From Epiperipatus broadwayi (lineage: Eukaryota > Animalia > Onychophora), in assembly GCA_028023455.1 (NCBI GenBank), contig JAQFVV010000005.1:8804001-8868000 (forward strand): a stretch of 64,000 nt of DNA, read 5' to 3'. Position numbers and translations under genes: made by a program. The notes under the pieces were generated by a model. The model saw nothing but the letters and a program-made list of their open reading frames with translations. It was not told the origin of the DNA and made no database searches. Each line of letters begins with the position of its first letter. Positions within the stretch are counted from its first letter, which is position 1. Below, one piece after another: positions 1 through 64,000 of the stretch.

Positions 1-1024
1 TGTGAGTAGAAGGTAGTAATAGTCAAGGGATGATTAGATTATTTAGATTAAGTTTGGAGATATTCTTTAACCCTTAAGTATATAGGTATAAGTGTTTGGT
101 TATTATTTTTCCCTGCCTTTATTTATTTTGTATAGTTACTGTTAGATGATTTACACCGATTGTAACAGATAAGTGTTATATAATTTTTTATAATATGTAA
201 AAGATGATTGATTTGTGGCATCACACAAGTTTATAAATAATCTAATAAAATATATTTCATGAATACATTATGTTTACAATATAATCAAACACACATATTC
301 GAAGATATACATATGATTAACATATTAAATAGTAGTCAATTTTGATTTTACTTTAGAAGAGATGTAATTGGTTATCAAGGTGCATAAATAATATTTTTTT
401 TATTATAATTATTTCTTTTGTCTTTTATTTTTTATTTATTTTTTAATAAATATTTTAATGAATTAAAAGTCCAAACGAATTGCTTGACTATTTAAGTTCG
501 ATTCTCCATTTCCACACACACACACACATATAGTTAACATAGCATAGCCCTAAAATATATAGATTTGCCAGTAGAAGTCAATTTATTTAATTTGTCTTGT
601 GGTAATAAATCTCAGTATTACAATGCTAATAATATATTTTACTTTGCTTGGAATAGGTGGTGATTTGGATAAAAAGATACCCAATCCTCATCATTGTCTA
701 TACCATAATAAATGTAATAATTGTCAATTTTGCAACAGTTTTAGTATTGAATAGATGCTCTGAACATACTTAAATTAACCTTATAGTATTATTGTTTATA
801 GATGTGTTTATCATTCTTGTTGGCCTCATATATAAAGACCATATCCTATAATCTCAACTGAGCTAGGCCGTGGAGTGGTTGCAATATAAAATCTTTTAAA
901 TAAGTTTAAATATAATTTATAATTATAAATTTTATTCTATTTTGCATAGAATTGGCACCTGGGCAATTATAAATATAATAAAGTAAATAAGTGAAGGAGA
1001 TGGAGGTTATAGGTGAGGGTTAAA
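1..1024 (+). repeat. 5' LTR (3' part only)
   Basis: Colinear with 7819-8820 apart from scattered substitutions and small indels. AATAAA lies near the end, and similarity stops exactly at GGTTAAA (1024/8820). Confidence 0.85.
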
Positions 1025-1410
1025 GTGACCGCTCAATCGTGGGGCCTGATATACTTAAAATAAAGTGGCGTACAACGTGGACGGCTTGTTATATATATAG
1101 AGACCACAACTGCTAGGGTTAAGTGGCTGTCCCTGTTTAATTAAGTCTCATAGCCTAATATATTTACGGTTAAGTGGTGGCATGCAATGTGGATGGCATG
1201 ATATATGTGGGTTAAGTGGTAAGTCTCATATTCTGTAGAATATTTATCTTTTGTTGGTTTAATTGGTTAAAGTGGCGACCCAAACATTTGAGGCTTCGAT
1301 TAATTAAATCTCACACCCTGTAGACTGCCTATCTTGTTGTTGGCTCAACCATTGGGGTTTATATTAATTAAATACCAGACCTTGTAAAATGTCTATGTTT
1401 TTGGTGGCTT
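1025..1410 (+). repeat. Tandem array of (LTR-end + PBS)-like units, tRNA-Lys-like
   Basis: Repeated GGTTAA(A)G-TGG junctions: TGACCGCTCAATCGTGGGGC (1026), TGGCGTACAACGTGG (1066), TGGCATGCAATGTGG (1178), TGGCGACCCAAACATTTGAGGC (1273), plus weaker units at 1124, 1217 and 1341. Compare the tRNA-Lys(CTT) PBS TGGCGCCCAACGTGGGGC. Confidence 0.65.
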
Positions 1411-2214
1411 ATGTTTTAATGTCTCCAGGATTATCTAAACCTAGGTTCATTAATTAATTTTGTTGGTTAAATATCATAAGCTATATGAGTAAAACAGTAT
1501 TGTTAATCAAAATATTTATTTAAAAGAATAAGATAGTTTATATATATATAAAATAATTATATGTGTAAGCTTGTACTATCTCAGTGTATATATATATACT
1601 ATACATTTGATTCTATGTATTTTACTTATAGAGGTAATTTTTATAAGATTAAGGAAGGGTGAATAATAGGTTATATTATTTCTCCTTTAGTATGTTCAGT
1701 TTATATTAGTTTTATGGAAGAGGAAATTATTATTAAAAAGAATTTTTATATGTTAAGTTATTTGTCAGATATGTTAATGAATGTTTATTTGTAGTTGAGA
1801 GTGATAAATTGAAGGAATTTGTAAATGAGTTTAATTGTTTTGATCCTTCTATAAGATATGTGTTAGAAGGAGGGGGTTAGATTTTGGTAAGTTAAAATTT
1901 TTAGATCTTTTGGTGATTAGAAATATAGAAACTAATTGTTTATTGTGCAGTCATTTAGTTAAAAGTAAAGAATTAAGATCTATAATTAAACCTGATAGCT
2001 ATCAGTCTGTATCTCATAAAGTAGCTGCTTTAAGGAATTATTGTCATAGGAATATTAAATTAAATAATTCTAGTGGGGTAGCTTTGTTTCAGAAATATCA
2101 ATTTTATAAAGATTATTTGAGTGTTGGATACTCTGATAAATTTGTTAAAAGTATTTTATTTAATAGTAATATTTGTAAGATGTAAAGGTTAAAGAAAAAT
2201 ATGATTTTATTTCT

Positions 2215-2685
2215 TTGCCATTTAAATTGTCTTCTTATAAAATTGTGTGTAGAAATAGTAAATTGTTTGGAAATAAGAAAATTGCTTGGAAAAGGGGTGT
2301 TACATTGAATAATTTATTAAATAATACAAAAGTTTTTGATAGAAAGACTATTCCTGGTGTGGTATATTTTATTCCTTGTTTATTTTGTAAGAAGGTTTAC
2401 ATAGGTCAGAGTAGTTTGAGTTTAAATGAAAGAATAAAGGTTCATAAAAGTAGAGTTAAAAATAGATATCTTAGTTCTGCTTTGTATGTCCATGAAAAAG
2501 ATACAGGCCACACTATTGATTTTGATGAAGCTAAGGTTGTCTTCTTTGAGAGAAATGAAATCAAAAGAAGAATTAAAGAGTCTTTATTATTGAAAATTTA
2601 TTATTCTGAAGCAATTAACTTATTTAAGAGTTCTTTTAATATTAAGGGTGGATGGGAAGTGAATGGATTTGTGGGTAGTTTTTAA
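2215..2685 (+). pseudogene. PLE GIY-YIG endonuclease domain (fragment of disrupted pol ORF)
   Basis: GVVYFIP / VYIGQS / SALYVHEKDTGH motifs. The upstream RT part is broken by stops and frameshifts. Confidence 0.85.
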
Positions 2686-2721
2686 TAATATATATAATGT
2701 GTGGTTTTTTTGTAGTTCTTT

Positions 2722-2765
2722 ACACTTGAGAAGTCTGCTTGTAGCAGTGAAACCTTAGGTTGTGT
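2722..2765 (+). ncRNA. Type I hammerhead ribozyme-like motif (U3-A8 variant)
   Basis: ACAC TTGAGAA GT CTGC TTGTA GCAG T GAAA CC TTA GG TT GTGT. Stem I is ACAC/GTGT, stem II is CTGC/GCAG, stem III is ACC/GGT, the core is UUGAGAA...GAAA and the site is GUU. Located in the PLE 3' UTR. Confidence 0.7.
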
Positions 2766-3160
2766 TTTAATATTATTTTTATGCTGGTCTGGTTTAATTT
2801 TAGATTTGGGGTAGTTTTGATTTTATATTGACTAGTTTAGCTTTATGCTTGTAATGTTTGTACATTTGTTAATATGTGTTCGTGACAATAAGGAGAAAGA
2901 AAGTTAAAGTGTTAGAAAGGTAGTAAGAGTAAAATGGAACTATGGGTAAATGGAGCATTAACTAAGGTTTGAAATAAGCAAATTGGAGTTTGAAATAAGC
3001 CAATACCTGAAAGATGTGTAATAGATATATGAATGTCAGATGTATAGTTTAAAAAAAAAACTTTTTTTTTTAGGTGAAATAAATAAGTACAGCCATGAGA
3101 CAGCTTAATTTCAATTATAAAGCTATATAAATATCACAACTTATAGTAAATGTTGATAAC

Positions 3161-3198
<38 letters not shown>

Positions 3199-4350
3199 TG
3201 CTTGTCAATTAAATATATATATATATATTGCTTGTCAATTAAATATAGTACTGATGCTAGATAAATATAGAATCATTGATAGTATTAAATCATAAAGTGT
3301 TAATATTGTTCATATTTGGAACACTTCTGTTATAGAAAGTCTATAATTTTGAAGGTTAGATAGAATACTTGATTGTTGGAGTTTTGTTGGTTGTATTGCA
3401 AATTTTGGTGATGGATGGAGAATTTTTGTTATTGTCTTAGGTATATGGTGTATTCATGTCACTGGTGACTGATTGTTCTCATTCACTGCTCCAACCCAAA
3501 TTATGATATCAGTTGTTAATTATCATGAAACAGTTAACAGTAGTCCTGCCATGATTTTGCCTCTAAGACTCCAGAGAGAGCAAGGCAATATTTTATAAAT
3601 AGCCCCTAAGACTTGGATGTAAGCAGGGCATTGTGATAGTGTTTGTAGTAGAATATTATGGGTTGTGGTAGCTTAGAGTGGTTAAAGTGAGATGATCATC
3701 AGAGTGTTCATGGAGCATTGTATGTTTTAAGAGCAGTGATGGAGTTCTTCTATCCATCTCAAAATTGTGAACTGCTGATAATTATTTTGGCTGTCAGTAT
3801 CTGTTGGATCTTTAGAAGAATGGATAAATATATAACTTGAATATATAGCTCATTTGTAACAGCCTATTTTCTATATTCTTATGCAAAGGTTGGCATTTAC
3901 CATATTTAAGTAAAAAATTGTATATCAGTTGTCATAGTGAATGCTTGTCATCATTAATTTTATTTTGGTTATGATTTTTTTTTGTTATAAATGCTGGTTA
4001 TAATATTTGAATGCACCCAATACAGCATAAAGATAAATGAATATGTTTAAATTATTTTGGTCTTTTATCAGTTGTTGAATTGGTGGTTTGCAATATAACT
4101 ATAGTGGATCATATAAAATTTAATTTATAATTCCAGCTGTGTTTAGATTAATGTTATCTAGTTAAAACTTAATGTCTTCTTGCCTATGTGTGTGTGGAAA
4201 ATCGAACATTATATGGGAAAATCAAATTGTGGAAATTTTATGTCATTTTAGATAGTGGTGGTGAATTTGAATTGTTGATTTGGTGGAAGTTGGAGCTGGT
4301 AAACCTTGTTTTCTTAAATAGTATTAATAAATTTTTAAAGAGATTATAAA

Positions 4351-5981
4351 ATGGAAGAGTTTAGTTTATACGATAGTTTGGGTGGGTCTCAAGAGACATC
4401 ATCTCCAGACATTGTTGCAATGTCCCCTGATCTTGAATCAGGAAATGAAGCTATAGATATGTCATATGGAGAGTCTAGTAAGATGAGAGATATTATCTCT
4501 AAAACCACAGATGATGAGATGCCAATGTGGGCCAAATCGTTTTTTGCAGGACTAAAAGAACTAAAGTCTGGTCAAGTAGAATTAAAATTAGAATTAAGAG
4601 AACTAAAGTCAGGACAGACAGAATTGAAATCAGAACTAAAAGAAATAAAATTGAATCAAGATAAATCAGAGGAAAGGATGGCAGAAATAAAATTAGAAGT
4701 TTCAGAAATAAGGTCAGAAATGGTAGAAATAAAAGATAGTATAGTTAGGCAGATGAAAGTTGTGGAGGAGAAAGTAAAAAGTCAGAAATCAGAGTAGCAA
4801 TAGAAATAAAATTGAGTCAAAAGAAATCAGAGGAGATGATAGTTGAAATAAAGTCAGAAATGTCAGAGATAAAATTAGAAATGAAACTAGAGACAAAGCT
4901 AGAAGCAAGGTTAGAAATACCCAAAATGAAGCTAGAAATGCAAGAGAATATTAATGACCAAGTTATGCAGATTAATAAGAATGTTAGTTTAGCCAGTGAT
5001 GAAATAGATGTATACAAAGAACTTAGAGAAATAGTTAATCAGGATTCAAAATTAGAGAAAATAGAAGATATAGACATGCTTAAAGAGTTCAAGAAGAATC
5101 TTGATAAACAGAAAGAAGTTGATAAATTAATGAAGAAAGAAATAATTTCCTTAGACATGAAATATCTAGAAATTTTGGAAAATGAATTGCTAAAGGTTAC
5201 TGATATTACAGGTAATAAATTTAAAAATAAAAATGAAGACATAATTCCAAAATATGTTCTTGATTATTTAGAACATAAGGTGAAGGCGAATGTTTTCAAA
5301 AAAATAGTTTATGGAGATACTAAACATGTAATATGTATTATGAAATGTTTAATCGAAAGTGTTAGTCATGCTAGAGAAGTCGGTAAAGTGAAAATAAAAT
5401 GTAAAATTAAGAATACAGAAAAGTTTGATTTAAATTTTCTTAGAAAAGTCATTAATCCAGAAAGAGATTTAGGCAAAGCCAAAGTAAAGTGTAAATGTAA
5501 AAGTAAGAAGAAAACTAAAGTAGATTTTATGAGAGAGGTAATTAATCACAATAAACATATGAAGAAAATTAAAGTAAAGTTCAAAGAGATGAGGATAGAG
5601 AAGGTTAAGATAAGTTATCTTAATAAAGGTGTAGATTATTTAAGAGATATTGGGAAGGCAAAAGTCAAATTTAAATTAATAAATGAAAAGATAGTTGATT
5701 TAAATCTTAGTAGAAAGATTGTTGATGAAGAAAAAGAAGTTGGAAAGGCTAAGATCAAACTCAAAGGAATAAAGGAAGAATTATTTAATATAAATCATCT
5801 TAAAAAAGTGAAGAATAAAGTAAGATATATTAAAAAGATTAGAGTTAAATCTAGTAAAGTGAAAATGAAATCTTGTAGGAAAAAACTTGTTAGAAGAAAG
5901 GAAATAAAGAATAATCAAGCAAGGTTTAAAGTAACCTATAATGCTCGCAGTTTGATTCCATATCCTGCCAGACATGATTAA
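4351..5981 (+). CDS. Gag-like coiled-coil protein with C-terminal 30-aa Lys-rich repeats (split by one frameshift near 4780)
   Basis: ORFs 4351-4797 and 4812-5981 join by a -1 shift in the A-run GTAAAAAGT. The N-terminus has heptad E/K/I/L repeats. Six units with exact 90-bp spacing start at 5382, 5472, 5562, 5652, 5742 and 5832. The ORF lies between the PBS array and the PPT. No CCHC knuckle is seen. Confidence 0.6.
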
Positions 5982-6201
5982 TAAAATACATATTGTTCAA
6001 TATAGAATTTTATTATTATTATTTTTTACTTATTTAATGTTGTTAAAGTATAATATAAACATGTGTTTATAAAAGCATTAGATGTTTTTATTGTTTTATG
6101 TTTGTTCAACAAACAATGTTCTAATTGAGGAATGATCTTATTGTAAAATTTAATGTATTATTAATATTGATTGTTGTTTATCCAATTCATTTTTCTTTCA
6201 T

Positions 6202-6213
6202 AAGGGGGAAGGA
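6202..6213 (+). promoter_or_regulatory. Polypurine tract
   Basis: AAGGGGGAAGGA immediately before TGTAAC (6215). Confidence 0.8.
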
Positions 6214-6214
6214 T

Positions 6215-8820
6215 TGTAACCTTCCATGTTGGCACCAGAAAGAAATGTGAGAAGGTCACATTTGTGCTAACAAAGGCTGAAAGTAATTAGTTGAGAAAAA
6301 TGAATCGTGATATAATCTAATATTTAAAATTGAGTATTTAGGAAAACTAAACTTAAATTGTGATGTAATTTGCTAGTTAAAATTAGCATTTTAACAAAAT
6401 TAAAATTTTAAATGGGTATAGTGATTTGTGGAGTTTTGGACTATATGTTTAGTGGTAGATGTTTGTGTATAGTAGAGGATTTACATGTCATAATAGGCAG
6501 ATGCATAAATATATTATTAATTAGAATTTTCTTTTCTATATTTTATTTATGAGTTACTGATTATATATTGTCTTAGAATCTTATGTTTTAAAAATGATAA
6601 AGATTGTTTGTAATAGTAAATAACATTTCTAAAATTAATAATTAGTATTTAATATTTTTTTTTTACTATGTTAATTATATTCAAACATTTTATTGTTAAA
6701 ATTTTTATAAATAATATTTCTGGCAAGCTTCCAAAGTTGATTGTCATAGAAACACAGAGGGCGTGAGTAGAGAAAGACATAGAGTTTAAAACTTGAAAGT
6801 AAAAAAAAAAGCTCCGAGGAAGAAGATAAAAAAAACTTAAAGGAATCAATAACTCTCTAAGAGTATTATATAAGAAACATCGCAAGGATTCTAAGAATAC
6901 ACCTATGAAGAATTTTTTTGTTATTATACTACTGGAAAAATATAGAATGAGGAAATAAACAACCCCCCAGAGGGATACCAGCCTTCAAATTTCTGCCAAA
7001 GCAATGGTCCATTTTCACCACTTCAAAATGCCTGGAGGATATGTAAGCTAAATTATTATGATTTATTTTAAAATATTACTAAAGCTGATTAATGTTAAAA
7101 TGGCAAAATTGTGTAAAATAAAGCTAGCTCAAATTTTTTCATTAGACGCTAAAACCAAACGCTTAATACTAAATTCTAATCATCTTCTATCAATCTTCTG
7201 CAAATTAAAATTTAAAATAAAAAAATTTATCTACTTAATTTTATACCAAGAAGATAATTTTCTACTGTATAACTTTGCTATTCGCGTATATATAATGAAA
7301 TAATGTCAATGCATGCAAATATCATTTTTAACACCCCTCACAGAATTCTAGGATAAAAAAAAACCCTTATCATTCTTAACAAATTATTCTTTAACAATGG
7401 ATAGACATTTGTTTTTGTTATAATTTACCGTTGTTTTTAAAACTAATATGTATGTTTATTTCATCTTTCAATTTTTAAAAAAAAACTTAACATGTAATAA
7501 TGGGATATTGACAAATAATTTTTTTTTTTGATTACAATAGATGTATAAACAATTTTTTTGTTGTTGTTTTGTGTTCTTTTAAAAAAAACAAAACAATGTA
7601 ATTTCATTATCATTAGAGTATGATAATTTATTATTTTGTATGATTTAGAAATTATATTATAGGTGATTCTAGATATTCAGATGTGTGCGTGATGCTATAG
7701 ATTATTATTTTAAAGATGTCGTATTTATTATGCAATTTAGTTAATGAGGTATATTTAAAGAAAATAAAGAATTAAAACCTTATCTGTTATAAGTTCAGTA
7801 TATAGGAAGTATATTGAATGTGAGTAGAAGGTAGAAATAGTCAAGGGATGATTAGATTATTTAGATTAAGTTTGGAGATATTCTTTAACCCTTAAGTATA
7901 AAGGTATAAGTGTTTGGTTATTATTTTTCCCTGCCTTTATTTATTTTGTATAGTTACTGTTAGATGATTTACACCGATTGTAACAGATAAGTGTTATATA
8001 ATTTTTTATAATATATAAAAGATGATTGATTTGTGGCATCATACAAGTTTATAAATAATCTAATAAAATATATTTCATGAATACATTATGTTTACAATAT
8101 AATCAAACGCACATATTCGAAGATATATATATATATGATTAACATATTAAATAGTAGTCAATTTTGATTTTACTTTAGAAGAGATGTAATTGGTTATCAA
8201 GGTGCATAAATAATATTTTTTTTATATTATAATTATTTCTTTTGTCTTTTTCTTTTTTTAATAAATATTTTAATGAATTAAAAGTCCAAATGAATTGCTT
8301 CACTATTTAAGTTCGATTCTCCATTTCCACACACATATAGTTAACATAGCATAGCCCTAAAATATATAGATTTGCCAGTAGAAGTCAATTTATTTAATTT
8401 GTCTAGTGGTAATAAATCTCAGTATTACAATGCTAATAATTTATTTTACTTTGCTTGGAATAGGTGGTGATTTGGATAAAGATACCCAATCCTCATCATT
8501 GTCTATACCATAATAAATGTAATAATTGTCAATTTTGCAACAGTTTTAGTATTGAATAGATGCTCTGAATATACTTAAATTAACCTTATAGTATTATTGT
8601 TTATAGACGTTTTTATCATCCTTGTTGGCCTCATATATAAAGACCATATCCTATAAGAGCTAGGCCATGGAGTGGTTGCAATACAAAACCTTTTAAATAA
8701 GTTTAAATATAATTTATAATTATAAATTTTATTCTATTTTGCATAGAATTGGTGCCTGGGCAATTATAAATATAATAAAGTAAATAAGTGAAGAAGATGG
8801 AGGTTATAGGTGGGGTTAAA
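6215..8820 (+). repeat. 3' LTR (about 2.6 kb)
   Basis: Starts TGTAACC after the PPT and ends GGTTAAA. Its last 1 kb matches 1-1024. The first 1.6 kb cannot be verified because the 5' LTR runs off the window. Confidence 0.65.
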
Positions 8821-8879
8821 ATATATACTCACATAACATTATGTATAGGGTTTAATTATTAAGAAAGTCCATTTTTATG

Positions 8880-9430
8880 TTCCAGGGTTGCAATCATGAA
8901 GTCTGTCCCTTAATTTGTGTCTTTCTCTTTTTAAGTACTTTCATTCATTTTCCTAATGAATGTAAATGGACCTTCATAAGTGTTGCAAAGCTTGTGGAAC
9001 TTGGGACCTTTGTTTCTTTGCAGGGAGTATGGTTGTCTCTAGTATCATCTGGCAACTTTCAATGACTTGGTCATCTTCATGATTCTGATAAGACTTCACA
9101 TGCCTTAGTATACACTTAAGATGAACAAATCCATCGACTTCATTTGTCCATCCAAAGTCGGCTTTACTAATGGGACAATTTTCTTTTGTGAAAAGCCTTT
9201 GAGCATATAGTAACCTTTCTTGGAATCTGCTACTGTGTTCATGGACCTTGTATTTAGAGTAAACATTAAGTTCTGAACATTGGATGCTCACACTAATTTG
9301 CATTGCTCAGTCATCTACTTTACTAATTCCCATACTCTTCATTGGTAGGGTGGAACCAGTGTCATTACATGTTTTTGGGATCACTCCTCCCAACTTAAGA
9401 TTGGTGGAATGATTTTTATTCTGTCTCCAG
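8880..9430 (-). mobile_element. Possible DNA-transposon (THAP/P-like) coding remnant
   Basis: Minus ORF 8974-9303, with an upstream in-frame LKLGGVIPK weakly resembling the THAP AVPT box. No termini were found. Confidence 0.25.
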
Positions 9431-9443
9431 GTACTTGATGAGT

Positions 9444-10395
9444 TCAACTAACAGAAGATTCAGGTTCAAGAGAAGTTTTTGCAGTAAAAGAATACTTAGT
9501 ACTTTGATTGGATTCAAAAATGAAAACAGGTAGGTCCTTTAGATCATTAATATCACTGCTCATACTATCCATCCTACTATTAATATCATAAGTTTTAGTT
9601 TCTATACTATCTATATTCTCCTTTACACACTCCATCTTTGTTTCCAAATTACTATTTATTTTGGTCTCCAAATCATCAATATCAGTTTTGGCTACCATAA
9701 TAGCCTTCATATCCTCTATCTTAGTGGATTCCTGGGCTTGGTGAACCTCTTTAATTTTATGATCAATTCAAGTGGTAATACTTTCCATAAATCCAATGAA
9801 TCACTCGTGACACTGTGTTCCTTACATCTATCTCTATTCTCATTTCTTCTATGTCTTGCTTCAATTCTATATTACTGTTATGCATTTTATTCATCTCTGA
9901 AGATAACTGCTCCATATCTGTGGACAATTTCAGTTCAAGGGCACTAATTCTCTTCTCAACCTTCTCATCCAATTTGTCAATATCTTTCTTCAGATCCTCT
10001 CTTAAAACATATGCTTCCTTTCCATTCAGTTTCTGTTTTGTCATCAATCTGACTCCTCATGTTGCTCATATCAGCCTTGATTGTATCTATCTGACCACTC
10101 ATGTAATCCATCCGATCACTTAATCAGCATTTATGTTAGTCATATTAACTTTGGTTGCCATATTAGTTTTCATGGCATCTATTTGATCCTTTATCATTTT
10201 AAGCATTTGCATCATGGCTCCCTTATCTTTTGTAGCCTGTGTTAGTCCAATTCTCGGTGATTGTGCAGACTGTTCATTTGACTTTCCTTGAATATGAGAT
10301 ATCATTTGCCTTTCCTCTTGCATTGACAAAGAATGCTCAGCTCCAACCATTGACTCCCTGGGTACATCTACATCTACAGATCCTTCTTGTTCCAC
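9444..10395 (-). pseudogene. Gag-like coiled-coil N-terminal region of a second LTR element (frameshifted into three ORFs)
   Basis: Consecutive minus ORFs 10120-10395, 9763-10047 and 9444-9710 are all heptad-like (e.g. IDDLETKINSNLETKMECVKENIDSIETK). They lie downstream of a PBS array and LTR end at 11.0-11.36 kb. Confidence 0.6.
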
Positions 10396-10982
10396 ATCAA
10401 GATCACCCTTAATTTCATTGTCAGTAACATCCTGTGGCTTTACATTTAATATCTTTATTCATACTTGCTAAATACCTCCCACTTCTAAGCAACATACAAA
10501 ATAAACTAATATTTTTTCTTTGAAATATTTACTCTATGAACACAAAGTTTTTTCTTTTCTATATAATACTTATAACATGTCATAGGATCTACCAATGTGT
10601 GTCATCATGTGTGAATATTTTGGTTACCTTAAGTATTTCATATCTCATTGGTATTAATGCCAGATTTATATATTTTGCCCTTTATCTGACTCACTTGCCT
10701 ACTCTTATTAGATTCTTGATCATCTATTTAGTTTGGTCTCTATTTGTCAATTCATACTTTCACTCAGAGTTATTTGGACTTATTGTTGACTGACTAAGTT
10801 AATTATATCATTAAGTTGCTACACCATTTAATCCATAGGGTTATATAATATATAGTCTATTAAGTGACTAACTAAAATATGATGTATCAGGTTATACTGA
10901 AATTATGGACAATTTCTCATAAATTTAATTTATGTCACACTAAAAATATATGGTAAAATATGATAGACTTAACTCTTTAAAA

Positions 10983-11365
10983 CCTATCACATTGTGTACC
11001 AAAATGTAATAGTCATAACTATTCACATGTGGTGAACGTAAGTACTCGAGCTTACCACGTTGTATGCCAAAAATGTAACAGACAATAAACTAGAATGAAT
11101 TTAATAATTGGCTAATACAAATACAACATGATACTCAACTTACATTAAGTCTATATGTGCTATTGCACCTATTATACAGGCCTCACTGTTGATGGTGCCA
11201 AAAATGTAACAGTATGTAATTTGTACCTGTGATGAACTTAAATATTCATGCCCAAAAGGTTGGGTACCAAAATATGTAATGGTACGTAGTCTGCCAAAAT
11301 ATGTAATGGACCGAATAATGTAATGTAGTGACTCTACCTACTGTTCTTGCCCAAATATGTAATGG
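10983..11365 (-). repeat. Second tandem array of (LTR-end + PBS)-like units
   Basis: Minus strand reads TTACA-(A)T3-5-TGG six times: TGGGCAAGAACAG (11353), TGGCAGACTACG (11296), TGGTACCCAACC (11269), TGGCACCATCAACAGTGAGGC (11200), TGGCATACAACGTGG (11069), TGGTACACAATGTG (11001). Confidence 0.7.
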
Positions 11366-11801
11366 ACCGAGTACAATAAGATGGTATATTCAGTCTTCAC
11401 AACTTACAGGTCCTATTACGTCTCGGAGTTCAAACTCAGTGAAGAAATTTGCCTTTAACTCTACTCAAGGATGGATTTAAACAGGATGGCAATAATGTGA
11501 CCTTTATATAGGTCCTTAATAGCTTTTACTAATGAATATATTAAAAATGTGTACACATGTATAATAGATATTCTGGTGAGTGAAGTATGAATGATGCTTG
11601 ATAATCTAGAGACCAGAGAAACACAGATTTTAACTTCAAACAACAAATATTTATTAACAAATCTGGGTTAAATTTATAATATTTATAACTTAATAAGAAT
11701 ATATACATGAATATAATAAAGTATTGATTTGTCTTTACTATATGACTAATTGTGATTTAAGTCTTAAACATATCAATCAGAATAAAAATTATAAAATTAC
11801 A
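11358..11801 (-). repeat. Probable 5' LTR of the second LTR element (distal boundary uncertain)
   Basis: TGTAAT at 11358 adjoins the outermost PBS-like unit, and an ATTACA terminus lies at 11796-11801. No partner LTR is present in the window. Confidence 0.4.
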
Positions 11802-13067
11802 ATCCACAATAAAGTATCTATTATTTTGAAAATCACACTATATTATTAGATGCTTAATGTTTACTTTGATTATGTCCTCTGTCTATGGATTGCTAATTTA
11901 TATTTTATAGATAGAATTCATTCATAAGACTATTAATCATACAAACAGTAAAATGTACTCATATATAATTATTAGTAAGTCTATTTAATATTTAATTTTA
12001 TATATTAAATGTCTAATTAAGTGTATATGTTTAAAATCTTACCTTTTGTCTTTTAAGTCAGTGTCCAATCTAATGCATCCAATTATTTTAAGACTTTATT
12101 TATGAACATATAAAATTTATATATGTATACTTTGAGTTGTCTATTTATATTTTTCTCCTTCTATAAAAATTTAAGCCAAATGGGTTCTTTACATTTTAAG
12201 ATTTAGAGAAAAATAATGTTTTCTGCAAATGAGTAAAAGAGTGAGAAAAATCGTAACTCAACTCCCAGTATACATTAAAAAAAAAAAAATACAAAAAATA
12301 TAAAACTATTTAAGAGCATCAAAATTAGATATCTTGGACTTTTTTAAAAACAAAGGGTTAACATTTGTAAGAGTGGCTTCAGTGTTTTTTTTATTTATCA
12401 GATGGTGTCTTCTTTTTATTCACGCATGTTGGATGATTTTAAAATTCAACCATTTAACAATTCCCATGATGAAATTGAACTCTTTGGCTCTTGATTTTGT
12501 AGCCATTGCCTTTCCAATTCTATCTTCAAATCATTCCACGCTGATGTAGACATTAAGCATATCAATAGTTATTATACTCCATCACCATCTGATGACACTA
12601 AGAAGGTACAAAGATCCTGTAACAATTAATTTAGCAAGATTGGATCCTTATATTATATATATATGCAAATAAGTAGTTAAATATAAGTTTTTTCCAAAGT
12701 TTGCATTATAATATAAAAAGAAATGCTGTTTACATGCAGTATATATATATATAAAATATATAAAAGATATGTGATAATAGATTTTGTTTCAAAAGAAATA
12801 CAAATTAGTATTTTAAAATTCTATTTCATTATTAGTTTGCTTTTTTTTTTTTTTTTATAATAATTATATTTTTGTGGTTGATAAGCAAATATAAATCTCA
12901 CAGAATCTATTCGAACAAACGAAAGTTCATAACTTAAATAATGTCTCTTTTCTTTTTAAAATATTTTGCACCTTACCAAATAAATGCAATTTAAGATATT
13001 AACAGTTTTCTTTTAAAATGAAATAGAATCATGATAATTAATATAATAATAATAATTAAAAATATTT

Positions 13068-14271
13068 GGTGCTTGTCTTATAGATGAAGACGCCGTTCGA
13101 TGGCGCCATTTTCACGCTAAAACTATAAAATATAAACATTCCTGGGCCATTGATTTTAATCATTTTGATGTGTTTTTTTGTAATGCGAAAATAAAAACAA
13201 AACAAAATCGTCTTTTTTAAATCTTATTTTTTATTAACGTATACAAATTAAATGATAATAATAAATGTAAAATAAAATAAACAAATTACAATTTGATTCG
13301 TGTTTTTTATTTTGCTTTATTAGAATAATCAATTTTCTATCGTATATTTTTTTACTGGGGTTACGGCTTTACCGCTATTTTTACTTCATATAGAATGACA
13401 ACAAAAAGTAAAAGTTGTTACAGTTAGGTTTAGGGTTAGGTTTAGGGTTAGTTTTAGGGTTAGATTTAGGGTTAGTTTTAGGGTTAGGTTTGTTCTGTTG
13501 TTTGTAATGCTAAAGTAAAAAATATCAAAATCGTATTTTTGTAAATATTTTTTTTTAGTAACATCTATAAAATAAATGATAACAATAAACGTAAACTATA
13601 TTCAACAAAGTATAAACATAGTCGGAGAAAAGAAAGTAAAACTTTTTTAAACAGCAACAAAAATGTCTTCTTTACTTATTAATCATGTTTATAATATATG
13701 CTTTTTATGAAATTTACAAAAAAAACATGCAGAATTGTACTTTTCTTACTGGATATTTTTGTGTTACCACTCTGTTTTACATCAAAAATATACACACGGT
13801 AGAATCTTGTTTGTCTCTTGGAATGTTACAAACAGTACATTACTTGACGCATTACCTAATTCCAACTCACTTTACATATATATCTTGTCAACATTTTCAC
13901 AATTAAAACTTCAATACAATATGGTGTAAAAAGTCTGATAATTACTACTTTACAAAATCTGAACATTTCAATAATTTCAAATATAAAAAAATCCAATGAA
14001 AACAACATTTCCATCCAATTCAAAAAACACACTCTCTCACCAAGCCATAAACATTTTATAAACTGTGCGAATTCAGAAAATGTATTTGCTGCGATGCACC
14101 ATACATGCTGTACTGCAATGCGACATAGTGGCCTGCAATCTGTAGCACAACAAAAAAGTTGTATTATAGAAAACGCGGGTCGAACGTGTCGGCTGTGGAA
14201 ACGGCATTTTTATGTGTTTTAGCGCGAAAACGGCGCCATAGAGCGGCGTCTTTAGCTATAAGACTAGTACC
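13068..14271. mobile_element. Non-autonomous DNA transposon (MITE), Merlin-like
   Basis: About 60-bp imperfect TIRs (GGTGCTTGTCTTATAGATGAAGACGCCG... versus the reverse complement of the right end, GGTACTAGTCTTATAGCTAAAGACGCCG...). 8-bp TSD AAATATTT (13060-67) / AAATATTC (14272-79). GG-starting ends plus an 8-bp TSD fit Merlin. CpGs are retained, so the insertion is young. No transposase. Confidence 0.75.
13424..13489 (+). repeat. Telomere-like hexamer array (TTAGNT TTAGGG)n inside the MITE
   Basis: 11 hexamers alternate variant TTAGGT/TTAGTT/TTAGAT with TTAGGG. Confidence 0.95.
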
Positions 14272-14899
14272 AAATATTCTTATTCTAAAGCTTTACTTTA
14301 ACAGTATTCCATTTTGAACCACCATCAACCAACTAAACTAAAAACTACTGTTGCTTAGTTTTTTTCATGTTCCAAAGTCAACAAATGTTTACTCTTCTTT
14401 TACTCTTTTAAACAAAAGAAATTTGGTTGTTAGCATCTCTTAACATTAGATTACTATTATGTCTGTCATGTCATGATTTAAACTGTTAAAAATACAATGT
14501 ATAGATGTTCTATTTCAGATTTATTTTAACAAAACAACATATAAATTCATTTCTTTATGAATGTATAATTATGTATGTATATATATATATGCCTCCAGTT
14601 ATCTTTAAAATTATGTTTTAAAGGTTGGCTGCCTATCTAATCTTCATACTTGTCATTCCAAAACATCAGTTACTTATTATTTTTATATAAGGATTGGGCA
14701 TCACCTTATAATATAATTTTAATATATAGATACAAAAATTTAGATTTATCTAATTTGTTACAGAATAATACCTGTATACATATGAATTTATTTTTTATAG
14801 ATAATGTTAATAAACAAATGATTATTTGATTAACTGAGATTTACATTATATAGCAAGTATGCATATAAAATGAAGATAATTTGCTATTGTGCAAACATA

Positions 14900-17800
14900 T
14901 TTACTGCTATTTAATTGCACTTTAATAAATGTCCTTATATTGCAGTATATATGTTAAATATAATGTTCAGAAGAGAAATTAGGAAATTAATAATTACAGC
15001 CAAGTAATAAAACTTTATCATCATTGATAGCATACATTCTTAACACTATTTATTCTAGCATCTCAATTTTAAATATAGTGTTTATACTCATTTCATTCCA
15101 ACCACTCACCAAGTATCATTACTTTCAATAATGTAATAATATATTTCTATTATTATAATAATTTAAACTGCAATTTCTTTCAGTTTATTCTGATGCTTCA
15201 ATTGATTGTTGCTAATTGTTGAGAATAATGACTCAAGTATTAATCTTCCACAATAGAAAATAGTTATTTTTTAGCCATTTTTAAACTGAGAGCAATCAAG
15301 TAACATTTGAAAATAAATATTGAATATTATTTTGATAAATAATATAAAAGCACGAAGTTTGATCTGACATTGGCTTAATTAAATGAAATAACCAATAAAA
15401 AGGTTAGTTTATAAACTGTTATTTTAATTTTTGTTTTACCAATCCAACTTCAAAGACAATGGTAGTTTTTAGATCATAAATAGAGTACATATATTTTGAA
15501 TTTTCTTTGTACCATAATTTAAAAGGTTTATGTTATCTTTACTATATGTTCATTTCATTGAGAGAAAATTAGATTTTAGTGAGAATTGTTTTTACCTTAT
15601 ATACTCAGCTTTCATTAAATTTTTTAATGATTTATATTTAAAATGTAAAATTTCTATCTGTACAGTAATACTATTTACAACATAAGCTAATATTTATAAT
15701 GAAAACAACTCTAACTGACTGAAACATTTTACTTATTTTTTTAGTAAAGAAATTAGTTTTATTTTATAATCATTTATTATTATAATGAGATAAATTTTAA
15801 AATCCTAAAGAAATAAGCTTGATATATATATATATATTTATTAAGATGATTAACTATACCTAATTGCTTTTATTTTATAACTGATTCATCAAATCTTGAA
15901 TTCATCTGATTCAAATTTATTCTTTAGAACAGTGATCTTCAACCCTTGGTCCGCGGACCGGTGCCGGGCTGCAGAAGTTTTCTGCCGGGCACAGGAAAGT
16001 TTGTAATAACAAAATAATAAGAGTTTAAACTTTTAATTAATATAAACAATTTTTATTTATTTTTTCATCTCATTTTTACCCAATTAAAAAAAAAAGAAAC
16101 AGAACAAAAACAAAATCTAATCAATCATACATAAATTAATTTGTTTTTTTTAGTTCTCACAGGTGTTTATGGGGGGGGGGGGTAGAATTAAATTTTTTTA
16201 TTACTTTTCTAAAAAAATTAAAAATTAAAAAAAAAAAAGTTTTTTATTATACAAACTCCATATATATATAATTTAAATTCATCTTGTATATTTAACATTG
16301 TTTTGATCAGTTATAACAATTATGCTCATCTAAAGCTAAGAAGTTTACATCTTTAAGAAAATTTATCTATAGACTTCTGCCGGTCTGCGAAACCTTATTC
16401 TTATTTTTACCTGGCTGTGAAACCTTATCCTTATTTTTACCGGTCTGCAGGTGTGAGAAGGTTGAAGACCACTGCTTTAGAAGATGTAATTTGATAATGT
16501 TATCTTTGTGTAAGTTTAAGATTAATCCAACAATTTTTTATTCCCAATAAAAATATATTTTGTATAAAAAAACTCTTAAGTGTGATTACCAGGTTTAACT
16601 ATTACTTTCTCAGATTAGAAACAAACATTGATAATAAAATGTTATCAAGTAACATTATTGAGTTTAACCAGTATTGGAAATAAATAGCAGTTATTTTTAC
16701 TTGAATAGCTAATTTATGGATTAATCTCCATTATTCATAGTCTAATTTATATCAAGGCATTAGTTTAACTTGGTAACTCTATGGTTATTGGATTCGATAA
16801 AGGCAAATATACATCACGTTACTTATGATATGGTTACCAATATTCTGAAGTTGAATTATTACAAATTCAATGTAAAAATGGATTGAGCATTCTTTTTATT
16901 TTTTAATTGTAGCAAATGTTTTTTTTTCAATTAGCAGGGTATTGTTGACTTAACTTTTAAATGTGTATATGTATATTCTGCAATAATCTAAAAAGTCTGT
17001 TGAATTTGTTTACAATAAATACCCCCTTCCCTCATTTCTTGATGTTAATTTAATTGTCACATAATCAAGATTTTTTAAAAATATATATTCAGTGTCTTGG
17101 TATTTTTTCAATGTTATACTCAATATTGTTGGCTTGAATGTTCTCTGTGATTATGCTTATACTGTTATTTTCTGGATCTTTTAAGTAGGGTTCTTTATTT
17201 CAGAAGCTTATTTATAACTAGTAATGGTGACTAAATCTTTTCATGATTTTAAACATGATAGTGTGAAAGCTGTGCTTTCACATGATGATAGTAAAATCCA
17301 TTTCATATTCCCACTAAATAAATATTACAGCATTTTATTATTAATTTGAAATATTTTCAGTGGCTGATGTGATTTCAACTATTTTCTTATTTTCAGGATT
17401 AGGAATGAAAAGGTTAGTAAAGTTTTAGCTATATTGATGTCTGGCTAAGTTTATATTTCTGTCATATTGTTTTAGGATGGTGAGAAAAGCTTGAATTCAG
17501 AACTTAAAAAAGCCTTACATTTCTCCCACCATCAAAAAAGCTCATATATATTATGATTCTATTGTTTGTTTATATGATAATCAATCCAAATACTTTTCAA
17601 ACTTTTATTTTCTAACTAATAATAATTAGATATCTTCATTATTGTTCTTGGAGCTTTGATTCCAATATTTTGGCAATATACATTTTTAATAGTTTACTTG
17701 AGGCCATGACATTGAATAATGATGGGGTGATCACTTCCAATTGATTTTAGTCTTGACTAAGATCCATAAGACTCTTTCAATAACTAATCTTTTCTTGTCA

Positions 17801-17950
17801 TGTTTTGTATTGTCTGAAACTGAGAGCAGTTATGAAATATGGACTGTACATCAATATTTGATTACCATACATGTGATTGAATCTACATTTTTGTCTTAAC
17901 AATTTCTGTGTGACTGCAGTGCCAGTGCAGTAAGTTGAGCAGTTAAGAAT
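14900..17950 (-). mobile_element. Ancient degenerate LINE (APE + RT remnants), interrupted by the hAT MITE
   Basis: Minus-strand relics: FNHMYG (~17870, GDFN.H-like), GSDHPIIIQ (~17720, APE end), VKPGNH (~16590, RT domain 0/1-like) and LLGC..(~15000, YLG-like). Many stops and frameshifts. Confidence 0.4.
15930..16474. mobile_element. hAT (Charlie/Buster-type) MITE
   Basis: TIR CAGTGATCTTCAACC / GGTTGAAGACCACTG. Perfect 8-bp TSD CTTTAGAA (15922-29 and 16475-82) with central TA. Subterminal repeats at 16380-16445. Confidence 0.92.
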
Positions 17951-18299
17951 CCCTTCTGGAAAACAACATAGATTCCTAGACAATGTAACCATTTTCTACT
18001 ATCAGGTCAAGTATATTTGTCCAAAAGAACATGGATTTCATTCATCCTGCTGATGAAACTTTGATTATTTGCATTCAACTTTTGTGATTTCTTTACAGGT
18101 AAAGGACTGAAATTTTCAACATGTGGAATGTATTCTCCTTAGACTTACTGTAGTTTAATTTCATTTGATGCCATAAAATTGAACTCTCTCAGCATATGAT
18201 GGATTGTATGCTGAAAAATCCTTTTATCTCATGAAAAAATACTCAACAAAAATTTGTGTTACAGCTGTAAGTTAAATAACTTACCGTACAGAAATTCAC

Positions 18300-19000
18300 A
18301 ATATTTTTTCTTTAGTTTCTGTAATATGAACTAAAATCTATTAACTAAGCACAATTTATTCAGATTTAGTGAGTGGTCAAGAAAAAATGGTATAAGTGTA
18401 TCAGTCCTATGGATCAGCACATTGCGAATGAGACTTCCTATCATTTAAAATATCTTCTTGAGGTTCTGAAAAAAAAACAAATTGCATTTTATTATCAAGT
18501 AGCCTGTATAAAGACTTTGGTGTTTCATCATAATTTTTCAGGCCTAAAAATGATTGGGGCTCTCTTTTTCTGTATGGATCCAAATTTCTTGAGATTTCCT
18601 TCATCATATTTTATGATTATCTTAGAATCAAGAATGACTCATTTTTTGGTTTTAAAAATGCAGTTATCTGGGTTTATTTCAATACCAGTTGCTATAAATT
18701 GATTTAGCAGCTTTGTGATGGGTACTCATTGTTAATAATACAACAGGTATTCCAGCATCTAATTGATCTGATATACACAGGAAAATTTTTGGAATTATTA
18801 ATATTTTGAAGGGCAGTCAATTTATTTTGAATAGATCTCTGTGTTTTATTACTATTAATGTCCTTGATTGGCATAGTTGGAGATATATTTGTCAGAAATT
18901 GATTTTTTTTCACAGACCATGTGAAGAGGATTTGCGTGATTGATAGAAATGTATAATTATCTATAGGTAAGATTTTATTTATAAAATACTAATATCACCC
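18300..19000 (-). mobile_element. Degenerate 3' part (RNase H region) of an I-group LINE
   Basis: Shares blocks with 27120-27850 (GATTTAGTGAGTG.TCAAGA; CAGTCAATTTATTTTGAAT). Minus-strand relics resemble the RNase H and RLRIGHT motifs. Confidence 0.4.
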
Positions 19001-19389
19001 AAAAATTTGATTTTGTTTATTGCAAGACATATGTTAAGATCCATATCAACAATTTATAAATTAAAATCTTTGGTTTCTACATCAGCCATTTATGAACTAA
19101 ATTTTTTTATTCATTTCTAAGTGTAGTTATGGATCATTGTGTTATCGAAGATTTTGTCAAATGTATTGATTCCTTTCTAAAGTTTATTATAGTGCTGATT
19201 TGTTTCACTTTGCTACTGTAAATCCTAAGCAGTAAAACCAATTATGATTTATTATGATGTCATGTTTTTTTATTGAATCAATCAAAGACTGAAGAAACAT
19301 TTTATGTCATTGTTACTACAGAATTGACAATAATATAGATCCAACTTTAAAGTCTATTTTTTAATATTAAATTAATTTGTTTGCTAGTA

Positions 19390-20010
19390 AAAGACAACTA
19401 TAAAAAAAACTTTGAAAATACATGAAAAAATCTTGTAAGAAAAAAAAAAGTACTAATGCAGAGTAATTATAAAACTGCAGTAAGAAATAACTTTAAATTA
19501 CATGAATGGTCTTATATAGAAGATTATAAATTTTAATAGCAGTTATGTGTGATTTCACTACTGATATAAAATGATGTTCCTACAACATTGAAATTTCTGG
19601 GATTACAAAACTGCTATGAATGTTAATTTAAAAGTATATAAAAAATTTCATGCAGGAGAAAACTTTTATCAGTACAGATTATCCTATTACAAAACTACTA
19701 CCAAATGTAATTTAAAAGTAGATAAATAATAAGAAAAATTTCTAGATTGTAGTTGATTTATTTGACTTAACTGGTATGCATGTTAGTTTAAAAATCAAAA
19801 ACACATAGAAGCTCAATCTGTTTCATATATTTTTTTTATTGAAGAAGTACAAATATATAGAATTTACTCTGAATAAATGAATAAAATAAAACAATGAGAG
19901 AAGTGTATAAATAGTGTTACAGACAAAAGTGTTTTGGAAAGTCATGAAATAAACCAATTCAATAATCATAAAACTTTTGAAATTCTTATATAATCCACAT
20001 GAATTGTTTT
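19390..20010 (+). pseudogene. Heavily decayed C2H2 zinc-finger paralog (copy 1)
   Basis: Relic fingers NYKTAVRNNFKLHE and DYKTAMNVNLKVYKKFHAGENFYQ. 19897-20000 aligns with the end of the 36.9-kb gene (GAGAAGT.TATAAAT...TTTGGAAAGTCATGAA...CACATGAA). Confidence 0.7.
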
Positions 20011-20229
20011 AAAAAAATTAGAGAATTTTTTTTTAACATTTTAATGAAATTATACAAATTTTTTTTATTAAAACTTCTGTATCATCAGAAAAAATGTTAA
20101 ATATACAATCTTACACCAAAATATCAAATTTTGATTGAAAAATGGGAAATGATTGTGTCTTAGCTTAAATATTATACTATTGATTACTGTTTTTCTTTAA
20201 AGTGTAAACTTAATCAATTGTCAGCTAAA

Positions 20230-21630
20230 ATGAAATGTAGATAAGTATTGTGAAATGAGAAATAGAACAATCATTAGATGAAGAAGATATGTCATTAGCA
20301 CTAAAGTGAAATGTAGATCAGTCATCAGCTAAATAAAAAGTAAATCAGTCACCAACTGAAATGAAAAATAGATCAGACAGTAGCTGAAGAGAATGGATGG
20401 GGCATCAGCTGAATTGAATAGATCAATTCATTAGCTATAATGAAAAGTGGATCAATCATCAGTCATAAATAGAAATAAGATGTACATCATTCACAGCTAA
20501 AGTTAGGAATAGAATCACCAGGTGAATGGAGGAATAGATTAGTCATCAATTGGAGATAGAAATAGATCAGTTGTAGTGAGAAAGACATAAATAATAAGTG
20601 AGAAATAGATCAGTCATCTGAAATGAGAAATAAGTCAGTCATTTGGTGAATTCAGAAGTCATCAGCCAAACAAAGGTATCCATCAATCTTCAGTTGAAGT
20701 GAGATCAGTTATCAAGTGAAGTGAGAAGTAGAACAATCATCAGCTGAAATAAGGAATAGATCAGTTATCAACTGAGGATAAAAATAGATCAAAAATTTAC
20801 TGAAGTGAGGAATAGATCAATCATTTGAAGAGGGAAATAGATCAGTCATCAGCTAAAGTGAGGAGTAGATCAATTATCAGCTATAGTGAGAAGTAGATCA
20901 GCCATCAGGTGAATTGACAGTACATTAGTTATCAGCTAAAGTGAAAAGTATATCAATCATCATTTGTATGGAGAAGTAAATCAGTCAACCATTAAATTTA
21001 GAACATCAGTCATAAACTGAAATGAGGAATAGATCAGTAATCAGCTGTAGTGAGAAGTAGATCAACCATTAGCTGTAATGAGAAGTAGATCAGCTTAAGT
21101 GATGAGTCGATCTGTCATCAAATTAAGTGAGTAGATGAATCATCAACTGATATGAAGAGTGAATTAATCATCAGCTATACTGAGAATTTGGTTAATTATC
21201 AAGCAAAATGAGAAATATATAACCTGTAAGTGAGAAATAAATCAGTCATCAGGTTAATCCATCAGCTGATAACTGATTACCTTATTTCAGCTACTGATTG
21301 ATTTAATCATTTTTGCTGATAACTGATCTACATCTAATTTTGGCTGATGATTGATCTACTTTTCACTTGAAATAATGACTGATCTATTTCTCATTTTGAT
21401 GAATGATTTATTTCTTACTTCAATGGCTGACTGATCTACTACTCACTACAGCTAATGACCATACTTCTCACTTCAGCTAATGATTAATTTTATTTCAGCT
21501 GATGATTTACTTCCCATTTCAAGTGATGATTAATCTACTCTTTACTTTGCCAAATAATTTGATCTACTTCTCACTTCATTTGGTGACTGATCTACTTCTC
21601 ATTTAAGGAGATCAGTCATCAGCTGATGTA
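20230..21630. repeat. 28-bp minisatellite with internal inversion (foldback)
   Basis: Consensus AGTGAGAAGTAGATCAGTCATCAGCTGA. Forward units run 20230-21260, inverted units 21270-21600 around the palindrome ATCAGCTGAT (21261-70), then forward again at ~21607-21627. Confidence 0.9.
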
Positions 21631-23799
21631 AGATGTAATAAGGAATCTTAATGCTGAAATTGTTTTATCTTTTTTAATGGAATCCATTTAATAATGTTGC
21701 TGTGGTTTATTATTCATAATAAAAATATTTCTTTTTACTCATTCTTTCCGAAATATGATTAATATGTTATATAATAGGAATAATCATATATATAAACCTA
21801 TATTTTAGATTTCATGAAACAGACAATCTCTTAGTGGATGCCAGAAGTCAAATATTGGATATATATGATGTAATCATCTTACAAGCACATTGAACGAAAA
21901 TCTTTTTCATTAGATTAGTCCTGCAATCATTGATGATAATTTGATTAATCTCTTATATTCACAGCTCATGACTTTTCACCCTTCTATGAATGCAAATAAA
22001 GTGACTGTATTTTTAAATGCTATATAATGCTAAACACCCATAGACTTATTTGAAAAAACATACATGATCAATAAGTATGATCTTATCTTTGTCTTTCAAC
22101 TACAATTTTTTTAAAAGAATCTGCAGAATATATTCATCAGATTATATAATTCATGTTTCAAAAAATGAAAAAAAGAATAAAAAATATAGAATATTATTCA
22201 ACAACTTATAAAATTTTAATATAATTAAAGTTGTATCTACTGCATTATGAAAGTTAAAAAGTACTATAAAAACTGTCATTTATGAATATTTAATTCACAC
22301 ACTGACCACAATATAATAATGTTACTGATAGATTGTGAGCTCTATACCAATGACCAAAGAAAAAACTAATCCTTAAGAAATGAAATGTATATATTTAATA
22401 GTGGATTCCAGTATCAAAAAAAAATTAAATCTATGATTGTAAATGTAATAACTAAATACATTAACATAATATATTTAGCAGCCAATCAATAGCGAATGAA
22501 ATGTCATTTCAAGTTTGGATTATAAATAAAAATATTTGGATTAATAGTAAATAAAACAAATTATCAATAACTTTATTTATTATTGTGCTTACTAGAATAT
22601 TTTTATAATTTATTTTTTTACATTAGTTTGCTAATATGCCATAAATTAAATTCCTAGTGTCAATGTCTATATTATTGTCAGTGTTCCATTACTTTTAATT
22701 CATGGCAGTTAATGTAATAAATAAAAACATGGCAATATATTTGGCAACCAAATTAACACATAATGAATATAAATGTAAATTTAACAACAAATGTAATTGA
22801 TGATAATTATAATGTTATGTTTTTGTTATTTTGTTTTGGTTTGGCAGTTCAATATATTATATACTTGGTGTTATTTATTATATTTCTGCTGTAGATTTTA
22901 TTTTGTTACTAAATAAATTATTTTTATGTAGTAAAAGTATGTGTTTTATTGTTTAGCGATTAATTTTCTTTAATTATTGCTAATAACACTTAATCCTTTT
23001 CAATCAAAGAGTAATCTATATTTATGCTATTTGATAAGGAAAAAATATTGTTAAAAGGTATTAAAGAATATTATAATATGAAAGATCAATTCTTAATAAT
23101 AAAAACATAAAAACAATGTAGAAAATATTCATTCAATTAGCTATCAAAAATAAAATTGGAAGAATACTTTGAAAAAAGCAAGTTTATTATGTAAAAGAAT
23201 TGAATAGTTGCCTTTAAATATACAGAATATATAGACACAAAATAAATCCTGACATTAAGTTCATAGAAATCTAAAAAAAAATTACAATAGATGAAGAAAA
23301 TAAGCAGCAAAGAAAACGAGCAGATATCTGTAAACCATATAAACAGTATGAGTAAAGAGGTTTATAATGTACTGCAAACATGCATATAGTGAAAAAGATG
23401 TTTCAATCTTGTCCAAGTATACTGACATTTGTTTAACTGCATTTATATGTATGTTTTCTTATTGTATTTGTGCATGTTCTCAGCCAGAAGGCTAATACAA
23501 TAACTAGCCCATAATGATACTTAAAAATGGTAATAATTGTTCAATTTTAATGGTCTTCTATGCATACCACCCTATTACACAATTTACATTAGTAAGACAA
23601 TTTTTACAACTGTTAATATTCTATTCATTTTATGGGCTTACCGAGTACTATTAATTTTAGCAATATGCTTCATTGTATCAGTATAAGAATACAAATTTTT
23701 ATTTCTGTATTTATTATAGTACGATAGTGATCAAATAACATTAAATTTATTCTATGATCAAGAGATTTATTTTTTCATTACACAATACATTCAAGAGTA

Positions 23800-24330
23800 T
23801 AATAATGGACGCTGGGTTTTTTCTCTGCTAGCAAATGAAATAATAAATTGACGATTCAACCGATTCGCAAAGAACGACTACTATGTCTTATCAAAGTGAA
23901 ATATGGTATTGGATTTTTGTCTCATTTGTTTTCAGTTTAAAGCTTATAGATGAAAGCAATTATTTATTTTCTTTTTTTTAATGAAACTATTTTTTTTGCC
24001 ATTTCAAATAACGTTGGAAAATAAAAATTAAACATATTTTCATATTAATTAAAATAATTTTTATATCTTCATTTTATTGTTGTTGCTGGGCTAATTAAAT
24101 GAAATAGGAAAGATAATTAAATTATGTATTGTAAATCGTTGCTTTTTTAAAAAAAACTTTACTGAACTTTAAAAACAATTGCATCAATTTTTGTTCAAAT
24201 AAATTTTTTTTAAATGTTAGCTGAACGACCGACCTCTAGCGGAATATTGCTGGAAATTTAAGTTTTTGTTTAGTGTGTTTTCTCTTATATTCTTTTCGTA
24301 GAAATAAAATTAGACGAAGGTAATACTTTG
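23800..24330 (+). promoter_or_regulatory. CpG-retaining promoter-like region with CTCF-like motif and candidate first-exon donor
   Basis: Local CpG excess over a CpG-poor background, CGACCTCTAGCGG at 24230-24242, and GAAG|GTAATA at ~24320. Confidence 0.4.
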
Positions 24331-26899
24331 TTGTTTGCATTTTATATAATCTTTTTAGTGTTTACACTTATTTATTTTTAATATGTTTTAAATATTAGAG
24401 TCATCCTATCTATAATTCGATAACTGTTACACTGCTATTACTAACGTTTTTAATGAAAAGCAGCGTAACTAAACCATTTAACTTTTTTTTAAAAGTTATT
24501 TAATAATTAATAGATGATCTCATTATTATAGTGAATTAAAATTTAAAATATAATAGTAAAGAAACAGTTTGACAAAATTGTTTCAAATTCCTACTCTTTT
24601 TTTTAAATAATAGCTCAAATCTTAGGCTTGCTTTGTAAGGATTCTTCTAATTCAAGTAGTATGTTTTCGAGGATATACTATATGCCTCGCTTGAATGTTT
24701 AATTTAGATGTAGAAAAGATTACTTAATAAATTTTCGTTTAAAATGAGAATGCATTTTGTAGACAATACTTATTTTATTTTATATATATATAAAAGTCAT
24801 ACTAGTTTCTTGCTCGGGAGTTCTGAAGAAGTTCAAAAAACTATTGTTGACCGTGCGAAACTGCAATCCATGGACTTTGCGCTCCAAAATTGAACACTTT
24901 TTTGATTTTTAAAAACAAACTATTATAAATGGTTATTAAGTAAGCAACATTACCAAATTTAGCCAATATTTGGAATAAATAGCAATTCTATTTTCATAGC
25001 TTTTTTTTTATTTATTTCCGTGTTAATTATGGTCGATTAAGACAACACATTAATCTTTCTTGATTATTTTGTAATTATTAGTTTCTAAGTTACAAAATAC
25101 AGTATATACGTCATATGATCCACCTTGGCACAGTAACCAAATATTCTGAAGTTGAATTTATTTTTATTCACAAAAGTTAAAATATAATTGAATTCTGAAT
25201 CATTTTCTTTTGATAATAATAAAAAGAATATTACGGTACTTTGCAATTTTATGTTTTGCAAAAGGTTGCAGATTAATTAAATTTAAATCAATATTCTATC
25301 TCTTGATGACGTTAGATTTGTCTTCAAATTCATTTGGACAGTGACTTTTTATTATCTTTTGTTGTCCTCAGACTTGATGTGTTAACTGTCTTCCCCCTCC
25401 CCCCAGCTTTTTTTTTGTTAGATTCTTATGGGTAAAGTATTTCTGTTTTGTAGTTCATCCATACTTTATGTCTTTGATGTACTTTCATTTGATTGGTTTT
25501 CACAATAAAAGTTTCAACATAGACAATTTAATTCAACTTGGAATTTGTTGATAGTCTGATTTGTGGATTCAACTATCTGATTGTGTTAGGCTTGAAGTCT
25601 GATGAATTACTTTTCAAAGTACAATTCCGGCTCAGATATATATATATATATATTTGAGTTATATGTTTGCACATACATATTACTTTTTTAAAAAAAAATT
25701 TATGGAAATTAATATAAAATACAAATAAAATTTTTGATAACTAAAAAAGTATTGTAATAACAATAAATATATATGTATATAAAATATATTCTGAAATTTT
25801 ACTCAATGCTTTTATCATTTCAACTCAATCATGTTGTTAGCTTCTATCAACATGGAAACTCTAACCATCTTCTCTTACTACGCATGCACTTTGCAAACAA
25901 TCTTCAGTTGTTATATATGAAGTTTTTATTATTTATTTAAAATAATAATAATAATATAATTGCTATAAGTCTAAAGAAGACTGCTAGGCAATCAAAATTT
26001 TTACAGGGAAATTGAATAAAGTATAGTGAAAAATGTAAAAAAGGAGTTTAATTTTTTTAAGATTTGATGGAAGCAATGCATGAAAAATGAAAGATGTGTT
26101 GAACATTTTGGAGTTTTACTTTTTTTCAAGAAGAGTATTGGTACACAGCATTTTGACTATAATTCAGTTCTTACTGAACTGTTTTAGGATTCATTTGCCC
26201 CTTATTCCATTCTTTTTGTTTGTCCTTTATTTTTTGAGTGAAAATGGAACTTGAAAATCTATTCATTATTATTTGGGGAGTGGAATTATTTTTAAAATGA
26301 TTTGGTGTGAGAACTGTTATCTGGCAGCACCATTTCTGAATAGCATATTTAAAAAACACTCTTATTAAGCCTACAATTAAGGCGATGGTATTAAGTGATA
26401 GTATGTCATATATGTACTTTTCTATTATTAATGAAAACTATTATTTCAAGAATCAATAAACTATGTGTAATCTTAATCACTACCAATTAAATTCTGGCTG
26501 TATCTGATGTACCTTTAACTATCATCTTTCAATGTTCTAGTACTGGTAGCAATTATGAACTTTGGACTATATTTATTTAAGTAATTTTGGTCACTATGTG
26601 TAATCAAGCTTACATTTTCATTCTCACAATTTATTAGTGATGTGTATTAAGTTGAGCATTTGAGGATAGCCTACTGGAAGAATGATTACATTAAATACTC
26701 AAACAATAGAGTTTTTTTCTACAGACCTTATTTCATCTTATTTTGCAAACTCATTTGTATCCACTCTAATCTCTGAAATTCTAAATTAAGTTTAGTCCAT
26801 CTAGTAACAAACTTGTTGATGTTTTTATTATTTTCTATGCTTGCCATGTTGGTAGAATTTTGACTTTCTATGTTCATCTCATATGAAGTTTGTAAATGC

Positions 26900-28320
26900 A
26901 AACAATTAATGGCATAAATATAGAAGATGATTTTTTTTCTTGACTTGTTGCAATTTAATTTACCATTTCAATGTGTAAGAGTATGAGTGCTAAGGGATCT
27001 GTTTTTCTGCTGAAAACATACTCTTCCACAGTTTGTGTTGATATCATACATATAGTCATGAACTTTTTTAATTTTGTAAATTAGAGTTAGGATCTTTTTG
27101 TTAAAGTGAGCATTTTTCTAAGATTTAGTGAGTGCTCAAGAAGAAAATGAAAAGTGTGTGTATTGGTCTCACAATTATTCATGCAAGTCATGTTGTGGCA
27201 ACTAAGCCAATTGATGAAGGATCGTAAATAAATATCAAAGATTTTTGTGAACCATAGTAAGCCAGTATAAATAACAAGGATTTTAATATTTGAAACATTT
27301 GTTGTCTTGATGAAGTACCAAAACTAAACTCATTTTTATCAAGCAGCATACAGCTACCTTGGTTTTATAATGTAAAATGTTTTCATAACTTATGAATTAT
27401 AGAAATAAGTCGAGCTGACATTTGTTTTTAAACTTTAAGCCTCAAGCAATGCCTTCATTTCATTTATCATCAGTAAATCTTATGACACAGAAATTCCTAG
27501 TTCATTGGCTTCAAAAGTATATATATCAGTTGAATTTAATATCATCTGTAGTTAATTTGCATAGCAGTTTTCTGACAAATTCTCATAATTGACTGAGTAT
27601 GAGAATAAAATCAGTGCATCAGATAGTTCAAAAGCTATTTGATCTAATATACATTGGAATATTAATCAACTTCTGATATTCAGAAAGGACAGTCAATTTA
27701 TTTTGAATTTTACATGATCTGCCAATGGCTGTCTATCGACAGGTAGTCTATTTTACTGCTGAAGATCATTTTTCTCAAAAAGACTTTCTCATCAAATAGT
27801 CTGAAGAGAATCTGCAAAATTCATAAAGATATGGATAATTATCTAAAAATAGTATATTAATTATCTTCACAAGTTTTGATTTCTCTATGGTGTTAGATGT
27901 TAAATATTATCCAGAGTTGCCTGTTTAAATATGATCAATTGAATGACTCCTTTGTTTGTTGTTTATCAACTTTTCAGATACTTTATCATGCAAATTAAAT
28001 GACAAAGTTATATAATTATGGATTAAATTTTTTTTATTCTATTTTAAATGAATTGCTAATTTATAACAATGTTTTAATTTTATGAAATTTTTTCCCCAAA
28101 AGTTTATTTTGTTGATGGTCTGATTCCCCTCCACTATATGCACCTGGTAATTGAACCAATCATGATCAATTAAGTTGCCATATTTAGTGGGCAAAATAAT
28201 CAGGCAGTTGAAAGATTTAATTGTTCTTTGTCCTTCTATTACAGATTTGCCAAGAATTAGGAATCTAATTTTTTTTGGTAATCTTAAATTATTTGATTGC
28301 ACTTCTGTACTTTGTATATT
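26900..28320 (-). mobile_element. Degenerate 3' half of an RNase H-encoding (I-group) LINE
   Basis: Minus ORF 28039-28302 (RFLILGK...WG, RT C-terminus-like), IYTFEANEL (~27530, RNase H-like) and QTVEEYVF (~27030, zinc-knuckle-like). Homologous to 18300-19000. Confidence 0.5.
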
Positions 28321-28889
28321 TGAAGCACATTGACTTTCGATTAACTTTTTTTTTTTTAATAAGCAATGGAAATTGCTAAATCACATTATAAATACATTAC
28401 TATTGACATATTTACTTTAATGCGTAATACTGAGTTTGTGTCCTTCTTAGTATTGCTTAATTCAAACTCTTTTTTGCAGTTTTTGAGAACCGATTTCTTC
28501 CCTTATTTAAATCAGTTTTTTGTCTCATTTTAGAGAAAGAAAATTCTTTATGAAGTTTAACATAATGGCAGAATTGATAAATTATTTACATATATAAGCA
28601 TTAATTATGAGAATAGCCATTATTATATCTGCAGTAAGATTTGTATGATTTCACATGTGTAGATTTTGATCCTGAAGTACCAGTTTGAAATATAATTAGA
28701 TTATTTTGATCATATTTAATTTCTAAGTGTATTTAACTTTAAATCCTTAATTGCAGATTATTCAGTTAGTGATCTTTGAATAACTATGGAGAGTCAACTT
28801 TGTTGGTTGTGGTGTTTTATATTGTAGATGAAATTGCCATAATGTGTCAACTAAAAAGTGCTTAAAATCATGAACGAAAGCTAACTTCT

Positions 28890-28974
28890 GCTTTGTGGTT
28901 AGCATATCTGCCTTACAAGCAGCTGGCCTGGGTTCGCTTCTCGATCAATGTTTTGACATAATGGAAAAACAAAA
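28890..28974 (+). mobile_element. 5'-truncated tRNA-Gly(TCC)-derived SINE
   Basis: GTGGTTAGCATATCTGCCTTACAAGCAGCTGGCCTGGGTTCGCTTCTCGATCAATG + TTTTGACATAATGG + A-rich tail. 13-bp TSD AAAGCTAACTTCT (28877-89 / 28975-87). Confidence 0.85.
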
Positions 28975-29579
28975 AAAGCTAACTTCTTTAATTTTGTTGC
29001 ATAATCTATGTATTTTCATCATTCATCTGATTTCAAAGATTCAAATGATATCTTTGCATTTTTAAAATGTTTAAGAGCAAGAAGTATGTTCTTAGTAACT
29101 GAATTGTTCATTTGGACATATAAGTGGCCTGGCTTCACAATACATATGTTGCTGATTTCCATGCAGTTTTAAAATGCTGATTTTTTGATATTTATCCAAT
29201 TTAAAAATAATTTTAATCTGTCTTAATACATGTGCAATTTTCCAAAGTACTTGCATCAAACTGTCCTGTAGACATGATTTTTAACATAAAATTCAATAGA
29301 TTACTTCTGCTTGCACTCATATTCCAGTGTGCCTATCTGTGATTAATGCTTTTTTCTATTTTTCTTAATGGCAATCATTATTTGGCTTTGCTCAATAATG
29401 TAATCTTATTTTGATTATTTATTTATGCTAGTTCTATTGTGATTGAGCAATTATTGCCAATGAATTAGAAATCAATTCAAGAATTATTGATTTCTATCAA
29501 CAATACATTTCATATATAGTTTAGATTTGATAATTTGTTTTAACTATTTTTTTCTAATAATTCAAAGTTGATTAAAAAT

Positions 29580-29975
29580 TACTAGTAATAGCATAAAAAC
29601 GATTTACTCGCTGACGAAGAAGCTTCCAAATAAACAAAACAAAACTATTAAATGGGCCAAGCGCTTTCGAGGTTTGCCCTCATATTCATGGCCGACGAAA
29701 GTAATAAATCTTTACGTAGTGTTATTAAATAACAAATATGCAAATGTAAATGCAAATCAGTTTGACCATTTTTTTGAAATGGAAAAACACGTATCGCGTC
29801 TATTGATAGAATTGTTGTCGCAAATAATAAAGTACGCCTCTTTGATCTTTCTTTTACAGTCGTTGGTTTCAGGGCATACAATCCTGGGTTGCCTGGTTCG
29901 AACATATGGCCAGTCTGCTTTTCATGTTCCAGAAATATTGAAAAGTTATCGCTGTTCTTTTTTGCTCGTAAGTAA
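29580..29975 (-). mobile_element. 3' fragment of a Penelope-like element (GIY-YIG C-terminus + 3' UTR)
   Basis: The minus frame reads RAKKNSDNFSIFLEHEKQTGHMFE...KERSKRR (PLE GIY-YIG H..TGH motif). The segment is CpG-rich (young or unmethylated), with a hammerhead at the end of the ORF. Confidence 0.75.
29655..29693 (-). ncRNA. Minimal type I hammerhead ribozyme-like motif (A3-U8 variant)
   Basis: Minus strand: GGCC ATGAATA T GAGG GCAAA CCTC GAAA GCGC TT GGCC. Stem I is 4 bp, stem II is 4 bp, helix III is the palindrome AGCGCT, and the site is CUU. Confidence 0.7.
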
Positions 29976-30199
29976 ATATTATTAATGAGGTTTACCCACT
30001 TTATGGAATAAGTAGCAGTTCTGTTTTGTTAGCCCACATATTGAGTGATCTGTATTTTATTCACTGCATTGTTTTGTGATAACATTATTTTTTATGATTA
30101 CTATGTTAATACAATATCTAAATGTCTTGCTGTTGGTCTTATATTTATTGTCAATGCAGTTTTTGTAATTTCAAGTTTGCTTCAAAAAGCACTTTAAAA

Positions 30200-30600
30200 A
30201 TACATTATTCATTCAGAAGATAAATCTTTTCATTGCCTTTTACACACTTTCAAAACTGCTGTAAAATGTCTAAAAAATACAGGCACTAATTTATGAAGGA
30301 ACAAAACTATTCCTTTGTAGATAGATAATTTGATGGCAAGATTGATTAAAAATATAGTTTAAAAACACGAGAAAATACCTATACAGTAATTCTGACTGTT
30401 AGTATGTTTAAAGATTAACAAATATGTAGAACATTATACCTTAAACAAGAATTATCAATAAGAAAAGAAGTTTGTAAGTTGTTGTTTATGTTATTATAAA
30501 CGTACAGAAAAGTACATTTTAGAAAGTCATTTCAGCGATTGTGGAATATTTGACATTCTCATAGAATTTACTTGAAATAATGGATTATTCTTTGCAGTTT
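30200..30600 (+). pseudogene. Decayed C2H2 zinc-finger paralog (copy 2, 3' end)
   Basis: AAGTTTGTAAGTTGTTGTTTATGTTATTATAAACGTACAGAAAAGTACATTTTAGAAAGTCAT (~30468-30530) matches the last finger of the 36.9-kb gene, followed by ATTCTCATA and the same minisatellite. Confidence 0.6.
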
Positions 30601-30789
30601 TTTACAAATCTTTATTAATAACAATTTTTACCATTTTTAATGTAATTAGTAAAAACTGACATTAAATCTTTTATAGCAGGAATGAACTTTTTATATATCA
30701 TAATTTTGTTTAAAAATGGAGACTAACTGGGATTTTGCTTAATGATTGTATTACTGATTAACATATGATTTTAAAGTATATTATAGTCT

Positions 30790-31050
30790 TTCAGTCATCA
30801 GCTGAAGTCAGAGATAAATCAATCAACAGAAGAGAGAATTAGATCAGTCATCAGCTGAAGTAAGAACTAGATCACTTAGTAACTGAAATGAGTTCAGTTA
30901 TCAGCTGAAATGAAAAGTAGCTAAGTCATCAACAGAAGTGAGAAATCAATGAGCCATTCATTGAAATGAGAAGTAGTATAGTTAGTTTTTCTGTTGAAGG
31001 GTGTAGATCAATTATTGACTGAAATAAGGAATAGATTACTTATCAACTCA
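30790..31050 (+). repeat. 28-bp minisatellite (same family as 20230-21630)
   Basis: About 9 units of AGATCAGTCATCAGCTGAAGTGAGAA-type sequence. Confidence 0.85.
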
Positions 31051-33469
31051 AGTGTTAAGAAATAAATTAGAGACTTGTTAATTAATTGGATACTATATTA
31101 AATAAAATTCACTTTATTTAATAACAATGCTGCTTTAATTAATCATATAAAAATTTATATTTAATCAGTTTTGCTGTAAAATGTTTTGTAATTAAGATAA
31201 ATATATACATAGACCTATATAGAGTAGGAATTGTGAATTTTGTCTTTAATAAAATTTGAACATCCATTTTGAAATTGATTTAATAACTATTGAATAGTTT
31301 TTATTATAAATCATAATGACTGTTGGCATAAACTAAAAATATAATATTGTATTCACATACATGATAAAATTCTTTTCAAAAAACATTTGAACAATATCCA
31401 CATTTCATACTAGATGAGATTTGCACCTATTGTAAATAATTTACCTAATAATTTACCAGTCTCAATTTTTGTCAGTTTTTCACTAATTTAAATAATGCCC
31501 TACTTAGATCTTCATCATTTTCAATAAAAGAAGAATTATGTTTTTTTGTAGATAACTTCAAATTGGCTCCTGATTCAAAGTTCTTTTTTCTAGAATAAAT
31601 GCTGAATTCACAATAGACTTAGTATTTCCTATAAGTCAGTTCCTGTAATGAGCACAAGAGCTGAACAATGGGTTATAATTTTGTTCACATATCAGAATTC
31701 TTAATATATAAAAATAAATATTTTATTTGTATTCTGTAAAAGATTTATTAATTTTTCATTTGCTTTCTCATTTATTGATCCCTGCTAAAAATAATATTTC
31801 AAAGCAAATCTATGATCACTACAGTGCTGGAAAGTATATTTCTTAAAAGCTTACTGTTGCACATAAATAATGTGATAAACAATATGTATTGGACTATACA
31901 TTCAATGCTTATAAATATCAATTAAATGATTTTCTAAAATGATCATATTTTGTTAAGAATCTTCAAGAATAAATGGACTGATATATTTTTTTATCACTAT
32001 CTCTTTTTATCATTTATATCTTCAATTATTATATTACAAAATATTTTGTTATATACCTACTGAGGTACATCACCTTATCTTATTTAAAAGTATGATCTCG
32101 TCATTGATATCAAACAATTTCTTTCTCTTTGAACTTCAGCTCTTTATATAAACCTACTTAGAAAACAGATATTAACCCAATCATCAGACAAGTTTTTGCC
32201 TTTATCTTTTGATGAGGGAATGTAATTATTCCCAAAACTTTTTTTTTTTTTAAATTTGATTTGGAAGTGAAAAGATTACTACTATCAAATACAATTAGTA
32301 AATGTAGAATAGAAAATTGTGATGTTTTTTTAAAAAATTACATAAACTTTTTGAATTTTTGTATTAGGCATTCCAGTATTTACATCTTTTTTTGATATAT
32401 TACATTTTATTTCTTTAGGATCATTTCATTTGTATTTATATTATGTTATCATTGCATTAAAGTTTACTTTTTTATAGTAGCAACAATATTATATTTTTTA
32501 CATTTATTTATGAATTACATCAGAGTTAGCATCTTTTCTGAATATTGTACTTTATACTGTATTATTGATTTTGGTTAAGTATTTAAATTTCATGTAAGCC
32601 TTTATGCAATATATAATGACTAATCAGGAAAATTTTTCTCATTTATAGAATGAATAACTTAAATAGATTAGTATAAGTAACAAACATTGTAGGATCAAAT
32701 ATATTTATAATTCATTAAAAATAAATGTATGCATTATTTCTTTACAGGATTGTGATCATATTCCCTTTTAATATTACATTATTAAAACTCTCCATCTATG
32801 TTTAATTCTATGATTAATTTCATCCATGTTTCATCTGTATTATTACTCTGACAATTGTATATATAGTTGTTAGCATCTAAATCTTGATTATTAATTTATT
32901 TTATTCTATGAAAAAGCATTGAACATTATTTTAATCTTTTTAGTATATATCTTTAGTTCTAAATTGATGTTTATTTTTAGAAGTATCTACTATATATATA
33001 TATATTAACTTGTAACAATTATTAAACAATAAAATTGTTAATTTGTCATATTACTGAAACATGGAAATTATTTAAGGAATGCATAACAGATACAAATAAA
33101 TCTAATCTTGAAATCATTTTTAAAAAAATCATGATTAGTTTTCTGACAATGATTTTATTAGTAATTTGATTAAAAGGAATCATGACATTTTTTTTGCTTG
33201 GTAGAATAATAAATTAAATGTGAAATTTCATAATAAATATAGAAATCTGAGGGTTTAAAAATTATTAATGGATTAAAACTGTAATGAAGATACAGACATT
33301 CATTAATAATAGTCACCCTTAATCTTTTTTGATGCACCAAAAGCAACAAATAATGTGAGAAATGGTATCACAGTCCAGTTCGCTCTCTTACATAATAATG
33401 ATATATTAAACAAATGGAATAAGTATTTTGATTATGTTATGCATTGAGATGATATCTTTTAATGATATA

Positions 33470-35130
33470 TCTAGTTTAATGAAGTCAAAACAGCTTTTTG
33501 TAATCCTAAAAGTGGAAAGGCTACAAGTCCTGATGAAATGTCTGCAGAAGTTTTAAAAATGACGGTGAATTTTGGAACTTTTTGCAAATATATGGGCCCA
33601 TAAGTTAGTTGTACTGCCTGATCTTATAGATGTTTCTAATGTTCCAATTTTTAAAAGGAAAGGGAACAGACAAGATTGCAGTAATTTTTGCGGAATATCA
33701 TCTATTATGGCAAAGATACTTTCAAAATTGTTTTTGAATGAGTTGCTTCCAATCATAAATAATTAGTTACCAGAGACTCAGTGTCATGTTAAAGAATTAA
33801 GAAGCACTACAGACAGTTTTTTGTTTTCAGGCAAATGCAAGAAAAATGTCAGGAACAAAAGAGTAATTTTTTATATATTGCTTTTATTGATTTAATCAAG
33901 GGATGTAATGCAGTTAATCAAGTAGGTTTGTGGTGTTTGAAATTATTTGGTTCTCCACCAATACTTGTATTATACTGTTTCTACATTGTGGAATGAGATA
34001 AAGTGTTATTACAATAGGTAAAAAATCTGAAACATATGAAGTGAAAACTGATGTTAAACAAAAATTATACTCACTTGTCAATTTTTATGATAGTTATCTT
34101 TGGAAATATTTATAAGTAGCTTAAAGAATCAGAGATCAAGATGTGATATAAGTTTGACGATGAAAATTTTAATGTTTAATTGATCAAAAGCAAAAACAAG
34201 AACTTCATCTTCTTGGATTCTGGATTTACAGTATGCTAATGATTGTGCTATTTTTGTGAGATTAAAAGACAATTTATAAAATTTATTTAATGTTTTGAAT
34301 GAAATTTCGTTTAATAATTAATGTTAAAAAAATTCTTCAGTGTTTTTTTATCAATCAGTGATAAAAGAAAATTTTGCATCCACTTTTAACTTCGATGATT
34401 GTCATCCTGAGAGTGTAAATTAATTTAAATACTATGATATTTTATAAATAGAAAGATGATTGAGGCACAACACAGATTCTAGTGTGCAGCTGCTTTTTTT
34501 AACAAATTAAAAAACAATATTTCATCATAGAAAAATAACTATTGCAACTAAGTTAACTAAATAGAGTTCTTACTTTACTTAATTTATTGAATGGCAGTAA
34601 GTCTTGGACATCCTATCTATGTATTGTAGAGGCATTAGAAAAAAATCATTTAAGACTGTTCCATAAAATTTTAAAAATATAATTGCAAGATCCCAAAATC
34701 AACCAATATATTCTTCAGTTTGTTGGATGTGATACTAAAGAATCCATTACTGTAAATAGCTTTATTAGATTAAACATGTTAAATGTATAAGTAATGTAAG
34801 ACTGTCTAAAAAGGTGTTTTATGGTGAACTTGATAATTATTTTTATGGGATAGACCCCATCTATATTATAAGGATTATCATAAAGATATTCTAAAGTAGT
34901 GTAATGTTAATTGTTTTCATTGGAATGATATGGCAGAAAATAGAATATATTGGAAAGCTCCAATTAGACATTGTGTTAAAGTATTTCTGAAAGAAAAGTT
35001 TTTTGTTGAAATTAAAAGATAGCATCACAAAATATCAAAAAAACAGAAAAATTGGCCAGCATGTCCTAGATGTGGATGTATTTGTAGATCACAGATTGGT
35101 TTGTACAATCATTGCAAAACTCATTTCTAG
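33470..35130 (+). mobile_element. Degenerate RTE-clade LINE (RT + C-terminus)
   Basis: GKATSPDE, IFKRKGNRQDCSNFCGIS, AFIDL, LQYANDCA and terminal CPRCGCICRSQIGLYNH, typical of RTE/BovB ORFs. Many stops. Confidence 0.85.
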
Positions 35131-36867
35131 AGCAGTTTTTTCCTTCTTTAGAGATAAAATTGTTTGAAAAGTACTGCACAGCAATTGTACTATGTAATAA
35201 ATTGTGCACTAAAATGATAGGAAAGTTATTGAATCATGTAATATAAATGTCACACAACTAAATTCACAACATAACATTTTATTCCTCAGTTATGCAATAG
35301 CATTTCATGTATACAGTGTCTCACCACAAATTACAGATGTCAGATGATGGTTGGAATTCTTTTAGTTGAATCCAAGCAAAATCAATACAGCTTTTTTCAA
35401 TATTAGTAATATTTATTTAAATGGTATCTGTATGATGTTTTTGCTTTTTATAATGCAAATTGTTTATTATACTCACAGTTTAAAATATCTTTCATATTTT
35501 ATAATTAAGATTTTTCTTATATGTTCATGTTTAATGGTCTCTACTAAGTTGAGTAAAGATTTGAAGTTTTAATACAACTGACAAAACAATGTTTGGACTT
35601 AGGTAATACATTATTATCTAGTGACGATCTTATTACATTGAATAATAGCATGAATTATAGCTTACACCTTATAAATAGTATGTTGTATCATTTCAATTTC
35701 TAATTCTATATTTATATATAGAGAGAGTGAGGGAGAGAGAAATATACATTTCAAGTAAAATAAATTATTCAAATTTATATTTTATATCTGCGTTAACAGT
35801 CTCTAAATATCACAACTCCAGAGTTACCTATATCATTTTAAGCAAGCAAAATTATTTAGATAATAATACCATCTAGATCAATAAAATTTCTAAGCTATTA
35901 ATTTTCATTGGTGAGGAATTTTGAATTACATGTATAGACAGTAGCCAACATCTTTGATTCCTGTTATAGTAAACAAGTTATTAATTTGATATTGTTAGCA
36001 CTAATATTTTGAATGCAAGCAAATATGCTTGTCTATCTTTATAAGATTTTTACTATAATATTCATTAAAATATTTACGTGTGTAGTTATGCAAGCATGTT
36101 GGCTTGAAATTAAGCTTTTGATTATCCTTTTATTCATTTACTTGAATAGTCTAATAAAAATAATGATAGCTGCTTGATGGCTATAAGCAGTTCAATATTC
36201 CTCACTGTACCTATCTAATATTTAAAAACTATTTTAGCATTGTACATACATTTATTTTATGTATTTTTTTTCTTTTAGATTAGGAATAAATGTAACTTTG
36301 GATAATTATCACATGCCTGGGAGTATACAGGATGAAATAATTTTTGGGGGATATTATCTATAAAACTATTTCCTCTTATATTATCGAGACTCAGAGAATT
36401 GTGACTTTAAATATTTACTTTACCTATATGATCATCATATCATTCTGGAAATATTGCAAAGACATATATGGTGCTTCTGAAAGCTTAATTTTATGATTCA
36501 GAAAAATATTATTCCTACTTATATAAAATAAGTATCTTCTATTTGGGTTTTAAAATCATAATAAAAGAAAATAAAATAAAAAAAACTCAAACAACTTTGA
36601 CTATGATAGTATGTCAGTTAATTTAAAAAAATCACTTAGAAACTAACTACTATTAGATGTAAAAAGTACCATGTGGTTGTCAACATTGGCAGATGACCAG
36701 TTAAATGAGTTAATGTTATTTTAAAGGAGATCACATCAATGAAGTATCACAATATTCTATCCACCTACCATTGAAAATTTATAGAAATTAACATTAGAAG
36801 TTACTATTTGACCTTTATTCTGTAATACAAATAAATAATGGGATATTGAATGTAACAAGCATTATTA

Positions 36868-38110
36868 TTGTATGAGAAAATGATCTCTACTAAAATACAT
36901 GAAAAAATTCTTGCCATAGCAAGACCATTTCAGTGCAGTTTATGTGGCTACCAAACAACTACAAAAGGTAATTTTAAGATACATCTAAAGTCTCATCCAG
37001 AAGAAAAACCTTTCCATTGCAGTTTTTGTGATTATAAGACTGCAGTAAAAAGTAGATTAAAACCACATGAATTAATTCATACTAAAGAAAAACCTTTTCA
37101 CTGTAACTTATGTGATTATAGAACTGCTTTCAAAAGTAGATTGAAACAGCATGAACTAGTTCATACAGGAGAAAAACCTTATCACTGTACTTTTTTGTGA
37201 TTATAGGACTGCTTTCAAAGGTAGTTTAAAAATACATGAATTAATTCATAAAAAAGAAATTCCTTTTCAATGCAATTTGTGTGATTTCAAAACTGCTTTC
37301 AAAAGTAGATTGAAACAGCATGAGTTGAGTCACACAGGAGAAAAACCTTTCCAGTGTAATTTTTGTGATTATAAGACTGCTTTTAAAAGTAGCTTAAAAG
37401 TACATGAAAGATCTCACAGTGGAGAAAAATCTTTTCAATGAAGTTTGTGCAATTACAAGACTAATAGAAAAGATAGTTTAACATATCATAAATTCACTCA
37501 TTTTGGTATAAAACGTTTTAAGTGCCTTCTGTGTGATTACAGAAGTACTACAAAATATAGCTTAAAAATACATGAATTAACTCATACAGACTATTGCAAA
37601 ACAACTACAGAAACTGATTTGAAAAAGCATGAAATATTTCATATAGGAAAAAAATCTTTTCAGTGCAGTTTATGTGATTTTCAGACAGCTTCAAAAAGTA
37701 ATTTAAAAATGCATGTGAAATTCACTCATTTAGGTGAAAAAAAAAATTTCTACTGCAGTTTATGCACCTACAAGACTGCTGCAAAACATAGTCTAAAAGT
37801 ACATCAACTAACTCATACAAGACTAAAATCTTTTAACTGTAGGTTAATTAATGACAAAACTAATGCAAAGAGTAGTTTAAAACTACAAGAAAATATTCAC
37901 ACAATAAAACAGATTATTTGTAATAATATTTGTTTAAAGAATAATAATTGTGTAGAACATTTTTCTTTAATGCAAGAAAAGTCATTGGGAGAAGTATATA
38001 AATGTTGTTTATGTGATTATAACATTACCGAAAAAAATCTTTTGGAAAGTCATGAAGTGAATCATTTTACTGATTATGAAACTCTTAAGATTCTCATAAG
38101 ATTCACATGA
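36868..38110 (+). pseudogene. Tandem C2H2 zinc-finger gene (about 11 recognisable + 2 degenerate fingers); frameshift and nonsense codon
   Basis: Repeated F.C.(L/F)CDYKT..K..LK.H...H units with TGEKPF-type linkers. An extra T in T6 at 37191-96 shifts the frame in finger 4. TGA at 37439-41 replaces the first Cys of finger 7. Confidence 0.85.
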
Positions 38111-38344
38111 AATATTGAATAATTCTTAAATTTAAAAAAAAAAAAACCTTATAAAAAAAATTTAATGTACTTATAAAAATTGGTATTAAATCATCAGAAA
38201 CTTTAATGAAATCACAACATTTAAAATACTTTTTCTGTAATGTGAACAGAAACTGACTAGGATTTACTTTAAATAGTTTATCCCTGATTAATTTATAGCT
38301 TTCAAGTGTAATGTTAATCAATATTATTTAGTAGCAGAATAGAA

Positions 38345-38580
38345 TATATTAAGCATCAATAGAAATGGATCGATCATTATTTGAAATGAGAAGTCAATCA
38401 TTAAGTGAGGTTTGCTGTAGATTAGTTATCAGCTGAAATGAGAATTAAATTAACTGTAGTAAGAAATAAAACAGTAATAAGCTGTATTGAGAAATATATC
38501 AGTCATCAATTGAGGGTAGAATTAAATCCATCATGAAGACTGAAATCAGAAGAAGCTGAAGGGAGAAATTGATTAGTCTC
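38345..38580 (+). repeat. Degenerate 28-bp minisatellite (same family)
   Basis: AGATTAGTTATCAGCTGAAATGAGAA-like units downstream of the zinc-finger stop. Confidence 0.75.
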
Positions 38581-38624
38581 ATTTGTTATTTGGATACTAT
38601 ATCTTTTTAAATAAAATTCATTTT

Positions 38625-38973
38625 ATGTAATACTGTTACTATATTTATTAATCACGTAAAATTTTTCTCTTAATTGAACACTTTTACTAAAATGTAATTA
38701 ATATCAGTAAAAATGTGTAGTAATTAGGGAAGTATATATCCAGACCTACATATAATCATTATCATCATGACTCTTTGTAGATCTGGATATATACTTTCCT
38801 AATTATAACACATTTTACTGATATTAATTATATAATGATAATGAATATATGTAGACCTGGATATATAAGTCCCTAATTATTACACATTTTACTGATATTA
38901 ATTACATTTTCGTAAAAGTGCTTAAATAAAGGAAAAATTTTAAATGATTAATAAACATAGCAACAGTACTATA
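38625..38973. repeat. Long imperfect inverted repeat
   Basis: Arm 38625-38765 is the reverse complement of 38833-38973. The spacer 38776-38830 is a partial extra copy of the right arm. Confidence 0.9.
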
Positions 38974-39229
38974 TAATGTTGCTTCTAATATTATCCTATG
39001 TGTATAATAAGCAAAAAATGCAACTAGAGGATTAATGATAGACTATTTCTTATGTAATTCCAAATTATTTATGCCTTATTTATTACTGTTCAATAAATTG
39101 TTGTTACTAATCTTGTGTTAATTTATTTAAAGTTACTAATGCTTTCTCAACTGGTATTTTATTAATACCTTCAGGACATAGCACATTTTTAATGACATTA
39201 TTGCTTCTCTAGTTTCTTTCCCAGGCCTA

Positions 39230-41200
39230 AAACCATGTTGGATTTCTATCCAAATTCTCATCTAATTCCCTTTGTGTACTATTTTTATTTTTGTTAATAT
39301 TCAATAGATCACAAAGGCAAATAGATTTATTTATTGGAGTTAATAAGATAGATAAAGGGATTAAATTTACTTTAGAGAAAAAAGAGAATAATAGAATGGT
39401 ACATTTGGATAATAGAATTAAAGAAAAGTTATAAAGAAGGAAAATGTAGGATAGAAACATCAATTTATAAGAAAAATAATAAGAATAATTTTGCTAATTG
39501 GTACTCGAATATAGATATAAAATATAAAAGGAGTACAATAAATTCTAGAAATTATAGGGCGATAAATTATTGGTCGGATGAAGAGGAATATATTAAACAA
39601 GAAAACTTGATTATAAAAGAGTTAGTGAGTTATAAATATTCAAAAAACATTATAAATAATATTAGAAGGATAGAAAAGAAGGTGAAAGTTAAGTACAAAG
39701 AAAGAAATGAAGATAAAGTAAAAAGTAAAAAAGAAACAGCTTATGTAGGTTTAAAAACAGGAAATAATTATATAGTTAAAAATTTAAATAAAGTTATAAA
39801 TAAAATTAATAAAAAGTTTAATGAGGTATTAAAAATAAAAGTAGTTAATAAAAAAAGGAAAAGTATAATAGGAATATTAGAAAATAAATATGAGTGTTTA
39901 AATGAAACAGAGTGTAATAAAATTGATGAAATTTTTTCTATAGATTGTAAAATTAGAAATAAAGAGGTTATGAATTATGTGGGAGAGACTAAGAATTCCA
40001 TTTGTAGAAGATTGATACATCATAAATATGATAGGAATTCACCAATATATATTCACAAATTGGAGACAGGGCATGATTTATATAAAGAATGTATTAAAAT
40101 GTTGCATTTTACAGAGAGTAAAAGAGAAAGGAAGATAAAAGAGGCTATTTATTTAAATACTATTAGGCCTAAAATAAATAGAGATTTGGGGTTGAGGAAA
40201 ATTTAATGTAAAATTTAAAAAATTAGTTAAAATTTTAAATATGGATTAAAATTAAGATTTAAAAATTGAATAATAAAAGAAGCAGAGGAAAATTTTAATG
40301 TAAAATTTAAAAAATTAGTTAAAATTTTAAATATGGATAAAAATTATGGTTTAAAAATTGAATAATAAAAGAAGCAGTAGAAGGAACCAAAGTATAGAAG
40401 GTATAAATTTGAATGTAGATTTAAGTAGAAAAAACACTTTGACTGTGAGGAAGGAAAGTGGATGGAAATGATTAAAGACGATTAAAGATAAAATTAAGAG
40501 TTAAAATTGATTAGTAATTTAATATTAAAATAAAGAAAATAAGTAAGATAGGTTTTTAATAGAAATTAGGTATAAAAATAGGATAATAACATAACTATAT
40601 ATGTAGTATTTAATTGAAAATTAGGGAATATGAATATAAGAGATATAGGATGTTATTAAAAAAGGAAGATTAATTAGAATAAATAATTAAGAATGATAGT
40701 ATGAAATTAATTAATATAAAGATATAAGATAATAAATTGAAATAATATACAATAAGGGTATAATAGATTAAATAAAAATGAATTACTGTAATATAAAGAA
40801 TAAAATAAGAGTTTTAAGGTTTATAAAGTAAAATAAAAAAATTAAAATTATTAGATGTACAAGAATTAAGATTTTAAAATTAAGGAATAGGATTATAAAA
40901 AATAAAAAAAGATAAAGATTAGAATTAAATTTTGGAGGTTTTATTTATTTATTTATAAGTATTCATGTAGTTGGAAATGTGTAGGTATATGTTTGTATTT
41001 TTTGTGAGTATATATATATGTTATTTGTGTATATGTATGTAATATATATATATAGTGTATATATATGTATATGGTTTGTATGTATATATTTTGTAGTTCT
41101 GAGGAAGGATTGCCCATCGAAACTATTAACTGTCAAGAAATGATTGTATGAGCATTGGTTTAATAATAAAGGAATTAAAATATGTAAAAAGAGGATATTT
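39230..41200 (+). mobile_element. 5'-truncated Penelope-like element (RT C-terminus + GIY-YIG + long 3' UTR)
   Basis: IDKGIKFTLEKKENNRMVHLD (PLE RT end). ORF 39607-40206 contains FSIDC...YVGET...RRLIHH...IYIHKLETGH...KIKEAIYL. A 92-bp tandem duplication lies at 40202-40378. Confidence 0.88.
41093..41133 (+). ncRNA. Degenerate hammerhead ribozyme-like motif
   Basis: GTAGTT CTGAGGA AG GAT TGCCC ATC GAAA CTA TT AACTGT. The core is intact and stem II is 3 bp, but helix III is not a clean palindrome. Confidence 0.5.
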
Positions 41201-42404
41201 ATATTATTATGAATAAAGTCTTTAAGGCATCAAATAATAGAGCTATTGTGCGCAATCATTTGCATTAACATTTTTTAGAAAGGCAATAGTTTTTGTAGTC
41301 ATAAAAATCAAATGGGTATTATATAGTTTCATAACTTCCTGTTATTACATCAAATAATTTATTTTAATAACATCACTACACTTTTTTAAAAATACAATCG
41401 GAGTATTATCTATATCAGATGCCTTATTATTTTTATCTTAGTAATTACTTAATCAAAAATTGTTATTATATGTTTTTTTCTCATTCTCATTAATCATATT
41501 TGCATAGAGTAAAGTTGTTAATTTTATCTGTAGAAAATGTTCTTATAAATATGGAATATTTTTTATTATAAAGTATGAAAAGTTTTAATGAAAATCAAAT
41601 ACAAGTATAATATTTTATTTAAACTGCATAAATGAAATCCTTCTCAATTCCTTTGAACTTTTTCATTTATTTAAAAAGTGTTATTTATTGGCTTTCACAA
41701 TTAAATTAATATTGACTCCATATTCAATTTTGTATTTTCAGGATATACTGGACTTACAACAGACTTTTAATGATTTCTTGTGAAAGTAATAATGAATCTT
41801 GCCATGTGCATCAAAACTGAACTATGGGTAAAAACTTCATTCACATATTAAGATTCTTAATTGTTATAAGTACTAATATTTCACAATATTCCTTGTAAGA
41901 ATTTGTTAATTTTTTATCTGCTTGTTCACTTGGTGGTTCTTGTTAAAGCCATGTGATGTTTTTTCAAAGATCGCATAAACTTTTTGAATATTTTTTTCTG
42001 ATATTCCAGTGTTTACATTTTTTTAAAGATGTGTTACATTATATGTTTCATGATCATTTAATTTGTATTTATATCCTATTATTACTATTCTGCTTTATAC
42101 TATGTTGAAATGGATTATGCACAACTAAATTTTTACATAATTTGAGTAATTAATAAAATTCTTCTGTTTATATATAAAATGAATAAATAAGACAGATTTT
42201 ATAGGCAATAAACATTTTAAGATCAAATATATTTATTAAAAATGAAAATATGCAATATTAATATAAACTGATACTCTATGCAAGTAATAATTATATACCA
42301 ATTTTTTTATTATTATGGTGAGTGGGTGAATTGTTTTCAGTTTTTTGATTGATTTTACAAAAATCTAGTACTTGTTGTAGTTTTTTGTTTACATCTTTTT
42401 AGAA

Positions 42405-42620
42405 ATAAGTTTGCTGCAAGTTTGTGGAGTACAAAGAAATTCATGCAAGTTTTGTGTTACAAAGTATTTCATACAAGCTAAGTTGTTTTGTGCAAATTTC
42501 TGAGCACAAAATATTTAATGCAAGATTCTGAATAAATGCTTTATGCAAGATTCTGAAAATTTCTGAGCACAAACTATTTTATACTATATTCTGAGTAAAA
42601 GATATTTCATGCAAGCTGAA
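42405..42620 (+). repeat. Degenerate ~28-30-bp minisatellite
   Basis: Recurring TTCTGAGCACAAA and TTCATGCAAG words. Confidence 0.6.
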
Positions 42621-44822
42621 AATAGTGTTGCATTCAAACTTTAATAACGAGTTCCATCAACTATCAAATCAATATATTTTTATGTATATGTAGTCTATAA
42701 TTTAATTATTTATAATAGTGTAATACTGATTTTTATTTACTCTTTAAACTTCTGTGCATTTTTCAATAATTACAGTAAAAATATTAATATTTGTAGCTTA
42801 GTTTCGGGGAGTTGCCAGCATTATGTGTAGTATTCATTGTACATTAACAAGTTTTAAGTTAAGACTGTATACCATTTCAAGTTATATAAATGTTGCAATT
42901 TTGTTATGTATTAATATAAAGAACAGATCAGATCTCACCAATATATATATATAGTCTTTTTTATATATGACATTATATAAATGAATAGACATGTTTCTTG
43001 ATTGAAAATGTAATAAAGCCTTATATATTCATATACTATATATGTATATTAAATGCATAATATACTGTGTGATATGATGTGCATGTATATATATATATAC
43101 ACACACACATATATATATATAGAGAGAGAGAGCCTGTAAATATGTAAATATACATGCTTAAAGTATTTATGTGAAGATATACTGTGTGTATATTAGGAAA
43201 GCTTTATTTAAATAGTATTAAATTGTAAATATTAAATAAAAAGGAGCTGTAAATATAAAAATGCATACATTTCTTGAAATTAACTGTGATTCTGTCACTT
43301 AAGTCCAGATCATATGCCCAGGTTTAGAGAAACAATAAGAATCATTGGGATAAGAAATTTAGGTGATGGTAACTCTTGTCTTTGGCTAGAATAATATTTT
43401 TGATCATCCCCGAGACTTCTTTGTCTAAAGTATAGAAAGTAGAACTAGATAACTAATAATGGTCACTTGGATCTTATTTTCATTTTTGCACATCTTATAG
43501 CTTTTATAATTTAAATTTAAGCTATGTTGTGTGCCACTCAATAGTGCATTAAATAAGGTATTTTATGCTTTTCAAAATGTTTAATTAGAGATTTGAATTT
43601 ACTTTATGCCCCTTAGTGTTGCAATTCCAAATATTATTTCTAATATATATGTATTGAAGCTATATGTATGCACACATATATAAACTTCATGTTCGAATGT
43701 TAAAAATTATGAACAAAATTTAAGTTTAAAAGTTTTAATAAATTTAATAAATAAAAATTAAATATATATTATAAATGCATAGATAAAGGTATACATATAA
43801 TTAATTATAAAGTTAATTTGTGTTAAAAACAAAATATTTTCTAAAGTTTGTAAAAAGAAAAAGATAATTGATTTTAAATTTTTTTAAAAAAGTAGTTTAA
43901 AAAGCAAAATTTATTAAAAGTAGAAATAATATTCTAGGAAAAGTAATTAAAATGCTTGTAAACAGATTGCTAGATTAAAGTTTAAGGAGATAAATAATTA
44001 AAATAATTTAATTAAAAAGGCTGTTATTCCCACTTGAAAATATGAGCTTGCTAATAGGGTGTTGGACAAATAAACTCATATCTCAGGGAAATTAATGGAC
44101 TTATCTATAGCCAATAATCAAAAGATTCAAATGTCGAGATGGATCTGAATTTTACTGATAAGATAGCTTTGAACCATATAAATAATACTGGAGAAATTAC
44201 ATTTGATCATCTTTATTCTGCCAGTGATTATTGTAATAACTATTTTATTTCACCTTTACTTTGTAATTAATAATACTCTGATGCATTGCGGTAAAACTTT
44301 TCTATATAATAATTTCTTTAGGCTTTCTACATCATAATTTCTGCAGGCTTAGTGCTTTCAGACTTTTGTTACTCCATAATCATAGCCTCTATTCTGCCAT
44401 TGTTCTTCAATTATTATTAGTCTGCTTTAATTAATTCTTGTCTGCTAGTTCCAGAAAGTACTATGCAAGAGTAGAGAAGCCATTATCCACTTCACTCTGT
44501 CAAGCTGGTAGAGAGTAGGCTGAAAACTCTTTACTGAGTCCCGAAAGAGAAGCCATCTATATGTGAAGAAGCCATTCTATCTTGGGTCTACTATACATCA
44601 ACCTGAGATGAGGAAAAGTCTGATGTCCATTGCTACAAGAAAAACCAGCCACAAAACCCAAGATTTAATTAATATCTACACATCCAAAATGAATGTGCAA
44701 TAGTGATTTAAACCTTCATCCACCATAGATATGGCAAAGAATCACCTATACAAATACCTAAAGACTAAACGTGAAATATTAAGCTGAAATAATAAGTATA
44801 ACTTTTAAACTCATATTTAGTT

Positions 44823-44921
44823 GTTTTTTTCCCCATATGTCAAAGCGTTGACCGGGAAGTGAATCCGGGCCAGCTGCTTGGAAGGCAGCTATGCTAACTG
44901 CTAGGCCACCAATGCTTGACT
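44823..44921 (-). mobile_element. Full-length tRNA-Gly(TCC)-derived short SINE / retroposed tRNA
   Basis: Minus strand: AGTCAA + 72-nt tRNA-Gly body + TTGACATATGGGG + A7. 14-bp TSD ACTCATATTTAGTT (44809-22 / 44922-35). Confidence 0.9.
44844..44915 (-). pseudogene. tRNA-Gly(TCC) pseudogene (body of the SINE)
   Basis: GCATTGGTGGCCTAGCAGTTAGCATAGCTGCCTTCCAAGCAGCTGGCCCGGATTCACTTCCCGGTCAACGCT. The anticodon arm is intact, but the D-loop GG and the T-loop/B-box are mutated and there is an A.C mismatch in the acceptor stem. Confidence 0.85.
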
Positions 44922-45697
44922 ACTCATATTTAGTTAATCTCCATTTTAATGAAATATGTTAATGAATAAATAGTGTTGTGTCTCATTATTATTTTTTGGC
45001 AGTTTGTCATCTTTATTTGCAATTAATAACTTAGGTAAATAGTTAAGTCTTTTGTTTTCTCCCTGCCCTTAGCAGAGTGTAAAGGAAAAAGTTTGTATTC
45101 TGTGATGTCAGAATGTGGAATAACAAACATCATAATTTTAAAGAAACAGAAAAATGATTAATAATACTATCTAAACATTCAATATAGACAAAGTACATTA
45201 AAGGAGAAGATAATCAATTACCCATTCCTCTTTAATCTTATAAAATACATCATTGCACATAAAATATTTAGAATTCTCTAATAATAATAGCAAATCATGA
45301 ATAGCCTTAACTTTATCTCCAGAAAAATATTCCTGTTTTTTTAGAAAAGAAACACTAATGCTTTTAATCCTATCAACTGATTGATGCATATTTTGGTATT
45401 GATCTATTTGGTTATCTACATTTTAATTTTGTTTAAATAGTGAGATAAATAATTGAGAAAATATAGATTTCTTTATAAAAATGACAATTTATCTTAATGA
45501 TAATACTACTATGACTAAATTTATAAATTCATTGTTTAATTTAATACTTCTTAGTATTAGTTTTTATTGATAGGTCTTGTTTTTGGTGAATTTTTATTTT
45601 TCATTTATTGAGTTTAAAGAAGTGGGGGGGGGGATGGAGTGGGAGAGAGAACAGGAGGAGGAGAACAAAAAGAAATCTTATTAATTACAAAATGTAG

Positions 45698-46356
45698 TGT
45701 AACTGTCAAGTCTGTACATTCACGTAACAGAACCTAGAATCCAGACAAAGAGACTGAAGCTGACCAGTACGAGATGGTAAGATCTCGAGACTGACCGCAC
45801 TTCAACTCATTCACCCGTATTCCAAGAAACAATACCCTACAGATGACATCCTTGAAAGTACATTCATATACCATTTTATTCACAACCGATATAGGTCAGA
45901 GAAAAACAATGAGACTCATAAATTAAAAAAGGTTCTTAAATTGACTAAATATATTATATAAATCATTGAAATATGATCATTAATGCATAGTTCTTTACAT
46001 ACATATTTTATGAATAATTAGAATTGGACTGAATTGGATTAATAACGAGACTGAGAATGAAATATATTAAATTAATTATACATTTATTTATGAGTAATAA
46101 AATAAAGAAATAATAAATGTATGACTTCAGCTTAGTGAATGCACGCAGACATTTTGAATAAATGATGAGTTACAGTATTCTATTACAGATCAATCATGGA
46201 GATACTAGTACAAGTAATAATAAAAAGTTTTACCATGACATAAGTTTTAACTGCTTCTCATCCGATAAATTAACTACTGTAGGATATGTATAAATAATCA
46301 CTACGTTATGTCTAGAAAGATATGCCAATTCCTATTTTTGACTTGTGGCTGTTACA
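45698..46356. mobile_element. Probable solo LTR
   Basis: TGTAAC...GTTACA termini. Flanks TGTAG / TGTAA (4 of 5 match, TSD-like). Internal AATAAA. Confidence 0.5.
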
Positions 46357-46565
46357 TGTAAGTAATTCTACTAAGCCTTGACTAACAATCAATAATGCCT
46401 TTATGATTACAAATGTGTTTACCTTTAACAGGTGAGCATATAAATTACCTCAAATAACTTAGATTGAACATGGCTTTCAAGAGTATTTCAGACTAATGCT
46501 GAATGTGTTATAAGGAGGTAGAGTTGGCTGCTCTAGATTTACCAATATGCTATGGCACAGTTAAA

Positions 46566-46790
46566 TAATAATAAAAAGTCTGTGGATGGATTGATGAATC
46601 AAGGGTTCTTGCACCAAACGCCGGTACCCTGGGACCGATCGTCATTCTGCTAAAAGGGAGGAACATTTAGTTCAGAATGGCAAGGTGACTTACATGCTAG
46701 CCTGGCCTTAAAGTCAGGGTTCGCTAATGCACTACCCTATAAAAAGTAAGATGTGTTGGCTTAACCAAGACTCCATCTTAATACAAATAA
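46566..46790 (-). mobile_element. Possible LINE/SINE 3' end fragment
   Basis: GC/CpG-richer island ending (minus) in a stem-loop-like GGGT...ACCC and a short (ATCA/ATCC) tail. Confidence 0.3.
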
Positions 46791-48749
46791 AATAGGCAGC
46801 AAAATGTGGAAATATTTAATTAAAGAAATGAATCTTATCAACCAAGCAAAAGAGTATTATACATTTTAATATCATAAGTATGAGAACAATAGCTTTATTA
46901 GCTTCATGAATAGAAACCAACTTTGTCATAGCTTATAAAATACATGCTATTAGCAGGAATAATTATGTCTTTATCATGTTCAATCTATTGATGCTGTTTA
47001 TTAAATAATTAATTTCTTAAGGAGGGAAAGTATATTTGAATGGATTTAAGAAAGAAGTTAACTAGCAAATATACTTCTAAATGTTTTTCAAGGCTAGTTT
47101 AATTATTAGTACATAATAAATTTAAAATTGTGAAAATTTGATTAACACAAGCCACATTATAAAATTAAATCACTCAATAATAATGAGTGCAGAGTAAATC
47201 ATTATTTGATAAATAGGATTTCGAAACCGTGCAGAAAGATAATGCTAGAAAATAATTTAGGTGAAAATATTAAAAATATCTTCTTTAATTAAACTATTAA
47301 AACTAAGTGCTTGCTGTTTCGAAGCATTGGCATATAATTCAATAAATATTTAAATTAAATAATCAAAAAGAGGAATATATAGACATACCGCAGTGATATA
47401 ATTTAAATTAGATTAATTTTGAAAGATATTTCTTGATAGAAAAGAAATTACAAAAATGAGCAAGTAGATTATTTATAGATTTTAGATATATTAATTTAAA
47501 TAAAAATTTGATTCTTTATTATTTAACATTAGGAACAGATTTGACACTTAATTACATACATTTAAATACTTTAATTATTTTTAGCTAGCTTGAGTTATGG
47601 TTTTAGCATTTAAATAGGACTTGCACAGAGCTCTGCACTTTTTGAGATTGTTTACTGGTTATGATGTAGCTGGAACATAGGTGCTTGGGCTGTAGACTTG
47701 GTGAGCTTTCCTGGGCGCTGCGATATCATCTTTATTTGGTTTCCATATTATTGCAATATGTATAGATTTTAAAAACTTGAATTAGATTTATAGATAACAA
47801 AAAATGAATCTACAAATCTGCTATGTAATAGTAATTAAAAGATAAATTAAAATCAAAAATGTTAAAAAGAAAAATGGAGAAGAATCCTTAAAATACTTAA
47901 AAGGCATGAGCGGCCACATTCTTTGTTGTTAGAATGGGTAACAGAAAAAAATCAATTTAGCAGTTGCTAGTAAAAACAACAAAATTAAAAGGGATTATCT
48001 GGAAATTTAATGTATATTAAAATCAGTTTTCCTTTTGGAACTATAACTTTTATACAGTTATCTATATTGCCATTCTATAAAAACTGTTTGCCAATATAAT
48101 GTAAACCAAAAGAAATAAACTCTTTTTTCATAGCCAATTATTTGGTGAAAAAATTATAGAAAATGCATTGCTAATTAAATGTATACCAGACCACTATAGT
48201 TAGGTAATCATCGCTTGAAATTATCTAGAGCTTGATTTTTAAATGCCGCAAGACTTCGATAAAGAATCTATGCTTATGAAGGATGTATGTCCTTGTTTGA
48301 AACTGAACATTTAAATTATGCAAATTGGAAGGATAAGAGACATCAGAGAATGTGAGCTATATTGATCAGTAATGGAAGTTTATAAATGTACTGAAAATAA
48401 ACCTAGCTATATATAGATATCATACGGGTTTTTTTTTTTAAAACTTTAACAAAAAAAAAAGCCTTAAGTCAATGTAATCCATTTATTATATTTTAATTTA
48501 TTTCTTTTATATTTATAATTAAGTTATTTATTTAGTTAATTTTATGAATTTATTCTGAAATAACTTTTTTTTTTACTTTGTATGTGTTAGATATATCCTG
48601 CAAATAAATTATTATTTTATAAAATATAAATTGTCAGTGCTATTTTATATTGCAGCTTTCATTTCCACTGCTCACATTAGCATTTATAATTTCTGGCTAT
48701 AAAAAAATTAGAAATACTTAATCTCTGATAAAATGCCAAATGTTAGCAG

Positions 48750-50170
48750 AAATTTGGAAAATAGAAATAGTTGAGATTGATCCATTCAACATCTTACTTT
48801 TCACATGAAATGTTGTGCCCAGATAAATGCACGCCTTTCTCATTATTTCAATTAAAACAAATTACACTTCAATTGTACAGCCTATTTCCAATCCCTTATG
48901 TTGATTTTAAGTGATGATTGGGAAATATAACTCATTTTTAGGTTCAATTCCTATCATTAGTATGTACTTTGTATGTGGCTATCATGATTTTTGAAAGGTA
49001 TTCCCTACATGTTATCGGTACAATAATAATGAAAGATAAAAGTATTGTTTATAAGATAATATTGCAAAAAACCTTTAGAACTACTCAATCAATGCTGTTT
49101 GGGTATAGAACAGAGATGATTCAGTTGTGATATTGAAAATGTGTTATAAGTCATTGAACTTGTCTATGAATAATGAAACTTTAAGAAAATACATAGCATG
49201 GCCCATATCAAAGAGAACATAGTAATATATGATATTGATCTGGTTGAAGTATTTATGGAATATAATTCTTTACTCTTAATAGGTGCATAATCTAATCTTA
49301 GTTGATGCATAGTCATGATGAGCCAAGAATAAAATAGTCTGAGGCATAGATGTTGAGAAGACTATTTCTAATGGATAAGAAATCTCATCATGTTTCTCTA
49401 GATATGCTTATAATAAACAGTGCTTCAATTTTGCTTAATTATTTATTAATTATGCTTTAATTAAATTTGAAGTCTACATAAAAGAGTGGGAAATAAATCT
49501 CATATAACCCTATTGCATCAACTAGAGTCTACTGGATTACTCAAAAAAAGACTGTCCAGTAATTAAAGCAGGAGCTAATATAATAAACATACACAAGTTT
49601 CCACATGGGGTAATTTTTCTTAAGCATAATATGGTAATATATAGCAGCATCTTTAGGAAATTCTGCTTCCTTCTGGGCAGACAATTGAGAAATAAGTTGA
49701 CACTACTACTGCCAAGTAAAGAAAATATGAGTTTGGGAAAAAAAATAATTTAAAATTGGCAACAACATATGGGTCTGAGATAGTCTTAAAAAAAAGATGA
49801 CAAGGGACTCAAAAAAAATCATAACTATGAAAGTAACACAGTTAAGAGCAGATGTGAAGAAAGTACTATTCTGGAAACAGAAATCATTGAAGTCAACAAA
49901 AAATCCATTTAGCAAAAGAAAAACAGCTTACAGCAGTCAACTAAAGCAAACACTGGATGCTAGAAAATGTATCTACTATCAGGATAAAGGTCCAGATTCA
50001 TACAAATGATACTATTGACCACCCAAACAGTACCAAGATTGTTTCCAGACCTTATATCTAAATTGTTTCTTCTGGCATGAAGGGGAGTATTATTTTTATC
50101 TATAGTCTTATGCAACACTTGGATGATATATATTTAAGCACATACCTGTAATGGTTGTTAAATTGTAATT
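48750..50170 (+). mobile_element. Ancient LINE remnant (low confidence)
   Basis: Broken reading frames 49797-50009 and a 3' AATAAA tail. No clean motif is retained. Confidence 0.25.
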
Positions 50171-51653
50171 ACTAATAAAAAGAAATGGAAAATGTTAGCA
50201 ATTCATTTGAAATTCTGAATGCATATTGAATCTATAACAAATGTGCAAATTTTTAGTATATTTGCATGATATTGGAAATAATTGCAGACCAACAGTAGGA
50301 AGCAAAAGAATAAAAAATTCAGGTAATGGTACTTCTTGTCTTTTGCTAGAGAAATGACTATGATAATCCTAAAGATTCCTACTTTTGAAGGCATAGAAAG
50401 AATTAGATAAATATTAAAAGTTACCCCAACTTTATTTTAATGTGAATGTCTTAAGTGTTTTTTTCACTTATAATTAGATATAATCTAGTCTATATGAATA
50501 TCAATGTATGTTAAGTATGTTGTAATCTGTACTATTTAGATTTAGTTAGGATTTGAACTCACTTCATCATTAGTAATCTGTTTCTAATTAAGTATACCAT
50601 TACAGGTTTGTTCATTTAAAATTTGATTTATTGATTTAATGTATTTATCTTCCACTCACATAATAATCATTATAAATTTGATGCTTATCCAAATTGTGAC
50701 TTGCACCAAACAACTTAAGTTAGGCCATGAATAGCAACTACTGACAAACTCCTTTCTGATCACAGCAGTATGCATATGTACAAATTAAATGTATGTTAAA
50801 GAAAAATGTCAAAAATAACTCACATTTGTATTTGTTAATTAGCATTAAAAAAAAAAAAAAAACTAACTAAATGAGATTAAATTAATTAAACGAGAGTTGA
50901 TGAGGAAAAGTTAAGTTTGTCTATTAAAAACAATGTTTTTAGGTGGCTTACTTAAATGCAACCAATACTCTAGATCAGCATTTTTTAAACTGTGGTTCTC
51001 AACCCCATTTGAGGTCGCAAAAATTTAATTCAGATACATGAATTTAAAGAAATATTAGTCGCAATCCCTTCATTACCTTTTATTTAACATTAGGTTTTCT
51101 GTGCAGCGCAATTATAACATTGTAATGATGGCCAAATTGAGCTGTAAATTATATTTACATATTGAATAATAACACTAAACAGCATACAAGTTATTTCAGA
51201 ATCAAAATATATGCTGCAGTGGCGAGAATAAGGTTGGCGCCACTGTTATTATATAATGCATTTCCGGTCAAATTATTTATTTGTTTCTTTTCAACAAGTG
51301 TCCATATCGCAAGAACAATACAATATTGTATTTTACTGTTTTACTCGATTAAGGTTAGTATTTATTTGAATAAATGTTATGAAAGATGTTATTTTTTATA
51401 TATAAAAATGCTTGTATACTTTTTTTTCTCACTTTTTTTATTCAAAATTTATCCTATTAGTTATTATAAAAATTTATTTTTTATTCGAAAGTTATTATCA
51501 TTAACAAGTAAAAGCATATTCCTATTTTTTAAACTTAACAGGTAATTTGCTTCGTATAATTAAACAACAAATGTTGCTGCTACTTGGTGTCTCTGCTAAC
51601 TAATAAGTACTGTTATTTTATTTATATTTTAGGATAAAAATACTTTTTACCCA

Positions 51654-52425
51654 CTTAGATGCCATGCCTGTCAACTTCTTCCTCTAATACAAATGTTTTA
51701 TAACTAGTGTTGATGCAATTTGCTCTAACTTTGCCAGAGAGGAAAAGACATTTGATCATATAATTAAGACTTGCATGCGTTTGGGCAATATCAAGGCTAC
51801 CATATTCACAAATTCAAAAGCGGACTACTACAAAGTACTAAATCTCAAACAATGTGTCTGCAAAAGGGTTATCCCTATAATACGTATGTCCATTTTCCTA
51901 CTATACTCTATATGGACAGTAAGATGCAAGGCTCAATACAGCCTTCCTCGCCTAGATGAAGACCAAGTTTTCAACAAACCATAATTAAAATAAAACAAAG
52001 AGATAGGACACTTACATCTCCTTTTATCTTCCAGGAAACATGAAATTATTTGAAATTCCCGGGAATAAGCATTGCTGAATGCAGAACTTTTGCATTACTT
52101 TTAAATTTAAACAAACTTTTACATAGAACATTATTTGTCCGATGCAATGATTGCACCTGTTGTCCTAACATTGGTTTGATAATCAAATTTCTTGAGAAAC
52201 AAACTAACATTTTACCAAGATCAACTTTGTTCTACAACACCTTGAACCTTGTAACTTACATGCCTTTGGACTAACTAGCCATTTTAACAATGGTTTTTAT
52301 CATATGTTTTTTTTTTATCATATTGTTTTTCATATTGTAAATTCATCATATCTTTTTATCACACATTGTATGACCTTATTTTTATATCTGTAACAATATA
52401 TTATCTATAATAAAGGTTTTTGAGA
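51654..52425 (+). mobile_element. 5'-truncated L1/Tx1-like LINE inserted in the hAT
   Basis: 20-bp TSD ATAAAAATACTTTTTACCCA (51634-53 / 52426-45). zf-RVT-like AMPVNFFL*...ICSNFAREEKTFDHIIKTC and IWTVRC. T-rich 3' UTR with AATAAA. Confidence 0.75.
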
Positions 52426-52489
52426 ATAAAAATACTTTTTACCCATGTATAAATGGTTGAACTTGAATACCAAAAGTAATGATGCAGAT

Positions 52490-54300
52490 AACAATGCTAC
52501 AAAGTCTCTTCAAGCAGGATCTCAAAATCAGAAAGAGGCACCTAAGATGCGAAAAAGAAAATATGACATTTCTCCAATTTAGCTTTACTTTCAACAACTG
52601 TGATTGTGCTAGTATGAGATAGTGATCATGTGATGTTTAGTGGTTTAACTGTGATGGTAGTGAACATCCTCTCTGTTTAATTTGCAATAATGTTTTGTCT
52701 ATAGAGAGTATGAAACCATCAAAATTAAAAAGGCATTTTGAATCCAAGCATGCTTCATATGTCAATAAACCAAAAGAATATTTCGAATGACTGTTAAAAA
52801 GTTCAAATAAAGAAAAACAATATTTTGAGAAATTTATAACTGTTAATGAAAAATATTTATTCGCATCATATGAAGTTTCATATCAGGTTGTTAAAAATAA
52901 AAAGCCATACACCATTGGAGATTTTATATATTAAAATAGTAGAAATACTTCATAGAAGTAAATATGGTGATGAAATTTGGAAAATTCCTCTGTCAAATGA
53001 CAATCACTAATAGAATTTCTGAAATTAGCAATGACCAATTTGAGCAACTTATTAGTAGATTTAAAGAAAGCCTAATATTTACAATTCAGTTGGATGAAAC
53101 AACTGATATTTCAAAAATAGCTCAATTATTAGTATACGTCAGATAATTTATAAAGAAAATATTGAGGGAGTATTGTTATTTTGTCATTCTTTGGAAGAAC
53201 ATACAATAGGGGAAGACATATATAATAAAGTAGACAATTTTTTTAAAACTGAAGGTTTAAAATGGAAAAATTGCTTTGGAGTATGCACAGATAGTCCAAA
53301 AGCAATGACTGGTTAAAATATTGGTTTTAAGTCATTAAAGTTTCTGGTAATAATCATGTTACTTTTACACACTGTCCCATTGAGAGGCCTTTGCAGCAAA
53401 AACATTGGCAATATAATTGAATGATGTGCATCAGGATGCTGTCAAAATTATAAACTTTATTAAAAGCCTTGTTCTTAACAGCCCCTTATTTTCAAATGTT
53501 TGTAAAGACATGGACTCTGAATACAAAAATTTATTATTACAAACAGAAGTAAGATGGATGTCAAGAGGGCGAAGTTTAAGAAGATTATTGTTATTAATTA
53601 AAAGAAGAAATTATTGTATTTTTAACCGAACAAAAATCTGATCTTGCTGCTCTTTTTCAAAATGATTATGGCTATCAAAGCTGTGCTATTTGTCTGATAT
53701 TTTTGAGAAGTTAAATGATCCTAACTTGTCTCTTGAAGAAAAAAATAGCAATATTTTTACTTCAAATGATAAAAATTGAAGGTTTTATTAAAAAGATCAA
53801 CATTTGGAAGAATAGGATGGAAAGTGATTCATTGGAAATGTTTTCGACAGTTTTATAAGTGATAAAAATAATTGTAAAACTTTAATTGCAAAAATTATTA
53901 TAGATCACTTAAAAACCCTAGAAACACAGTTTTGCAAATACTTTATATCGAGGTTAGATTTCAAAAAGTTATCTTGGATTCAAAGACCGCTTTTGGTTGA
54001 CATTAGTGAGATTCATCACCTGCCATATAAAGCCCAAGAGGAATTTGTAGAGCTATCGAGTGACTCAATCTTAAAACTTGCCTTTCCAAAAAATCCTTGA
54101 CTGAATTCTGGATTGGAGCTAGGACTGAATTTCCCACAATTTCTGAATTGGCATTAAATGTTCTTCTGCCATTCAGCACCGCATACTTATGTGAAATGAC
54201 TTTTTCAGCTTTAAGGTATATTAAATCCAAATATTGTTCAACGCTGAAAATGCTTTATGTCCAGCAGTATTATATATTTCACCAAAATTTAATTTGTTAT
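52490..54300 (+). pseudogene. Buster-type hAT transposase (ZBED5/SCAND3-like family), multiply disrupted
   Basis: KMRKRKYD, PLCLICNNVLS.ESMKPSKLKRHFESKH, FTIQLDETTDIS..AQLLVYVR, CTD, LLLQTEVRWMSRG and EFWIGARTEFPTISELALNVLLPFSTAYLCEMTFS. Confidence 0.92.
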
Positions 54301-54605
54301 GCAGCAAAAAACAAGCACATCTGTCTCATTAAAATGTGATTTTCGTTAATTAATTTTTATATACTTAAAACAAATCCTAAAACTACTTATTTTCATATGT
54401 ATATATAATATTGTGGTAACCAATATTGTTTACCAAAAAAATAAATTATTTCTGGAAATATTTATTTCTATATCTTTTATATTTAATATCTGGGGTCGCA
54501 AAAAAATCTCGATAAAAAAGGGTCATGAATGAAAAAAGTTTAAGAAACGCTGCCCTAGATAGCACATTTAAGAAGAGCTTTTATAGACAAAATAGAAAAA
54601 GCAAA

Positions 54606-55416
54606 CTTTTTTTTTTTTTAAAACATAAAAATTTATTAACAAAGTTTACATGGTTTCATGATACTCATACATGGTATACTGCATGACTGATTGCAAAGTT
54701 CATAAGATCAAACGCTTGGTAGATCAATCCTGGACCAAATCTCTTTGTATAACCATTCTGGTGCAAGCAGCTGGTCCCTGGCACTTATGCTCTTGACAAG
54801 ACCTATAAAGGTCTGTGACTGAAGAGCCTGAATGATGGAAAACACATTCGCATCTGGTCAACCAGACTGCAAAGGTAAGGAGGACAGAGAATCGGATAAG
54901 AGAAAAAATTCCTGTCTTGATGGCATTCTGAATATTTAAGGCTTCTCTGATGTCAGATATAACTTTCTCTGTGATGAAGTTTCTGATATGGAAAAGAAAT
55001 GGACAATTATAAAGTAAATGTTGGATGGTTTTATCGGCAATATTACATAGCTGGCATTGAGGATTGATTTTGGTGAATCCTCTTTTTCATACTAAGAAAT
55101 GGTTAGTGGGTAAGGATGAGATGTTGAGCTTTAAGAGAAAGTCTATGTATTTTGGTTCAACAAACTAGTTCTTCAATTTTTTAAGCAATGGTTTATTGTC
55201 TATGTTCAATGTGGTCAGGAGGGCAGTCTGGTTTTGAAATCTGAGGTTATAGGCCTGCCAGTAGGTTATTTTACCTTCAAGGGAGGTTTTAGATAGATTT
55301 GTCAGCTTGCTGATATGTAACCAAATAATTGTGGCCCATCTGCTAGCAAGAGGTGGCGGTGTGTCTGTAAGTTCCACTGGAGTGGCTAGGTTTAGTATAA
55401 CTGAATTTTCAAACAA
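54606..55416 (-). mobile_element. 5'-truncated L1/Tx1-like LINE with poly(A) tail
   Basis: T14 at 54606-19 preceded (minus) by AATAAA. The frame of ORF 55165-55416 continues to LPTNHFLV*...NPQCQLCNIADKTIQHLLYNCP (zf-RVT). Confidence 0.8.
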
Positions 55417-55835
55417 TTCATAATTTTAACATAAAAATAATAGTTATCTTGATCATAATATAAAATTATAATATTATAGTATAGTTGATAAGCTGGTTGG
55501 CAAAGTACCTTATTATGTTCCTCCAAAATTTCATTATGATTTTAATTTATTTCCAGTTTGAAGTAGATGAAATCCACTTATGGTAAGTGGTATTTTAATT
55601 TATTTTTGGCCATTTTTAAAAAACATCGAATATGTTCGAAAATAAATATTGAATAAACCTATCTTCTGTATTTATTAAAATGCCTTCAGAATAAGCTCAT
55701 AACTAGTAATGACGTTAGATTAATTAAATAAAATAACATAAAAATAATTTTCTCATTTTTAGCATATGTTTTTTCATCTTAATTTTACAAAATAGCAAAA
55801 GCAATTTTGGCAACATTTATATCAAAGAGGTTTTG

Positions 55836-57369
55836 TTGATGTGATGTGATGTATTTGGGCTTTTCCTTAAATGAAGTCAAGAATATCTCAGCAATTATGC
55901 CTAGACAAACCTGTTAGCCACTTTATTTTCCATTCCCCACTCTAAGTCTTCCCATATTCTGCCCCATCCCATTTCCACAACATAATCTTTGTCAACTCTA
56001 TGGCCTTTATATCTAAATCCACCTTATCTTTTCACAACCCCAGCATAAAACCAATAACTCACTTTCCATATAATCACTTTGTTCATATCTATTCTCCCAT
56101 AACTTCATTATCTGTATCCTTTCTGCTTTCAAGCATTTACATTCAATCAACAGATGCCTAATATTTTCTATACCTTCCTTACACAATTTGCACACTAAAT
56201 CACCCATAGTTTTCCATTTACATGTATATTCTCTTGTTGCTAAAGATCCCGTTCGAGCCTTAAACAATAAACTACTTTTCTTACTATTATCATAAATTAA
56301 CTTGCATCCAATGTTCCTTTTACTTCTATATATATTAAAACTCTTCTTACCCTCAATACTAGTTCTCCATCTCTCTAACTTCCTATTTTTTATTAATGCT
56401 TCTATTCTTTTATCCCACTCCTTATCACTATAACACTCAACAATCCTCTAACACAATCATCCCACCTTTTATACAAGTATACTGATATAAATTCTTTATC
56501 CAAATCTTTTGCATACCTTTCTCACCCATCTTATTACCTGTCCTTTACTCATAACCCAATTAAACACTATTTTGGCTATTCTTTTACTATCCATAAACTG
56601 CAACCTACCAAACATTTTCATTTTACTTTTTGCATCTCTAATATAAAAATTTGACCATCCCATTTCTCATTGAATTGCCTCCTTTGCTGTCCGCATCTCT
56701 GCATCTAATGCATGTCTTCCTACTTCCCTTTACACTTTCTCTAAATAATCTAAAACCCTTTTACTAACACATAATGCATCATTACCATATGTTAACCCTG
56801 CTACTGCAACCCCCTTCCATACAATTCTAGCTACATCATATTTATTATATGAAAATACTGTTAATTTCTTTACCAAACCCTTTTTTTTTCTTTGCTTCAT
56901 TTACCAATTTTTTCTTCCATTCATCCAAGCAATTTTCCTGATTTCATAAGATGATTCCCAAATACCTATATCTATCCACCACCCTTAACTTTATATCCCC
57001 CAATGAAAATTCTATATCTTCTCTTTCCCCAGTATTAACTATCATTATATTTGATTTTTCTTTACTAAATTTAATCCCCATCTCTTTACCTACCCTTGCA
57101 CATGTCTTCAACATAATTTCCATATCTTCTCTTTCCCCAGTATTAACTATCATCATATTTGATTTTTCTTCACTAAATTTAATCCCCATCTCTTTACCTA
57201 CTCTTGCACATGTCCTCAACATAATTTCCATATCTTCTCTTCTTTCTACACACAAAAAGATATCCGCAAAAAAAAGACCCGACAAAGTATATACTCCCTT
57301 GCCACCTATTAATGGTATCTCTATCCCTCTTCTTAGTCTTTCTACTATATATCGACTTCTAGTGAGCAA
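55836..57369 (-). mobile_element. 5'-truncated LINE (RT C-terminal half + zinc knuckle), clade uncertain
   Basis: GLFFAD, GIKFS.EKS, YRYLGI and CKLCKEGIENIRHLLIEC. (CATCA)n 3' tail at 55836-55852. 108-bp in-frame tandem duplication at 57014-57240. Confidence 0.85.
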
Positions 57370-60026
57370 CCGTTGGCAATTTATTTACCCTTTTTTTTTT
57401 TTTAGATATTTCTTATACTCGCTTCATGAAGTAAAAATTAAATTAAGGTATGATTTTGCTGCTTGCCATTTTTATATTTGGATTTTGTTTATATTTATTG
57501 TTTCATATGTTTACCCCCCCCCCATATATATTTCAAAATGATAACACAGCTTTAGACAACACGTACTGCGATTTTAAGAAGAGGGACTCTATATTGATTA
57601 ACTTTTTGGTTTTTTTAGTAAAGCTATTTAAAAAATGACTGATTTTATGTTATAATTTATTAATGTAATAATTTTAAATAATATTAAAGTTACAAATACT
57701 TTACTGGATTCTTGAAGTATACTCTTGATTAAATGTAATGCAGTAATTTTACCTTTGTGTTGTGTTTGAAATAATGCCAGTTCAAGAATTCTTTATATAC
57801 TTTAAACATGTATTTTTTAGACTAATAGTTTTTTCTATAGTTAACTAGATACATTTTTTTTTATCTGCAGTTCTCCGGGTACTTGAATAGAGGTCTCATG
57901 AAGTTTCCATTCCATCAATAATTTTATAGATGATTTGTTCATAGCTGTAAATTGAAAGTTGTATTGACACAGTATAGCCATATTTATAATTTCTTTATGT
58001 AAATGGTATTATCTTTAATTATCATATGTTTAGCAGTTGTACTGCTTTCTCAGCTATCACATTTGATTTAGGTTGATATGGCAGAGTTGGACCATGCTAT
58101 CTCCCCCCCTCCTCCATTTAGTTAAATAGTTTTCGAATTCAAGTGAAGTTAAACCCTTTTCTCATTATCAGATGTCAGAGTTTTAGGTGATTTATGGTGT
58201 AAATATTTCTTTTAACATTTGCTGAATTCATATTCTTGTTAATTTTATATTCATCCTATTTAGAATCATCATTCAACAATGTGATTATGGCTCTGAAATT
58301 CCCAATTTTTAGATATGAGATGTTTCTTCAGTGGTGCATGTGCCACTAACTACATGCTCTGTAAATTCTAAGGTAGGTTTTAATATCTGAACCAATCCCA
58401 GACTACTACACATAACTGGAAGTGCCTTTCACTCTCACTATGTCAGGTTGAGCATTGTGCAGCAACTAATAGATCAGAGCATCCTTGAAATGGTTTCTGT
58501 ATTTTATCAAGAGCTATAATGCAATATATTGTTGTAACTTCTAATATAAATTCCAAAAAAATTTGTGAATATTTCCTGACTTGCTCTCTGGGATTTTTTA
58601 TACATTTGGGGGAGTCACTGAACCACTACTGAAATAAGAGATACAAATAATAAGAAATGGTGTTATTTTGTGTGTGTGTGTGTGTTATGTATTTAAACAA
58701 ACATAAAGAAAAATGTGTGGTTTAGTGTGTGTTATGTGTACCTTTTTTGCATAATTTTAAGGAAATAGTAGAATACAAAGTTACATATGTTTTTAATTTT
58801 TGTTTTTCCTTTCCTGCTTTTTGAAGTCTTTATAAAGTATGTTAAATTTTAATTAACAAATAGTAGAATAAAAGTTGCTACATCTTGAATAAACAAATAT
58901 TAGATTTTATTATTTCTTAAACAACAAAAATAAATGTGTGTATGTGTACTTTTTTCAAATGTTGCTACAATTTATAGATGGTTAAAAACTTTCCAAATTT
59001 TAATTAACCAGCAGTATAGGGTTTTTTCTTACTGCTATAATTAACAAATAGTATGAGAATAAAAATAACAAACTAAAAAAGAATAAAAATTTTTTAATTA
59101 AAAGAACAAGCAAATGAAAAAAAATCTTCTGATAACATATGCTATGAATAAATAATATGATTTTTTTAAAATACAAGACTTACACTGCAATCTCCTTAAA
59201 AGTATTTAATTAATAAATGATATAACCAACAAGAAAAAAAAAATTAATTCACAAATAATACAACTAACAAGAAAAAATATATTTAATTAACAAACAGTTA
59301 AGTATCAAGTTTATTGTTAATTTTAAAAATAACATTACAAAAAAAAATTGAAAAAATAAGCAAACCTTTTCAATAGCATCAGTGAATAGTTGTGAATGTC
59401 TTGATGGAAGGATACAGATAGGTCCAGATTAATGCTGTTCTGTTGCCATATTTTCCAGCAGATAAAATTCAGATGAGATTGTAATAGTTCTGCTGATATA
59501 TCTCATACTTTTTGAGAATTTTACTTTCACTTCATATCAAAAATATTCAATCACCTGGGTGTTACTGGATCTACATAATGCAATAGCAGTTGATGTTGGA
59601 AACCTTTGACATTAAGGTCTGCATAGCTCAGATACTTGTCTGAATATTATCTACTCTGTTTGACATTCTTCCATTTTTTTTGCAACTAGGTGCCAAGCAT
59701 TTGATATAAGGTGTTTCACAGTTCACTTCATGCTGCTGCAGAAATTGCAATTCTGTAATGTTATTGGTGAATACTTTTCTCTAATTTCTTCAGTAGCATA
59801 CTAAAATACATAAATAGAGGTTGAAAAATGATACATATTTTAAAGTTTGTTTTATAAGTCCTGCATACAAGCCATGATGGCAAGCATTGTGATGATTTTT
59901 TTTTTTTCTGCTGTGTCCCATGAACAGCAAGTAAATAATTGTCAAGAGCAGAATTGAGAGGGTAAGTTAGTAGTTTAATTTAGGTAATATATGGGAATAT
60001 TTGCAAGTATACATAGCCTATTTAAA

Positions 60027-60604
60027 GTGGCAAAACTCTCTATGCGGTATTGCCACTCAGTGCAAGCCAGGATAATCAATGGATGCCAGAAGGCTTGTGC
60101 ATAAATTCCCGTCTAGTGCCTACTCATCCAATATCCCCAGACTAGTTTCTGGCTTGCAACCTTCGTCAGTGAGGAGCCTTGGATCTGAGAGCACTGCACC
60201 TAGATCTTAGGATCTAATTCAAACCTCCAGCAGCCATCTTTTATCCCAACTATAAAACTATGATTCTTAAATTGAAAACAATAATATTTTCAACCCAAGC
60301 TCATCAGTTTATATAGGTCTGAACTCAGTTCAGTACTTATACATTTTGTGGGTCTTTGTTGGTTTAATAATCATAGCCACCACTATCCTATTAGGCAGGA
60401 TTGATTTTAAGCCAATAAACATCACGTGATCACCATTTCTTATGCTTGCTTTATGCTCAAGCCTTCTGGCATCCATTGATTTCTCTGGTTTGCACTGAGT
60501 GGCAATACTGTGTGGAGAGTTTGCCTGTTTTAATAACAGTTATAAGCAAGCATAAAAAATGGTGGTTATGTGATGTAAGCATCACATAATCACCATTTTT
60601 TTTG
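60027..60604 (-). mobile_element. 578-bp non-coding hammerhead-carrying element with nested inverted repeats (PLE/retrozyme-like)
   Basis: 11-bp direct repeat GCCTATTTAAA flanks it (60016-26 / 60605-15). Inverted arms 60029-60105 / 60450-60525 and 60419-60452 / 60541-60576. Terminal 22-bp hairpin at 60554-60601. Confidence 0.75.
60134..60175 (-). ncRNA. Canonical minimal type I hammerhead ribozyme
   Basis: Minus strand: TCCTCA CTGACGA A GGTT GCA AGCC A GAAA CTAG TC TGGGGA. Stem I is 6 bp, stem II is 4 bp, helix III is the palindrome ACTAGT, and the cleavage triplet is GUC. Confidence 0.85.
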
Positions 60605-61199
60605 GCCTATTTAAAATGCATAGAAATAATAAAAAGTTGTGATGACCTGCACATAATAAACCCTAGTCTTGCTTTTTGAATTACATAGTTGGGGGTTTCT
60701 GAATTACATTAATACCAGAACCCATATACCAGGTTTTGGGAGTGTTTATATAACCTGAAGACATCCGGAGTCTTTACAAACTTTACCAAATATGGCATTT
60801 TTATATGGCATTTTTTAAATATACATGGTATTTTTTTATATACCTCACCATATATGGCATTTTTTACAGTTCTCTGACCTTATAAGGCCAGGTATGTAAT
60901 TCTATGACCTAACTACATCGCTACACATTGATAGTTAATGCTACACGTTTACTGTTACATTTATATAATCATTATTTACAATTATTTTACACAATCATTG
61001 TATATAATTATTATACAAAGTTATTTTTATTCTACACAATTATACATTTATTGTTGTACATATATATTCCTTGCTTTCTTGCTTGTGTGGTTCTTCACCT
61101 AACAATCTTTGAGATGAGCAGGAGAGTTTCTGGTTCTTGCTGGATGCTAGTGGTCTGTGCCTCAATGATAATTTCAATGTAGCTATCTCATTTTCTGGA

Positions 61200-64000
61200 G
61201 AATTTCTAACCATTGACAATTCTTTTTTTCTTCGGGGTTGCAGATCTCCGAACTGGTTGATGTTGTAGTTCCTGCTTCAACATTGTTGCCAATTGCTTCT
61301 TCACAGTCTCCATTAATCATGGTTGACAAATATCTTTTCAGCTGGTTTTTATGCTTTTGAACTTTTATGCTCTCATCAGTTCAATTTCTTCTAGTTGATT
61401 TTCAATATTTCTTGTGATGGTTGCTTTCACCCAATCCTTTTTAAATTTATTCAGTGACCAAACTTCACCTATTTCAAACTTTTTCCCTACTATTACTGTC
61501 TCATTAATTCTTTGTTGGGTTGGTAACAAGATTGGCAATTTATTTCTTATTTTTCTTTGAAACAACAGTTTAGTTGGGGTTTCCCTGGTGACACTAGATG
61601 ACATACAATGTTAATGAAACATTATTTTGAATAAGGCTTCATTTATATTTTCATTTTTAACTATGCTTAACCATTTTTTCATGTTTTGGACTTCCTTCTT
61701 GACAATTCCATTTGATTCAGGATGATACATTGGTGATTTTTTCTGTTTATCCCCCATTCGCTAATAAAATCTAAATTTTCTGAGCAGAAAGCAATTCCAT
61801 TAATTTACAATAGGATCTCTGGTGTTCTATGTGTAGCAAATATCTCTTTAAGTTACAGATGAACTAATTTTTTTTTTATAACTATATTTAGTCCAACAAC
61901 TAAATTTAGTACTAAATAATAATGTCCCTTCTATGGACCAACATGTTCAATGTGGATTCTTTCCAAGGATAGGCCATGAAATATATTTCTTTGATGGTTG
62001 ATCGGCTGTGATTTGATACTCTTTGCATTTTTTTAATACATAGCTAGAGGTCTGTATTTATTCCTGGCCACCATATATAGCTGTGTGCCAAGATTTTTCC
62101 TGGCCACCATATATAGCTGTGTGCCAAGATTTTAGCTCTTAACTATTCCCAAATGATCTTGATAGTACTGTTCCATGATCATAACTAGATATAAGTACTT
62201 TCTCATCTATCAATATACAGTTTTTATTTAGGGACATTCTCTTGCATACTTTCCACAGTCCTTTATTTAAACAGGGAGGACATCTGGTTGGCCATTTTCT
62301 CCCTAACCAATTTTTTTAAGAATTCTGTAGCCAGTCTTCATTAGACCATTCTGCTATTGTTCACCTATTGATAATTTTTGATGCTACCTGATCAATGCAA
62401 TTTACATAGGTTTCTGTCCTAGGCAATTCAGTTTTATCTGGCCATCTAAATAATGCATCCACATATGATATTTTTACCCTTCTTGTATATGAGCTCTAGT
62501 CATAGCTGATAAGAATTGTAGCCAATGAATCATTTGAGGGCTTAAGTAGTCAGAGATTACTCAATTTTTCATTAATATTTCTAGTAGAGGTTTGTGATTG
62601 GTTATGGCCTTAAACTTCCATCCACAGAGATATTGATGAAACTTTTTAATTCTGAATATTATAGCCAGTGCTTCCTTATCCAGCTGACTGTAGTTTATCT
62701 CAGCTAACGTTAGTTTTTGGAAAGCGTATGCTATAGGATAATCACCAAGTTTTGATGGATGATGTGTTTCAGCTCTCAGTCCATATTTTAATGTGTCTAT
62801 TGTTAGTATGACTTGTTGCTTGGTGTTAGTAAGGCTTTGGCTTATTCATATACTTCTTCCCCAGTTTTATACTTCATTTTTCTGTAACAGGTTATATAAG
62901 ATTGGGTAACATGTGCCTTGCCTTTTAAAAGATTTCAAAGTACTTCAATAGTCCAAGGAATGCTTGGAGTTCCTAACATTTTTTGAATGTGATGCTTCTT
63001 TTACATTCTTCACTTTTTCAGGTGCAGGTTTCTTCCCCTGCTTATTGATAAGGTGTCCGAGGAGCTTAAAAAAACTCTTGTTATTCCAAATGCATTTTTC
63101 AGAACTTAATCTGGCTTCAAATCTGTCAAGCAGTTTGCAGATTTTCATTACTTGGTTTTTCAATGTTTCTTCAGAATTCACCATTATTAATATCATCAAA
63201 GTATGGTAATGAGTTCATTTTGGCCTGGAATATATTTGGAACCATTGTAATTTCCAAGAGTAGCCTATTGTAGTTGAATAAACCTCTGTGGATTGTCACT
63301 ATCTCTACTGTTTTCTTGGTAATGGTTATTTGATGAAATCTACTATTCAAATCTAGTTTGGAAAAATACAAACTTCCTATTGACTTTTGTTTAAATGTCT
63401 ATTTACAGTGGTACAATAGTTGCCACAAATCCTTATTTTTCCATTTGCTCCTACTATTACTATAGGAGTATCCCACTCTGCAATCTCAACTAGTTTCAGA
63501 ATTCCTTGTTCTATCTGTTTGTCTAGGCTCTTTGCCAGGCTAATGGCACTTTCCAAGGTTTTGTAATAATAGGTTTTGCTCTGTTGCATAACTTTGTATC
63601 AATAGGTGAAGTTTTTAGTTTTCCTGGTTCTTTTTTGAATAGATTGGGATAGTTATTTTAAACTTGCGATTCTATATCGATTTTCTTACTAATGCATATC
63701 CTCATATTTAGGGCATAAACAATACTTGGCCTATGATTAGATTAAGTTTGCCACTCACTACTATAGGGATAGTATTTCTTTGCTCTCCTTTGTTTCTGCC
63801 TTTACTTTTGTGACTCCTAGTATTCTTATGAGATTTTTCTTAGCATCTCAGGCCTCAAGATGAATTTTCTCTACTTTTGGTAGGAATTTTAAATTAGACT
63901 TTCCCAATACCTGCATTTCATCAGTGATATCCCTGCCCCACTATCAATTTCTATGGTTATTGGTTTGCTGATTATTTTTTACATTCAGCATAATTTGATG
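61200..64000 (-). mobile_element. Degenerate Ty3/Gypsy pol (RT, RNase H, integrase; K02A2.6/Mag-like), runs off window
   Basis: EWDTPIVIV...KIRICGNY, FSKLDL...FHQI, HRGLFNYNRL, FDDI, LLGHLI...PAPEKV, LAHSYIWWPG and WKRIHIEHVGP. Numerous stops and frameshifts. Confidence 0.9.

What the first reader, a model, noticed from the sequence alone, without database searches (positions are those of the whole stretch)
1025..1410. Array of 6-8 LTR-end/PBS junctions behind one LTR
Seen: right after the LTR end (GGTTAAA, 1024) the junction GGTTAA(A)G+TGG recurs every ~50-100 bp, and several copies resemble the tRNA-Lys(CTT) PBS TGGCGCCCAACGTGGGGC. Many differences are CG>CA/TG changes (TGGCATGCAATGTGG). 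Established: an LTR element normally has one PBS, and 3'-CCA tRNA fragments can repress LTR elements through the PBS. Inference: the array could provide redundant or alternative priming sites, or act as a tRNA-fragment decoy, in an element that must borrow RT. It could also be a neutral product of template slippage.
Basis: partly seen in the sequence, partly recalled or inferred. Interest (0 to 1): 0.75.

Follow-up and report, generated by a model that had tools for sequence, protein, structure and literature searches.

The report
Stacked relic primer sites behind LTR
A retrovirus-like element with no polymerase gene carries about eight decayed copies of its "repeat end plus tRNA-Lys primer site" junction; all its relatives share this fossil stack, which most likely records copying slips rather than a new function.

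Summary
GTTAA(A)GTG occurs five times in 1019-1275 and three times in the rest of the window on both strands. The only good matches to that site in the window lie in this array and in a second one at 10983-11365 (minus strand).

The array is not private. All 27 aligned relatives carry it, at 365-519 bp with 2-8 junction motifs. Primer-site-like stretches are about 100 times commoner than in shuffled arrays, and 52 of 57 lie within 150 nt of the LTR end. They are no better conserved than the spacers, and those with CpG are worse. No unit in this copy is close to fully complementary to the tRNA. The units are copies of one another.

At least five other LTR families here have such stacks, each with its own LTR-end stub.

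Best reading: relics of primer-binding modules, born by template switching during reverse transcription and reshuffled by unequal exchange, with no function shown. Alternative priming or a tRNA-fragment decoy is not supported but not excluded.

The scan found the same phenomenon earlier on other DNA of this genome (s1-187187, s1-085571).

The parts
1..1024 (+). 3' part of the 5' LTR; the LTR continues upstream of the window. It ends ...GGGTTAAA.
   Evidence: Direct repeat with 7819-8821, 97.5% identical. The 650 nt upstream of the window match 7176-7817 at 94%. Relatives stay homologous at least 650-1057 nt upstream.
1017..1060 (+). Unit 1: LTR end GGGTTAAA, a one-base spacer G, then the primer-site-like stretch TGACCGCTCAATCGTGGGGC (1026-1045), then an AT-rich spacer.
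   Evidence: It is 4 edits from the tRNA-Lys complement. It abuts the point where the 3' LTR ends, so it marks the site used at the last copying.
1061..1115 (+). Unit 2: stub TAAAG plus TGGCGTACAACGTGGACGGC (1066-1085) plus spacer.
   Evidence: 13 of 18 gapless matches to the primer site, the best in the window. It is a paralogue of unit 4 (z 8.1).
1116..1167 (+). Unit 3: stub GGGTTAAG plus TGGCTG, with the rest of the primer site deleted, plus a leader box (TTAATTAAGTCTCATAGCC).
   Evidence: Related to units 5 and 6 (z 4.4-4.5). The box aligns to positions 29-57 of the tRNA complement, p about 0.03.
1168..1208 (+). Unit 4: stub GGTTAAG plus TGG plus TGGCATGCAATGTGGATGGC (1178-1197). This is unit 2 with all its CpGs decayed.
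   Evidence: The decay is shared by all 26 aligned relatives (97% column agreement), so it predates their spread.
1209..1264 (+). Unit 5: stub GGGTTAAG plus TGG, primer site deleted, plus a leader box (TAAGTCTCATATTCTGTAGA).
   Evidence: Related to unit 6 (z 8.3) and unit 3.
1265..1340 (+). Unit 6: stub GGTTAAAG plus TGGCGACCCAAACATTTGAGGC (1273-1294; the primer site with small insertions) plus TTCGA plus the leader box ATCTCACACCCTGTAGA.
   Evidence: (0 of 500 shuffles reach its score). A related family (L093) has the same box after a perfect primer site.
1341..1401 (+). Unit 7: TGGCTCAACCATTGGGGT plus a leader box. It has no recognisable stub.
   Evidence: It is the closest paralogue of unit 6 (z 11.9).
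1402..1475 (+). Unit 8, doubtful: TGGTGGCTTATG and a last TTGGTTAAAT. Too decayed to test.
   Evidence: No significant similarity to the other units; included only because of its position.
1622..2860 (+). Nested insertion private to this copy: a fragment of a Penelope-like element with a weak GIY-YIG match. It is not part of the array.
   Evidence: Relatives join 1621 directly to 2861. GIY-YIG match E = 0.00088, below Pfam's cut-off.
4351..5981 (+). Two coiled-coil, lysine-rich ORFs (148 and 389 aa); the only sizeable coding capacity inside the element.
   Evidence: No Pfam family and no polymerase domains. The protein atlas gave no usable hit.
6202..6213 (+). Polypurine tract AAGGGGGAAGGA, two bases before TGTAACC.
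   Evidence: Read directly.
6215..8821 (+). Probable full 3' LTR (about 2.6 kb), running from TGTAACC to GGTTAAA.
   Evidence: The end is fixed by the break in homology at 8821. The start is inferred from the polypurine tract, the TG, and 6 of 7 inverted termini. Homology with relatives reaches at least 6762.
10983..11365 (-). Independent second stack in another LTR element. Its units carry a different stub (ATTACA/GTTACA plus T-run plus TGG) and the same tRNA-Lys site.
   Evidence: It is also family-wide, with at least 19 full-length copies.

Best explanation
The array is a stack of relic primer-binding modules in the leader of an old, non-autonomous LTR retrotransposon with long LTRs. Each module holds the last 7-9 bases of the LTR, the complement of the 3' end of tRNA-Lys(CTT), and, in the longer units, a leader box that resembles the complement of the tRNA body.

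Shown: the module next to the LTR marks the site used at the last copying, because the 3' LTR ends exactly there.

Inferred: modules arise during reverse transcription when a short tRNA-primed cDNA stub (tRNA plus a few bases of U5), or a plus-strand strong-stop DNA that ran on into the tRNA, is joined in by template switching.

Shown by unit-to-unit similarity and by whole-unit gains and losses between copies: once two modules exist, misaligned strand transfer and unequal exchange between units add and remove them.

Shown: modules that are not used are no longer refreshed from the tRNA, and they decay by CpG deamination and small indels. On present evidence the stack does nothing; it is a by-product.
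For: 1. Identity of the units: the host tRNA-Lys(CTT) gene gives the exact 18-mer. In 128 kb, good matches to it occur only in the two arrays.

2. The array is family-wide and variable. All 27 copies have it, at 365-519 bp with 2-8 junction motifs, and whole-unit indels lie mostly near the LTR.

3. There is a decay gradient. Of 57 primer-site-like hits, 52 lie within 150 nt of the LTR end; shuffled arrays give 0.02 hits each.

4. There is no selective signal. Primer-site parts agree across copies at 0.81-0.97 and spacers at 0.92-0.98; the CpG-bearing parts are the least conserved. The RNA folds no better than shuffles, z 0.38.

5. The units are paralogues of each other (z up to 11.9) and share private indels such as CAATCG.

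6. One copy points to a reverse-transcription origin. L002 has one canonical site (1 edit) where relatives have two decayed units, as expected if strong-stop DNA landed on the second unit, deleting one unit and resetting the other.

7. The same architecture recurs with family-specific stubs of 8-21 nt in at least five other families.

8. This genome holds many LTR ends joined to long or complete CCA-ended tRNA-Lys copies, so reading on into the primer is common here.

9. The 3' LTR ends exactly at unit 1.
Against: The birth mechanism is inferred, not shown; no intermediate was observed.

Most units share indels and so were copied from each other. De novo events templated on the tRNA must therefore be rare, and DNA-level duplication alone could explain most of the array.

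The unit next to the LTR is non-canonical (TGACC... instead of TGGC...) in 25 of 27 copies, with shared changes. This is odd if that site is rewritten from the tRNA at each cycle, and I cannot explain it.

In the related family L093 the perfect site is the second unit, which hints that inner units can be used.

The census of other families rests on only 50 sampled sites. Copies of one family are not independent.
Confidence: 0.55

Rival explanations
1. The stack provides working alternative or back-up priming sites. tRNA-Lys can start minus-strand synthesis at any sufficiently intact unit. Use of an inner unit moves the LTR boundary and rescues elements whose first site has decayed.
For: L093 has its perfect site as the second of three units. 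L002 and L029 have canonical sites while their neighbours are decayed. Engineered retroviral vectors with two primer sites use both; the paper is cited, was not held, and its details are from memory.
Against: In this copy no unit is within 3 edits of the tRNA complement. The inner units are not conserved above the spacers. The last 120 nt of this LTR show no unit-like sequence, z 0-1.9. Every decayed inner unit carries changes shared by all copies, so none was refreshed during the family's spread.
Confidence: 0.18
2. The array is an ordinary minisatellite made only at the DNA level, by replication slippage and unequal crossing-over of a segment that happened to span the LTR/primer-site junction. 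Reverse transcription played no part.
For: The units are paralogues with shared indels and a possible two-unit higher-order period. Unit numbers vary as in any tandem repeat. Tandem repeats in the leaders of LTR elements are known (PMC3286476).
Against: The same junction is the repeated segment in at least six families with unrelated LTR ends, which is not expected of random slippage. In L002 a contraction coincides with a reset to the tRNA sequence. The genome is rich in aberrant LTR-end/tRNA joints that can only come from reverse transcription.
Confidence: 0.15
3. The units act as a sponge or decoy for 3' CCA tRNA-Lys fragments, or for the tRNA itself. They would protect the true priming site from silencing guided by tRNA fragments, or raise primer capture.
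For: 3' tRNA fragments repress mouse LTR elements through the primer site (abstract of PMC12853362). There are many sites per RNA.
Against: Targeting needs near-perfect 18-22 nt pairing. Here the best unit has 13 of 18 gapless matches or 4 edits. There is no conservation of the 18-mers. Whether this animal has such fragments is unknown.
Confidence: 0.05
4. The repeats are binding sites for a host or element protein (an enhancer, insulator or packaging signal), and the likeness to a primer site is incidental history.
For: Leader repeats of Drosophila gypsy act as an insulator (cited in PMC3286476). The longer units keep a shared box.
Against: No part of the units is conserved above its surroundings. 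There is no excess RNA structure. The motif shared by all units is exactly the LTR end plus TGG, which points to reverse transcription.
Confidence: 0.05

Closest known systems
Canonical tRNA-Lys primer site of long-LTR Ty3/gypsy elements (for example the Osvaldo lineage)
   Same: A long LTR followed after 0-3 bases by the complement of the 3' end of tRNA-Lys. Osvaldo-like Culex elements have 1-2 kb LTRs and Lys sites (table in PMC3286476).
   Different: Those elements have one site. Here about eight junction copies follow each other. The element has no pol, so its lineage could not be placed.
Culex quinquefasciatus cqgypsy_1 (atypical primer-site region)
   Same: Reverse-transcribed, CCA-ended tRNA sequence sits next to the LTR and is flanked by a direct duplication of the LTR end (26 nt there, 7-21 nt here) (PMC3286476).
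   Different: cqgypsy_1 has a single head-to-head tRNA-Lys/tRNA-Glu dimer in one element, and its authors read it as a transposition-like insertion. Here the units form head-to-tail stacks of 2-8 in many families and are decayed.
Tandem repeats in the 5' UTR of LTR retrotransposons (Mag-like Culex elements, gypsy insulator)
   Same: Family-wide repeats in the leader, just inside the 5' LTR (PMC3286476).
   Different: Those repeats are not reported to contain the LTR end or the primer site.
Retroviral vectors engineered with two primer-binding sites (Voronin and Pathak 2004)
   Same: More than one tRNA site on one genomic RNA. That work shows what happens if inner sites are used.
   Different: An artificial construct with two perfect sites. 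The paper was not held, so its details are from memory.
Second tRNA-binding boxes of Gypsy and Ty3
   Same: Extra stretches complementary to the tRNA body (PMC1635307). Here a leader box resembling positions 22-48 of the tRNA complement follows the primer site in many families.
   Different: In Gypsy the second site lies at the 3' end of the genome and is not a repeat of the junction.
Non-autonomous LTR elements (LARD, TRIM, TR-GAG)
   Same: LTRs, primer site and polypurine tract are kept and pol is absent (TR-GAG: PMC4350172, abstract).
   Different: The only ORFs here are coiled-coil and lysine-rich with no Gag match, so TR-GAG membership is not shown.

Membership tests
LTR retrotransposon | Two long direct terminal repeats | tested here: met
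   1-1024 against 7819-8821 is 97.5% identical. The repeat extends at least 650 nt further upstream.
LTR retrotransposon | Site complementary to the 3' end of a host tRNA right after the 5' LTR | tested here: met
   Host tRNA-Lys(CTT) gene found. Unit 1 starts 2 nt after the LTR end but is 4 edits from a perfect match. Relative L002 is 1 edit away.
LTR retrotransposon | Polypurine tract just before the 3' LTR | tested here: met
   AAGGGGGAAGGA at 6202-6213, then TGTAACC. The LTR start is inferred from this and is not confirmed by a 5' flank.
LTR retrotransposon | TG...CA inverted termini | tested here: not met
   The termini are TGTAACC and GGTTAAA: 6 of 7 inverted, ending AA rather than CA. 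Sister families end GTTACA.
LTR retrotransposon | Target-site duplication | not testable with these tools
Autonomous LTR retrotransposon | Reverse transcriptase, integrase and protease genes | tested here: not met
   No such Pfam match in any ORF of 40 aa or more between the LTRs.
Functional multiple primer sites (alternative priming) | Two or more units nearly fully complementary to the tRNA 3' end | tested here: not met
   The best units have 13 of 18 gapless matches or 4 edits.
Functional multiple primer sites (alternative priming) | Primer-site parts conserved above spacers across copies | tested here: not met
   0.81-0.97 for primer-site parts against 0.92-0.98 for spacers.
Functional multiple primer sites (alternative priming) | LTR boundary falls at different units, or units lie inside the LTR end | tested here: inconclusive
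   No unit-like sequence in the last 120 nt of this LTR. The 3' LTRs of the other copies could not be fetched.
3' tRNA-fragment target or decoy | Near-perfect 18-22 nt complementarity to the CCA-ended tRNA 3' end | tested here: not met
3' tRNA-fragment target or decoy | Such fragments exist in the host and bind the units | not testable with these tools
   No small-RNA data are available.
Leader tandem repeat of an LTR element | Head-to-tail related units shared by the family | tested here: met
   Pairwise z up to 11.9. All 27 copies carry the array. Tandem Repeats Finder reported nothing in 1017-1475 because the units are too unlike.
cqgypsy_1-type tRNA insertion | CCA-ended tRNA copy flanked by a duplicated LTR end | tested here: met
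   Each unit has an LTR-end stub plus TGG plus the tRNA complement. Full-length tRNA copies occur at other loci.
cqgypsy_1-type tRNA insertion | Head-to-head dimer of two different tRNAs | tested here: not met
   All units are head-to-tail and derive from tRNA-Lys.

The most novel reading that the evidence does not exclude
Stacks of primer-binding modules are an adaptive feature of a whole group of tRNA-Lys-primed LTR elements in this animal. They would supply several landing pads for the primer or for strong-stop DNA. The priming site, and with it the LTR boundary, could then move, decayed sites could be bypassed, or silencing tRNA fragments could be soaked up.
Probability: 0.15. Interest if true: 0.75.

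Novelty: new variant of a known kind. Interest (0 to 1): 0.5.

Why it matters
An LTR element is expected to have one primer site. Here whole families carry stacks of junction copies, each with its own LTR-end stub. These stacks are a natural, genome-wide record of how initiation and strand transfer go wrong in vivo: short primed stubs, reading on into the tRNA, and misaligned jumps. Such events are otherwise seen mainly in engineered vectors.

There is also a practical point. Annotation tools that look for a single primer site next to the LTR will misplace LTR ends in such genomes.

If inner units prove usable, the stacks would give a simple route by which LTR boundaries shift and non-autonomous elements survive decay of their primer site.

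Tried and rejected
- Tandem Repeats Finder found no array in 1017-1475. The units are too unlike, so pairwise tests were used instead.
- Rfam found no tRNA-like match in 1-12500. ARAGORN found no tRNA gene in the window.
- The first 22 genome sites matching the tRNA 3' end were all LTR junctions, not genes. A longer pattern was needed to find real genes.
- I first read the sequence upstream of the window as a tandem internal-LTR-internal-LTR arrangement. I dropped this when nearly all relatives proved homologous there and a polypurine tract plus TG turned up at 6202-6215. The LTR is simply about 2.6 kb long.
- I tested whether the LTR end has absorbed units: no signal.
- I tested for excess RNA structure: none.
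- Single units aligned to the tRNA body give only modest support, p 0.004-0.14. The stronger evidence is the leader box across families.
- The protein atlas gave nothing for the 389-aa ORF.
- One literature search was swamped by "phosphate-buffered saline".
- The bacterial promoter scan is irrelevant to an animal element.
The census therefore stops at 50 sites, and the 3' LTRs of other copies were not seen.
- I did not align the units to other host tRNAs, because the host tRNA set could not be fetched.
The consensus line printed automatically was not used.
- The contig is not human (27% G+C).

Full report
**What is there**

The window is AT-rich (27% G+C) and strongly depleted in CpG (observed/expected 0.25), as in a methylated animal genome. 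It lies on contig C5 of a 5.6-Gb assembly and is not human.

A long direct repeat ends ...GGGTTAAA at 1024 and again at 8821, where homology breaks. The last 1 kb of the two copies is 97.5% identical (25 mismatches in 997 aligned bases).

- The 650 nt upstream of the window match 7176-7817 at 94%.
- Nearly all relatives stay homologous over that stretch, one of them for 1057 nt.
- A polypurine tract, AAGGGGGAAGGA, sits at 6202-6213, two bases before TGTAACC.

I therefore take the 3' LTR to be about 6215-8821 (2.6 kb). Its termini are TGTAACC and GGTTAAA: 6 of 7 inverted, ending AA where sister families end GTTACA.

Between the LTRs there is no reverse transcriptase, integrase or protease. There are only two coiled-coil, lysine-rich ORFs at 4351-5981 with no recognisable relatives. 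A 1.24-kb fragment of a Penelope-like element at 1622-2860 is absent from all relatives.

**The observation**

GTTAA(A)GTG starts at 1019, 1118, 1169, 1211 and 1266. Only three more copies occur in the whole window on both strands.

I split 1017-1475 into eight units (see the parts list). Each unit begins with the last 7-9 bases of the LTR plus TGG.
- Units 1, 2, 4, 6 and 7 continue with a recognisable remnant of the primer site.
- Units 3 and 5 have lost most of it.
- Unit 8 is doubtful.

Two genuine tRNA-Lys(CTT) genes of this genome (L056, L058: no encoded CCA, T-run after the gene) end ...CCCCACGTTGGGCG.

Local alignment of this 18-mer to both strands of the window gives hits only in this array (1020, 1060) and in a second array on the minus strand.

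Unit 4 equals unit 2 with its three CpGs turned to TG or CA.

The units are related to one another well beyond shuffled controls: z 11.9 for units 6 and 7, 8.3 for 5 and 6, 8.1 for 2 and 4. Tandem Repeats Finder misses them because they are too unlike.

**Not private to this copy**

A search of the same genome with 850-1500 gave 2509 first-look candidates. Of the fetched loci, 27 (this one included) have both the LTR end and the sequence downstream of the array.
- All 27 carry the array. Its length runs from 365 to 519 bp, with 2-8 junction motifs (median 5).
- The alignment shows gains and losses of whole units, mostly in the half nearest the LTR.
- Stretches within 5 edits of the primer site number 57 in the 27 arrays, against 0.02 per shuffled array. 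Of these, 52 lie within 150 nt of the LTR end.

So the units are real derivatives of the tRNA-Lys site, and the ones farther from the LTR are more decayed.

**No sign of selection on the primer-site parts**

Across the 27 copies the primer-site-like segments agree at 0.81-0.97 per column and the spacers at 0.92-0.98. The least conserved segments are those that still hold CpG. The already decayed unit 4 is as uniform as its flanks, so its decay predates the spread of the family.

In this copy no unit is closer than 4 edits to the tRNA complement. The array RNA folds no better than shuffles (z 0.38).

**Which unit is used**

The 3' LTR ends exactly where unit 1 begins, so the last round of copying started at the site next to the LTR. 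The last 120 nt of the LTR hold no unit-like sequence.

Two relatives are informative.
- L002 has a nearly canonical site (1 edit) directly after the LTR end where other copies have two decayed units. This is what a strong-stop DNA landing on the second unit would give: one unit deleted and the other reset to the tRNA sequence.
- L029, a distant copy, has a site next to the LTR that differs from the canonical one only by three transitions, two of them at CpG.

One thing remains unexplained. In the other 25 copies the first unit is non-canonical (TGACC... for TGGC...) with shared changes. It was therefore inherited rather than rewritten from the tRNA.

**A habit of this genome**

A 15-mer of the tRNA 3' end occurs 1160 times in the genome, against 0 for the reversed control. 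The sites I looked at are LTR/primer-site junctions of many families, not tRNA genes.

Of 50 sampled sites, 9 show the 13-mer "last ten LTR bases plus TGG" again within 800 nt downstream, against 0 in reversed controls. Reading the loci shows clear stacks in at least five further families:
- L031 and L063: four units with a stub of about 20 nt.
- L036, L083 and L088: four units with a 20-nt stub.
- L093.
- L054.
- The element on the minus strand of this window (10983-11365).
- L032 is a looser case, seen only by eye.

Each stack repeats its own LTR end. The second array in the window is also family-wide, with at least 19 full-length copies.

The genome also holds LTR ends joined to long or complete CCA-ended copies of tRNA-Lys, and even LTR-tRNA-LTR mini-elements. 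Reading on into the primer is thus frequent.

In many families the leader just after the primer site resembles positions 22-48 of the tRNA complement: mean alignment score 18.3 against 12.2 for control segments. The longer units of this array carry that same box. L093 shows it after a perfect site.

**How it most likely works**

Shown:
- The units are junction copies.
- They are shared by the family.
- They are copied from one another.
- They decay with distance from the LTR.
- They are not conserved.

Inferred:
- A unit is born when a short tRNA-primed cDNA stub, or a strong-stop DNA that ran on into the tRNA, is joined in by template switching.
- Later, misaligned strand transfers and unequal exchange add and remove units.
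- Only the unit in use can be refreshed from the tRNA, and the rest decay.

I put this at about 0.55. The rivals are alternative priming (0.18), a purely DNA-level minisatellite (0.15), a decoy for tRNA fragments (0.05), and a protein-binding array (0.05).

**What is known**

Four full-text searches found no description of tandem LTR-end/primer-site stacks.

The nearest case is Culex cqgypsy_1. There a CCA-ended tRNA dimer next to the LTR is flanked by a 26-nt duplication of the LTR end (PMC3286476).

Other related cases:
- Gypsy and Ty3 have second tRNA-binding sites of another kind (PMC1635307).
- Vectors with two engineered sites exist; the paper is cited but was not held.
- Repression by tRNA fragments through the primer site is described for mouse (PMC12853362).

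Two earlier follow-ups of this scan describe the same kind of stack on other DNA of this genome (s1-187187, s1-085571). Their readings agree with mine in the main. I tested the claims only on my own loci.

**Verdict**

The finding is real, family-wide, and one case of a genome-wide habit. It is best read as a fossil stack, and I class it as a new variant of a known kind. Interest is moderate.

Noticed in passing
window 10983-11365, minus strand: A second stack of LTR-end/tRNA-Lys junction units in another element (stub ATTACA/GTTACA plus T-run plus TGG). It is family-wide, with at least 19 full-length copies. In about a dozen copies the two halves of the query lie 0.6-1 kb apart at the LTR/array boundary, so the stack may be much longer there.
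   Followed up: partly
window 1622-2860: A fragment of a Penelope-like element nested in this copy only, with a weak GIY-YIG match. A 97% identical copy lies in L030:1-1134.
   Followed up: partly
L053:about 1200-1600 and L055:about 1250-1600 (minus strand of each locus): Mini-elements made of LTR, one complete CCA-ended antisense tRNA-Lys(CTT), and LTR, with almost nothing else between the repeats.
   Followed up: no
L049 and L057, around locus position 1500: Head-to-head (palindromic) joints. In L049 two inverted LTR ends flank a partial tRNA-Lys(CTT) copy. In L057 a tRNA-Lys(CTT) copy is followed by a site that looks like a tRNA-Lys(TTT) primer site (from memory) between inverted copies of another family's LTR end.
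   Followed up: no
L031-L040 and L059-L098, first 60 nt after the primer site: Many LTR families share a leader box (CCAC.ACCCTGAGA-like) co-linear with positions 22-48 of the tRNA-Lys complement. It is either a relic of long read-through into the primer or a second primer-contact site.
   Followed up: partly
L002-L029, first unit after the LTR end: In 25 of 27 copies of the family the unit next to the LTR starts TGACC instead of TGGC, with shared indels. The site in use was thus inherited, not rewritten from the tRNA. Unexplained.
   Followed up: partly
window 4351-5981 (+), 9444-10395 (-), and L093 (ORF seen only downstream of its array): Coiled-coil ORFs with no Pfam family follow the stacks in both window elements and in L093. 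They may be a shared Gag-like or accessory protein of this group.
   Followed up: partly
window 36890-38070 and 19370-20010: Runs of an 84-nt repeat that look like C2H2 zinc-finger arrays. At least some units are degenerate.
   Followed up: no
window 20500-21240, 30800-31060, 38390-38520: A 28-nt tandem repeat (TAGATCAGTCATCAGCTGAAGTGAGAAG-like) recurs at three places, each next to the zinc-finger-like repeats.
   Followed up: no
window 40198-40381 and 57007-57222: Two-copy tandem duplications of 92 nt and 108 nt (93-94% identical).
   Followed up: no
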